DNA of 64,000 bases, taken from NCBI RefSeq assembly GCF_963921235.1, contig NC_086097.1, positions 77,378,001 to 77,442,000 on the forward strand, in the 5' to 3' direction. Position numbers and translations under genes: made by a program. How positions within the stretch are numbered: position 1 is the first letter of the stretch; each line of letters begins with the position of its first letter. Of this stretch, positions 1 through 64,000 are shown one piece after another. The notes under the pieces are model-generated. The model had not been told where the DNA came from, searched no databases, and saw only the letters and a list, made by a program, of their open reading frames with translations. The stretch is from Mobula hypostoma. Lineage: Eukaryota.

Positions 1-1440
1 ACATGATATGCTATGAGGGAATGAAACAGGGCAGGTCACAGAAGTTTGTGTAGGTGAACACTTTGCATCTAGTGATCACAATGTTGTTAGTTTCAAAGCA
101 AATATGCAAAAAGATAGGTCTGGTCCCTGGTTTCAGATTCCAAATTGAAGAAAGGCCAATTTTGATGGTATCAGAAAATATCTGGCAAATGTGGACTGGG
201 ACAGGATGTTTTCTGGTAAAGGTGCACTTGGTGAGTGGGAGACCTTCAAAAGTGATGGCCAGCATGGCTTTGTGTTTTGTAGGTTGTGTCTTCCCAATCT
301 TACAGGGTTTTTTGAGGAGGTTACCAGGAAAGTTAATGAAGACTAGGCAGTGGATGTCGTCTATGCAGACTTTAGTAAAGCATTTGACAAGGTCCAACAT
401 GGGAGGTTGGTCAAGAAAGTTTAGTCACTCGACATTCAAGATGAAAAATTAAATTGGATTAGAGGGAGAAGCCAGAGAGTGGTAGTAGATAGTTGCCTGG
501 AGGCCTCACTGGAGTCCTGTGACTAGTGGTGTGCTGCAGGAATCAGTGCTGGGTCCACTGTGGTTTGTCATCTATATCAGTGATCTGGATGATATCATGG
601 TTAACTGGATCAGCAAGATTGGGGGTGTAGTGGACAGCGAAGAAGACTACCTGAGCTTGCAGAGGGATCTAGACCAGCTGGAAAAATGGGCTGAAAAATG
701 GAAGATGGAATTTAATGCAGACAAGTGCGAGGTGTTGCACGATGGTAGGACAACCAAGGTAGGTCTTACACAGTGAACGGTAGGATGCTGAGGAGTGTAG
801 TAGAACAAAGGGATCTGGAATACAGGTCCAGAATTCATTAAAAGTGGTGCCACAGTTAGATAGGTTCATAAAATAAGCTTTTGATACATCGGTATTCATA
901 AATCAAAGTACTGAGTACAGGAGATGAATGCTGTGTTGAAGTTGTATAAGAGATTGGTGAGACCTAACTTGGAGAACTGTGGGCAGTTTTGGTCACCCAT
1001 CTACTAAAAAAATCTAAATGAAGTTGAAAGAGTACAGAGAAAATTCACAAAGATGTTGCCAGGTCTGGAGGACCTGGGTTCTGAGGATAGATTGAATAGA
1101 TTAGGACTTCATACCTTAGAACGTAGAAGATGGAGGGGAGATTTGATTGATGTACACAAAACTATGCGGGGTATAGATAGTGTAAATGCAAGCAGGTTTT
1201 ACCACTAATGTTGGGTGCAACTACAATCAGAGGTCATGGGTTAAGGGTGAAAGGTGAGAAGTTTAAGGGGAACATGAGGGGAAACCTCTGTGGATAGGTA
1301 TGTGGCTGGTTGGGGTATGGAGAGCTATGGTGCCGGTACAAGTCGATAGGAGGAGGCTGTTTAAATGTTTCAGCATGGGCTAGGTGAGCCAAGGGGCCAG
1401 ATTTTGTGCTGTACTTTTGTATGACTTTTGTACTATATGA
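1..1440 (+). mobile_element. Decayed CR1 LINE ORF2 (RT region) and 3' end
   Basis: Fragments translate to CR1 RT motifs (DFSKAFDKV-like, TSGVLQESVLGP, LQRDLDQLEKWAEKWKMEFNADKCEVLH); ends in a short (atgact/tact)-like tail; many frameshifts. Confidence 0.9.
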
Positions 1441-1588
1441 CAAAGATGCACCAGTTAGTCGGTTAATTAATCATTATAACTTGTCCTGTGATTAGGCTAG
1501 GCTTAAATACGTGGGTTGCTGGGTGGTGCCACTAGTTGGGCCGGAAAACTCTGTATCACGCTGTATCTCTAAGTAAATAAAATAAAAT
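1441..1588 (+). mobile_element. SINE 3' half (V-SINE-like, CR1-type tail)
   Basis: caaagatg..ggttaatt core resembling the V-domain, followed by gggccggaa...tgtatctctaa and a (taaaa)n tail. Confidence 0.45.
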
Positions 1589-4176
1589 CTGCCCCTTCTT
1601 TCACAGACATGGCCTTTAATGTAAATGGTTACAACTATGTGATATTAATCTACACTTTGTACTAGAGAATTCCCATTTTAAATGGAGATGGTCTCTGGTT
1701 GACAAGAGAAGCTATAGCCCCATATATAGATTAATCCAAGCAACACAGTTCTTTTGCTTTTTGCAGGGACTCAGGTATCTCAGCTTTCAAAGACCCAATA
1801 GTAATGTGAATTCAAAGAAATCAATGCATCAGTAACACACAATGTGAAAATGAAGGACTGGCCTTGTTTGTTCTCTAACAGAGCAATACCTGGCTTGCAG
1901 TGCACTCCCACCTATAAATCAGCTTACTGTAAGTATTCAGATCAGGAGTGAAGTTGGAGAGGTATATTCACTCTGTGATATCCTCCAAACATCCCTTTCA
2001 CTACTGTGCTATCTCTTAGACCTTTTTGTGTGGGGTCAGCCTTGCTTATTTTGCTTTCGTCTATGCAAGTTGGCAAGTTACTTTTATTTGCCATAGATAT
2101 CAATAATATATATCCCAGAGGTTATAAACTACATGACAGGAGGAAATGATGAGGTTGATGCTCTGTGCTCAGGAAATGTTCAGAATCACTTTCCCACTGC
2201 ACTCAGAATGAACATGATACAAAATGGTGTGCATTTGATATCACCAAACAATGCAATTAAGAATTCAGATTTTTTTGTGCCTTGACCATTAACTCATTGC
2301 ACTTTTTACTGCCATGAAATACAGTATATGATTTAGAATTGTTAACAAAAAAAGTCATGAACAAAATCATTCAATTTTTTAAAACTATGAAGTAAATATA
2401 TTTATTAACAGGTGTTGAGGTAATATTTAAAATTCAGTTCTTTTAAGTGTAATTTGAAGTCTAAGAAGTCTGAATTAACAATAAATTAACTAGCTTTCAA
2501 ATGCTCTGAATCTCTACATTCCCCATTCAATCTGAATAGAGTTCTTTTAGTCAGAGTTGCCATAGCTCTTTGTACAATGCCTCACTGTATGAAAGTCTGT
2601 TAACAGCTATATGATACTCCCAGATATACTTTTCCTGACCACAAGGTCCATTTTGATGCCAAATATTGAAAGATTGTATATTTCTTCTGCATGTTTTTGC
2701 AAATTCCTCACAGCCAAATATGCATTCAGGTAATTATATCCGCATTTCACATTTGGGTCTTTAAAAAACCTTTCTACTTGCAAACCTTTTTAAAGCTAGT
2801 TACTTGAATGAATTATCATGTGAAAATATTATACACAATATTTGTTAATCTCAGAAATAATACAACATTGAGAATATGAGTAACAATTTGACATTTCAGC
2901 CAAGGTTTGGGAAACATTTTGCAATTCTAGATGTACATGTATGTCCAGCACATAAGATGGTGATTACTTATCCCAGTTCTGTCATGTTATCTGTTAATAA
3001 AGACATGAGTCTGTCGAGTGAAGTGGCAGAGTTAAACGTTTTTTTCATTTCATAGAAAGGTTGAGGGATCTCATTGACTTTCTCATGAGTACTAATGCTA
3101 TGGTATGCCAATAGCATGCTTTTGTACATTTGGCATCTTGCATATTTCTACTTTGATTTGGGGCATTAGATGAGAACTCGCAACCCGATTTTATTTCGTC
3201 CTTTATCCATTTTGTTACCAAGAGAATCCCTGCCATTCTTAAAATCTGAAACCCTTACAGAAGCAGCAGCTTACACTTTTCTGCATTGATTATTATTCAT
3301 GGCTATATAGTTTGGATTCTGGGTACGGACCAACCCACTCTGCAGATCTCCAGCATTGCTCCATCTCTACTTGTCAATGGAAAGTTTATTGGGAGGTCGG
3401 CATTGGTTTCCTTCCTCTCTTTCTCTCTCTCTCATACTCTGTGGTCTTCTCACCTTCAGGGAAGAGTAGAAAAGGACATGTAAGTGAGTATAATGGCATG
3501 GGTTCAGGGAGCTTTGCCGAACAAACCTCTGAAACCTCGAATGGATTTCCTGCTGTCAATCTTTCTCTTGAGCTAACTATCAAAAAGTGAGTAATTTACA
3601 AGCAACGGTCAGGGCTTTTAAAGCCAGGCATGGGAAGGTTGAGAATAAGTCTTCAGCAAGTTATTTTCTGGAAGGTCTCTGAACACATTCAATTATATGC
3701 AGTATATGCCTCCCGCTTTACCTCCTTGCAGGCGTAAAGAAAACACAACACACTGGAAAGTGAGAAAGTTGAGGAGGCCTCCCAAAGAATTCTCAGTTGG
3801 TGAACAGAGATAGGGATGTATCCGGGGTTTGGCAGAACAGAAGAATGCCTGCCTATTAGGAGATAGGGTACTTGTACCCACATGATGTCACAATTAAATG
3901 AAGACCTCCTGTGTCGCTCAACACTCAGGTTAAAAGAAAACAAAATCATGTAAGGATTTGTAAGTTCTCCCAGTAACTGTGTGGGTTTCCCTCACACATT
4001 CCAAAGATCAGTGGTCCCCAACCACCGGGCCGCAGAGCATGCGCTCCCGGGCCGCGAGGAAACGATATGATTTGGTGATATGAGTCAGCTGCACCTTTCC
4101 TCATTCCCTGTCAAGCCCACTGTTGAGCTTGAACACACGCGAGGTCATTACCCGGGCGTCATCCATGTCAGCCTGG

Positions 4177-4471
4177 GAAGGAGATCAACTCCTAGAGCTT
4201 GCAAATGACGGTGGGCTGAAAAGTATGTTTGATGTAACATCTCTGCCGGCATTCTGGATCAAAGTCAAGGCTAAATATCCTGAGGTAGCCACGAAAGCAC
4301 TGAAAACGTTTCTTCCATTTCCAACGTATCTCTGCAATGAATGCAACGAAAACTAAATTGCAGAATAGACTGGACATAAGGAACCCTCTTCGAGTATCGC
4401 TGTCTCCCATCACTCTTCGATAGGACCGTCTTGTTGCAGGGAACAAGTATGCAGCCCAGGGCTCCCACTGA
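4177..4471 (+). pseudogene. hAT transposase C-terminal (dimerisation domain) remnant
   Basis: QLLELANDGGLKSMF..FWIKVKAKYPEVATKALKTFLPFPTYLC, then after a frameshift RLDIRNPLRVSLSPIT..AQGSH*. Confidence 0.85.
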
Positions 4472-4584
4472 TTCAGCGATATTGGTGTGTTGCAATTATT
4501 TTATATGTTCATACGGGGAAAATATGTGCGGTGTGTTTAATATCCAAACATCACTTAAAATGTTATGAAGCTATTGACTTATTT

Positions 4585-4785
4585 AACCATTTTACAATTA
4601 CAGCACGGAAACAGGCGATCTTGGCCCTTCTAGTTCATGCCGAATGTTACTCTCACCTAGTCCCACCGACCTGCACTCAGCCCATAACCCTCCATTCCTT
4701 TCCTGTTCATATAGCTGTCTAATTTTTCTTTAAATGATAATATCGAACCTGCCTCTACCACTTCTACTGGAAGTTCGTTCAATAC
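4585..4785 (-). mobile_element. CR1 3'-end fragment nested in the hAT element
   Basis: Closely matches the 3' end of the CR1 at 33697-33900 (acaattacagcacggaaacagg..cccataaccctccattcc). Confidence 0.85.
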
Positions 4786-5727
4786 TTACTTCAAGCTCCC
4801 CTGTCCTCCCCTGATAATTGACTTATCACTATATTCATGCGAGGAAAATATGCGCTGTGTGTTTAATGTTAAATTCGTTAGATAAACCCTTTTAGAAACG
4901 AAATTGAGTGTATTAGCCACTTTATCACCTAAATTCCGGTTGTGATTAACACCCTCACCTCTGAACAGAATTGCCAAAAACGATTTGTGGAAAAAAAGCG
5001 GCAGGCACACACATGCGCACTGGTGCCGCGCAAGGCTTCATGGGTCATGGTAGTCTTTCTTGGGGTCAACACAATGTATTTAACAGCTACTCTTGTCCGT
5101 AGTCAACCCTACCCGCCCCCCCCCCGCCCCGGTCGGCCGGTCTGCAAGAATCTTGTCAATATTAAACCGGTCCGCAGTGCAAAAAAGGTTGGGGACCCCT
5201 GCCAAAGATGTACGGTTGGGGTTTGTGAGCTGTGGGCATGCTATGTTGGCACCAGAGATGCAGTGACATTTGTGGGCTGCCTGCACAATTCCTCACTGAT
5301 TTAGCTTGATGCAAACAATGCATTTCACTGTATGCTTTGATGTTTCCACGTGCATGTGATAATTAAAGCTATTCTGAGATATTAGTGAGCTTAGACTGCC
5401 TGCCATAGGACATAATGTTATGGTAACCCAGCACATCAAGCTTCACAGATACTTGCAGAAACATCTCCCTATAATTGTACACCAGCTGCACTCTGGAGTG
5501 GGAGGTCTAACATTGATGGACTGATTGATTTGTTGGTGCTAAGATTGGTGGTGGTGCACTGTTCCTGTGAGGCATCAACCAGAGGTACAATGTTGAGCAA
5601 TCACTCATTCTGACTGATCTTCTCAGAGTTGACATGGTGGGAGGCAGTCTTCTATCCGAAGCAATGAAAACAGAAGATGGTGTAAACACTCAGCATGTCA
5701 AGCAGCGTCTGAAGGAAGAGGAACAAT

Positions 5728-5764
5728 GTTAACGTTTCAGGTCAAAGACCATTCATCAGAACTG
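5728..5764 (-). ncRNA. Minimal hammerhead ribozyme motif in an old Penelope-like fragment
   Basis: Minus strand reads cagtt-CTGATGA-at-ggtc-ttt-gacc-t-GAAAC-GTT-aac: catalytic core, stem II and short stem I present. Confidence 0.55.
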
Positions 5765-6006
5765 CCACTCATTGATATATCCTTCACTCCAAAGGCACCT
5801 ATCTTAAACACTTGTGGACTGCTAAATGGGAGAAAAAAACCAGTAAGAGGAGTAACCACTTGACCCTTCAAGCCTGTCCTGCTATTTAAAATGTTCATGG
5901 CTGATCTGCCCCACTGCCAGTTCCTCAACACCCTCAATTCCCAGATCTTTTAAAACATTATTCACTTTCTCTCTAAATGCCACAAATTATCTCAGGAGAT
6001 CATGAA

Positions 6007-6448
6007 CACAAGAGATTCTGCAGATGCTGGAAATCCAAAGCAACACATACAAAATCTGGGGGAACTCAGCAGGTCAGACAGCATTGATGGAGAGGAATAA
6101 GTGTGGTAAACCATATATAGAGGTTGTAACTGGGTTACCTGTTTGGGCATGCCTGGAGACACCCCTCTGCTGACTGCTCCTGTGGCTCCTCCTACAGACC
6201 CCTGAATAAAAGCGATTGTGTCACTGCTCCTCCCTCAGTCCAGGACAGATATTCAGCATGGACATTGGTCCATTTACTGTCCATTTCCAGTCTTTTGGAG
6301 TAATTGATAGTGCATCAATAAGCAGTAGACATTTCAAGCCGAGACACTTCAGCCTGATGAAGAGTATTGGTCAGAAGCATCGACTGCTTATTCCCCTCCA
6401 AATATGCCACCTGATCTGCTGAGTTCTTCCAGCATTTTGTATATGTTG
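6007..6448. mobile_element. Older inverted (palindromic) Penelope-like mini-element, split by a solo LTR
   Basis: Left arm ttctgcagatgctggaaatccaaagcaacac.. and right arm ..ctgctgagttcttccagcattttg are diverged reverse complements; degenerate CTGATGA..GAAG core at about 6354-6385. Confidence 0.7.
6102..6317. mobile_element. Solo LTR (216 bp)
   Basis: TG...CA termini; 5-bp TSD ATAAG (6097-6101 and 6318-6322); internal AATAAA; host element rejoins cleanly on removal. Confidence 0.8.
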
Positions 6449-8300
6449 ATTTAGGGGGCTGTTGGATGTATCAATAGTGAAGGAGTGAAAGGAAAAGATG
6501 TGGGCCCTTGGCAAAGCATATGCTTCCTTCAATCCACAATTCTTTGCTGGCCATCTCTGCGCTTCCCCCCGTCTAATAGTCTATGAGAGCAGGCTACTGT
6601 AGGTATTGTTCATGGATCTAAATAGTCCAAGTGATGTGCACCCCAAAAACCCAATCTCTCGAGTGTACCTGCACAAATCAACAACTTAGAAAAAAAGAGC
6701 AATTTTTTACCCCACTACTGGGAAGATAGGGGCTGTGAATAGAGAGTGCATGGACTGAGACTGATTTGGCTAACGCTACAAAGTCACCTCTGATTCACTG
6801 GCCATGGCTACTGGTGGATCACGGAACCATGGATCTGCCATCAAACTAAACAGAGAGTGTAAATGTTGCACCACATGTGCAACCTGTAGATGAAAATTGA
6901 CAGCCCACCTTCCCCGAGGGGGAGTGCGTGCAGGCAGTATAATGCGTGGAGCCAGATGCAGAACACAACAGGTTGGGATCGACTTACTGACAAGCTGATG
7001 ACTGTGTCTGTTCTAGCCCCTAGCCTAGCCACCACAAGTTCCCAAACGTACAGTAAAGTCCAGACATGGAGTGAAAGAGAGAAGACTACTGGGTGCATCT
7101 CAGCTTGACATTTGGGTAAGGAGACTTGCCTTTAAAGTTATTATATTTTGTTCAAAAATATATTAGTTTGATAAAAATATTGTTAAGATATTTAGCAACC
7201 AATTTAAAATGTAAGCTATTTTTTACTTACGTTGAAAAGCATTCACCAGGCAGATTGAAGCAATTTGATGTTAAGCTTTGGCAGGTATTAAGATGGTGCT
7301 TTAAGATTATTCTTGGAAAGTATTTAAGTTCAGGAACTAATGCACACTACTCTTGGACAATATGAATCACTGGGTGGAGTTTCTCCCACTTGTCTCTTTC
7401 CAATACAGAATCAGAAAGTTTCAGCCCAAAATCTTTGTTGTGGAGCAACAGGCCATCTGTGACAATTGCACACCTGTACCTCTGTAGGAGATTGAAACAG
7501 GACCATTGGGATTACATTTGGTAGTGATATTTTACCATGATAACCTAGGTCACACACAAAATTTATGAAATTAATTTATCTCTTCATCAAAATTTCATTC
7601 AATTTAATTTTGTGAGGAAATGAGCCTTGAAGCCGGAGGCTATAACTGGAGTATTAAAACATATCCATTCGAATGACACCATTGACTCTTACATAAAGAC
7701 TATTCTGCAAATTTATGATCATACACAATTCTCATATTGACAAATGTTATTGATTTCAGTTCACTTAAAATGTACACTTGGGACTATGGATAACTTGGCA
7801 ATCATGGTTAGTGTATGGAGCTCGAATAATGGCAGATACTTGGAATGGGGTTAAGAGAGCATCACTTTCAGTTATTTATTTAGGCAAGATCAGAAACAGT
7901 TAACAGACATTAGAAGCATTATTTTTAATCTTGGATTGCTAAATCTCTATCATGCCAGGCTGCATTTTTGATAGAAAATAGCTCACTTCTGTTAAAAGTT
8001 GTACCAATTCTTAAGCATCCTGAAACATCTTTTTCAATATACTTTAAATTGTTGCTTTGGACTCCATTCTTGGAAACATTTCTGGATCTGTCTATAACTT
8101 AATTAAGTGTGAGTTATTAAATGTGACCTTGACAGTTTATTATAGTGTACAGGAGTTACAGCAAAACCATCTCTTATCCATTTCACTGCCAGAAGGACTC
8201 AACAAGCAGGGCAAAGTTCTTTGTTTCAGCCTGACATGAAGGGAGAAAATGAAACAGCCAATAGGAAGAGCAGGTTCCCTGAATGCCTTCATTATCAGTG

Positions 8301-8545
8301 AAGATTAGCCTTATTTGTCGCATGTACATCAAAACATACAGTAAAATGTGTCACTTGCGTCAGATGAAATCAGTGAAGATTGTGCTCGGCAGCTGCAAGT
8401 GTCGCTGTGCTTCCAGTACCAACATGCCCTCAAATCTCTGACCCTGAGAGAAAACTGAAGAATCTAGAGGAAACCCTCACGGTCAAGGGGAGAATGTATA
8501 AACTCCTTACAGACAGTGGCCGGAATTGAACTCGCATCTTACAGT
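8301..8545 (-). mobile_element. tRNA-derived V-SINE-like element
   Basis: B-box-like gagttcaattcc on the minus strand, gagggtttcctc core, tail shared with the SINE at 3948-5372. Confidence 0.6.
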
Positions 8546-8884
8546 TAGTGCTGAAAAGCTTATCCCAATTATCCCAATAATAGTGATCCTGAACATCACT
8601 ATTCACTATTGTAAGATAATCACCAATTCTCAACATCCGTTCTGCCAGGATCTTTGGCTTCAAAACTCATTAAATCTGTGGTCCATGTATTTCAGAGGAA
8701 AAGTGAGAATGGCTCCTTAGCAAGCAGATGACCAGGTGAGGCACCAAAAAAATTCACAGAGAGTTAGGAGAAACTTTACATGGTTAGGAACACACCTGGA
8801 GCAGAGGAATGTGGTTGCGTTAGTTGGATACCATTCCCAGGAGAATGCTGCAGAGGTTTTCGGGGAGGTGTTTTAGAAGATTGA

Positions 8885-9132
8885 GTATAGAACATAGAAC
8901 AGTACTGCACAGTACAGACCCTTTGATCCATGATGTTGTGCTGACAGTTTAACCTTCTCTAAGGTCAATCTAACCCTTCCCTTTCACATGGCCCTCGGAT
9001 TGTTTTTTAAATCAGTTATGTGCCTATCTAAGTGTCTCTTAAATAACCCCAATTTATTTGCCTCTACCATCTTCTCTGGCAGTGCGTTCCACACACCCAC
9101 CACTCTATGCAAAAAACTTAACTCTGGCATCC
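8885..9132 (-). mobile_element. CR1 3'-end fragment
   Basis: (atagaac)n tail on + and CR1 C-terminal gtggtgggtgtgtggaacgcactgcc on -. Confidence 0.75.
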
Positions 9133-10049
9133 AATTTAAGTGTGACTGTTTTCATTTGTTTCACTGAGGGCGTTTCCCATCTTAACCATAAGTAGGAATG
9201 CTCACTGATAAATGAGCAGTTCTCAGTTCTGTTTACAATACATCTAAAGATTAAGCAGCCTGTGCCCACACACAGCATCAGCTAAAAAGAATCCACACTT
9301 GCAGTGTAAGTGGAAAGATCTATCTAAGATCAATCTAGATTTCTCTCTCACTTAGCCTTCCATTTAGAGTCTCTTAAATGGCCCAAGTGTATCTACATCA
9401 AGAGGGAGAAATAGGTATTTGGGAGGGTGTCAGGATTTTGACAGAGCTTGTCACAATAGACCAGAACTTATCATAATGGACACTTCGGGAGCGAACTCTG
9501 ATAACAACTTAGATGAACAACCAGATAAATACAGTGGTTATAAGAACATTGGTGAGGTTTAGCATTCTATAGTAAATTATTCCTGTCTTGACTTCTCAGC
9601 ACCTTTCTACTATTTACAAGAACAAGTCCGGAGAATGATGAAATGCCCTTGAGCTTCCTGGATGAGTCCATCACCTCCAACATTCAAGATGTCCGACCAT
9701 ATCCAGGATAAAGCTGTTTACTAAATCAGCCTCACATCTCACCAATGTTATTGCACACTTTACCCACTTTACAGATTTGCTGCAGCAACTTCAAAAAGTT
9801 TATTCCCCATCACCTACAGTAAAGAGCATGCCATTTTAATTTTTGGAAGAGCAGGTGCAAAAGGTGCAGAGAAATAATATCACTTCCAAATCCAAATTTT
9901 CCAACAAGTCATATAGCATTCAGAACTGGGCTGTAAACTGCCAAAACTACCTTTGCTTTAGAAAGCTGGTACTCTGGCAGAGGATTCTTCACTCCACTAA
10001 CTGCAGCAGCTCTAGAAACTGGTAAAAACTGATCTGGAATCTTGGCCTC

Positions 10050-10482
10050 CTTTCCACATCATATTTTATCGAGTTGAGTAAGATGTTCTCCTCAGAGTTG
10101 TCTGCACTGCTGTAGAGGTCAAACTGGAATCTACATATTCTGGTGCAGTGTGGGCAAGAGTGTGATTAGGGCGGTGGCTGTGGTTAGTGGCTGGGGCTTT
10201 TGGTTGCAGAATCACTCATTTCACAGCTGCTACTTGTTCTCTGTGGCACAGTGGAGATTATTGTCATGTAGCACAGCTCCCTCTTGAACACATTTCCTGC
10301 AGGTGTATCCATTGAGTGCAATGTCTTCTTAGTTTTTAGATGTAATGTGGAATTTCTTCAGACTGATTTTGATGTTATCTTTGAAGTGTTTCCTTTGCCC
10401 ACCAGGGGCTTGTCGACCTTCCTTCAACTGAAAGTAAAGGATCTGTTTGGGAAGACGTGAGTTAAGCATCTGGATGCCATCA
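10050..10482 (-). mobile_element. RTE-clade LINE 3' relic
   Basis: Minus strand translates RLPKQILY.QLKEGR.APGGQRKHFKDNIK.SLKK and a terminal CPHC.R.C knuckle typical of RTE ORF C-termini. Confidence 0.75.
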
Positions 10483-13400
10483 TAACCTGAGGCACTGAAG
10501 ACGCCTTTTATCCCTGTTCTTGACCAGGAAACTCAACAGATCTTGCCACTTGTTCGCCAAAGACAACTACTACTACTACTTGTTCTTTATGCCAATGAAA
10601 AATATTTTTCCTTTTAAAGGACATTGTATATAACCTCAGAATGTTTGTTGAAAGTTTTAGGTATTTTGAAATATTTCACTCCCAAAGCATATTTTTAAAC
10701 AAAATACACAAAATTCTTTTTTCTGCTGATTCCTGAACACTATAACATATTTGAGATGACCGTCTCCATTTGCTTCATCAATAACTTTTCAGCCTTTAAA
10801 CAGAAGTAGGACTATTCACTGATGTGCTCAGCTCTGTTTATAATATCTTGGATGATTAAGCAGCCCATGCCCACACACAGCATCAGCAGCTGAGAATTCA
10901 GGCTTGCATTATTAAGTAGGCAATAATATCTGAGGTACACATTTGTAAGGTTATAATCTCCTGCACCAGGAGAGGGCCTGATACCTTGCCTTAGTAATTT
11001 GATAAAGCTTGCCACGATACACATGCAAATGTGCTTCCTTTTCTCTTTGCCCTAATCCTTTAACAAGGGAGACGCACGCTAAAGCAGTAACCACTTGGCT
11101 GCGCTACTGACATGCAGAGTGAAGTTTATAACAATACCAGCAGAAAATTCACAGTGAAAGCTGTGTGGCAGAACAACTCAGTCAGCTAAGCATAAGCATT
11201 ACCAACTAGGTAAAAAATGAAAATATTTACTTAAATACTTTGCTTATTGAAACTGGTGCCATGAAGATCCCAGCTGCTGAAACCACTCTCAGTTTCAGCA
11301 AGGCAAATCAAGAAAATATAAAGACATAAATCCACACTTCTGCTAACAAGGGCATTAGGATAATTAAAATAGAGCAATAAGGACAACTTTTCTAATTTAG
11401 TAGTTGCAAATCCAGGCACTCCCTGGGTAATGAACTGGTTCTGTTTTTAAAGGTATCCATACGCTGATTGTGTCAAAAACACACAAAGATCACTTGATTT
11501 GGTAACCATGTCTCCACAATATTCAAATAAGCATCAAAATCATGATGGACTTATAACAAAGAATAGTTGCTAAAAAATTAGAGAAAGAGAGTCCTGTCAT
11601 TCATAAAAACAAACCTATGTATATATAGTACGTTGCACTCTTGAGCTCAATGATATTAGGAGAGCTCATTCAAATCTAGGTGTTGTCCATACATTGAGCA
11701 TTTGTAAACTGGGGATGGCCTGCTGTACTGATTCTGAATGTAGTAAGTCACGTTCTCTTCTTCCCCACACTGAAATGTTCCTGGGAATGTGAATAGAAGT
11801 CCACCTTAGTTCTTCAGGCTATTTCAGTCCACCAGAACATGCTTTGAGTCTGTTCACTTGAGAACATAGATGGCACACAAATGAAGATGGTGAACTTGCA
11901 AACTAGGAGAAATCCTCCTGAAATTATTTGCTTTACATTACATCAAGTAGGTGGTGAGTAGCTTCAGTGATCTATTTAGATACCAAACTTGAGATGCAAG
12001 CAACCTCAAGTTGTGCTTTAGACTGTATCTCACCCTTTGGGAAGGAGGAAAAGCAGTTTGGGTGGAGGACAGTTACCACATTATTTGAACATGTGTCTTC
12101 ACAGCCAACTGCTGACGTACCCATAATAGCATCTGCCAGCTGGACTGTCTGAACAACCCACAACATGATGAATGGTGAATAGTACCCATATTAAATAGTA
12201 AATTACTCTTGTTAAATGAACATTTTCTTTACTTAAAGGAGATATTTCTGTGCAATATGATGAAATTCATTGGTGACAGAGTTACAAATGTTGGGATGCA
12301 CTGTGGATTAAATTTTCACTCCCATGAGCTAGTAACACAACGTGTTGCTTATTGAAAATCTTAAATTGTAATTTCTTACTGAACAGATGTGATCCAAGTG
12401 AGCAGAATTAAATCATATAATAAGGTAACTATGGTAAAATAGTAACTTCTGGCTTTGAGTTAATGTAATTTGAAATAACATGGACAATTCAACTCTTAAG
12501 TTGAAGCATTTCCTCATTATATTCATATGAATGTCCTAAAATGACTGCACGACATGCAAGCCTCTGCTCTCAATAGCTATTCTATAAATGTGGATTGAAC
12601 TTGTAAGGAGAAAAATCATTTATGAAAGCCATGATATTCTGCCCATAATCATTTGAAAGACAATACATCCTGTTCAAATCACTGACCTTTTAAACATGAC
12701 ATCTGATGGTCTTTCATTGAGTGAACTACAGTTTGTACAACTTGACAGTTCGTGTCAAGGTGATGCAGATTCACTAGATGACTAGCATTTAATCAGTTTT
12801 TGCAATGAGAGGTGAAGCAACAATGCACACCTCTGAACACAGCAAAGGCAACAGAGGAATATCTACTCATTTCTGTTCCAATGTCATTTACCATTTGGAT
12901 TCACTTTAACGAGATCCCTATGAAGGTTCAGACAGTCAATCAGGGAGCTAAAGGAACAACTGTAAACACAAAATAAAGATGGGAACATATGTTTCTGGTA
13001 GGGACTGAAATATCTTTTGTTTTTGGAAAGTAGCTGAACGTATACTTTAAAATCTAGAGATTTTCTGAAATATCTTCCTCATGACATACCAAGGTAAGTT
13101 TTGTAAGGCTGTTGAGTTTACTAAGTAGTAACTTTAGCTTAGTGCACCCTTAAATCTCACCTACATCTTACCCATGTACATTTGGCACTCGAAGATTTTC
13201 ATTTTCAGGGTATATTGAAACAAAAACACTTTTATAAATACATGGCCCTGATGGAGAATCATTGATAACAACTTACAGTGTTTTGCTAGCATTGTGGAAG
13301 GATTTGTTTTCACTTTAAAGATTGTCAGTCAGATGGAAGCTCCTTCAATGCAGAAAATTTATATTGCATTTAAGTAGAACACAGGGTAATACACACAAGA

Positions 13401-13954
13401 AAGATGAATAAAGATGAATAAAGACCCATATCATAAAAGGCAATGGAACTGGAGCATTATTTTTAGTATGAATTAGATGGTGCTACTTTCCTCCCAAACT
13501 GCTCACTATTCCAGATGTATGCTGCTCCTTAACACAATGATCCAGCTTTTCAAACATTGTCCACTTTCACCTTTTTAAAAATGATGCCACTGATTCCAAC
13601 ACAGGAAATGGGTAGCATTAAGCAGACATTGCTCATCCCCAGATGCCCATAAAAAGTGACAGTGAACCATCCTTTTGAACTGCAGTGTGATCACTCCCCA
13701 CAACCTCTCTGTTGAGGATGGTCAGTAAGTGTAAATTCAGCCAGCACTATCAGCATGCCATTAATAAATAAAAATCATCTTCTGTTTAAAACTCTGCATG
13801 ACTGAGAGGGAAATTAGGAAACAGATGCATTTGCTGCCTGTGTCCCTTTCCAAGTGGTAGAGATGGTAGATTTGATATTGCTGAAGAAACTTTTCATTGT
13901 CTTACTGCTGACTAAAAATAGATTTGGGGATAATAACTGACCAGATTAAATCAA

Positions 13955-14037
13955 AAGCACGAGATAGTTTGCAGATGCTGGAAATCCAAAGCAACACACA
14001 CAAAATGCTGGAGGAACTCAGCAGGTCAGGCAGCATC
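13955..14037 (-). mobile_element. Penelope-like terminal-repeat 3' fragment
   Basis: gcagatgctggaaatccaaagcaacacacacaaaatgctggaggaactcagcaggtcaggcagcatc, homologous to 6015-6085 and 42380-42450. Confidence 0.7.
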
Positions 14038-17000
14038 ATCCTGTTTCTTGTGGACAGGATATGTATAGGCAATTTTGCACCTGGTTTGTGAGATGCAGTA
14101 CTGTGGATGTACTGCGAATGCGTATTTAGTTCAAAACCTTACTGACTATGGAACACAGTTCTCCAGGTCTACAGGTGCACACTATTGGAGTCCATATTCT
14201 TTGCTGTTTTCAGTGTGCTCAGTAATGTCTAGGTATCATGTGGAATGAAATGAATTGCCTCAGCCCTGTTTGTGTGACAGCGGAATATCAGGGTGAAATT
14301 GGTCATCCATTTCTTCGGCAACTTTGGCTGAAATTAATTTCAAATACTTCAACCTTGACTTGTGGAGAAATGTGCCTGGTTTCAATGTCTTTTAGAATTG
14401 TCATGTAGCTGAGCTCACACTCCCCATCAGCTATTCAATTGTCCACTAACTATCAATATTTATGTTGCATAGAATCCCTGATGCATGGAAATTCATTGTG
14501 CTGAAGGAAGACCATTGTCCTTCATGTCCATGCAAAGTACAAAAGGATAATTGAATTCACCCCGTTTTTCAGTTCTTCATCTGTCCTACAATTTACAACT
14601 TTTTAAAACTATATTTGCAGGTAACAACTGAACTTTTGGCTAAAAAAAAAGCTTCCTCCTCTTCACTCTTATCCTTCTCCCAATACCTTAGATCTACTGT
14701 ATGTTCACAATTACTTAATAAGTGGAATTTGAGAGACTTTGATATTAGATGCACTGGATTCAAATAAATTTTATGATTTTTACAAACTAAATCTATGGTC
14801 ATTGATCACATGACAAAAATTGTGCATGGGATTGGCAAACTGGGAAATCTTCAAAGCTGTGGGTTAATAAAGATTGCCAGCATTGGCAGACTTGCATGAG
14901 TCTAGTTATTCCTTAGCCACAGTTTCCACTTTGAAACCAGCAGTATGACATTTTATCAAACAAACTGATCACCATAAAATCTTTTGGACCAAACTTGGTG
15001 TTGTGTAATGTTCTAGTATTTCCTTTGGTATTTGAGATATTTAGTTCTTCCAGGGTTAACTTCCAGATCACTAAGATCTGAAGGTATGGTTTATCCCATA
15101 TTAAAGAAATAAAATGATGCCTGCATATGGATATGAAATCACCTGAAACTTTCAGGGAGACTTCACTTGAAGTGGAAGCCAATAAGTTCTGTGGCCCCAG
15201 ACAGTAGGAATCAAAGTAAATTGAAACAATTCATTGAAATAAACTACGCAATTTTCTGATTCTAATAAGAGTGCTACTTTCTGTTTAGGTTATTTCAGAC
15301 CTGTTCCCTTTAAAGGTCAGGATGACATGTGCAGACACTTAACACATTGTCAGTGAATGGCTGGTAATAATTTGCCACATCCAGTTCCCCTGATGCTCAT
15401 ATGTTGGAGATGCAAGGATACATTTTTGTCGTTGAGCAGCAAATTAAATAAATTATTGCTTGTCTGCAAGACATTCATATATTTGGAAACAGATGATTGC
15501 AGAGCAGCATTGAACTTTCAACTTCTGCTGCCAGAGTTTCTTGCCTTAGAGTTTAAATATACAGATAGTTTCCTGCATTCAATTAAATACAGGTGAATAT
15601 GTATTTTAATCTGCAGAGCTTCATAGCATTGGCAGTTACTGAACCTGCACAACAGATAAGTCACCGTGAACTACAAGATATAGAAACTATCTGGTCTTTA
15701 TGTCTATTTAAGTATCTAGAAGATTAAAACAAAGGTTACAGTCTGAACATGTAAACTTACATGTACAATGTTATTCATGAAAAAAAGGTGGAAAACAGTA
15801 TTTTAAAACTCAAGTTTTGATATTAACGTTTGGAGGCTGAAATTTCTGCATCTCCTGCCCCTCAGTATGAAGTCGGTTTCAAGCAAGTATGGTGAATTCT
15901 TAGCCAGAATATAATACTACAAGAGTCTAATCACAGCAAATCTAATAGGTGGGGAAGATTTATTATGACTTTTTCTTTCAGCATATTAAGGTAACTTCCA
16001 TGTAAAACATTAGAAAGCATGCACAAAGTAACTTTCTGTATGTCAGCCAGTGACACCAATAATCCCTAAGGACGAAAGAATGTCTGTTTTATATTTCCAA
16101 CACACATGCTAACTCATTTACTATACCTTCTGGATTAATCTGTAATGCTAACTCTTTTTGCAGAAGCAAGCTTGAGCAAGGCATTTGATCAAATTCTAAG
16201 AGAATAATCACCTAATCTCTTGAGGATAACATTATTTCGACACTTAACTCCACTCAATCTCTTGTCTGTCTAGGTTTTCAACAATGATGACACCACACAA
16301 CCCACCTCCCCCCAACCCCTCAACCACCTCCACCCACTCCTTGGATATCATCTTTCAAACTGTTGAGAAGCTGATGTGCCCAAAGCCAGGGCCTTTGGCA
16401 GAGGAAACAAAATAGCTGCCTAGTCTCAATAGGCTTAATTTGATCTTTGGTTCTAAAGAAATGAATTCTTTCTGCATAGTTGCATTATATCACAGACTTA
16501 ACAAAAAATGTCACTCTGCAGCTTTGAAGCTATTTTTAGAACTAATTCCTGAAATTTTTATGATTTCACAAGATAATTATCCAGGAATGATGAAATGAGT
16601 ATTTGTAATCTTAAAAGAGTCAATGGATGGATGCCCAATACCATGCATATCAGAAGAATTTTGTCAAAATGCCAATGAAGTCATCAGAATGTCATTTCAA
16701 AGTGCTAAACTACAATGAAATGGAAAATTAGAATTTCAAACTGCTGATTTTGATGGGGTTATTATCATAAACTCCCAATATTCCTCATTCTTGATTAACT
16801 TGAAGTCTCATTAATGACTGTTACATCAAATTATTGATGTGGACAGCAGTGGCCTCAATGTTAACCTTTAGAGCAACATTACAGCCCCTTTGCTCTACTC
16901 TTCCACAGCTGCCCACAAAAAGCTAATGTGACCTGACCTGGTGAGTTAATAATACATTAGTTATTACGGAGTTTCCTTCTTCAAAATGGCCCCTAATATT

Positions 17001-17319
17001 TTATTCATGGCTAAAGCGAAGGTCGCTGATTGCTATCTCACTAAAGAATCGTGGATTGAAGAGAGCAGAACACTCTCTTTGTACAAAACACATGCAGCAT
17101 GTCCCTATCTTCAATCCTTTAGAAAATCATTGTAACTTGTATGTGCACCAAAGTATGGATCAAAAGTACTATGTGCATGTCCAGGTTCATGTCATTTACA
17201 CATTTTCAATCTTTCTCATTGGTATTTATAACTGTTTGCAAAATAAAATCCTAATTTCCCAGGAAATAAACTTCAGCTTTCAGGAGATATTTAGGATTTT
17301 CTTCCATGATCACAATACC

Positions 17320-17685
17320 AAAGAAAGTGCAGAATAAAAAAGAGTGCTGGATGCCCTCAGCCAGGCAAGAGAGACAAAGCTAAGTTAATATTACAAGTTG
17401 GTGACATCGCATCAGAAATGGCCAGTTCTGATGCAAACTGAAAAGGTTGGTTATCTGACCTTGTTGAATTCTGTGTTGAGTTCTGAAGCTGGAACCTACC
17501 TAGATCGAAGATCAGATGCAGAAGGCAAAAGATCTCCACTCTGATCTCTGTCATTAACCTCCTGCACTAGCCTGATCTGATTAAAAGTCATCAACCTGTA
17601 ATATTAATTCATCTTATCTCTCCCTACAGATGTTGTCTGACCAGCTGAGAGTATTCAGCATTCTCTTTTATTTCAAACTTCCAGA
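17320..17685. mobile_element. Old rearranged Neptune-type Penelope-like relic
   Basis: Minus ORF HLIFDLGRFQ resembles the GIY-YIG C-terminus HLIFRLGSLQ at about 43220; inverted terminal-repeat arms; palindromic centre gcatcagaa..ttctgatgc. Confidence 0.55.
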
Positions 17686-17975
17686 AAATTCAATGTAATT
17701 TGCACCTCAAAGTTCCAACTTTCTTTTGATCTCCTTCCTCTAACCTTATATCTATTTCAATTAACATATCATTAGTATGCTTTCACTAGCTCCTCTTGAC
17801 CCTCCCCTAAACATACTAGTACCAGCATCATTTGCACCATAATCTCTTTCTTGGTTTCCACCCTGCCGCAGACAATCCTTTAGTTCTGTGCTCTCCATCA
17901 GCTTTTAATGAAAGTTTCAATTTTTGGGGGAAATGGTCAGAAAATTGAGGACTTCATACACTCTGGAGAAACTTC

Positions 17976-18236
17976 TAGAAACACAGAAACATAGGAACAT
18001 AGAAGACAATGCTGTACCAAACATGTACTTACTTTAGAAATTACCTAGGGTTACCCATAGCCCTCTATTTTTCTAAGCTCCATGTACCTATCCAGGAGTC
18101 TCTTAAAAGACCCTATCCTATCCATCTCCACCACCGTTGCCGGCAGCCCATTCCATGCACTCACCACTCTCTGAGTAAAAAAAAAACTTACCCTTGATAT
18201 CTTCTCTGTACCTACCTCCAAGCACCTTAAAACTGT
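17976..18236 (-). mobile_element. CR1 3'-end fragment
   Basis: (agaaacat)n tail; homologous to 23930-24262. Confidence 0.75.
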
Positions 18237-19245
18237 TCTGCTCTCAATTAAGAGAAATTAGATCCTCTGAACTCAGACCATATAAGTTCAGGTGGATGAT
18301 GCAAATTGGAAACTATTGCAAGTCTTGAACTTGTTCTAGCAAAATCATGGCCATTGAAATACCTACTTTTAAAGGCACAGACAGATACACAGGATTTCTT
18401 TCTGAGTTTTCATTGTAATATCAGACATCTACTCCCATTGAATCTCCAGGTAAATACTGAAACCAACACTATGGAGAATTGTTTATTTCTGGGCTTACTG
18501 TACATTATTATTTGCAGTAGTTATATTTTGCTGAAAATTAATTTGAGATAAAGTGAATGAATATGTAAGGAATTCTGACAGCTTTTATTCAGGTTGTCTG
18601 TTCAGTTTTTCTGATGGTGTAAACTTGGCTGTGGACAGAACAAACTTTCATCATAGCAAGACAAAGTGATCTTGAGGCATAATGGCTTTCATTGATCACA
18701 TAAGCTAAACTTCAGGTTTCTGGCTGCTCAATGGAAGCAATCCATTGGTGTCTAAAAGAAGTATAACAAATGCTAACATCAAAGAGTCTGCTCATTTATA
18801 TTTTGACTCTCATGTCAAGGATCTTTGAGTAACCCTCATACAAATGATGGACCTACGGTACTAGGCCTGTATATAACTGTCTGTTTATAGATTACCTTTC
18901 AGTGAACTTGGCAAGTTGCTTCAGTAGTTTATTACCCAGGGTAAATCTTGAGAGCAAGTATGACAGTTACTCCTGTGTAAAAGTGAAAGAGGATATCAAA
19001 TCATTTATCAAGCTAAACTGATAAAATCCACAGAAAGAAAAATAAGTATCAATAATAAACATGCACATGGACAACAGAAAGATCATTTCCCTTTTAATTT
19101 ATGTTATTTTAGTCACTAAATATAAATGTTTGCATAAATATTACTGAAGTTGAATTTCTTTTATCTAGCAAAGTCCTTCAAGTAAATATTTTATATTATC
19201 TTTCTGTTTTTAATTTAAGTTTCTACCCCAGAGGGCTGTCGATGT

Positions 19246-22200
19246 TCAATAGACAATAGACAATAGGTGCAGGAGTATGCCATTCGGCCCTTCAAGCCAG
19301 CACCACCATTCACTGTGATCATGGCTGATCATCCACAATCAGTATCCAGTTCCTGTCTTATCCCCATAACCTTGATTCCACTATCTTTAAGAGCTCTATC
19401 CATCTCTTTCTTGAAAGCATCCAGAGACTTGGCCTCCACAGCCTTCTGGGGCAGAGCATTCCATATATCCACCACTCTCTGGGTGAAAAAGTTTTTCCTC
19501 AACTCTGTTCTAAATGGCCTACTCCTTATTCTTAAACTGTGGCCTCTAGTTCTGGACTCACCCATCAGCGGGAACATGCTTACTGCCTCCAGCGTGTCCA
19601 ATCACTTAATAATCTTATATGTTTCAATAAGATCCCCTCTCAGCCTTCTAAATTCCAGAGTATACAAGCCCAGTCACTCCAATCTTTCAACATATGACAG
19701 TCCCGCCATCCCGGGAATTAACCTTGTGAACCTACGCTGCACTCCCTCAATAGCAAGAATGTCCTTCCTCAAATTTGGAGACCAAAACTGCACACAGTAC
19801 TCCAGGTGTGGTCTCACCAGGGCCCTGTACAGCTGCAGAAGGACCTCTTTGCTCTTATACTCAATTCCCCTTGTTATGAAGGCCAGCATGCCATTAGCTT
19901 TCTTCACTGCCTGCTGTACTTGCATGCTTGCTTTCAGTGACTGATGTACAAGAACACCTAGATCTCATTGTACTTCCCCTTTTCCTAACTTGACTCCATT
20001 TAGATAATAATCTGCCTTCCTGTTCTTACCACCAAAGTGGATAACCTCACATTTATCTACATTAAACTGCATCTGCCATGCATCTACCCACTCACCCAGC
20101 CTGTCCAAGTCACCCTGCATTGTCATAACATCCTCCTCACATTTCACACTGACACCCAGCTTTGTGTCATGGGCAAATTTGCTAATGTTACTTTTAATTC
20201 CCTCATCTAAATCATTAATATATATTGTAAACAGCTGCTGTCCCAGCACTGAACCCTGCGGTACCCCACTGGTCACCGCCTGCCATTCCGAAAGGGACCC
20301 ATTAATTGCTACTCTTTGTTTTCTGTCAGCAGCCAACTTTCAATCCATGTCAGTACTCTGCCCCCAATACCATGTGGCCTAATTTTGCCCACTAATCTCC
20401 AATGTGGGACTTTATCAAAGGCTTTCGGAAAGTCGAGGTGCACTGCATCCACTGGCTCTCCCTTGTCCATTTTCATAGTTACATCCTCAAAAAATTCCAG
20501 GGAGATTAGTCAAACACGATTTCTCCTTCGTAAATCCATGCTGACTTGGACCGATCCTGTTACTGCTATCCAGATGTGTCATAATTTCATCTTTTATAAT
20601 TGTCTCCAGCATCTTTCCCACCACCGACGTCAGGCTAACCGGTCTAACCCTGTTTTCCCTCTTCCTCTCTTCTTGAAGAGAGGGACAACAGTAGCCACCC
20701 TCCAATCCACAGGAACTGATCCTGAATCTATAGAACATTGGAAAATGAATACCAATGCGTACACGATTTCTAAAGCTACCTCTTTAAGTACTCTGGGATG
20801 CAGACCATCAGGTCCCAGGGACTTAACAGCCTTCAGACCCAACAGTCTATCCAACACCACTTCCTGCCTAATATAAATTTCCTTCAGTTCATTCATTACC
20901 CTGCGTCCTTTGGCCACTATTAGATCTGGGAGATTGTTTGTGTCTTCCCTAGTGAAGACAGATCCAAAGTACCTGTTCAACTCATCTGACATTTCCTTGT
21001 TCCCCATAATAAATTCACCCGTTTCTGTCTTCAAGGGCCCAATTTTGGTCTTAACTATTTTTTTCCTTTTCACATACCTAAAGAAGCTTTTACTATCCTC
21101 CTTTATATTCTTGGCTAGTCTACCTTCGTACCTCATTTTTTCTCCGCGTATTGCCTTTTTAGTTACCTTCTGTTGCTCTTTAAAAGTTTCCCAATCCTCT
21201 GGCTTCCCACTTGTCTTTGCTATGTTATACTTCTCTTTTATTTTTATACTGTCCTTTACTTCCCTTGTCAGCCACGGCCTCCCCTTACTCCCCTTAGGAT
21301 CTTTCTTCCTGTTTGGAATGAACTGATCCTGAACTTTCTGCATTATTCCCAGAAACACTTGCCATTGCTGTTCCACTGTCACCCCTGCTAGGGTATTGTT
21401 CCATTGAACTTTGGCCAGCAACTCCCTCATAGCACCATAGTTCCCTTTGTTCAACTGTAATACTGACACTTCTGAGTTTCCCTTCTGCCTCTCAAATTGT
21501 AGATTAAAACTTATCATATTATGGTCACTACCTCCTAATGGCTCCTTTACCTCGAGGTCCCTGATTAAATCCGGTTCATTGCACAACACTATATGTAGAA
21601 TTGCGTTCTCTCTGGTAGGCTCCAGTACAAGCTGCTCTAAGAATCCATCTCGGAGGGCCTCCACAAACTCCCTTTCTTGGGGCCCAGTACCAACCTGATT
21701 CCTCCAGTCTACCTGCATGTTGAAAGCCCCTATAACAACTGTAGCATAACCTTTACGACATGCCAATTTTAACTCTTGATTCAACTTACACCCTACATCC
21801 AGACTACTGTTTGGGGGCCTGTAGATAACTCCCATTAGGGTCTTTCTACCCTTAGAATTTCTCAGTTCTATCCTACTGACTCTACGTCTCCTGATTCTAT
21901 GTCCCCCCTCGCAAGGGACTAAGTATCATTCCTCACCAACAGAGCCACCCCACCCCTCTGCCCATCAGTCTGTCCTTTCGATAGGATGTATACCCTTGAA
22001 TATTCATTTCCCAGGCCCTGTCTGCTTGAAGCCATGTCTCTGTTATTTCCACAACATCATACTTACCAATTTCCAACTGTGCCTCAAGCTCATCCACTTT
22101 ATTTCTTATACTCCGTGCATCCATATACAATACTTTTAATTCATTACTCCCCTCACTTTTCACATCAATTCCTATTTCACATGGCCATACTGTACGATCC

Positions 22201-22332
22201 CTTCTTGAGTTTTCTGCTCTGTTGATTCTGCTGTCTTTCTTAACTTTTCTTATTCTCACTTTCCCTTTATCTCCATCCTTATATTTCCAGTTCGTTCCCG
22301 CACCCCCCACTGCTTAGTTTAAACACACCTGT
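19246..22332 (-). mobile_element. CR1 LINE, 5'-truncated at the end of ORF1; ORF2 (APE endonuclease + RT) broken by frameshifts and stops
   Basis: ORF pieces 21933-22310 (ARSIRNK, ITETW), 20630-21835 (YRPP, GSDH), 19965-20336 (VPQGSVLG, FAHD in place of FADD), 19674-19925, 19329-19601; (caataga)n tail. Confidence 0.96.
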
Positions 22333-22871
22333 GTCAGTCAGTGAGTACATGCAGAATGGAGATGGATTTTTAGTTACTAAGAGAATCCGAGGATGTGTAG
22401 AATGGGGATCTTCAGACACAGGACCAGTTGCAATCGAACTGAAAGGCAGAGCGTCCTTTCTTAGACTTCAGCAAGCCAGCAACCTTTTCTTTCATAACTC
22501 TCAAATGTCCTGAAATTGCTTTGGGTGAATTACTATCTAATTTTCTACCCAGTTATCATGTAAAAAATTCCCTCAGTATTTTTGCCTTCTGCGAGTTTAA
22601 CTGAGCTTGCGTGTGTATCAAAGAGTGATAATGGGCATGTCATTAATCCACCCTGCTCCATGCCTTAGAGTTCTTATTCATGGGAATGCTGCAATATTGC
22701 AAATGCATCTTGAAGATTTTGGAATTCACATTCCACTTTCAACTCAAGTATCCAAATAACCTGGGCTAATATTAAATCTAGAATTATTACCACTAGAGAA
22801 AAATGTTTGCACACTGATTTCAAAGTTGCTGGTGAACGCAGCAGGCCAAGCAGCATCTGTAGGAAGAGGTG

Positions 22872-22909
22872 CAGTCGACGTTTCAGGCCGAGACCCTTCG
22901 TCAGGACTA
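22872..22909 (-). ncRNA. Minimal type I hammerhead ribozyme motif
   Basis: Reverse complement of 22927-22964; intact core. Confidence 0.7.
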
Positions 22910-22926
22910 ACTGAAGGAAGTTCAGT

Positions 22927-22964
22927 TAGTCCTGACGAAGGGTCTCGGCCTGAAACGTCGACTG
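22927..22964 (+). ncRNA. Minimal type I hammerhead ribozyme motif
   Basis: tagtc (stem I)-CTGACGA-agg/gtctcgg/cct (stem II)-GAAAC-GTC-gactg (stem I'); palindromic ACGT replaces stem III; predicted cleavage after C22959. Confidence 0.7.
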
Positions 22965-23929
22965 CACCTCTTCCTACAGATGCTGCCTGGCCTGCTGCGT
23001 TCACCAGCAACTTTGATGTGTGTTGCTTGAATTTCCAGCATCTGCAGAATTCCTGTTGCACACTGATTTCACTCTTTTTGTTGAACTACCTGCAGTTTTC
23101 CTTCAGCTCAAATCCCATACTATTCCTTACATCTGTAAGCCCATTATTTGTCTGCAGAAAATAAAGGTTAATATCAGTATAGCCACAAAAAAAGAAGCTA
23201 GGCTGTAAGTATAGATGACAAATTTATTATTCTAGTCATTGTTAATTAACTTATAGGGCAAATATGTAATAACATTTTAATCAAACCCTAAAATTCTTCA
23301 TGCTACCCTGCTCAGCTTTATTGCCAGTTATAGCTTGTGATGACAAGCTAAATTTTGACCTTATAACTGTCTACCGAACTAGGCACTGAACTTCTCCATT
23401 GATCCTGCTGGTACCAGGATAAACATTCGTTTCATCATTGAGCTTCTTATAGTGAATGGAGAAACAAAATAAAACAGTGTAGATTTAGATGGGAGGAGTT
23501 AATTTCCTAAGCTATTCACAGAACAACTCCCAGGGCAATTTTGCTTATTGAATAAATATGCTCTCAAAATTGCTTCTTATTTTGAACTGAAGGAAATCCA
23601 TTTGTAATACACCTGCACTTTTTCCATGAAGATCGTAAAACTAAGAGACTGCAGAAAAGATTCCCTACTAATGTGGAGTTACAGAATATCCCTTTGACAG
23701 TCTTCTCATTACTTCTGCAAGGCTGTGGTTGGAGTTCACTCTGCACAATATTTAATGATACAACAGTTTGAAGCTACTTCAAACATTGCCACCAAGTATA
23801 GAATGCTTTGCAGTCTGAATCGATGATCTTCGATAGACATATATCTATTTTTCAAGAATTTCGGTATTCTGCAATGAGACACATTTAGGAGGCAGCCAAA
23901 AACTGTTGGAGTTCTAAGTATATCATGAT

Positions 23930-24262
23930 TGAACATAGAACATAGAAAATTTACACCACATTACAGGCCCTTTGACCCACAATGTTGTGCTGACCATGTA
24001 ACCTACTCTAGAAGACGCCTAGAATTTCCCTACTGCATAGCCCGCTATTTTTCTAATCATGTACCTATCTAAGACCCTTTGTATCCGCCTCTACCACCTT
24101 TTCTGGCAGTGCATTCCACGCACCCACCACTCTCTGTGTGAAAAACTTACCTCTGACATCCCCGTTGTACCTACTTCCAAGCACCTTAAAACTATGCCCC
24201 CTCGTGTTAGCCATTTCAGCCCTGGGAGAAAGCCTCTGGCTATCCACATAATCAATGCCATA
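23930..24262 (-). mobile_element. CR1 3'-end fragment
   Basis: TRGHSFKV..FFTQRVVGAWNALP in ORF 24065-24361; (agaacat)n tail. Confidence 0.85.
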
Positions 24263-25394
24263 AAGTATGGAAGTGAAGAATTTAGACCAACACTTAATTA
24301 GACAAGGTATAGAATTATATGGGTTTAATGTGAGAAAAATAAGATTTGTGTAGGTGGGCATGGACGTGATAGGACAATGGGTTACTTCTGTGCTCTACAG
24401 ATCTATAATTTAATAAATTACAATGATTTATTGGAGTCCTGCATGGTTCATGTGGATGCTTCAAATGTCTTAGAGAAAAGTGATAATAAATTTGCTATGA
24501 AGAATATTTGCAACATCTGGATTTTACCTTTCATTCCAACTAACTATCTTGCACTGGGTGGAAGGAGTTAAAAATGTTACTTATATCTTTCAAATCTAGT
24601 TTAGACTGAAAGGAGGTACAGCATTTATTTTCATGATTCACTTGCGTGAATGTTTTTAACCAGAGTTATCCATTCGTTTAGATATGATCAAGATAAATGT
24701 GCCTGTGATAGCCCAGACAAGTTACAAGATGATCAGATACAAAGGTAAAGGTTCAGAAAATGAGTCAACGTTTTTATTTAAAGTAATTCACATTAAACAT
24801 ACATGTTATACTAAACATAATACTGCATATATTTCTGCATTTTCTTAAGGGGAGTTTAGCAAAGTGCTCAGATTAATTCCCTTGTGTCTGACTTGACACT
24901 CAGCTGAAAAATCAGATCTAACCGAAAGCTGAGTTTGTTAACTGCATGATAACACATATAACTTGAAAAACCTCCTTCACACTCAGAAGAAGTGCACTTG
25001 TAAGAAGGTGCCTGTGTAATTCAGTACACGGTATATATTTGGTAAGTTTAATCAGTTTTGCAAAGATTGGGTGTTGATGTTGGAAACTGTTTCAGTGCTG
25101 ACTGATGGTTTCATTCAAGGACAGAAAAGAAAAAAGTTGATTTTAGACTACTTTTTAAGTAAATATAAATGTGTCTAAAGTTATTTTGATTCCAAAGATC
25201 TACATAGCCCCATTTATACTGGGGCCTGCAGCTGTTCCATTCCAAACTGTGCCAAATCATATCCAGTGCCACTTCTAGCTGACCTATGAGCACTGCAATA
25301 TACAGCACCAGGATAGGCTGCACTGTGGGGTGGGCAGGGAATTCAAACAAGTTCATGTCTTTATTCATTTATATAGGGTATCAATCATGGCTTA

Positions 25395-25612
25395 CTTCAC
25401 AGTACACTTGCCTCCAGCTCACGCAGGCTGTAGGTTTGAATCTCACTGCAGCAACTTGAACATAAACAACAAGAATGATGTTCAGTCTTGTTTTGAGGAA
25501 AGGATGGGCTATTGGAACTTTCATTTGGCAAAAAATTAAAAGGAAGGCTCCATCATCCCTGTCAGGTGGAAGTTCTGGAAGAGCTGCTGTTCTTTTGCTC
25601 TAGGATATTAGT
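25395..25612 (+). mobile_element. Ancient DeuSINE-like relic
   Basis: ggtttgaatctcac B-box-like head and a ctgtcaggtggaag..gaagagc segment resembling the Deu domain as I recall it; heavily diverged. Confidence 0.35.
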
Positions 25613-28600
25613 GATTCAATTGGATTTTCATGATCAACATAGTTGCTACTTTTGGATCCAGAGTTCATTTAATTTAAATAAAATTATTTTTTGTGAAATT
25701 TATTAGGAGGTTCATAAAGAGGTAAACAATAGGCGGAGTCTTTAGACAATAGGGTCTGCAAAGATCCTTGAAAGGAAAATAAATAACAATGTGGGTGCAC
25801 AACAGCAACCAGATCTTCTTGTAAATGAACACAGAGCGAAGTAGAGAGATCCAGGTCCCAGGCATCAGCCAAGTGGAGAAATAAGAAGAAGGTTTTACAT
25901 GTTTTAATGTATGCATTGTCTTCTTTATCAATTCATTGAGTATGGTTAAGTGGAAATGAAAACAAACAATTTGGGAAGAGAGCTGAACTCTAGACATTTT
26001 AATTCTGTTTTTGTTTTTGTCAGTTTTAGCCTTCTGATGGAATGTTGCTGATTCAGGAAGTATGATCCCAGCAATAAATGTAGAAGAAAAAATCTGTAAG
26101 CCTTGTCCTTAGAGGGCTAGTTGAAATGTATGTATGAAGTGATGTGATTTCACCATAAATTGATTCATTTGTGCTGTGATTTTAATTGGGTTTTGATTCG
26201 ATAGCCACCAAAGTGAGATACGTCAAACTGTCTTTGGGAATCTAGGCATTGGACTGCTTATTTGGCATGGAGCTATCGTGGTAATAGAGATGACAAATGT
26301 GGACTTTATATTTCCATAGTGGCTAATCTGAATTCCTATAGTAGCTTTCACAGGAGAACAAAAACCCAAGAAGATTGACTGAAACTTGTCATTTCCTGCT
26401 GAAATTACGGTGCGTTCTTTTGCTCCCTTTGCAAGCCTAGAACCATGGACTTTATTTCCAACCAAATGTCAGGGAAGTGTTAAAACTGGAAGGTTTATGT
26501 ACTTATCACAAGAGCAAAACTGTTCAATAATCTGCCATCTCATCTTACTGTATTCTTTCTCCTGCTTTAAGAGGGTTGAAAATGAAATCTTAGAATATCT
26601 ACACATCAACATCTTTTTCTTTTTCTGTCATGTGTTTCTAATAGACACTTAATTACATTACTTGCTTTTTAAATTGATCAGAAATCATTACAGAGTCATG
26701 ACAGATAATTTCATACAAAGCTGGGTGAATGTAACTTTCATGGCAAAGGACTGAAACAGCAGGAAAGCAACTATCAAAACTGTGAAACACTTGTCCTGGG
26801 ACCCATTTGTTCATGAATGGAACACGTACTGAACTTAACACCTCCGCTTCTCTTTTGCTCCTCTGGAGCTTGCAAATAGGTAAATGTTTCAGTTTAAGTT
26901 ATTAACACAGCTGTTTTAGTGGGTTCATTTAAAAAATATGCATGCTGTTCTCCTTTGGCAGTTTCGATTTTCTCTATCAGAAGAAAACAGTCCACTCCTA
27001 ATGAATGCTATTGAATACTTGTGCTTAATCTATAATGTGCTTTCATACAGGGCATGCCAGAATAAATATGCCAGGCACTAATTCAATTTAGACACAAAAC
27101 TCATCTGTAATTTGGGAACTTTAGTCCATTTAACCCTGAGGCAAAGTTGCAGCACAAACTGTTTTCCAGGAATTTGCTGTGAAGAACTTAATCCAAAGGA
27201 ATAATTCTTCATTTGGAAGAGTTTATCGGTGAAGGAAAGGCAGTTTACTCAGCGATAAATGATGGACAATTTTTTTTTTTCGTTTCCCACAAGGGATGTA
27301 CAGATTATGCTTGGATTTAAATGTATTTTTACTTGAGACTGGAAGTGTCTGCTTTTCACTGTGGATTTTTGTTCCACCTACGAGGTTCCTTCTAGTCTGA
27401 CCAAGCATTAAATATCCCTAAATGAAGTCACAGAGAATATATCAACAGTGCTATTTTCTAAAGAAATTAATATCCTACCTCAAGGATAACGAAGTGGTTT
27501 TGGCACATATTTTAATGTCTCTATCTTTCAATGCTCAATGCCTTTTCAAAGTATTGATCAATGTGAACGAGTCCAGATTCATCGGCTGAAAGCAAACAGT
27601 GGCTGGTAATCATATCTGGGCTTCCTTGCCCTGACGCCATGGGACTACAAGGGGTGTCAATCCAGTGGTGAGGGCTCCTGGGGCTACTCTTCCTTGCTTG
27701 TACTGCACTGCCATCGCTTACTGCTTGAGTGAACTTAGTTGTGGAATGGCGTTTACTTCTATTGTCCCATCTGTCCCATGGTTTGGTTTGAGTCCAGCAA
27801 GAGGTGAGCTGAGGTGCAGCATTGCAATGAGAGAAACTGAAAAGAATATGGGGTAACGACATAGCCTTGCTGAATGTGGAATCTGACGTGGATCATTGCT
27901 TGCTTACCATCATGAAATAGCCAAAGTTGAGAAGAACACTTTACAATCCCTCTCAACCACCAGTCATATGTTTTGTAAGGTCAAAAAAAGGTCATGGTTG
28001 ATGCTACTCTGTGTACTTCTCTGAACAGTGTCATGCAGTGCAGATCATATCTACCCTACCCCTGGGGGGCAGGGGGAGGGGAATATAATTCATAGTGATC
28101 CAGGGAATAGCTCTTCAGATATTGGCACAAGGCAGTTGAGGAGGAGCCTAGTGATAACTTTCTTTGTGGTAGATGGTAGTGAGGCCCCTCAGGATAAACA
28201 AAAAGGTAAGGGTGTACAAGGTGAGTTAATAATAATGAGGAAAGGAACATCCTAGGCTGGATCTCCCTCTGTGGATTTTATACTAGACCTGCTTCCCACA
28301 GACTGCCAGAGCACTCTGACTAGGTCAAAGCCCGTTGCTGAGAAAATACTGCGATGAGAGGGTGGCACTTTCCCAGGTGTAGAGATCAAGGGAGTGTCTG
28401 TGGATAGCTGGTGGTTGTGGGGGCAGTGTTGTAGAATGGAAGAGAGGTGCAGAGAGAGAGCAGAGCCAGAGGGAGAAGAGGGACAGGTGTGGAGGAGGAA
28501 AGAAGGGACCAAACATCAGATCAGAGTACATCAAGACTGGCTGTTGTAAGGGTTGGAGGAGTCAGAAGGTAAACGGGAAAAGGTCAGAGAGACACGAAGT

Positions 28601-28689
28601 ACAGATTCAGGGACAGGGAGAGCTAAGGATGAGAGAGATCCAAGAGGAGACAAGGGAGGATTGCAAAGAGGAGACAATGTACAAGCGCA

Positions 28690-29100
28690 TCAGTTGGGTT
28701 GAGTTGTTCTTCGATCTTGGCAATTTACTTGCAAATGTTACGCCACCATGTGAGGAGACATTGTCAGCGCATTGTTGATTGTGGTGTGTTCTCTGTATGC
28801 TTGGCCTCTATATACTTTTCAATCAGCTGTTTGGATGTCATTTTGGAAACTCAGTTGTGAATAGGGGAAGAAATCTCATCACTGATTGGCTATGTGGTGA
28901 ACCTCATGTGTTGTGGTCTGGAATTTCGACTGCATCAGCTCATAAATATGATTGTGGTCTACGTGTTTGTATACAGAATTGTTTGTGGAAAACCACGCTT
29001 CAGAGAACTCTCTTGCATACCTTGTGTTCACTTGCGCCATGACTTTCACTGATGACCAGCCAATTTGTGTCCCTCTCAATCTTCATGGGCAGATGGTGCC
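28690..29100 (-). mobile_element. Poseidon-type Penelope-like element 3' relic (endonuclease C-terminus plus terminal repeat with decayed hammerhead)
   Basis: ORF 28879-29079 WSSVKVMAQ..AREFSEAWFSTNNSVYKHVD matches the Poseidon C-terminal pattern; downstream gctgacaatgtctcc..ggtggcgtaacatttgc is a decayed CTGATGA..GAAAC core. Confidence 0.65.
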
Positions 29101-29228
29101 AAATGGAGGTCTTTTCAAGCTCATCTGTGAAAACAGCTTAAATTCCTCTCTTTAATGTCTCTTTTTTCCCTTTTCAAGGTGGCTGAGGTTCTATTGAAGT
29201 CCCTGATCTGCAACAGCACTCAAACTGG

Positions 29229-29858
29229 TGTAGCCCCCCCGGCCACCCTCAGGGTCGCTCGGCTCGCTGTCGTCTAGGGAAACAGCCTCGGCCCCGGCAA
29301 ATTGGATAATTCATTTATGTGGATGCTGTGTGAGGTACCCCACCCCGCCCAAATAACAGACAATACACCAGATGCAATTAAATGATTTACAGTTTATAGA
29401 TATTGCTGGAACTATATAATTAAGAGAGAATAAAATATAAAAGGAAAATAAAAGGCGCCACACTTATCAAAGTTCAATCTCTTCGTGCACAACGCCTGGG
29501 ACCAACAATGGTGGTCGACCAGACGCTCCACACGAGTCCGTCTCCGTCTCCTCGCCGAACGCCCTCCTCAGGGTCCGACCCCGTTAGTGGACATCACAGC
29601 ACATTGTCCATCCTCTGCATTGCTCTCCCGCCTTCTGCCCCAAAACCCCGCGCATACAGTATCTTCAATTACACCAAAGCCATAACAATTATCCCAATTG
29701 GTTAATAGCACCCTCTTATCACCCTCTAAACCAAAACAAGCTGCTAGCACAAACTTTCTCAGCATTTAACACAACAAAGCCACATTCCCCACATTAACAT
29801 AACAGAGACGCCATTTTAATTAGCCTCCACAGTAATATAAAAGTCAAAACCCCTTACA
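29229..29858. mobile_element. Solo LTR (630 bp), Gypsy-like
   Basis: TGTA...TACA termini; 4-bp TSD CTGG/TTGG (one mismatch); CpG-rich relative to flanks. Confidence 0.75.
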
Positions 29859-30311
29859 TTGGCAAGGAGCTTCATGGAGCTCATCTGCTTACTGGCCATT
29901 CTCCGATACTCCGCAGGCACAGCATGGAAAACAGCGGTGTGTGGCCATGTGGATGACTGATTCCAGGCTGGTCCACCGACTGAGGCATCACAGGAGAAGG
30001 AACGTCAGTATTTTATGGCAGCAAATGCTGCATACGGATGTTTTTGTACTCGAGCAATCACTCCCTTCCTCTCTTTCTCTCGATGAGAGGGAGAGTTTGC
30101 TGCTGATTCTTGAACTGAAGAATCTCAGAATAAAAAGCAACGCAGCAGACTCTGACGTCATAACAGCGACTGTTTGTTAGTCTCCCCTTTCGCTGTGAAA
30201 TGAGTCCCTTGTTAGTGGGAGAGAGAGCCTGTGGCATGCTGCACTTTTTGTTGACTGCAGTTCCTGGTCTCTGTTTGGAGGCTTTGCTGTTGCTTGGTGG
30301 GCGGTGAGTGC

Positions 30312-30735
30312 TGACGCTTTCTGCTGCACTGAGTGGAGGAGGGTGAGGACATTGACGCTTTCTGATGCACTGAGTGGAGGAGGGTGAGGACATTGACGCT
30401 TTCTGATGAAATGGGTGGAATGGGAGGGAGGACATTGACGCTTTCTGCTGCACTGAGTGGAGGAGGGTGAGGACATTGACGCTTTCTGATGCACTGAGTG
30501 GAGGAGGGTTCGGACATTGACGCTTTCTGCTGCATTGAGTGGAGGAGGGTGAGGACATTGACGCTTTCTGCTGCATTGAGTGGAGGAGGGTGAGGACATT
30601 GACGCTTTCTGCTGAAATGGGTGGAGCAGGAGGGAGGACGTTTGATGCTTTTTGATAAAATGGGTGGAGCGGGAGTGAGGATGTTGACGTTTTTTGGAAA
30701 TGGGTGGACGGGAAGGGAGGATGTTAATGCTTTGC
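30312..30735 (+). repeat. 41-bp minisatellite (about 10 units) inside a LINE-like 3' UTR
   Basis: Unit TGACGCTTTCTGCTGCACTGAGTGGAGGAGGGTGAGGACAT; starts at 30312, 30353, 30394 and onward. Confidence 0.92.
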
Positions 30736-31940
30736 TCCTGCTTGTGCTTGGGAGAGGGGGCTTTGGGTTCTAATATTTTTCTGTCATTTATTCTTTTGGG
30801 GTTCTTCTGGTTTTGTGGATGTCTGCAAAGAGCAAGAATTTCAGGTTGTATGTATACATTCTCTGATAATAAATGGAACTATATGAACCACTTGGACTAT
30901 TTGAATGAGAAGAGTTGGTCATGCTGCTTTACAGCCAGTTGATGTTCATGGATTGTTGTTGTTGGTTTTCTCCCAGTCTGGCTAATTGCAATATTTGCTG
31001 CAGTCCCTGCATCGGATTTTTCTTGTCTAATAAAATCATGGAATGATGTACTGTTGAGGAAGTCTCCCATTCCCCCCTGAAGAGCAGATACTCTAAATGG
31101 CTGTAGCTGTTGTGATGAAAACTCTAACCAGGGTCAACCCTTGTAAAGTCGCGGGGCCTGATAACATACTTGGTCAGGTGCTGAGGGACTGTGCGGCCCA
31201 CTTAACTGAGGTTCTAACAGATATCTTCAATATTTCTCTGGAACAGTCCTCTGTCCCCTCAGACTTCAAGGAGACCACCATCATCCCAATGTGACAGTAA
31301 CCTACCTCAACAACTACTGTCCAGTGGCACTGACCTCAACAATAATGAAGTGCTTTGAGAGACTGGATTACATCCCTCCTTCCTGCTGGATTAGAGCCTT
31401 TCCAGTTTGCTTATTGCTCAAATGGGTCCAGTTGATGATGACTTAACCGCTACACTCCATTCTTTGTCCCACCTAAAAATGGTGGCTAATATAGTCTATT
31501 GACTTCAGTTTGTCCTTCACTATGACCATATCTCAATTTGAACTGTATAAGCTGTCTTCATTGGGTCTCAACACCTCTCTCTGTAAATGGATCCAGGACC
31601 CGTTGACAGAAAGGTCATAGTCAGTCTGTGTTTACAGAAACATCTCTAGCTCCATCACGCCAAGATCTGGTGCTCCCCAGGGCTGTTCATGCTGCTGACG
31701 CATGACTGCACTGCTGGATTCAGTTCAAACCGAATTATCAAGTTTGGGGACACAACAGTGGTTGGTCTCATCAACCCTGATGCTGAGGTGGTGTATAGGG
31801 AGGAGGTCGAGCAGCTGGTAGAATGGTGTGAGGACAACAATTTGAGTCTCGCTGTGGACAAGACCACAGAGATGATTGTGGACTTTAGGAAGGTGCAGAC
31901 TGACCACTCCACTCGGCACATATATAGTTCCTCCATGAAG

Positions 31941-33115
31941 TGTCATAAGATGGTGGCTGGGAACGGACCCAAGTGCAAGACACAGACACTGAAGGACTAG
32001 GGACAACACTAGAATACAGGGTGAGAGCAAGGACATGGACACGAAAACCGGGAACCCAGAACAGGATTGGACAAGAGAGCTAGGAGCCCTGGCTTGGACT
32101 CCGAGCCAGAGACTGGACAAGGACCCAGTACCTGGGTCTTGCCTCTGACTCGGACCCCAGAACTAGGCAAGGACAAGGCTTGGCAGGCAGGCAGGACGAG
32201 ACTGGAGTCTTCAGGCTTGAGGCTAGAGGCGAAGCTTGGCAGGAGGCAGGAGGCTGGAGTCTTCAGGCTTGAGGCTAGAGGCTAGAGACTTGAGGTGAGG
32301 CTTGGCAGGAGGCTAGAGGTTAGAGACGAGGCGAGGCTTGGCAGGAGGTAGGAGGCTGGAGTTCAGGCTTGAGGCTAGGCAGGAGGCTGGAGTCTTCAGG
32401 TTTGAGGCTAGGCAGGAGGCTGGAGTCTTCAGGTTTGAGGCTAGGCAGGAGGCTGGAGTCTTCAGGCTTGAGTCTAGGCAGGAGGCTGGAGTCTTCAGGC
32501 TTGAGGCTAGGCAGGAGGCTGGAGTCTTCAGGCTTGAGGCTAGGCAAGCTCCTCCTGGGCAGGGCATGGATCACCACCCGATGGAGGCACGGAACAGGAA
32601 GGGACAGAACCAACCGCAGGTAACGGCAAGACGGCCTGGCTTACCCGACAGAGGCAAGGGACAGGAAGGGACAGAACCAACCGCAGGTAACAGCAAGATG
32701 GCCTGACTTACCTGGGCAGAGGCAAGGGACAGGAAGGGAGCTAGGTACAGGGTGGCTCCAGGACAAGACTGCAGGTGAGACGAGGCGAGAGTTACCAGCA
32801 AGACAAAGCAAGGCTTCAGGCAATGCAAGGCGAGACGAGAACTTCTGGCGAGGCGAGAGTTACCGGCAAGACAAGGCAGGGCTTCAGGTAAGAAAACAGA
32901 AGGGAGAGGAAGGGATACAAGGAGTAAGGACAAGAACAATCCAGCAGCCATGCCTGGGTCTCTGGAGGTATTTATGCAGCCAGCCCCAATGAGATTCAGT
33001 TGACTCAGTTAGAGTTCAACAAGAACAGAAACAGGATAGACAGGAAAACCTGGAGCAAGGGTCGATGGACCAGACCGTGAACCAGAATACGGACTTCACG
33101 GACCGGACCATGACA
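31941..33115. mobile_element. Solo LTR (1175 bp) with internal tandem repeats, Gypsy-like
   Basis: TGTCAT...ATGACA termini; 5-bp TSD TGAAG/TGGAG (one mismatch); interrupts the Rex1 RT. Confidence 0.8.
32195..32545 (+). repeat. 33-bp minisatellite within the LTR
   Basis: Unit GAGGCTAGGCAGGAGGCTGGAGTCTTCAGGCTT; about 5 near-perfect units at 32371-32545 plus degenerate units upstream. Confidence 0.9.
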
Positions 33116-33799
33116 TGGAGAGAGTTAGGAGCACCAATTCCTGAGGAGATTGAGATGAGTGAGGCTTCTCTTCACCCCCTATTTTAACCAATTTTTACAG
33201 CAGCATTCCTGAGAGTGTCCTGATCAGCTGCCTCACCATCTGGTATGGGAATTGCAAGGTATCCGTATCAGAATCAGAATTAGAATCAGGTTTATTGTCA
33301 CCAGCATGTGCTGTGAAATGTGTTAACTTAGCAGCAGCATTCAATGCAATACATAATATTAAAGAAGGAAATAGATAAATAAATAAATAATCAGTTACAG
33401 TATATGTATATTGGAGATTACAAATCGTGCAAAAAGATAAATAATATACATTGAAAAAGTGAGGTAGTGTTCACGGGTTCAATGACCATTTAGGAATCAG
33501 ATGGCAGAGGGGAAGAAGCTGTTCCTGGATTGCTGAGTGTGTGCCTTCAGGCTTCTGTACCTCCTGCCTGATGGTGACAGTGAGGAAAGGACATGCCCTG
33601 CGTGCTGGAGGTCCTTGATAATGGACGCTGCCTTCCTGAGACACTGTTCCTTGAAGATGTTCTGGGTACTTTGTAGGCTAGTACCCAAGATGGAGCCATA
33701 TAACATATAACAATTACAGCACGGAAACAGGCCATCTTGGCCCTTCTAGTTCGTGCCGAACTCTTACTCTCACCTAGTCCCACCGACCTGCACTCAGCC

Positions 33800-36682
33800 C
33801 ATAACCCTCCATTCCTTTCCTGTCCATATAGCTGTCCAGTTTAACTTTAAACGACAACATCGAACCTGCCTCAACCACTTCTGCTGGAAGCTCGTTCCAC
33901 ACAGCCACCACTCTCTGAGGCTAAAAAAGTTCCCCCTCATGTTACCCCTAAACTTTTAGCCTTTAACTCTCAACTCATGTCCTCTTGTTTGAATCTCTCC
34001 TACTCTCAATGGAACAAGCCTATCCACGTCAACTCTATCTATCCCTCTCATAATCATAAATACCTCTATCAAGTCCTCCCCCAACCTTCTACGTTCCAAA
34101 GAATAAAGATCCAACTTGTTCAACCTTTCTCTGTAACTTAGGTGATGAAACCCAGGTAACATTCTAGTAAACCTTCTCTGTACTCTCTCTATTTTGTTGA
34201 CATCTTTCCTATAATTCGGTGATCAAAACTGTACACAATACTCCAAATTTGGCCTCACCAATGCCTTGTACAATTTCAATATTACATCCCAACTCCTATA
34301 CTCAATGCTCTGATTTATGAAGGCCAGCATACCAAAAGCTTTCTTCACCATCCTGTCCACATGAGATTCCACCTTCAGAGAACTATGCACCATTATTCCT
34401 AGATCCCTCTGTTCTACTACATTCTTCAATGCCCTACCATATACTATGTAGGTCCTATTTTGATTAGTCCTACCAAAGTGTAGCACCTCACATTTTTCAG
34501 CATTAAACTCCATCTGCCATCTTTCAGCCCACTCTTCTAACTGGCCTAAATCTCTCTGCAAGCTTTGAAAACCTACCTCATTATCCACAACTCCACCTAT
34601 CTTAGTATCATCTGCATACTTACTCATCCAATTTACCACCCCATCATCCAGATCATTAATGTATATGACAAATAACATTGGACCCAGTACAGATTCCTGA
34701 GGCACACCACTAGTCACTGGCCTCCAATCTGACACCACTACTCTCTGGCATCTCCCATCCAGCCACTGCTGAATCCATTTTACTACTTCAATATTGATAC
34801 CTAACGATTGAACCTTCCTAACCAACCTTCTGTGTGGGACCTTGTCAAAGGCCTTACTGAAGTCCACATAGACAACATCCACCACTTTACCCTCGTCAAA
34901 AAATTCCTAGTAACCTTTTCAAAAAATTCAATAAGATTAGTCAAACATGACCTTCCACGCACAAATCCATGTTGACTGTTCCTGATCAGACCCTGTCTAT
35001 CCAGATAATTATATATACCATCTCTAAGAATACTTTCCATCAATTTACCCACCACTGACGTCAAACCCACGGGCCGATAATTGCTAGGTTTCCTCTTAGA
35101 ACCCCTTTTAAACAATGGAACCACATGAGCAATACACCAATCCTCCGGCACCATCCCCATTTCTAATAACATTTGAAATATTTCTGTCAGAGCCCCTGCT
35201 ATTTCCACACTAACTTCCCTCAGTGTCCTACGGAATATCCTGTCAGGACCCAGAGACTTATCCAATTTTATATTCCTTAAAAGCACCAGTACTTCCTCTT
35301 CTTTATTCATCATAGTTTCCATAACTTTCCTACCTGTTTCCCTTATCTTACACAATTCAATATCCTTCTCCTTAGTGAATACCGAAGAAAAGAAATTGTT
35401 AAGGATCTCCCCCATCTCTTTTGGCTCCACACATAGCCGTCCTCTCTGATTCTCTAAGGGACCAATATTATCCCTCACTATCCTTTTGCGATTTATATAA
35501 CGGTAGAAACCCTTTGGATTTATTTTCACCTTACTTGCCAAAGCAACCTCATATCTTCTTTTAGCTTTACTAATTTCTTTCTTAAGGCTCTTTTTACATC
35601 CTTTATATTCCTCGAGCACCTCATTCACCCCATGCTGTCTATATTTCGTTCTTCAGAGATCTCTCTGTTTTTCCGAACAAAGTTTCCAATATCCCTTGAA
35701 AACCATGGCTCTCTCAAACTTTTAACCTTTCCTTTCAACCTAACAGGAACATAAAGATTCTGTACTCTCAAAATTTCACCTTTAAATGACCTCCATTTCT
35801 CTATTATATCTTTCCCATAAAACAAATTATCCCAATCCACTCCTTCTAAATCCTTTCGCATTTCCTCATAGTTAGCCTTTCTCCAATCAAAAATCTCAAC
35901 CCTGGGTCCAGATCTATCCTTCTCCATAATTATATTGAAACTAATAGCATTGTGATCACTGGACCCGAAGTGCTCCCCAACACAAATCTCTGTCACCTGA
36001 CCTATCCCATTCCCTAACAGGGGATCCAACACTGCCCCTTCTCTCATTGGTACCTCTATGTATTTCTGCAAAAAACTATCTTGCACACATTTTACATACT
36101 CCAAACCATCCAGCCCTTTTACAGTATGGGCTTCCCAGTCTATGTGTGGAAAATTAAAATCTCCCACAATCACAACCTTGTGCCTACTACTAATATCTGC
36201 TATCTCCTTACAAATTTGCTCCTCCAATTCTCGCTCCCCATTTGGTGGTCTATAATACACCCCAATAAGAGTTACTGCACCTCTCCCATTCCTCAGTTCC
36301 ACTCAAATAGCCTCCCTAGATGAGCCCTCTAATCTATCCTGCCAGAGCACCGCTGTTATATTTTCTCTGACAAGCAATGCAACACCTCCCCCTCTTGTCC
36401 CTCCAATTCTATCACACCTGAAGCAATTAAATCCAGAATATTTAGTTGCCAATCACACCCCTCCTGTAACCATGTTTCACTAATAGCTACCAGATCATAC
36501 TTCCAGGTATCAATCCATGCTTTAAGCTCATCCACCTTTCTTACAATGCTCCCAGCATTAAAATAAATGCATTTAAGAAATTTTCCACCTCTTACTCTCT
36601 GTTTATCACTAACTGTGCAAACAATTTTAGTATTTTCTTTTTCTTCCTTCTTCCCTACATCTGTTCCTACACTCTGGTTCAC
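33800..36682 (-). pseudogene. CR1 ORF2 (APE endonuclease-reverse transcriptase), frameshifted
   Basis: Pieces 36356-36682, 35625-36302 (GDFN, SDH), 34801-35628, 34223-34885 (DFSKAFD, KYADD), 33956-34162. Confidence 0.93.
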
Positions 36683-36696
36683 CTCCCCCCTCGTAT

Positions 36697-37644
36697 CTAG
36701 TTTAAATCCACCGGAGCCTCTCTAGCAAATCTACCCGCAAGAATATTTGTCCCCCTCCAGTTCAGATGTAGACCGTCCTGCCAGAACAGGTCCCACCTTC
36801 TCTGGAAAATTGCCCAATTATCTACTTTGTATAAATCTGAAGCCCTCCCTCCTGCACCATGCCTTCAGCCAAGTGTTGATCTGCACTATCTTGCTATTTC
36901 TAAACCCGCCTGCACGTGGCACTGGTAGCAATCCTGAGATTGCTATCCTGGAGGTCCTGTCCTTTAACTTGGCGCCTATCTCCCTAAACTCACCTTTCAG
37001 GATCTCCACACTCTTCCTACCCACGTCATTGGTCCTTACATGGACCACGACATCCGGCTGCTCACCCTCCCTCTTGAGAATACCGAGAACTCGATCCGAG
37101 ATATCCGGACCTTGGCACCAGGGAGGCAACAGACCATGCTGGATTCTGGATCTCTTCCACAAAACCTCTTATCTGTTCCCCTAACTATCAAATCCCCTAT
37201 CACTACTGCTCTCCTCTTTTCCCTCCTTCCCTTCTGAGCTGAGGGTCCCATCTCGGTGCCAGAGACGCAACCACTGCAACTTGTCCCTGATAGATCGTCC
37301 CCATCAACAGTATCCAAAGCGATATACTTATTATTGGTGGGAACGGCCACAGGGGTGCTCTGCTCATTCTGTCTATTCCCCTTCCCTCTCCTGACAGTCA
37401 CCCAGCTGCCTGTCTCCTGACTCTTAGGGGTGACTATCTCCCTGTAACTCCTGTTTATTTCTGCCTCTGCCTCCCGAATGATCTGAAGTTCATCCAGCTC
37501 CAGCTCCAGTTCCCTAACTCGGTTTGTCAGGAGCTGCAGCTGGATGCACCTTTCGCAGGTGTAGTCATCAGGGACAATTGTGCTCGCCCTGACTTCCCAC
37601 ATACTGCAAACAGAGCACTCAACTGCCCTAACTGCTGCCTCCAT
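36697..37644 (-). pseudogene. CR1 ORF1 (CxxC..CxxC zinc finger, leucine zipper, SGNH esterase), frameshifted
   Basis: CSVC..CERC, RVRELELELDEL, AVVIGDLIVRG, VVVHVRTNDVG. Confidence 0.9.
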
Positions 37645-38718
37645 TACCTACTCTTAAGGTAATTAGATTTATTAAAGGAAATTACCCAGCCTTGCCTCAC
37701 TTGGAATGAAGCTCCTCCTCAGCCTCTGCTCACCGAAGCCGCTCAAGCCAAGCCTTCTTACTCCGTCTCTCGCTACTCCATCACCTACTACAACGTTGCC
37801 TGTTCTGATAATCTGCTCTCTTTTAAATACTCCCGCTGCCTCACGGTCGACTTACACGCACTTGTGCAGTTGTGCCCCGTTCATCTGCTGAAGAAAAATC
37901 AACACTAAATTTACATAAGGTGTTTCTGCCAACTAAACTTACAACCCTCTGCAGCTTCTTTTGGTCCTGTGCAGTAGCCCCTCCATACCAGACAGTGATG
38001 CAGCCTGTCAGAATGCTCTTCATGGTGTATCTGTAGAAGTTTTTGAGTGTTTTAGTTGTCATACTAAATCTCTTCAAACTCCTAATGAAGTATAGTCGCT
38101 GTCTTGCCTTCTTTATAACTGCATCGATATGTTGGGACCTTGTTAGGCCCTTAGAGATCTTGGCACCCAGGAACTTGAAACTGCTCACACTCTCCACTTC
38201 TGATCCCTCTATGAGGATTAGTATGTGTTCCTGTGTCTTACCCTTCCTGAAGTCCTCAATCAGCTGTTTTGTCTTGCTGACATTGAGTACATGGTTGTGG
38301 CTGCAACACCACTCCACTAGTTGGCATATCTCACTCCTGTACACCCTCTCGTCTCCATCTGAGAGTCTACCAACCATGGTTGTATCATCAGTAAATTTAT
38401 AGATGGTATTTGAGCTGTGCCTAGGCACACAGTCATGGATATAGAGAGAGTAAAGCAGTGGGCTAAGCACACACCCCTGAGGTGCACCAGTGTTGATTGT
38501 CAGCAAGGAGGAGATATCTGACAGTATATCCCTATAAAGGATTGTGAGGACTGCTAAAAGGATCATCGGGGTCTCTCTTCCACCTATTAGAGATAATTAT
38601 CAGGAGCGCTGTGTATGCAGAGCCCTTAGCATTGTCAATGATCCCTCACATCCATCCAATAATCTCTTTAACCTACTACCATCAAGCAGGAGGTACCATA
38701 GCATTAAGACAAGAACTA

Positions 38719-39173
38719 CGAGGGGTGATTGATAAGGTCATGGTCTAAGACAGATGGAGATGAGGAGAAACTTCAAACTTTCTGCATTTTCACTCAAAGA
38801 GTTGACCTGCATGTGCATGTAACGACAGCTGTATAACTGATCTCCTTCTACCTTAGGCCCCGAACTTATCAATCACCCCTGCTGTGGACCACCTGGAGGT
38901 CCAAGATGCTCTTGTTACATGCACATGCAGTTCAACTCTGAGTGATACTGCAGAAAGTTTGACGTTAATAACCTATCTCCTTCTACGTGAGGCCACGAAC
39001 TTATCAATCACCCCTGCTGTGGACCACTTCTACAAAGAAGGGATCAGTATGCTCTACGACCGCTGGACTGTGTGTGTACATGTAGGAGGGGACTATGTTG
39101 AAAAATAAATGTGCAAGGTTTTCTAAAACTGACTCCTTCTACCTTAGGCCATGAACTTATCAATCACCCCTCG
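38719..39173 (+). mobile_element. Mariner-derived MITE with extra internal TIR copies
   Basis: About 40-bp TIR CGAGGGGTGATTGATAAG..; TA TSD (38717-38718, 39174-39175); transposase C-terminus FYKEGISMLYDRW..GDYVEK*. Confidence 0.92.
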
Positions 39174-41173
39174 TATTAGAATGGGAAACAGCTTCTTCTC
39201 TCAGATTGTAAGACGACTGAACTCCATGCCACCACCCAAGTCTCATTATGTATGAAGTGCCAGTAACATTATACTGTTTACTTTTTAACTTGTATCGTAT
39301 ATGCACCTTAATATTATTTTTTGTGGTAATATTACTTCATGTGTTATGTGTGTGAGTATATGTACTGTGTCATGCTCATTGATGCAGGGGATCATTGTCT
39401 TGTTTGGTGGTATACATGTGTACGGTTGAATGACAATAAACTGAATTTGAAATGTATTTCTATCAAAAGAGATCTCAGAAATCTGCTGGTGTTCCAACAG
39501 AGATGAAATTTGACAGTTTTAAAATACAGGACCTTTGTAAGTCCGAATGGGCAGAGAAATATGCTGTGTATAATTTGGCAGGGTGTTCCATAGAAGCAGG
39601 TCCTAAGTACAATATTATGTTAAAGCACTTTGTGTAAATGTTTTCAATGACAGTGGAACTATTTATTTATGGAGTTCCCACCTAAAGTGATGATCATCTG
39701 ATGTAATTTCCACCTTTCCCTCTACATAATAAAGGTTCTGTATTTCAAAATACTCTGTAATATTTATTTCTATGCTATGCCAATATGATATACTGTATGT
39801 GAAAAAATTAGTCCCTGTGTGCAATATATTTTTAAAGGCAATCCTCCCCATACTTTTATTTTCCTGTGATTGAGTGTTTGAAAGGCGAGGAATGTGCCTT
39901 TTCCTGGCTGCTGGTAATCTCAATATGTCAACACAAACATGACCTTGTCCGAGAGAACACTGACAATCACAGCAACTGTCTCTTCCCATGACCTGACTGA
40001 GATTCCAAACAATGTGGGTAACTGTAAGGTTCAATCCCTTGCCTAATGTTCGGGGTAGCTCATTCTTTCTGCAAACATTTCCCATTTAATTTCTGTTCTT
40101 GTTTTACATTTTGTACATTAACAAATATTGATTTGGTTGCTAGAAGATGTCCAGTGAGGTTTTTCATTCACCTTTGACCTTGTATCTGATAAATTAAAAG
40201 CCATCTCCCAGATCAAGATATACCTGTTGCCGCTTGAAGTAAACTGAAAAAATGTGAACTAGTTCAACTTTAATTACTCTTAAAGACCTGAACGTGCTTT
40301 AGGATGTTCGTTCTTTATGCCAAGAACAAAATGGATGAGATTCAATTTCTGCTTCCTAACCGTGAAACTTAAAGTATGTCAACATGTGGTTAGTTTCTGC
40401 AAATGAACAGCAAAAAAAAGAACCCAATGCCTGAGAGTATATCTTAGAACCCAAGTTTTGTACCTAAACACTGTAATAAATTGAAAAAAGTCATTGTAAA
40501 ACTAAAAACGTTGGAGATTTGAAATAAAAATAGATAGTGCTGAAAACGTTGTTAGTGTTATCTCCTTTGCCCCACTCCCCTCACTCTGCAACTCATCGCC
40601 AATTTACTCTCTCAGCTTCCTAGTTCTGAAAAAATGTCTTAGACATGAAAGATTGACTTTTTTTTCCTCTTCCACAGATGCTGCCTAACTACCCCTAAGG
40701 GTTTCCAGCACTTTTTGAAAAAAAATTATCCTGATATGCAGAGGGAGAGAGAGAAAGGGCCAAAGCTGATACATAGTTTATCGTGCTTGTGACGACTACT
40801 GCAAAATTTTTTAACTTCACATCATTGTGATATACTTGCCCAGATTTAACATGATAATGCAGGGGCTTGGTTGCATTTTTCCATGCTTTATAGTCTCCAG
40901 ATGTCTGGCCAATGATTTTTGTAATCCCTTTCTCCTAAGGGAATTCTGTTCATGAATTTTTATGCAGTTTTATTTCCTCGTGGTAGTTTGAACTGATTGG
41001 TGTGTGTTCCCAGACAGAGGCAGTGAGGGTTGGTTTAATATCATTGAAAAAGACTTCAGCTATCACCAATACTTGGGAGAATCAGCTTCCTGAATGATCA
41101 GGCAGACCACGTAAGCTAAATCATTTAAAGATAACATTTTTGAGAGTTTGGATCTCACGTTTCAAATTAATAA

Positions 41174-41560
41174 TAAGACCGTAAGACAATGGAGAAGAAT
41201 TAGGCCAATTGGCTGCTTTGCCATTTGAAATGGTTGATTTATTTTTCTGCTCAACCCCATTTTCCTCCCTTATCTCCATAACCTTTGACATCCTTACAAG
41301 ACAAGAATTTGTTAACCTCCGCTTTAAATGTACCCAATAGCTTGGCCACCACCGCTGACTGTGGCAATGAATTCATAGATTTACCACCTTCTGACTAATG
41401 AAATTCCTCTTCATCTCTATTTTAAATTCCTCTTCATCTCTATATATCCCTGTATTCTGAGGCACAGCCCTCTGGTCTGAGACTCTTCCACTACCGAAAA
41501 GATCCACTTTATGTCCTTGAAAGGAATAGACCTTTCAATTCTCGGTAGGTTTCAGTGGAA
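41174..41560 (-). mobile_element. CR1 3'-end fragment
   Basis: (taagacc)n tail; homologous to 46585-46970. Confidence 0.75.
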
Positions 41561-42462
41561 TGATTCAATTTTACCAAACAGGATTACTAAGAAATATACA
41601 GTATCTGATGCTGCACAATGATGCAGCACAAGTATAATGGGTTGGATAGTTTGAAGTGTGTATATTTTAATGCGAGGAGTATTATCAGTAAAGGTAATGA
41701 ACATGGATCAGTGCATGGAACTACATTTGTATGATGTTGTAGCCAATACTGAAGCTTGGTTGAGACAGGGGCAGGAATGGTGATTAATGTATCAGGTTTT
41801 TGAAGTTTTAGAAAAGCTAGAGGAGGAAGTAAAAGAGATGGTGGAGTTACACTATTAATCAGGATAATATCACAGCTGCATTCATAATGGAGGGGTCAGA
41901 CTCTGAGTCCATTTGGGTGGAACTCAGGAATAGGATGGGTGCAATCACACTGATGAGGTTGTATTACAGACCCCCTAATAGCCACTGGGACATTGAGAAA
42001 CAGATATGTAATCAGATTAAGGAAACGTGTAAAAATAATAAGGTTGTTGTCATGGGAGATTTCGACTTCCTGGGACCTTCTTAGTGTAAGAGGTTTAGAT
42101 GGGGCTGAATCTGTTAAGAGTATTCAGGAAGGTTTTTTAAATCAATACGTAGAGGGACCAATGAGAGGAAGGAGCGCACTGGATCTCGTGTTGGGTCATG
42201 AGCCTGGCCAGGTGACTGACCTTTCAGTAAGTGAACAGCGACCACAACTCCTTATCTTTTAAGATAGCTATAGATAAGGTTAGGTACGGTCCTTGTGGGA
42301 CAGTTTTAAATGGGAGTAGGCAAAATTACAGGGGCGTTAGGCAGGAACTAAGAAGAGTTAATTGGGAACAACAGGAATTCTGCAGATGCCGGAAATTCAA
42401 GCAACACACATCAAAGTTGCTGGTGAACGCAGCAGGCCAGGCAGCATCTGTAGGAAGAGGTG

Positions 42463-42500
42463 CAGTCGACGTTTCAGGCCGAGACCCTTCGTCAGGACTA
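42463..42500 (-). ncRNA. Minimal hammerhead ribozyme motif (intact)
   Basis: Identical core to 22927-22964. Confidence 0.7.
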
Positions 42501-42830
42501 ACTGAAGGAAGAGTGAGTAAGGGATTTGAAAGTTGGAGGGGGAGGGGGAGATCCAAAATGATAGGAGAAGACAGGAGGGGGAGGGATAGAGCCAAGAGCT
42601 GGACAGGTGATAGGCAAAAGGGGATACGAGAGGATCATGGGACAGGAGGTCCGGGAAAAAAGACAAGGAGGGGGGGGGACCCAGAGGATGGGTAAGAGGT
42701 ATATTCAGAGGGACAGAGGGAGAAAAAGCAGAGTGAGAGAAAGAATGTGTGCATAAAAATAAGTAACAGATGGGGTACAAGGGGGAGGTGGGGCCTTAGC
42801 GGAAGTTAGAGAAGTCAATGTTCAACTCCC

Positions 42831-43289
42831 TTGTCCATTCGTCCCCCCCATCCCTCCCCACTGATCTCCCTCCTGGCACATCCGTGTAAGCGGAACAAGT
42901 GCTACACATGCCCTTACACTTCCTCCGTTACCACCATTCAGGGCCCCAAACAGTCCTTCCAGCTGAGGCAACACTTCACCTGTGAGTCGACTGGGGTGAT
43001 ATACTGCGTCTGGTGCTCCCGATGTGGCCTTTTATATATTGGCGAGACCCGACGCAGACTGGGAGACCGCTTTGCTGAACATCTACGCTCTGTCCGCCAG
43101 AGAAAGCAGGATCTCCCAGTGGCCACACATTTTAATTCCACATCCCATTCCCATTCTGACATGTCTATCCACGGCCTCCTCTACTGTAAAGATGAAACCA
43201 CACTCAGGTTGGAGGAACAACACCTTATATTCCGTCTGGGTAGCCTCCAACCTGATGGCATGAACATCGACTTCTCTAACTTCCGCTAA
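42831..43289 (+). pseudogene. Penelope-like element GIY-YIG endonuclease domain (5'-truncated ORF)
   Basis: CKRNKCYTC Cys linker (Neptune hallmark), VIY-C..CSRC..YIGET, RFAEH, VATHF, terminal E..LIFRLG..PDGMN. Confidence 0.92.
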
Positions 43290-43581
43290 TGCCCCACCTC
43301 CCCCTCGTACCCCATCTGTTACTTATTTTTATGCACACATTCTTTCTCTCACTCTCCTTTTTCTCCCTCTGTCCCTCTGAATATACCTCTTGCCCATCCT
43401 CTGGGTCCCCCTCCCTTGTCTTTCTTCCTGGACCTCCTGTCCCATGATCCTCTCGTATCCCCTTTTGCCTATCACCTGTCCAGCTCTTGGCTCTATCCCT
43501 ACCCCTCCTGTCTTCTCCTATCATTTTGGATCTCCCCCTCCCCCTCCAACTTTCAAATCCCTTACTCACTCTTCCTTCAGT

Positions 43582-43619
43582 TAGTCCTGACGAAGGGTCT
43601 CGGCCTGAAACATTGACTG
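43582..43619 (+). ncRNA. Hammerhead motif, mutated (GAAAC-ATT instead of GAAAC-GTC)
   Basis: CTGACGA at 43587-43593 and GAAA present; two CpG-type substitutions destroy the ACGT palindrome. Confidence 0.5.
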
Positions 43620-44364
43620 CACCTCTTCCTACAGATGCTGCCTGGCCTGCTGTGTTCACCAGCAACTTTGATGAGTTAATTGGGAACACCTTTTATCTGG
43701 CAAATCCACATTAGATGTGGAGGGTGTTTAAAGATCAATTCAACAGAGTATAGGAAAAGTATGTTTCTGTTCGAAGGAAGGAAACCAATGGAAAGATAAG
43801 AAAACCTTGGATGTCCAGAGAGGTAATGAATTTATGAATTTAGTCAAGAAGAAAAAAGAAAAGTATGTAAAGCTTTGGAAGTCAGGATCAAATGATGGAC
43901 ATGAGGAGTATAAAGAAGCCAGAAAAGAAATAACAAAGGGAATTAGGGAAGTCAAGAGGGGCCATGAAAAGTCCTTGGCAAGTAGAGGTAAGGTGAATCA
44001 CATGACATTTTATATATACTTCAAGAATAAAAGGATAACTAGGGGGAGGGTGGGACCACTCAAGGTTAAAGGGGGGAGGGACATTTGCTTGGATGCAGAG
44101 AATGTAAATGAGGTACTTAATGAGTACTTTGCTTTACTACCTACCAAGAAAAAGGACATGGAGGACCAGGAGATCAGTGTCAAGTGTATAAATATGTTAG
44201 GGCATTTGGAAGTCAAAGAGGAGGAAGTGTTGGGCCTCCTAATGAGTATTAAGATGGATAAATTCCCAGGACTTCATGGGATTTACTGCAGATTATTGAA
44301 GGAGGCAAGAGACAAGTTTTCTGGGCCTTGATCAGTATATTTGTATCCTCTCTAGCCACAGGTA

Positions 44365-44786
44365 GTGGGTAGTGGCTCCTTATGTCACTACTACAGGGCA
44401 TGACGACCCTGCCTTACACGAGTCCTGGGCTCAGCTGGCTTTGGCTGACAGTACCCCGTATGGGACCCTATCCAGGGTTACGGATCCCACTGCCTTATGG
44501 GTTTCTTCAAGAGAAGAGAAGGTTAAGGAGTAAACCCTACACAAATCTGGAGTGGAGCCCCTAAGGCAGTTGGATGATGTATCACGTCACCTCCTGGCAG
44601 CTCCTGCATCCAAGCTGATGCCAAATATACTGCTTTGCATTCCTTTGGACCACATCCATGAGACCGAGGGGGGATCTTGATGTCTGGGCAGCCCAGGATC
44701 TCCATATTCATCACCCAGGTCTGTGCCCTGGAAAACCGGACGCATCCATTGTCTACTTAGACAGACAAGGCCATTAGGTATTAGGT
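44365..44786 (+). mobile_element. 422-bp SINE-like retroposon of unassigned family
   Basis: 12-bp TSD TAGCCACAGGTA (44353-44364 and 44787-44798); (ATTAGGT)2 tail; interrupts CR1 ORF2. Confidence 0.8.
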
Positions 44787-47548
44787 TAGCCACAGGTAAG
44801 GTCCCAAAGGACTGGTGAGAGGCTAATGTTGTACCTCTATTTAAGAAGGGAACAAGGAAAACCCTGGGAACTATATACTAATGAGTCTCATGTCAGTTGT
44901 AGGGAAATTGCTGGAGAATATTCTTAGTGATAGGATATATGAGCACTTGGAAACCCATGGCCTAATGAGGGAAACCCAGCATGGCTCTGTGCGTGGCAGG
45001 TTGTGCCTTACCAACTTGAGCTTTTTGACGAGGTGACTCCAGAGATTGATGAGGGTAGGACATTGGATGTTGTCGATATGGATTTGAGTAAGACATGTGA
45101 CAAAGTCCCTCATGGGAGGCTAATCCAGAAGATTAAGATGCATGGGATTCGCGATGAATTGACTGTTTGGATTCAGAACTTGGTTGCGCACAGAGGACAG
45201 GGTACTGGTTGAAGACACTTCTTTGAGCTGAAAGTCTGTAAATAGTGGTTCTGCAAAGATCTGTACTGGGACAACTGCTGTTTGTAATGTATATAAATTA
45301 CCTGGATGAAAATGTAGATGGGTGGCTTAGCAAATATGGAGATGATACCAAGATTGGTGGAGTTGTGGATTGTGCGGAAGACTGTCAAGGAATACAGCAC
45401 AATATAGACCAGTTGCAGATATGGGCTGAGGAATGGCAAATGGAGTTTAACCCAGATAAATGTGAGGTGCTGCACCTTGGTAGGGCAAATGCAAGGAGAC
45501 AGTACAGGGCAAGGTCCTTAACAGTGCTGCTGAGCAGAGGGGTCTTGGGATCCAAGTTCATAGCTGCTTCAAAGTGGCTACACAGGTCAAAAAGGTGGTT
45601 AAGAGGGCTTATGGAATGCTTTCTTTTATTAGTTGAGGCTTTGAGTTAAAAATCAGGAGGTTATGTTGTAACTTTATAGAACTCTGGTTAGGCTCCATCT
45701 GGCTACATAGCATGCAGTTTTGCTTGGTCGACTTTTGGAAAGATGTTGAAGTTTTCGAGAGGGTACAGCAAAGGTTTACTGGGATGCTGCCAGGATTATG
45801 CTATCACGAGAATCCAGATAAACTTGGATTACTTCCTGTGGAGCACTGGAAGCTGAGGGGAGATATGATAGGAGCTTACAAGATTATGAGAGGCATAGAT
45901 AGAGTGGACAGAGAGTACCTTTCTCCCAGGGTTGAAATGTCTAATACCAGAGGGGGTATTAAGTTGAGAAGGGGTCGGTCAAGGAAGATGTGAGGGATAA
46001 ATTTTTTACTAAGAGTTGTGGATGCCTGAAATTCACTACTTCGTATGGTGGTAGAGGCCAATACATTAGAGGTTTTTGAGAAATATTTGGATCGGCACAG
46101 GGACGTCAAGAAGATGGAGGGATATGGACATAGTGTAAGTGGGAGGGATTAGTGTTTAGGTGTTTTTGATTTGCTTTTTAGCTAGTACAGCACAACAATG
46201 TGGGCCGAATGGCTATACAGCTCCAGTGAACTGGTTCCAATACTGTCTGAATGTGGTACACAGTGCTGTCGGGTGGCTTTCCTCTCAACGCTGGATTTCC
46301 TTGCAGCTAGAAGAAAACATGATAGTCTAGTTAGCAACTGTAGTTTACTGTTAATTTATCTGAATGGCAGGAGAATCAGTGGGGAGCTGAGAAACACATG
46401 AGAAAGAATAGATTACAGGGTGATAATTGTGGAGGGTGGGGGTTTGGGGATTGATGTGAGTTGGCATTGACTTTAAGCCTAAATTATGTCCTTCTATGTT
46501 GAAATGGAATATGAAAACACATGCCATGCCTAACTAACCTGACTGAAAATCCTTCTGACAGAATAAGCCTTTTGGAAGAGCAGAAGACCATAAAATATAT
46601 GGTAGGAGCAGAATTAGGCCATTTGGTCCATCGAGTCTGCTCCACCATTTCATCATGGTTGATCCAGTTTTCTTCTCAGCCCAAATCTCCTGCCTTCTTC
46701 CTGTATCCCTTCATACCCTGACCAATCAAAATCTATCAACCTCTGCCTTAAATATACATAAAGTCTTGGCCTCCACAGCTGCCTGTGGAGAAGAATTCCA
46801 CAGATTCACCACTCTCTGGCTAAAGAAATTCCTCTTCATCTCCGTTCTAAAAGGACACCCCTCTATTTTGAGGCTGTGTCCTCTGGTCTTAGACTTTCCT
46901 ATCTTAGGAAACATCTTCTCCACATCCACTCTATCAAAGCCTTTCACCATTTGATAGGTTTCAATGAGGTCACCCCTCAATCTTCTGAATTCCAGCAAAT
47001 ACAGGCCGAGAGCCATCAGATGCTATTGCCTTCATATGACAAGCCATTCAACCCTGGAATCATTTTTGTGATCCTCCTTTGAACCCTCTCCAGTTTCAGC
47101 ACATCATATCTAAGACAAGGGCCCCAAAACTGCTCACAATACTCCAATTAGGGAGTCACCAGTGCTTTATAAAGTCTCAACATTACATCCTTGCTTTTAT
47201 ATTCTAGTCCTCTTGAAATGAATGCTAACACTGCATTTGCCTTCCTCACCACAGACTCACCCTGTAAATTAGCCATTATGGAATCCTGCACGAACGCTCC
47301 CAAGTCCCTTTGCATCTCAGTTTTTTTCGTATTTTCTCTCTACTTAGGACACAGTCAACACTTTCATTTCTTTAACCAAAGTTCATGATCATACACTTCC
47401 GGACAGTGTATTCCATCTGCCATTTCTTTGCCTATTTACCCAATCTGTCTAATTCCCTCTGTAGCCTCCCTACTTCCTCAAAACTACCTGCCCCTCCATC
47501 TATCTTCATATCATCTGCAAACTTTGCAATAAAACCATCAATTCCATT

Positions 47549-50500
47549 ATAGAAACATAGAAAATAGGTGCAGGAGTAGGCCATTTGGCCCTTCGAGCCT
47601 GCACCGCCATTCAGTATGATCACGGCTGATCATCCAACTCAGAACCCTGTACCAGCCTTCCCTTCATACCCCCGATCCCTTTAGCCACAAGGGCCATATC
47701 TAACTCCCTCTTAAATATAGAGAATGAACTGGCCTCAACTGTTTCCTGTGGCAGAGGATTCCACAGGTTCACCACTCTCTGTGTAAAGAAGTTTTTCCTA
47801 ATCTCGGTCCTAAAAGGCTTCCCCTTTATCCTCAAACTGTGACCCCTCGTTCTGGACTTCCCCAACATCGGGAACAATCTTCCTGCATCTAGCCTGTCCA
47901 ATCCCTTTAGAATTTTATACGTTTCAATCAGATCCCCCCTCGATCTTCTAAATTCCAACGAGTATAAGCCTAGTTGATCCAGTCTTTCATCATATGAAAG
48001 TCCTGCCATCCCAGGAATCAATCTGGTGAACCTTCTTTGTACTCCCTCTATGGCAAGGTTGTCTTTCCTCAGATTAGGGGACCAAAACTGCACACAATAC
48101 TCCAGGTGTGGTCTCACCAAGGCCTTGTACAACTGCAGTAGTACCTCCCTGCTCCTGTACTAGAATCCTCTTGCTATGAATGCCAGCATACCATTCGCCT
48201 TTTTCACTGCCTGCTGTACCTGCATGCCCACTTTCAATGACTGGTGTATAATGACACCCAGGTCTCGTTGCACCTCCCCTTTTCCTAATTGGCCACCACT
48301 CAGATAATAATCTGTTTTCCTGTTTTTGCCACCAAAGTGGATAACCTCACATTTACCCACATTAGGTTGCATCTGCCATGAATTTGCCCACTCACCCAAC
48401 CTATCCAAGTCACCCTGCATCCTCTTAGCATCCTCCTCACAGCTAACACTGCCACCCAGCTTCCTGTCATCTTCAGACTTGGAGATGCTGCATTTAATTC
48501 CCTCATCTAAGTCATTAATATATATTGTAAACAACTGGGGTCCCAGCACTGAGCCTTGCGGTACCCCACTAGTCACTGCCTGCCATTCTGAAACGGTCCC
48601 ATTTATTCCCACTCTTTGCTTCCTGTCTGCCAACCAATTCTCTATCCACATCAATACCTTACCCCCAATACTGTGTGCTTTAAGTTTGCACACTAATTTC
48701 CTGTGTGGGACCTTGTCAAAAGCCTTTTGAAAGTCCAAATATACCCCATCCACTGGTTCTCCCCTATCCACTCTACTAGTTACATCCTCAAAAAATTTTA
48801 TGAGATTCGTCATACATGATTTTCCTTTCACAAATCCATGCTGACTTTGTCGATGATTTCACTGCTTTCCAAATGTGCTGTTATCACATCTTTGATAACC
48901 GACTCTAGCATTTTCCCCACCACCGATGTCAGGCTAACCGGTTATAATTCCCCAGTTTTTCTCTCCCTCCTTTTTTAAAAAGTGGGATTACATTAGCCAC
49001 CCTGCAATCCTCAGGAACTAGTCCAGAATCTAAAGAGTTTTGAAAAATTATCACTAATGCATCCACTATTTCTTGGGCTACTTCCTTAAGCACTCTGGGA
49101 TGCAGACCATCTGGCCCTGGGGATTTATCTGCCTTTAATCCCTTCAATTTACCAAACACCACTTCCCTACTAACATGTATTTCCCTCAGTTCCTCCATCT
49201 CACTGGACCCTCTGCCCCCTACTATTTCCGGAAGATTATTTATGTCCTCCTTGGTGAAGACAGAACCAAAGTAGTTATTCAATTGGTCTGCCATGTCCTT
49301 GCTCCCCATAATCAATTCACCTGTTTCTGTCTGTAGGGGACCTACATTTGTCTTAACCAATCTTTTTCTTTTCACATATCTATAAAAGCTTTTACAGTCA
49401 GTTTTTATGTTCCCTGCCAGTTTTCTCTCATAACCTTTTTTCCCCTTCCTAATTAAGCCCTTTGTCCTCCTCTGCTGGACTCTGAATTTCTCCCAGTCCT
49501 CAGGTGAGCCACTTTTTCTGGCTAATTTGTATGCTTCTTCTTTGGAATTGATACTATCCCTAATTTCCCTTGTCAGCCACAGGTGCACTACCTTCCATGA
49601 TTTAATCTTTTGCCAAACTAGGATGAACAATTGTTGTAGTTCATCCATGCGATCTTTAAATGCTTGCCATTGCATATCCACCGTCAACCCTTTAACTGTC
49701 ATTTGCCAGTCTATCTTAGCTAATTCACGTCTCATACCTTCAAAGTTACCCTTCTTTAAGTTCAGAACCTTTGTTTCTGAATTAACTATGTCACTCTCCA
49801 TCTTAATAAAGAATTCCACCATATTATGGTCACTCTTACTCAAGGGGCCTCTCACGACAAGATTGCTAATTAACCCTTCCTCATTGCTCAATACCCAGTC
49901 TAGAATAGCCTGCTCTCTAGTTGGTTCCTCTACATGTTGGCTCAAAAAACCATCCCGCATACATTCCAAGAAATCCTTCTTCCTCAGCACCCTTACCAAT
50001 TTGGTTCACCCAATCTATATGTAGATTGAAGTCACCCATTATAACTGCTGTTCCTTTATTGCACACATTTCTAATTTCCTGTTTAATACCATCCCCAACC
50101 TCACTACTACTGTTAGGTGGCTTGTACGCAACTCCCACCAGCGTTTTCTGCCCCTTAGTGTTATGCAGCTCTACCCATATCGATTCCACATCCTCCCGGC
50201 TTATGTCCTTCCTTTCTATTGCGTTAATCTCCTCTCTAACCAGCAATGCTACCCCACCTCCTTTTCTTTCATATCTATCCCTCCTGAATATTGAATATCC
50301 CTGAATGTTGAGCTCCCATCCTTGATCACCCTGGAGCCATGTCTCTGTGATCCCAACTATATCATATTCATTAATAACAATCTGCACTTTTAATTCATCC
50401 ACCTTGTTACGAATGCTCCTTGCATTGACACACAAAACCTTCAGGTTTGCTTTTACAACACTCTTAGCCCTTATACAATTATGTTGAAAAGTGGCCCTTT

Positions 50501-52090
50501 TTGATTTTTGCCCTGGATTTGCCAGTCTGCCACTTTTACTTTTCACCTTACTACTTTTTGCTTCTACCCTCATTTTACACCCCTCTGTCTCTCTGCACTG
50601 GTTCCCATCCCCCTGTTGTGAACTAACCTCCTCTCTCCTAGTCTCTTTAATTTGATTCCCACCCTCCCCCCCCCAACCATTCTCGTTTAAAGTCACCTCA
50701 GTAGCCCTCGCAAATCTCCCCGCCAGGATATTGGTTCCCCTAGGATTCAAGTGTAGCCTGTCCTTTTTGTACAGGTCACACCTGCACCAAAAGAGGTCCC
50801 GATGATCCAAAAACTTGAATCCCTGCCCCCTGCTCCAATCCCTCAGCCACGCATTTATCCTCCACTTCATTGTATTCCTACTCTCACTGTCGCTTGGCAC
50901 AGGCAGCAATCCTGAGATTACTACCTTTGTGGTCCTTTTTCTCAACTCCCATCCTAACTCCCTATATTCTCCTTTCAGGACCTCTTCCCTTTTCCTACCT
51001 ATGTCATTGGTACCTATATGTACCATGACCTCTGGCTCCCCACCCTCCCACTTCAGGATATCTTGGACATGATCAGAAATATCCTGGACCCTGGCACCAG
51101 GGAGGCAAACTACCATCTGGGTCTCTGGACTGCGTCCACAGAATCACCTATCTGACCCCCTTACTATCGAGTCCCCTATCACAACTGCCCTCCTCTTCCT
51201 TTCCCTACCCTTCTGAGCTACAGGACCAGACTCTTTGCTGGAGGCGTGGCTACTGTCGCTTCCCCCAGGTAAGCTGTCGCCCCCAACAGTACTCAAACAG
51301 GAGTACCTATTGTCAAGGGGCACAGCCACCGGGGTACTCTCTATTACCTGACTCTTCCTCTTCCCCCTCCTAACCGTGACCCACTTGTCTGCCTCCCGTG
51401 GCCCTGGTGTGACCACCTGCCTGTAACTCCTCTCTATCAACTCCTCACTCCCCCTGACCAGACGAAGGTCATCGAGCTGCAGCTCCAGTTCCCTAACGCG
51501 GTCCCTTAGGAGCTGCATCTCGGCGCAGCTGGCGCAGATGTGGACGTCCGGGAGGCTTGGAGACTCCAGGGCCTCCCACATCCGGCACCGAGAACAACAA
51601 ATTGCCCTCACACTCATACTGTCCCTCTCCTCAAATAACAAAAAAAATGAATACCAAACCTTCCTCGCGTCGCCCGTTTCTGCCTAAGCCTGTTGAGCCG
51701 AAGCCCTTAAGCCTTCACTCTGCTCCTGGCTCACTCCACAGCCCGCAAACTCCACTGCCCTCTGTATGAGGCTCTGTTCCTTTTAAATCTTCCACGCTTC
51801 ACTGCCCGATGTCACACGCCTGCGCAGTCCCGCCTCTCTGAACATCGATGGAAAAAAACCCGAAAAATACAAAAACGGCTTCCTCCGCACTCCCGCTCCG
51901 ACTCTCAGACTTCCTTCTTCAAATTAAACCTGAAGCAGGATTTCTGTCCTTTTAAATCTTCCGCGCTTCACTGCCCGACGTCACACGCCTGCGCAGTCCA
52001 GCCTCTCTGAACGCCGATGGAAAAAAACCCGAAAAATTCAAAAATGGCTTCCTCCGCACTTTCGCTCCGATTCTCAGACTTCCTTCTTCG
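47549..52090 (-). mobile_element. Near full-length CR1 LINE with duplicated 5' end
   Basis: ORF1 from 51641 (CSRC..CASC, RVRELELQLDDL, VIGDSIVRG); ORF2 pieces in 49917-51116, 48929-49999, 48160-48831, 47620-48132; (atagaaac)n tail. Confidence 0.96.
51777..52090 (-). promoter_or_regulatory. Tandem 169-bp monomers at the CR1 5' end (candidate internal promoter)
   Basis: TTTTAAATCTTCC at 51781 and 51950; CpG-rich; YY1-like AAAATGGC, TGACGTC, TGCGCAGGCG and TTTAAAA motifs. Confidence 0.6.
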
Positions 52091-55000
52091 AATCATTGAC
52101 ATATAATGTAAAACAATTGGCCCCAACACAGACTCTTGTGGAATACCACTAGTCACCAGCAGCCAGAAACTAAAGGCTCCCTTTATTCCAACTCTTTGCC
52201 TCCTGCCAATCAGCCACTGCTTTATCCATGCTTGAATCTTTCTTGTAATACCATGGTCCTGTACCTTGTTAAGCAGCCTTATGTGTGATATCTTGTTAAA
52301 GGCCTTCTGAAAATCTAAGTACACAACATCAACTGATTCTCCTTTGTATATCCTGCTTGTTATTTCTTCAAAGAATTCCAACAGATTTGTCAGGCAAGAT
52401 TTTCCCTTGCTTACTATGGCCTATTTTATCATGTGCTTACAAAGACAAGATCTCGTCTTAATAATTGACTCCAATATCTTCCCAACCACTGAGGTCAGAC
52501 TAACTGACCTATAATTTCCGTTCTTCTGCCTCTCTCCCTTCTTGAAGAGTGAAGTGACATTTGCAATTTTCCAGCCTTCCAGAACGGTTCCGGAATCTAG
52601 TGAATCTTGTAAGATCATTACTAATGCTTCCTTGATCTCTTCAACCACATCTTTCAGAACCCTGGTGTGTACACCATCTGGTCCTGGTGATTTATCTACC
52701 TTCAGACCTTTCAGTTTCTCAATAGCCTTCTCTCTAGTTATGGTAACGTCACATTCTTCATTACTCCTGGCATCTGGAACTTCCACCATACAACTAGTGT
52801 CCTTCACCACGAAGGCTGCTACAAAATACGTATTCAGTTCATCCACCATTTCATTGTCCACCATTACTACCTCTCCAGCATCATTTTCTAGCAGTCTGAT
52901 ATCCACTCTCACCTTTCATTCACACTTTATGTATCTGAAGACACTTTTGGTATCCTCTTTAATATTATTGGCCGGTTTACTTTTGTATTCCATCTCAACC
53001 TTCTTAATGACTTTTTTAGTTGCCTTCTGTTGGTTTTTAAAAGCTTCCCAATCCTCTAACATCCCACTAGTTTTTGCTCTATTAATCAGCCTATCTTTGG
53101 CTTTTAACATCCAGACATAACCAGTGTTGTTCAAACCAGTCTGTGAAGTCCTTAAGCAGCAGGAACTTAGAGAGAATCTGACGTGGCCCTCCAGAATCAC
53201 CCACAGAGGAGGCAGCTCTGCATATATCCAGCATCTTGGAATGTTTGCCATTGGAGAGAGGGACCAGAGGAGTCCAGCGCGCAACTACCGTGAGAGAGGA
53301 TCCTTGCAGGAGGCCCTTCCCTCTGAGGTTGCACTATTGTGTGTGTGTGTTGTCATGAAGCAGACACACTGACTCACAATGATTTCTATAGGTCTCAGCT
53401 GCAAGATTCTTCTTTCTAGACACTCTACAAAGAAGGACTGGATTTGTCCAGAGCACACAGGTAGACTTCACCACCCTCTCTGCAAAAATGCACACTTAGG
53501 CTGAATTGCACCTCACGCTTTTTTCCCTCCTGATGCAATGGGCGATTTGATGTCTCAGCACACACTGTGGTCACCCCTCTCAATCTGATGAGCTTACTAA
53601 ACTGCAGGTGACACTGTATGGGGGAGGAGGATATCACACTCCTCACGTGGATTGTGTAGCTGTCCCAAGCTATGAACTCTTGGGGTCAGTTGCAAGCTTA
53701 ATCCACCTGTTACTGCGGAAGGCACTTGCCCCACGTTCCACTGCAACCACTTACTGTACATTAGGTGAGGAAATGATGAATATAGCAACAGCCATAGCCA
53801 TTCCATAGTCCGGTCTACCCCTTTGCTCGCAGTGCAGAAAAGCACAGAAGGCATCTAACCTCATGATATCAAAGTTCCTTTCAATGATGCATGCCTAATG
53901 ACATAGACTATGGCTTCCCTTACAGGTGGGAAGCACAGAACAATTATCCTAATAGAGTGGTTTAATTAATCCCATGCTAGCAAATGCATAACAAAAAAAT
54001 GTATCAGAACTCCTGCCCATTGGCAAGACCCCCAGACAGCTCTCAGAGCTATAGGAAATTAAAATAGCACAATCCTCCCCCAGTGGGTTCCGGCACTGTT
54101 AGACTGGAATCTGTCTGATGGCAGAACAAACAAAAGTAATGAGACCCACTTCAAACTTTAGGTTGAAATCATGATATGACTAACTAACATAATGCAATTT
54201 GTTTCAAACCCTGCTATGCAGATCTGCCTTACTTTCAGAGATATCCTGTATTAGAGTCAAAAAGACGTCATAATAACGTTTCTGAAATCTTTTCTGAGAT
54301 GAAAATGGCAAACTATTCCACTTTTAGACAATATATTCAGATATATCCCTGAGGGTTGACTGGTGAAGACAGCAATATGCCGGGTAGGAACATAACTAAT
54401 TTCAGCTTTAAGTCTCCTTGATAGTAAAATGTTAACCAAGTACTAACATATGTTAACACTGCAAGCTTCAGTTCAAAGTCAACAAGGCTAGAGATTAAAG
54501 TAAGCAACAACTAAAATCAAAGCCTAATATATTTGCCAATAACTAAAATGGACTCAAAGCCTAAATTTTCTATCACTGAAAATGGTAGAGACCAAAGAAT
54601 TGAATTCTTGGAGTCTGGCTAACGTATGAGAACTCTTAGACAGTTCACATTAAAACAAAACATCTGATCTAAAGCCAAGTGGGTGGCAACAAGGATGTAT
54701 TCTTAATTCAATTTGCTGTTCAATCTTCTGAAATTGTAGCGGGGAGCACATCAATCTCTCTGGTAATGAGCAGAAAGCTGTGATGTTGAAATATATTAGC
54801 ATATATCAATATTTATAATACCTCAAACCTGGAAATTTAAATCAGATCATTGACAGATTAACCAAACTGCTATGCTCACAGAGCGCTGCATTTTTCCTCT
54901 CATTTGTTACTTCCTATGTTGGAATTTCGAACACCATCACCAAGCATTTCCTAAAATAGCTGCAAGCTGCCTTAGTCAAATGGGAAGTGCACTTCAGAAA

Positions 55001-55990
55001 CTCTAAAGGGCCAGAAGTTCATCGACATGGGGAAAAGCACTGTAAATTGTTGGGCACAGTGGGACAAGACATGATCTTTCCTTAACTCATGACGCCACTG
55101 CTTCAGAATTTGATTGCACACAAACACAAGGCATAAGGTGGAACAAATGAGCCTTATATGCTGAACTTGGCCAACTTGCTCAGTCACTGAAGGAACAGGG
55201 AAGGGAAACTGGGACATCAAGGAAGAGCTTGTCATATTATGAGGCAGAGCAAATGGCTGCTGGGGTTGGATCAGAATGGGCACGGGGGTCATCAATAGCT
55301 ATGAGCCGATTGCATCAAATGAATCCTTGTATATAAAGGGTAATATTTTAGCTTAAAGCTGTCCTACCAGAGGTCAGTTCCTATTGTGGAGTTCCATTGG
55401 TTGAGTTCTTATCTGGGAACTTGTTTTAAGATACACCAGGCCTCATGTGTCCAGTAAACCTAGTTCTGCATTAAGGGTTACATCTACACTGGAGAGTGAA
55501 AATCGCTTGAGGTGTCCAGATGTGTATGGAATGATGTCGGATGCCATTGACCGGGGCTGGTTCTTTGGTGTGTTGGGCATTGGCTGCATCGGGTACTGGC
55601 AGGAAAATCACGCAGTCAGTCCCTGATTTTTCTACTATAATTATTTTCTTGTTAAAAGAAATCAGCCATGTTGTCTTCAAAATATTGCTGCATGTGTTAG
55701 AATTCCTCACACTCCCTCTCTGTTAAAATTTGATATACTTTTAAAAGAGGAAGCTCAGTGTAGCCTGACAATCCACACATCTCATTAAGTGGGTGAACTG
55801 AAGCAGAGGACATACTGCAAGGGAACAGATTCTTTGGACCAACTGGTTCACAACAACGAAGGCTGACATCTAAGATAGACCCGTTTGCCTGCATTTGGCC
55901 CACATCCCTTTCAATCTTTCCTGTCCAAGTATCCTTTTAAAGATTGTTAATATACCTGTCTGAATCACTTCCCCTGGCAGCTCATTCCAT

Positions 55991-56298
55991 TGTTACGTAC
56001 CCTGTAACTGGGTTGCCAAACCAGCAGAAATGGAATGCTCATTGGAGTCTGGATTACTAGGAACTAATGAAGTTTTATTAAAGAAATAAGTAATACAGTA
56101 CACTAATCGTAAGGCTATAAATGTAACAGGTTAGCAATGATAATACACACATATACACAGAACTAGAGTAATAGGAATCAACCAAGCTCTATTGCAGTCT
56201 AGGGGTAAAATGATCAGTCTTAAGTGAAGCAGAGTTCAGTTCAGTTTAGTGCAGTTCGAAGTAGTCGCTGTTGTTGTACCATTGGAGAGAGAGAGAGA

Positions 56299-56329
<31 letters not shown>

Positions 56330-56823
56330 TGAGAGATGCAGTTGGTTTCAGGCAGACCTTCTGATGTCTTCTAATCCCGCTGTGGTCACCGACTGTGACC
56401 CTTCCGTTCCGGATACAATCGTTCTTCCGCGGTGAACCCGGTACCCAGGCAAGGGCAGACACACACCCCAGGTTCCCACCGATTGTACCTTTACACCCTG
56501 TGAGCCTCTGATCGGTTTCCGTGAACCGGTCCTCCAAACTCCTACCAACTTGTGGGGGCACACTGCTCTTTCCAGGGTCTCATGGCGTGTCGTGCCTTAG
56601 CAAACCTGTTCTTTTTATCCCCATGCTGGGGTATCACCTGTCCACCAAACTTCAAACAGTTCAGGTTCAAAGCAACCGGTCTGTCAATATCTGAATTGTG
56701 TTTCTTTCTTGTTAATCTCTCTCTTCTCTCTTATTAGCATTTTGAATGTTTCTCCATTGTCTTCCGTTATCTCTCTCATTAGCATCATCCATCTGGTAGC
56801 TCTGCTTGGCGTCACACATGACA
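55991..56823. mobile_element. Solo LTR (833 bp), Gypsy-like
   Basis: TGTTA...TGACA termini; perfect 4-bp TSD CCAT (55987-55990 and 56824-56827). Confidence 0.85.
56285..56336 (+). repeat. (GA)n microsatellite within the LTR
   Basis: Direct reading; two GT interruptions. Confidence 0.95.
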
Positions 56824-58754
56824 CCATATACTGAGTGAAAAAGTTGGCTCTCAGGTCTCTTGCCCCTTTTCCCTCTCACCTAAAAGCTATACCCTCAGGT
56901 TCTTGATTCCTATCCCAGGAAAAGACTGTGCACATGCTTTATATCTATGCCCCTCCTGATTTTATACACCTCTGCAAAAATAACCTCTCATTTCCCTATG
57001 CTCCAATGAAGAAGTTCCAACCTATTCATTCTCTCTTTCTGTAACTCAGCCCCTTGAGAACCAGCAACACCCAATCGTCTCTGCACTTATTCCAGCTAAA
57101 AAGCATATTTCTTATTACAGGGTGACCAAAACTGAATATAGTATTTCAAACACAGCTTTTCACATTGAAACTTGATTTATAAGCAAAAGTATCTTTGGAG
57201 CTCTTTGGCTCTTCTTCAACCTACAACAGTGACAGGAGCAGAATAGTTAACAAGGACATCAGCAGGTCACATTAAAAATGATGTCGATGCAAATCACAAA
57301 CTCCCATGCATAGTCTAATGAAGGGAAGTATTTGGCGAGTGAGGTCTTTACTCTTTTCCAATTTGGATGCCCTTCACTGGCTCATAAACAGGGGTCTTTT
57401 CACCCTAGCATTAGTTAGTCTGGAAGGGAAATGAGCCACCATTCACACAAGGGCCAAATAAGCTTGCAAAATGCAAATGGTGAATGGAACATTTATATAT
57501 TACATAGGGAGAAAACGGTTTACTTTTCTGGCAGTTACAAATGAGCATATATTTGCAATGTTTATATAAATTGGATCCATTAATCTATCATGATATTTTC
57601 CTTGTTTTAATATATTTGCTTTAGAAGCCATGTGGAACTTTGTGAAACAAAACTTATGATTGAAGAATACATAATTGCTTCTGAACAAGCTCACTGAAAC
57701 GATGGTTAGGGTTATTTTGGGGAGAGGATAAAATAGGCGTTAATAGAAACAGTGCAAATGTTTGCAAGTCTGCTTTAACACACCCTTTGAACATAATTGC
57801 AGATTAATATAATTTCAACACCATTTTTTCAATGAGTCATATCGTCCTGGACCAAGCCCACTTCTCAAGCTCCTACCTCCAGTTCCTGCCCACCAGTTTG
57901 CTTTTCCTGAAGGCAGAGAGGCCAGTGACTTGATTCTTCATACACAGCAGATGAGGTAGCGTGGGCACCAAGTGGTGAAAGGTCTCAGATACTGTAAAAC
58001 TGTGACCGCCCCCCGCCCCCGAGCAATAGATCTCCCATCCCTCCTGTCCAAATAGCCTGATAATTCCAAGCAGCTGCCAGGAAGGAAGAATAACTAGTTT
58101 CCCTTATGAACTAAAGAACCAAATTAAAACATGTTTAAAGACTGACAATTGGTTAAAACATTAATAAAAATGTGATGTCACGAGGACTTGCCTTTTTTCA
58201 CAAGCTAAGTTCTAACAATGGAGTTGCTATTTATACACTGGCCCTTCCCTAGTGAAAACTGAGGACTAGATATCTGCTGCACCCTGACCTCTGTCCAGTG
58301 CATCGCTGTACTCAGATCTGAGTCCACTGGTAGAATGGACAGTCCAGTACGCTGACATTTAACCTCCAGCTCATCTCATATCTACTCAGGCACCCAAGAC
58401 CTACTGAAGTACAAATGACTGACAGAAGAAAATTCCTTCTGGAACCCCTGACCATCTTTTAGCATGATTCCAGCGATGTGCATGTGGCCAGCGAGCACTG
58501 CTATCAAGGCCAGTGTTTGCTGCCCAACCCTCTTTGCTCCTCACAAGATGTTACCGAGTGTCACATTCCATGCAGTGAAGGAGTTTTCAGGGACAGTGAT
58601 TGTCGCTTTGAATACTGCAAAAACAAGTGAAGTAATTTCATTTCAGAGAATATTGTGACTTGGAAGTTACTTGCAAGTGGAGGTGTTCATATGTCCTTCT
58701 CGTTGGTGGTGGAAGTGTAATAAGTGCAGTATATCTTGTAGATGCAACACTGAG

Positions 58755-58960
58755 CGCCATAGAAAGTCATTCCTGCCTGTGGCCATCAAACTTTACAACT
58801 CCTCCCTTGGAGGGTCAGACACCCTGAGCCAATAGGCTGGTCCTGGACTTATTTCCCGGCACAATTTACATATTACTATTTAATTATTTATGGTGCAACT
58901 GTAAGGAAAACCAATTTCCCTCGGGATCAATAAAGTATGACTGTGACTATGACTATGACT
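58755..58960 (+). mobile_element. Rex1/Babar 3' end, heavily 5'-truncated
   Basis: KSFLPVAIKLYN C-terminus, aatttccctcgggatcaataaagt and an (atgact)n tail. Confidence 0.8.
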
Positions 58961-59689
58961 TGATAATACATGCACCAGTCATAAGGTTTCTGTGGTGGAC
59001 AGAGTGAATTTTCAAGGTGTGGTGGGGCTGCCATCGAAGCAGATCTTTTTCACCCTACATTGTATTGAGTTCCTATTCTTTCAATGAGGCAAGTGCAGAG
59101 TGTTCCACTATGTGATGGAAGAGATTGGGGGTGTCTCTGGCCACAGTATTAAAATGGCAAACAAGTTAAGTTTTGAGTCGATGAAGATGACAGATTGTTG
59201 AAATGGTGTGGTAGGCAGAGTAACGCTGGCCAGTTTCAAGAAGTGGTAATTAATTTTTCTTGAGCTAGATTCTCAAATGGAAACAGAACACACTTGAAAG
59301 AGTTGAAAGAGAAACCATTAAATGGTTTTCAAGCTGAATTGACAAGAATTCCAGATCTGAAACAAATCCGAATCTGTTTCTTTCTGCACAAACGCTGTTG
59401 CAGCAATTTCCAATTTCTGTTTTTATTTCTTGTGTCAAAGAAAATGCTTATTGCTTGGATATATTTGTTCCATGTCACAAATATTACTTGTCACTTACCA
59501 ACTAAACCTGGACATTGCCTGAATCTTTCTGCATGTTGTCAGGGACTGCATCATTTTTCTGAGGGGATGCAAATAGAGTTGCCCTTGCAAATAATTAATG
59601 GATATCCCCACCTCTCACCTTATGGTAGAAGGGATGATGAGGAAGGAACGGCTGAAAATGCCTCTCCATCTAGCACATGGTACTCTACC

Positions 59690-60672
59690 CTCTTCACCAT
59701 CATGAGATGCTGCCTCAAGAAGGTGGCATCCATCTTTAAAGACCCTCACTATCTGGGACACATAATACTATCATTCGGGGGGAAGTACAGTGTCTGAAGA
59801 CCCACACTCAGTGCTTTAGCAATACCTTCTTTGGTATTGTTATTGATATTGGTTTATTATTTTCACATGTACTGAGATACAGTGTAAAATTTGCCTTGCA
59901 TATTGTTTATACAGATAAAGTCATTCCACAATGCATTGAGCTAGAATAAGGTAAAACAATGACAATACAGAATAAAGTGTAAAAGCTACCCAAAGAGTGC
60001 AGTGCAGGCAAATGATAAAGTGCAAGGGTATAACAAGGTAGATTGTGAGGCCAAGAGTCCATCCTATTGCACAAGAATCATTTTCAGGAGTCTGATAAAG
60101 AGTGCCATAGAAGGTGTCCTTCAGCTTAGTGGTAGGTGCTTTCAGGCGTTTGTATCTTTTGCCTGATGGGAGGGGGGAAAGAGGGAACGCCCAGGGTGGG
60201 TGGTCTCTTTGATTATGCTAACTGCTTTACTAAGGCAGCAAGAAGTATAGACAGAGTCCATACAGAACAAAGTGGTTCCTGCGATGAGCTGAGCTGTGTC
60301 CACAACTCTCTGCAGTTTCTGACAGTCATGTGCAAAGTAGTTGCTATACCAAGCCATTATGCATCCAGACAGAATGCTTTCTATGGTACATTGGTAAAAA
60401 TTGGTAAGAGTCAAGTGGAACATACCAAATTTCCTTATACTCCTGACAAAGTGGAGGCATTGGTGAACTTTCTTGGCCATGATATCAATGCGTTTGGACC
60501 ATCACCCTGCCGTCAGATTTCTGAACGGTTCATGAACACTATCTCCTTATCTGACTTTTGAACTATTTATTTACTTTTGCAACTCCTAGTAATTGTTATG
60601 CCTCACACTGATCTGCTGCTGCAAAACAACAAAATTCACAATTTACGTCAGTGATAATAAACTTGATTCTGA
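59690..60672. mobile_element. Rex1 3' fragment (+) split by an antisense Rex1 fragment (about 59833-60503, -)
   Basis: CLKKVASIFKDPH on + breaks at ..taccttctt and resumes ccctgccgtcagatttctg; minus ORF 60142-60480 FYQCTIESILSGCIMAWY. Confidence 0.75.
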
Positions 60673-61207
60673 AGTAATAATAATGCGCAGTTGAAGGAGA
60701 GTTTCCTAAGGTGTAGGAGAAGATTTGTCTTTTGGAGGGTGATGTCATGGTTTCTGATATGGATCAATACAGACAGACTGTTGATGAGATCATTTACATT
60801 TTCCCTTCTGTTCTTTCCCTTACTGCAGCTTTGGACAGTTCAATATTCAAACAATTTTCATAGTCTCTCTCCACCCAGACTTAGTGAGATTACATGGTTT
60901 GTTGGCTAACACACAGTGGCTATTTCACACGATTGCGGTCGATGGCAATAGGATAGTTTCATGTATATAGCACCAGAGGTCCTTATGAATGGGCTCCAGA
61001 AGAGGTGAGCTGTCACAGAGACATACAATAGCGGATCAGGCCCTTCAGCTCAAGATCCACCAAGAGACAAAATATCATCTAATACCTTAGGAAACCCCTC
61101 CTTGAACTGCATGATATTACTATGTCAGAATCAGGTTTTTTTGTACTGACATATTGTTTTTATTTTCAGTTCAATTCAAGACACCCATCTGCAGTATTCC
61201 TACATTA

Positions 61208-61321
61208 ACAAACAAGAGAAAATCTGCAGATGCTGGAAACCCAAGCAACACACACAGAATGCTGGAGGATCTCAGTAGGCCAGGCAGTATCTATGAAAAA
61301 GAGTACAGTCGACATTTTGGG
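61208..61321 (-). mobile_element. Penelope-like terminal-repeat 3' fragment
   Basis: aaatctgcagatgctggaaacccaagcaacac..cagtcgacattttggg; breaks off inside the hammerhead core. Confidence 0.7.
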
Positions 61322-61625
61322 TACTCTGGAGGTCATGATTTAATCCCAATCCTACATTAACCCCACTGAGTCTCCCCATTTTCTCATCACCTCCTCTCAG
61401 ATCTGCATACATACTAGAGGTAAATTATTGTAGTCAATTAAGCATGAATCTGGACTATCTTTGGCATTCAGGAGGAAACGAGATTCCCTGGGAGGAACCG
61501 ATGTGCTCACAGAATATTTGCAAACTTGAACCAGATGGTTCTGCAAGTCAGGATTGACACTGCTGTAAGACAGCAGTTCTACCAGCAGAATTACTGTGCC
61601 ACCACAAATTGCTTTCTGCCCTTTA

Positions 61626-62944
61626 CGACGCATCTGGTTAGTAGTAACAGGATTGGTCCGAGTCAGCATGGATTTACGAAGGAGAAATCGTGCTTGACTA
61701 ATCTTCTGGAATTTTTTGAGGATGTAACTATGAAAATGGACAAGGCAGAGCCAGTGGATGTAGTGTACCTGGGCTTTCAGAAAGCCTTTGATGAAGTCCC
61801 ACATAGGAGATTAGTGGGCAAAATTAGGCCACATGGTATTGGGGGCAGAGTACTGACATGGATTGAAAATTGGCTGGCTGACAGAAAACAAAGAGTAGCG
61901 ATTAACGAGTCCCTTTCGGAATGGCAGGCGGTGACCAGTGGGGTACCGCAGGGTTCAGTGCTGGGACCGCAGCTGATTACAATATATATTAATGATTTAG
62001 ATGAGGGAATTAATAGTAACATTAGCAAATTTGCCGATGACACAAAGCTGGGAGGCAGTGTGAAATGTAAGGAGGATGTTATGAGAACACAGGGTGACTT
62101 GGACAGGCTGGGTGAGTGGGCAGATGCAGTTTAATGTGGATAAATGTGAGGTTATCCACTTTGGTGGTAAGAATGGGAAGGCAGATTATTATCTAAATGG
62201 AGTCAAGTTAGGAAAAGGGGAAGCACAACGAGATCTAGGTGTTCTTGTGCATCAGTCACTGAAAGCAAGCATGCAAGTACAGCAGGCAGTGAAAAAAGCT
62301 AATGGCATGCTGGCCTTCATAACAAGGGGAATTGAGTATAAGAGCAAAGAGGTCCTTCTGCAGCTGTACAGGGCCCTGGTGAGACCACACCTGGAGTACT
62401 GTGTGCAGTTTTGGTCTCCAAATTTGAGGAAGGACATTCTTGCTATTGAGGGAGTGCAGCGTAGGTTCACAAGGTTAATTCCCGGGATGGCAGGACTGTC
62501 ATATGTCGAAAAATTGGAGCGGCTGGGCATGTATACTTTGGAATTTAGAAGGCTGAGAGGGGATCTTATTGAAACATGTAAGATTATTAAGGGATTGGAC
62601 TCACTGGAGGCAGGAAACATGTTCCCACTGATGGGTGAGTCCAGAACCAGAGGCCATAGTTTAAGAATTAGGGGTAGACCATCTAGAATGGAGTTGAGGA
62701 AAAACTTTTTCACCCAGAGAGTGGCGGATATATGGAATGCTCTGCCCCAGAAGGGTGTGGAGGCCAAGTCTGTGGATGCTTTCAAGAAAGAGATGGATAG
62801 AGCTCTTAAAGATAGCGGAATCAAAGGTTATGGGGATAAGGCAGGAACTGGATACCGATAGTGGATGATCAGCCATGATCACAGTGAATGGTGGTGCTGG
62901 CTTGAAGGGCTGAATAGCCTACTCCTGCACCTATTGTCTATTGT
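61626..62944 (+). mobile_element. 5'-truncated young CR1 (RT plus 3' end), same family as 19246-22332
   Basis: ORFs 61526-62134 (QHGF, KFADD) and 62094-62861 joined by one short deletion; (ctattgt)n tail. Confidence 0.95.
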
Positions 62945-63719
62945 GCATCGTTGCTTCTCTGATCCCACTTCCAACTTCACCCCTCGAAGCATCTAATTCC
63001 GCCTTATTAGTCTGCAGAAAAAATGGGAAGTTTACATGAGATTCATGAAATAAACACCCTGTTTCTTCTTGTTCAGATCCAGAACATTTACTCACACTTT
63101 TTAAGTGAAATGTGCAGATGACTTCCTGGATAATTATCAGTGTTGGTTAAGCCTAAAGTTCCCCAGAAGTCCTCTAACATGGTTTAAAATCGTCATCAAA
63201 TCTGGAGCATAGAGTGCTAAAGGATAACCATTCTCTAAACAGGCCTCAAAATGTCAACAATGACCTGTTCAGTCTTAATCAGTGATTAAGAACAGGTATT
63301 AGGACAAGCACAAACAATCAAAATGCCATGAAGCATGATGAATGAATCAGCAGGCAAGCAGCCACTGCGTGAATGGGTATCCTACATTGAACATGAGCTA
63401 CATTTTTGCAATTAGTTGCCTCATTGTCTCAGCTACTTCAGAGGACAGCAGCCAAAATACCTGTAGAAATGTGCCACAACATGCAATTTCTCCAAGTGCA
63501 AGCCTTGAGGAAATTGAATTCTCTAATTAATTGGGAGAAATAAAAAACTTACTTGCAAGCCGACAAGCCTTTAAAGTAGTTTTATTTGGTTCCGTATGCT
63601 TCTTTCACTATGAGTGATCTCCATATGTTGCAATTTACTATCAATATCTGTTTAGAAGTTTAAGAGTTGGGGGCGGAGGGAGAAACATTTGGTCATTTGG
63701 TTCATGATGGAAGCTTCTC

Positions 63720-64000
63720 CAAGGATCGTCATCTTGTTGTGTTGGAGAGTCTTTTGAGTTCCTGAGATCCTTAGAGCGATGCCCTCTTGAGCTTAGCTCC
63801 TGGTAGGGTCAACCATGGTGGTAAGATCAAGAGGGAAGTCCCAGAAAAAGTGTTCCAACCAAGTCCTCAACGGTGGAACTGGTGGGAGAAGATGACACAT
63901 CATAATGGTAGTAAGGCAGAGGAAGGCTACAGCAGTGAAGAGTCCTCAGTTGTCTTGCATTCCATTCCACTGGACCCTGACTCGGATCCGTCAAGGATCT
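63720..64000 (+). mobile_element. RTE-clade (Expander-like) LINE 5' UTR relic, runs off the window
   Basis: catcttgttgtgttggagag..gctcctggtagggtcaaccatggtggtaagatcaagagggaagtcccaga resembles RTE 5' regions as I recall them. Confidence 0.5.

What the first reader, a model, noticed from the sequence alone, without database searches (positions are those of the whole stretch)
22807..23071. 240-bp palindromic mobile unit made of two back-to-back hammerhead ribozyme motifs
Seen: 96-bp arms (22820-22915 and 22921-23016, one mismatch, 5-nt loop), a 42-nt tail and a 16-bp TSD. Each arm carries a CTGACGA..GAAAC-GTC core pointing outward. There is no coding sequence. Established: Penelope-like elements carry minimal hammerheads in their terminal repeats and often insert with an inverted repeat. 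Inference: this is the minimal form of that architecture. Any transcript through it, in either direction, holds one sense ribozyme that competes with a 96-bp hairpin. That could make it a regulated self-cleaving switch, an ADAR/Dicer substrate, or a non-autonomous retrozyme/MITE-like family.
Basis: partly seen in the sequence, partly recalled or inferred. Interest (0 to 1): 0.75.

Follow-up and report, generated by a model that had tools for sequence, protein, structure and literature searches.

The report
Mirror-image Penelope retrotransposon stub, ray genome
This mirror-image sequence is a real but ordinary stub of a very abundant Penelope-like jumping gene, likely built afresh at each insertion rather than copied as a unit and predicted to fold so that its ribozyme motif is blocked, and the many such stubs likely record the element copying one stretch of its RNA from both sides of the DNA cut.

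Summary
The palindrome, both hammerhead motifs, the tail and the 16-bp TSD are real. The unit is two short pieces of the pLTR end of a young 3.5-kb Penelope-like element (PLE; Neptune-type motifs; intact 1,042-aa RT–GIY-YIG ORF elsewhere; 39,055 exact tail matches), joined head to head. It is not an amplified family: 1,827 similar palindromes exist, 50 consecutive ones show 43 different junctions, and the four with this exact junction differ in subfamily, tail side and arm ends. It is predicted not to be a switch: the antisense arm is always transcribed first and pairs with the core (P>0.99). Inverted pLTR + one-sided tail + TSD and opposite-strand hammerhead pairs are published PLE features, and this scan found the same in other shark or ray genomes. 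The useful part is the statistics: one tail only (46 of 46; 0 of 48 partners tailed), arms share subfamily SNPs, arm lengths are coupled (46 of 48), and 5' ends pile up just before the hammerhead, not at its cut site. Best mechanism, inferred: both target strands prime at the two known RT start sites on one RNA segment and run off its 5' end.

The parts
22807..22822 (+). Left copy of the 16-bp target-site duplication; its last 3 nt also match the end of the untailed arm
22820..22920 (-). Untailed arm: PLE pLTR positions -15 to +85 (C of CTGACGA = +1), includes the apparent 5-nt loop 22916-22920
   Evidence: L044
22873..22908 (-). Minimal type I hammerhead motif, minus-strand copy; predicted cut after 22877
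22921..23058 (+). Tailed arm: PLE pLTR positions -10 to +127
   Evidence: L044
22928..22963 (+). Minimal type I hammerhead motif: stem I 4 bp, core CUGACGA, bulged A, stem II 4 bp with G.U at 10.1-11.1, GAAA, palindromic ACGU stem III; predicted cut after C22959
23017..23058 (+). PLE 'tail' (present on one arm only); in full-length copies it runs on into the ORF
23056..23071 (+). Right copy of the 16-bp target-site duplication; first 3 nt shared with the tail
42367..42824 (-). Sibling insertion of the same family: tailed arm (99% identical to the finding's tailed arm over 135 nt)
42825..43676 (+). Sibling insertion: untailed arm with the 3' end of the ORF (GIY-YIG, 42843-43289) and pLTR; 16-bp TSD at 42355-42370 and 43673-43688

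Best explanation
The unit is a single insertion of a young Penelope-like retrotransposon, made of two short pieces of the element's hammerhead-bearing pLTR end joined head to head, likely built anew during this insertion and predicted to be inert as a ribozyme. Shown: the parent is a 3.5-kb element with an RT + GIY-YIG ORF; about half of tailed insertions have this inverted form; exactly one arm has the tail; both arms carry the same subfamily letters; arm lengths are coupled; 5' ends pile up from +10 to -20. Inferred mechanism: the endonuclease makes a staggered cut about 16 nt apart; one target strand primes reverse transcription at the far end of the tail (about +130) and the other at its near end (about +85 to +100) on the same RNA segment; when that segment is the 5' end of the transcript both cDNAs run off just upstream of the hammerhead; the two cDNA ends are then joined by end repair, often with 1-3 nt of microhomology or a short insert. 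Odds: PLE insertion by-product 0.95; two separately primed cDNAs 0.65; run-off at an RNA 5' end 0.55.
For: Parent: same-family insertion at 42367-43676 with GIY-YIG ORF end; read-through copies with a 3,514-bp unit, 3 of 10 fetched with a 1,043-codon open frame (L274 1,042 aa), RVT_1 E 2.8e-5 and GIY-YIG E 1.1e-3, both under Pfam's cut-off. Abundance: 39,055 exact tail 22-mers, 62,809 exact core 22-mers (may include sister families), 1,827 back-to-back cores within 40 nt. Architecture in 90 of the first 91 tails on C1: 50 inverted (47 with TSD), 2 inverted running out of the locus, 34 simple, 4 other. One tail only: 46 of 46 same-family palindromes picked on the junction alone (4 of 50 dropped as sister-family or diverged); 0 of 48 partners tailed. 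Arms share diagnostic letters: 44 of 45 at +46 against a shuffle mean of 18.9; 92 of 95 at each of three sites. Arm lengths: 36 short/short, 10 long/long, 2 mixed, Fisher p 1e-8; the untailed arm reaches >20 nt further in 19, the tailed arm in 9. 5' ends: 2.13 per 100 nt at +10..-20 against 0.12-0.19 in the three long zones; peak at -2/-3: 12 of 69, p 6e-5, and 10 of 39 in a second, slightly overlapping set; 4 of 18 short simple insertions begin at -2 within one base of the TSD; an initiator-like YYANWYY (consensus recalled) has its A at -3. Literature: two RT start sites bound the tail and both strands are cut and extended in vitro (PMC11167929).
Against: No RNA 5'-end data: the transcription start is inferred from DNA ends only. 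The sequence before the hammerhead also looks like a 3' splice site, as in D. virilis Penelope (PMC4209133, PMC2377424), so the pile-up could be a splicing- or pause-related stop. The -2/-3 peak in inverted junctions may partly come from microhomology. A second peak I first saw at -17/-18 was mostly a subfamily SNP and vanished (5 of 69, p 0.20). Copying the same segment twice needs strand displacement or two RNAs; neither is shown, and arms disagree at the non-CpG diagnostic sites in 3 of 95 each against a 1% background, this locus among them. 34 of 90 insertions have no inverted arm. The samples come mostly from one contig.
Confidence: 0.7

Rival explanations
1. Same PLE origin, but the second arm is made by fold-back: one cDNA (or an antisense template) self-primes at the junction and copies itself, and the endonuclease trims the far end, leaving one tail.
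For: Proposed for head-to-head palindromic junctions in rotifer PLEs (PMC3846280, passage seen). Explains shared SNPs and coupled lengths as well. Many junctions carry short inserts or microhomology: 14 of 46 overlap by 1-3 nt, 25 have inserts.
Against: Either arm can be the longer one (19 against 9), up to about 1 kb, so neither arm is always the primed one; the untailed ends cluster at +83..+103, matching a second RT start site as in PMC11167929.
Confidence: 0.2
2. The pile-up of 5' ends is a reverse-transcriptase stop (3' splice site, branch point, purine-rich cDNA or RNA structure) in a longer RNA, not run-off from a transcription start. This concerns only why the stubs are short.
For: Polypyrimidine tract, branch-like CTTAC/CTCAC and CAG/TAG directly before stem I; the D. 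virilis Penelope intron ends at helix I (PMC4209133). The ends are spread over about 40 nt.
Against: Four simple insertions start at -2 within one base of the TSD with no upstream exon sequence; no significant peak at the branch-like position; both arms are short together, which independent pausing would not give.
Confidence: 0.3
3. The palindrome is a non-autonomous element (MITE- or retrozyme-like) that is itself transcribed and re-inserted.
For: Some junctions recur: one 12-nt junction 5 times in 50; the exact junction 4 times. Tandem retrozyme-like arrays of this family exist.
Against: Recurrent junctions sit on different subfamily haplotypes, on both tail sides and with different arm ends (the 4 exact matches carry G, C, T, G at +46; 3 have the tail on the other arm). 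Lengths form a continuum up to the full element. One sense hammerhead per strand, not tandem.
Confidence: 0.03
4. A host-used, regulated self-cleaving switch or dsRNA (ADAR/Dicer) element at this locus.
For: Intact core letters and a very stable 96-bp hairpin.
Against: Core paired to the opposite arm with P >= 0.997 in the full and in the nascent transcript; needs a sense partner to dimerise (PMC4209133); G.U in place of the conserved G10.1-C11.1 in 309 of 339 motifs; the copy is young and one of at least 1,827; no sign of selection was tested or seen.
Confidence: 0.03

Closest known systems
EN+ Penelope-like element insertions with inverted 5'-truncated pLTR, one-sided 30-40-bp tail and TSD (Pen2a_Av, PMC3846280; general scheme, PMC8557442; D. 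virilis Penelope, PMC2377424; passages seen)
   Same: Head-to-head pLTRs, tail on one arm only, TSD, variable truncation, partial tandems, C-terminal GIY-YIG ORF in the parent.
   Different: No ORF remnant between the arms in this copy; TSD 13-18 bp rather than 8-10; tens of thousands of copies, which allows statistics.
Minimal hammerheads (min-HHR) of metazoan PLEs (Cervera and de la Pena 2014, PMC4209133; first half of the text read)
   Same: Core letters, bulged nucleotide after A9, short helix I, palindromic 15.2-16.2; that paper already notes dual min-HHRs about 100-700 bp apart on opposite strands, tied to truncated PLEs.
   Different: Cores here are 27 bp apart; stem II is 4 bp and closes with G.U, not G-C.
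PAc (Poseidon from Anolis carolinensis) in vitro mechanism (Frangieh et al. 2024, PMC11167929; main text read, supplements not seen)
   Same: Two internal RT start sites bounding the tail about 100-130 nt downstream of the hammerhead; both strands cut; hammerhead cleavage not needed.
   Different: The main text does not derive inverted insertions from one start site per strand, and saw no strand difference in start site; this family has the CX4CxxC linker of Neptune/Nematis, absent in Poseidon.
Non-LTR retrozymes (bioRxiv 10.64898/2026.07.22.740005, first fifth and passages seen)
   Same: Non-coding, type I hammerhead, derived from PLE pLTRs.
   Different: Retrozymes are same-sense tandem repeats with at least two consecutive hammerheads; this unit is inverted with one sense motif per strand.
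LINE-1 twin priming (recalled, no call)
   Same: Both target strands prime; 5' inversion; microhomology at the junctions.
   Different: L1 inversions join non-overlapping parts of the RNA; here both arms copy the same segment.

Membership tests
EN+ Penelope-like element (parent family) | Single ORF with RT and C-terminal GIY-YIG endonuclease | tested here: met
   1,042-aa ORF in L274; RVT_1 at 533-695 and GIY-YIG at 945-1019, both below Pfam cut-off; DKG and YIDD visible
EN+ Penelope-like element (parent family) | CCHH motif with two cysteines between GIY and YIG | tested here: met
   GVIYCVRCSRCGLLYIG followed by histidines, read by eye (definition PMC8557442)
EN+ Penelope-like element (parent family) | pLTRs from partial tandems, carrying a hammerhead | tested here: met
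   Sense hammerhead region at both ends of a 3,514-bp unit in L274, L276 and others
EN+ Penelope-like element (parent family) | Inverted 5'-truncated copy, one-sided tail, TSD | tested here: met
   50 of 90 insertions inverted, 47 with TSD; 46 of 46 one tail
Neptune/Nematis clades | CX2-5CxxC linker between RT and EN | tested here: met
   CKRNKCYTC
Neptune clade proper | Placement in an RT phylogeny with named references | not tested
   No named PLE reference set was available; Neptune versus Nematis left open
Minimal type I hammerhead ribozyme | Core nucleotides C3 U4 G5 A6 N7 G8 A9, G12 A13 A14 A15.1, U16.1 H17; stems I and II | tested here: met
   (stem I 4/4, stem II 4/4 pairs)
Minimal type I hammerhead ribozyme | Conserved G10.1-C11.1 pair | tested here: not met
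   G.U in 309 and G-C in 22 of 339 motifs; this copy has G.U
Minimal type I hammerhead ribozyme | Covariation support for the stems | tested here: inconclusive
   Copies are too young; mostly decay changes, a few G.U/G-C and U.G/U-A swaps
Minimal type I hammerhead ribozyme | Self-cleavage (as a dimer) | not testable with these tools
   Only a weak DNA footprint: 3 true arm ends at +29 of 33 in +11..+50
Non-LTR retrozyme | Tandem same-sense units with at least two consecutive hammerheads | tested here: not met
   Inverted, one sense motif per strand
MITE-like amplified unit | Many copies with the same ends and the same internal junction | tested here: not met
   43 junctions in 50; 4 exact matches differ in haplotype, tail side and ends

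The most novel reading that the evidence does not exclude
The tens of thousands of young insertions of this family are a natural record of the PLE integration reaction: a protein dimer uses its two RT start sites one per target strand on the same RNA segment (asymmetric twin priming), and run-off at an RNA 5' end just before the hammerhead yields the gene-less palindromes. This would explain both the inverted pLTR and the one-sided tail, and with an intact 1,042-aa ORF at hand it can be tested in vitro.
Probability: 0.45. Interest if true: 0.6.

Novelty: new member of a known kind. Interest (0 to 1): 0.3.

Why it matters
As a ribozyme switch or new mobile unit it does not hold up. What remains of value: how PLEs make inverted repeats and a one-sided tail is described as unresolved (PMC8557442, passages), and this family gives unusually clean counts (one tail in 46 of 46, coupled arm lengths in 46 of 48, 5' ends just before the hammerhead) that tie the in vitro two-start-site result to genomic structure. 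The genome also carries at least 1,827 such ~100-bp hairpins, a possible dsRNA load that was not tested. Eight searches of the held library listed no paper whose title or abstract start reports such statistics or this ray family; subscription journals and repeat databases were not covered, and earlier notes of this scan reached the same reading in other sharks or rays.

Tried and rejected
Rfam scan: no match at gathering threshold. Single-arm folding does not give the hammerhead fold as MFE, z about 0: uninformative for a minimal motif. First search with the whole palindrome returned 30 loci enriched for near-identical junctions and suggested a hot spot at -15; it is query-biased and was not used for frequencies. 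A -17/-18 peak (the p 1.6e-6 there is inflated) was rejected after proved to be dominated by a subfamily SNP at -19; variant-aware recount gave p 0.20 and 0.84; (184 and 371) are therefore only background. The drop from 62,809 to 19,948 matches on extending to -26 agrees with the pile-up but mixes mutation, subfamily variants and sister families. Hammerhead cut site as the templates' 5' end: 4 ends at +26..+32 of 138 arms; 4 of 33 at +29 in a wider set (p 0.009 uncorrected), one a false end and one explained by stem I microhomology: at most a minority. RNA: no RNA holder on record; four guessed-RNA runs are contigs only and cannot show ends, strand or editing. Lunse et al. on dimer cleavage was not held and is cited only through the review PMC6765202 (passages). 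No earlier notes near this place or by sequence. Whether the locus lies in a host intron was not determined.

Full report
OBSERVATION. The structure is as described. Arms 22820-22915 and 22921-23016 are 99% complementary, the 16-bp TSD is exact, and the hairpin is far beyond chance (z -26.9, 0 of 200 shuffles). Each strand has one hammerhead-like core. I number element positions from the C of CTGACGA (+1); the predicted cut is after +28 (C22959). The left arm is -15..+85 on the minus strand and the right arm -10..+127 on the plus strand, so the 'loop' is the five extra bases of the left arm and there is no spacer. Three bases at each outer end are shared with the TSD.

PARENT ELEMENT. The window holds a second insertion of the family at 42367-43676 with the same layout but longer arms, one of which ends an ORF with a GIY-YIG motif. 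Copies elsewhere extend this to a 602-codon RT + GIY-YIG frame. The tail runs on into shared sequence in 20 of 30 long-tail loci; of 10 such loci fetched at length, three have a 1,043-codon open frame, and pLTRs recur at about 3,514 bp. L274 encodes 1,042 aa with DKG, YIDD, a CX4CxxC linker and GIY-CxxC-YIG (Pfam hits below cut-off). By the definitions in PMC8557442 (passages) this is an EN+ PLE with the Neptune/Nematis linker; no tree was built. The closest named proteins come from rays (Mobula 87-94%, Hypanus 77-88%), so the host is likely a ray.

IS THE PALINDROME AN AMPLIFIED UNIT? No. Exact counts in the genome: 39,055 tail 22-mers, 1,827 pairs of back-to-back cores within 40 nt, 4 with this junction. 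The first 50 such palindromes on contig C1, this one included, show 43 different junctions. The four exact matches carry G, C, T and G at diagnostic position +46, have different arm ends and flanks, and three have the tail on the opposite arm. The commonest junction (5 of 50) also occurs on three haplotypes and both tail sides. Recurrence therefore reflects a preferred joining zone, not descent. In 90 of the first 91 tail matches on C1, 50 are inverted pairs (47 with TSD, mostly 13-18 bp), 34 are simple tailed copies, 6 are open-ended or other; arm lengths range continuously to over 1 kb, and 10 of the 90 are mini palindromes with two whole cores like the finding. The 30 loci with 1.5-kb flanks may hide some long inverted partners.

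RULES OF THE INVERTED FORM. (a) One tail: 46 of 46 same-family palindromes picked on the junction only have one arm ending at +123..+136 and the other at or before +103 (42 of 46 at +83..+103) (four loci dropped as sister-family or diverged); 0 of 48 partners of tailed arms are tailed. (b) Shared template: arms agree at +46 in 44 of 45 (shuffle mean 18.9, maximum 30) and in 92 of 95 short pairs at each of three diagnostic sites. The finding's one mismatch is at such a site (+56). (c) Coupled lengths: 36 short/short, 10 long/long, 2 mixed (p 1e-8); either arm may reach further (19 and 9). (d) 5' ends: 55 of 138 arms end at +10..-20, 2.13 per 100 nt at risk, against 0.19, 0.12 and 0.17 in the long zones and 0.49 around the cut site. 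With subfamily variants allowed, -2/-3 is a peak (12 of 69; 10 of 39 in a second set that overlaps slightly) and -17/-18 is not. Four of 18 short simple insertions start at -2 within one base of the TSD, two with a one-base ambiguity.

MECHANISM. Frangieh et al. (PMC11167929, main text read; supplements not seen, their Fig. S2 on genomic ends may bear on this) showed that a PLE protein cuts and extends both target strands, starts RT at two internal sites that bound the tail, and does not need hammerhead cleavage. The rules above fit one start site per strand on the same RNA segment (inferred). Because the tail is the start of the element's own ORF region, the first such segment lies at the 5' end of the transcript; copying it gives two stubs of 100-145 nt that end just before the hammerhead, whereas priming at the downstream pLTR gives two long arms (inferred). 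I held the twin-priming reading before consulting earlier notes; the run-off idea came from notes e1-8028094 and e1-8623187 and was then tested here on DNA ends only. An initiator-like match has its A at -3 (consensus recalled), but the same region resembles a 3' splice site, and in D. virilis the start lies upstream of an intron that ends at helix I (PMC2377424 passages; PMC4209133). Fold-back self-priming (PMC3846280) remains a rival. Junction overlaps of 1-3 nt (14 of 46) and inserts (25 of 46) point to end-joining repair.

THE RIBOZYME. The motif meets the minimal type I pattern except for G.U at 10.1-11.1. Such motifs showed no activity as monomers and low activity as dimers (PMC4209133; review PMC6765202). 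In the palindrome the complement of the sense core is always transcribed first; predicted pairing of every core base to the opposite arm is at least 0.997 in the full transcript and in the nascent plus-strand transcript. The two motifs are on opposite strands and cannot form the active dimer in one RNA. A switch is therefore unlikely. Arm ends at the cut site are slightly in excess (3 true of 33), at most a hint that a minority of templates were cleaved. RNA data were unusable.

COMPARISON AND NOVELTY. Inverted pLTR, one-sided tail and TSD are the textbook PLE layout (PMC3846280, PMC8557442, PMC2377424), and dual minimal hammerheads on opposite strands were noted in 2014 (PMC4209133). It fails the retrozyme test (not same-sense tandem; bioRxiv 10.64898/2026.07.22.740005) and the MITE test. 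Eight earlier notes of this scan describe the same thing in other shark or ray genomes; they are unchecked and are not counted as support. Verdict: new member of a known kind, interest 0.3. The bolder reading, that these counts reveal asymmetric twin priming with 5' run-off, has probability about 0.45 and would merit 0.6.

Noticed in passing
L273:3974-5236 (G000:C2, about 157.816 Mb): Tandem array of 4.1 copies of a 310-bp unit, 99% alike, made of the element's 5' part from -5 to about +305, one same-sense hammerhead per unit: a young retrozyme-like derivative of this PLE.
   Followed up: partly
L183, L186, L191, L192, L194, L198: Six read-through copies share only 135-207 bases past the tail pattern with the others and then diverge or repeat: possibly more short tandem derivatives or a further 3' end near +275..+350.
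   Followed up: no
L274:2233-5361 (-), L275, L282: Copies with an uninterrupted ~1,042-codon ORF; the first ATG lies in the tail region and is GTG in the finding's haplotype.
   Followed up: partly
window 43551-43582 and all long copies: Polypyrimidine tract, branch-like motifs and CAG/TAG just before the hammerhead resemble a 3' splice site; database proteins of rays with host-gene names match this ORF at 77-87%, which may be exonisation or annotation artefact.
   Followed up: partly
window 5688-6434, 13950-14037, 61210-61317: Older, 70-87% identical sister-family pLTR ends; 5688-5763 (-) with a decayed hammerhead.
   Followed up: no
window 19249-21275, 47549-49580, 61623-62944, 33929-35152, 44800-45909: Multi-copy 1-2 kb repeats, 64-94% alike, probably LINE fragments (self-comparison only; not identified).
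   Followed up: no
window 38721-39171; 30285-30741; 32176-32739: A diverged ~300-bp palindrome with internal repeats, and two short tandem-like repeat regions.
   Followed up: no
junctions of L001-L030 and L104-L182: Many junctions contain short copied patches of neighbouring sequence after an AG/CT match, resembling templated inserts of polymerase-theta end joining (resemblance recalled).
   Followed up: partly
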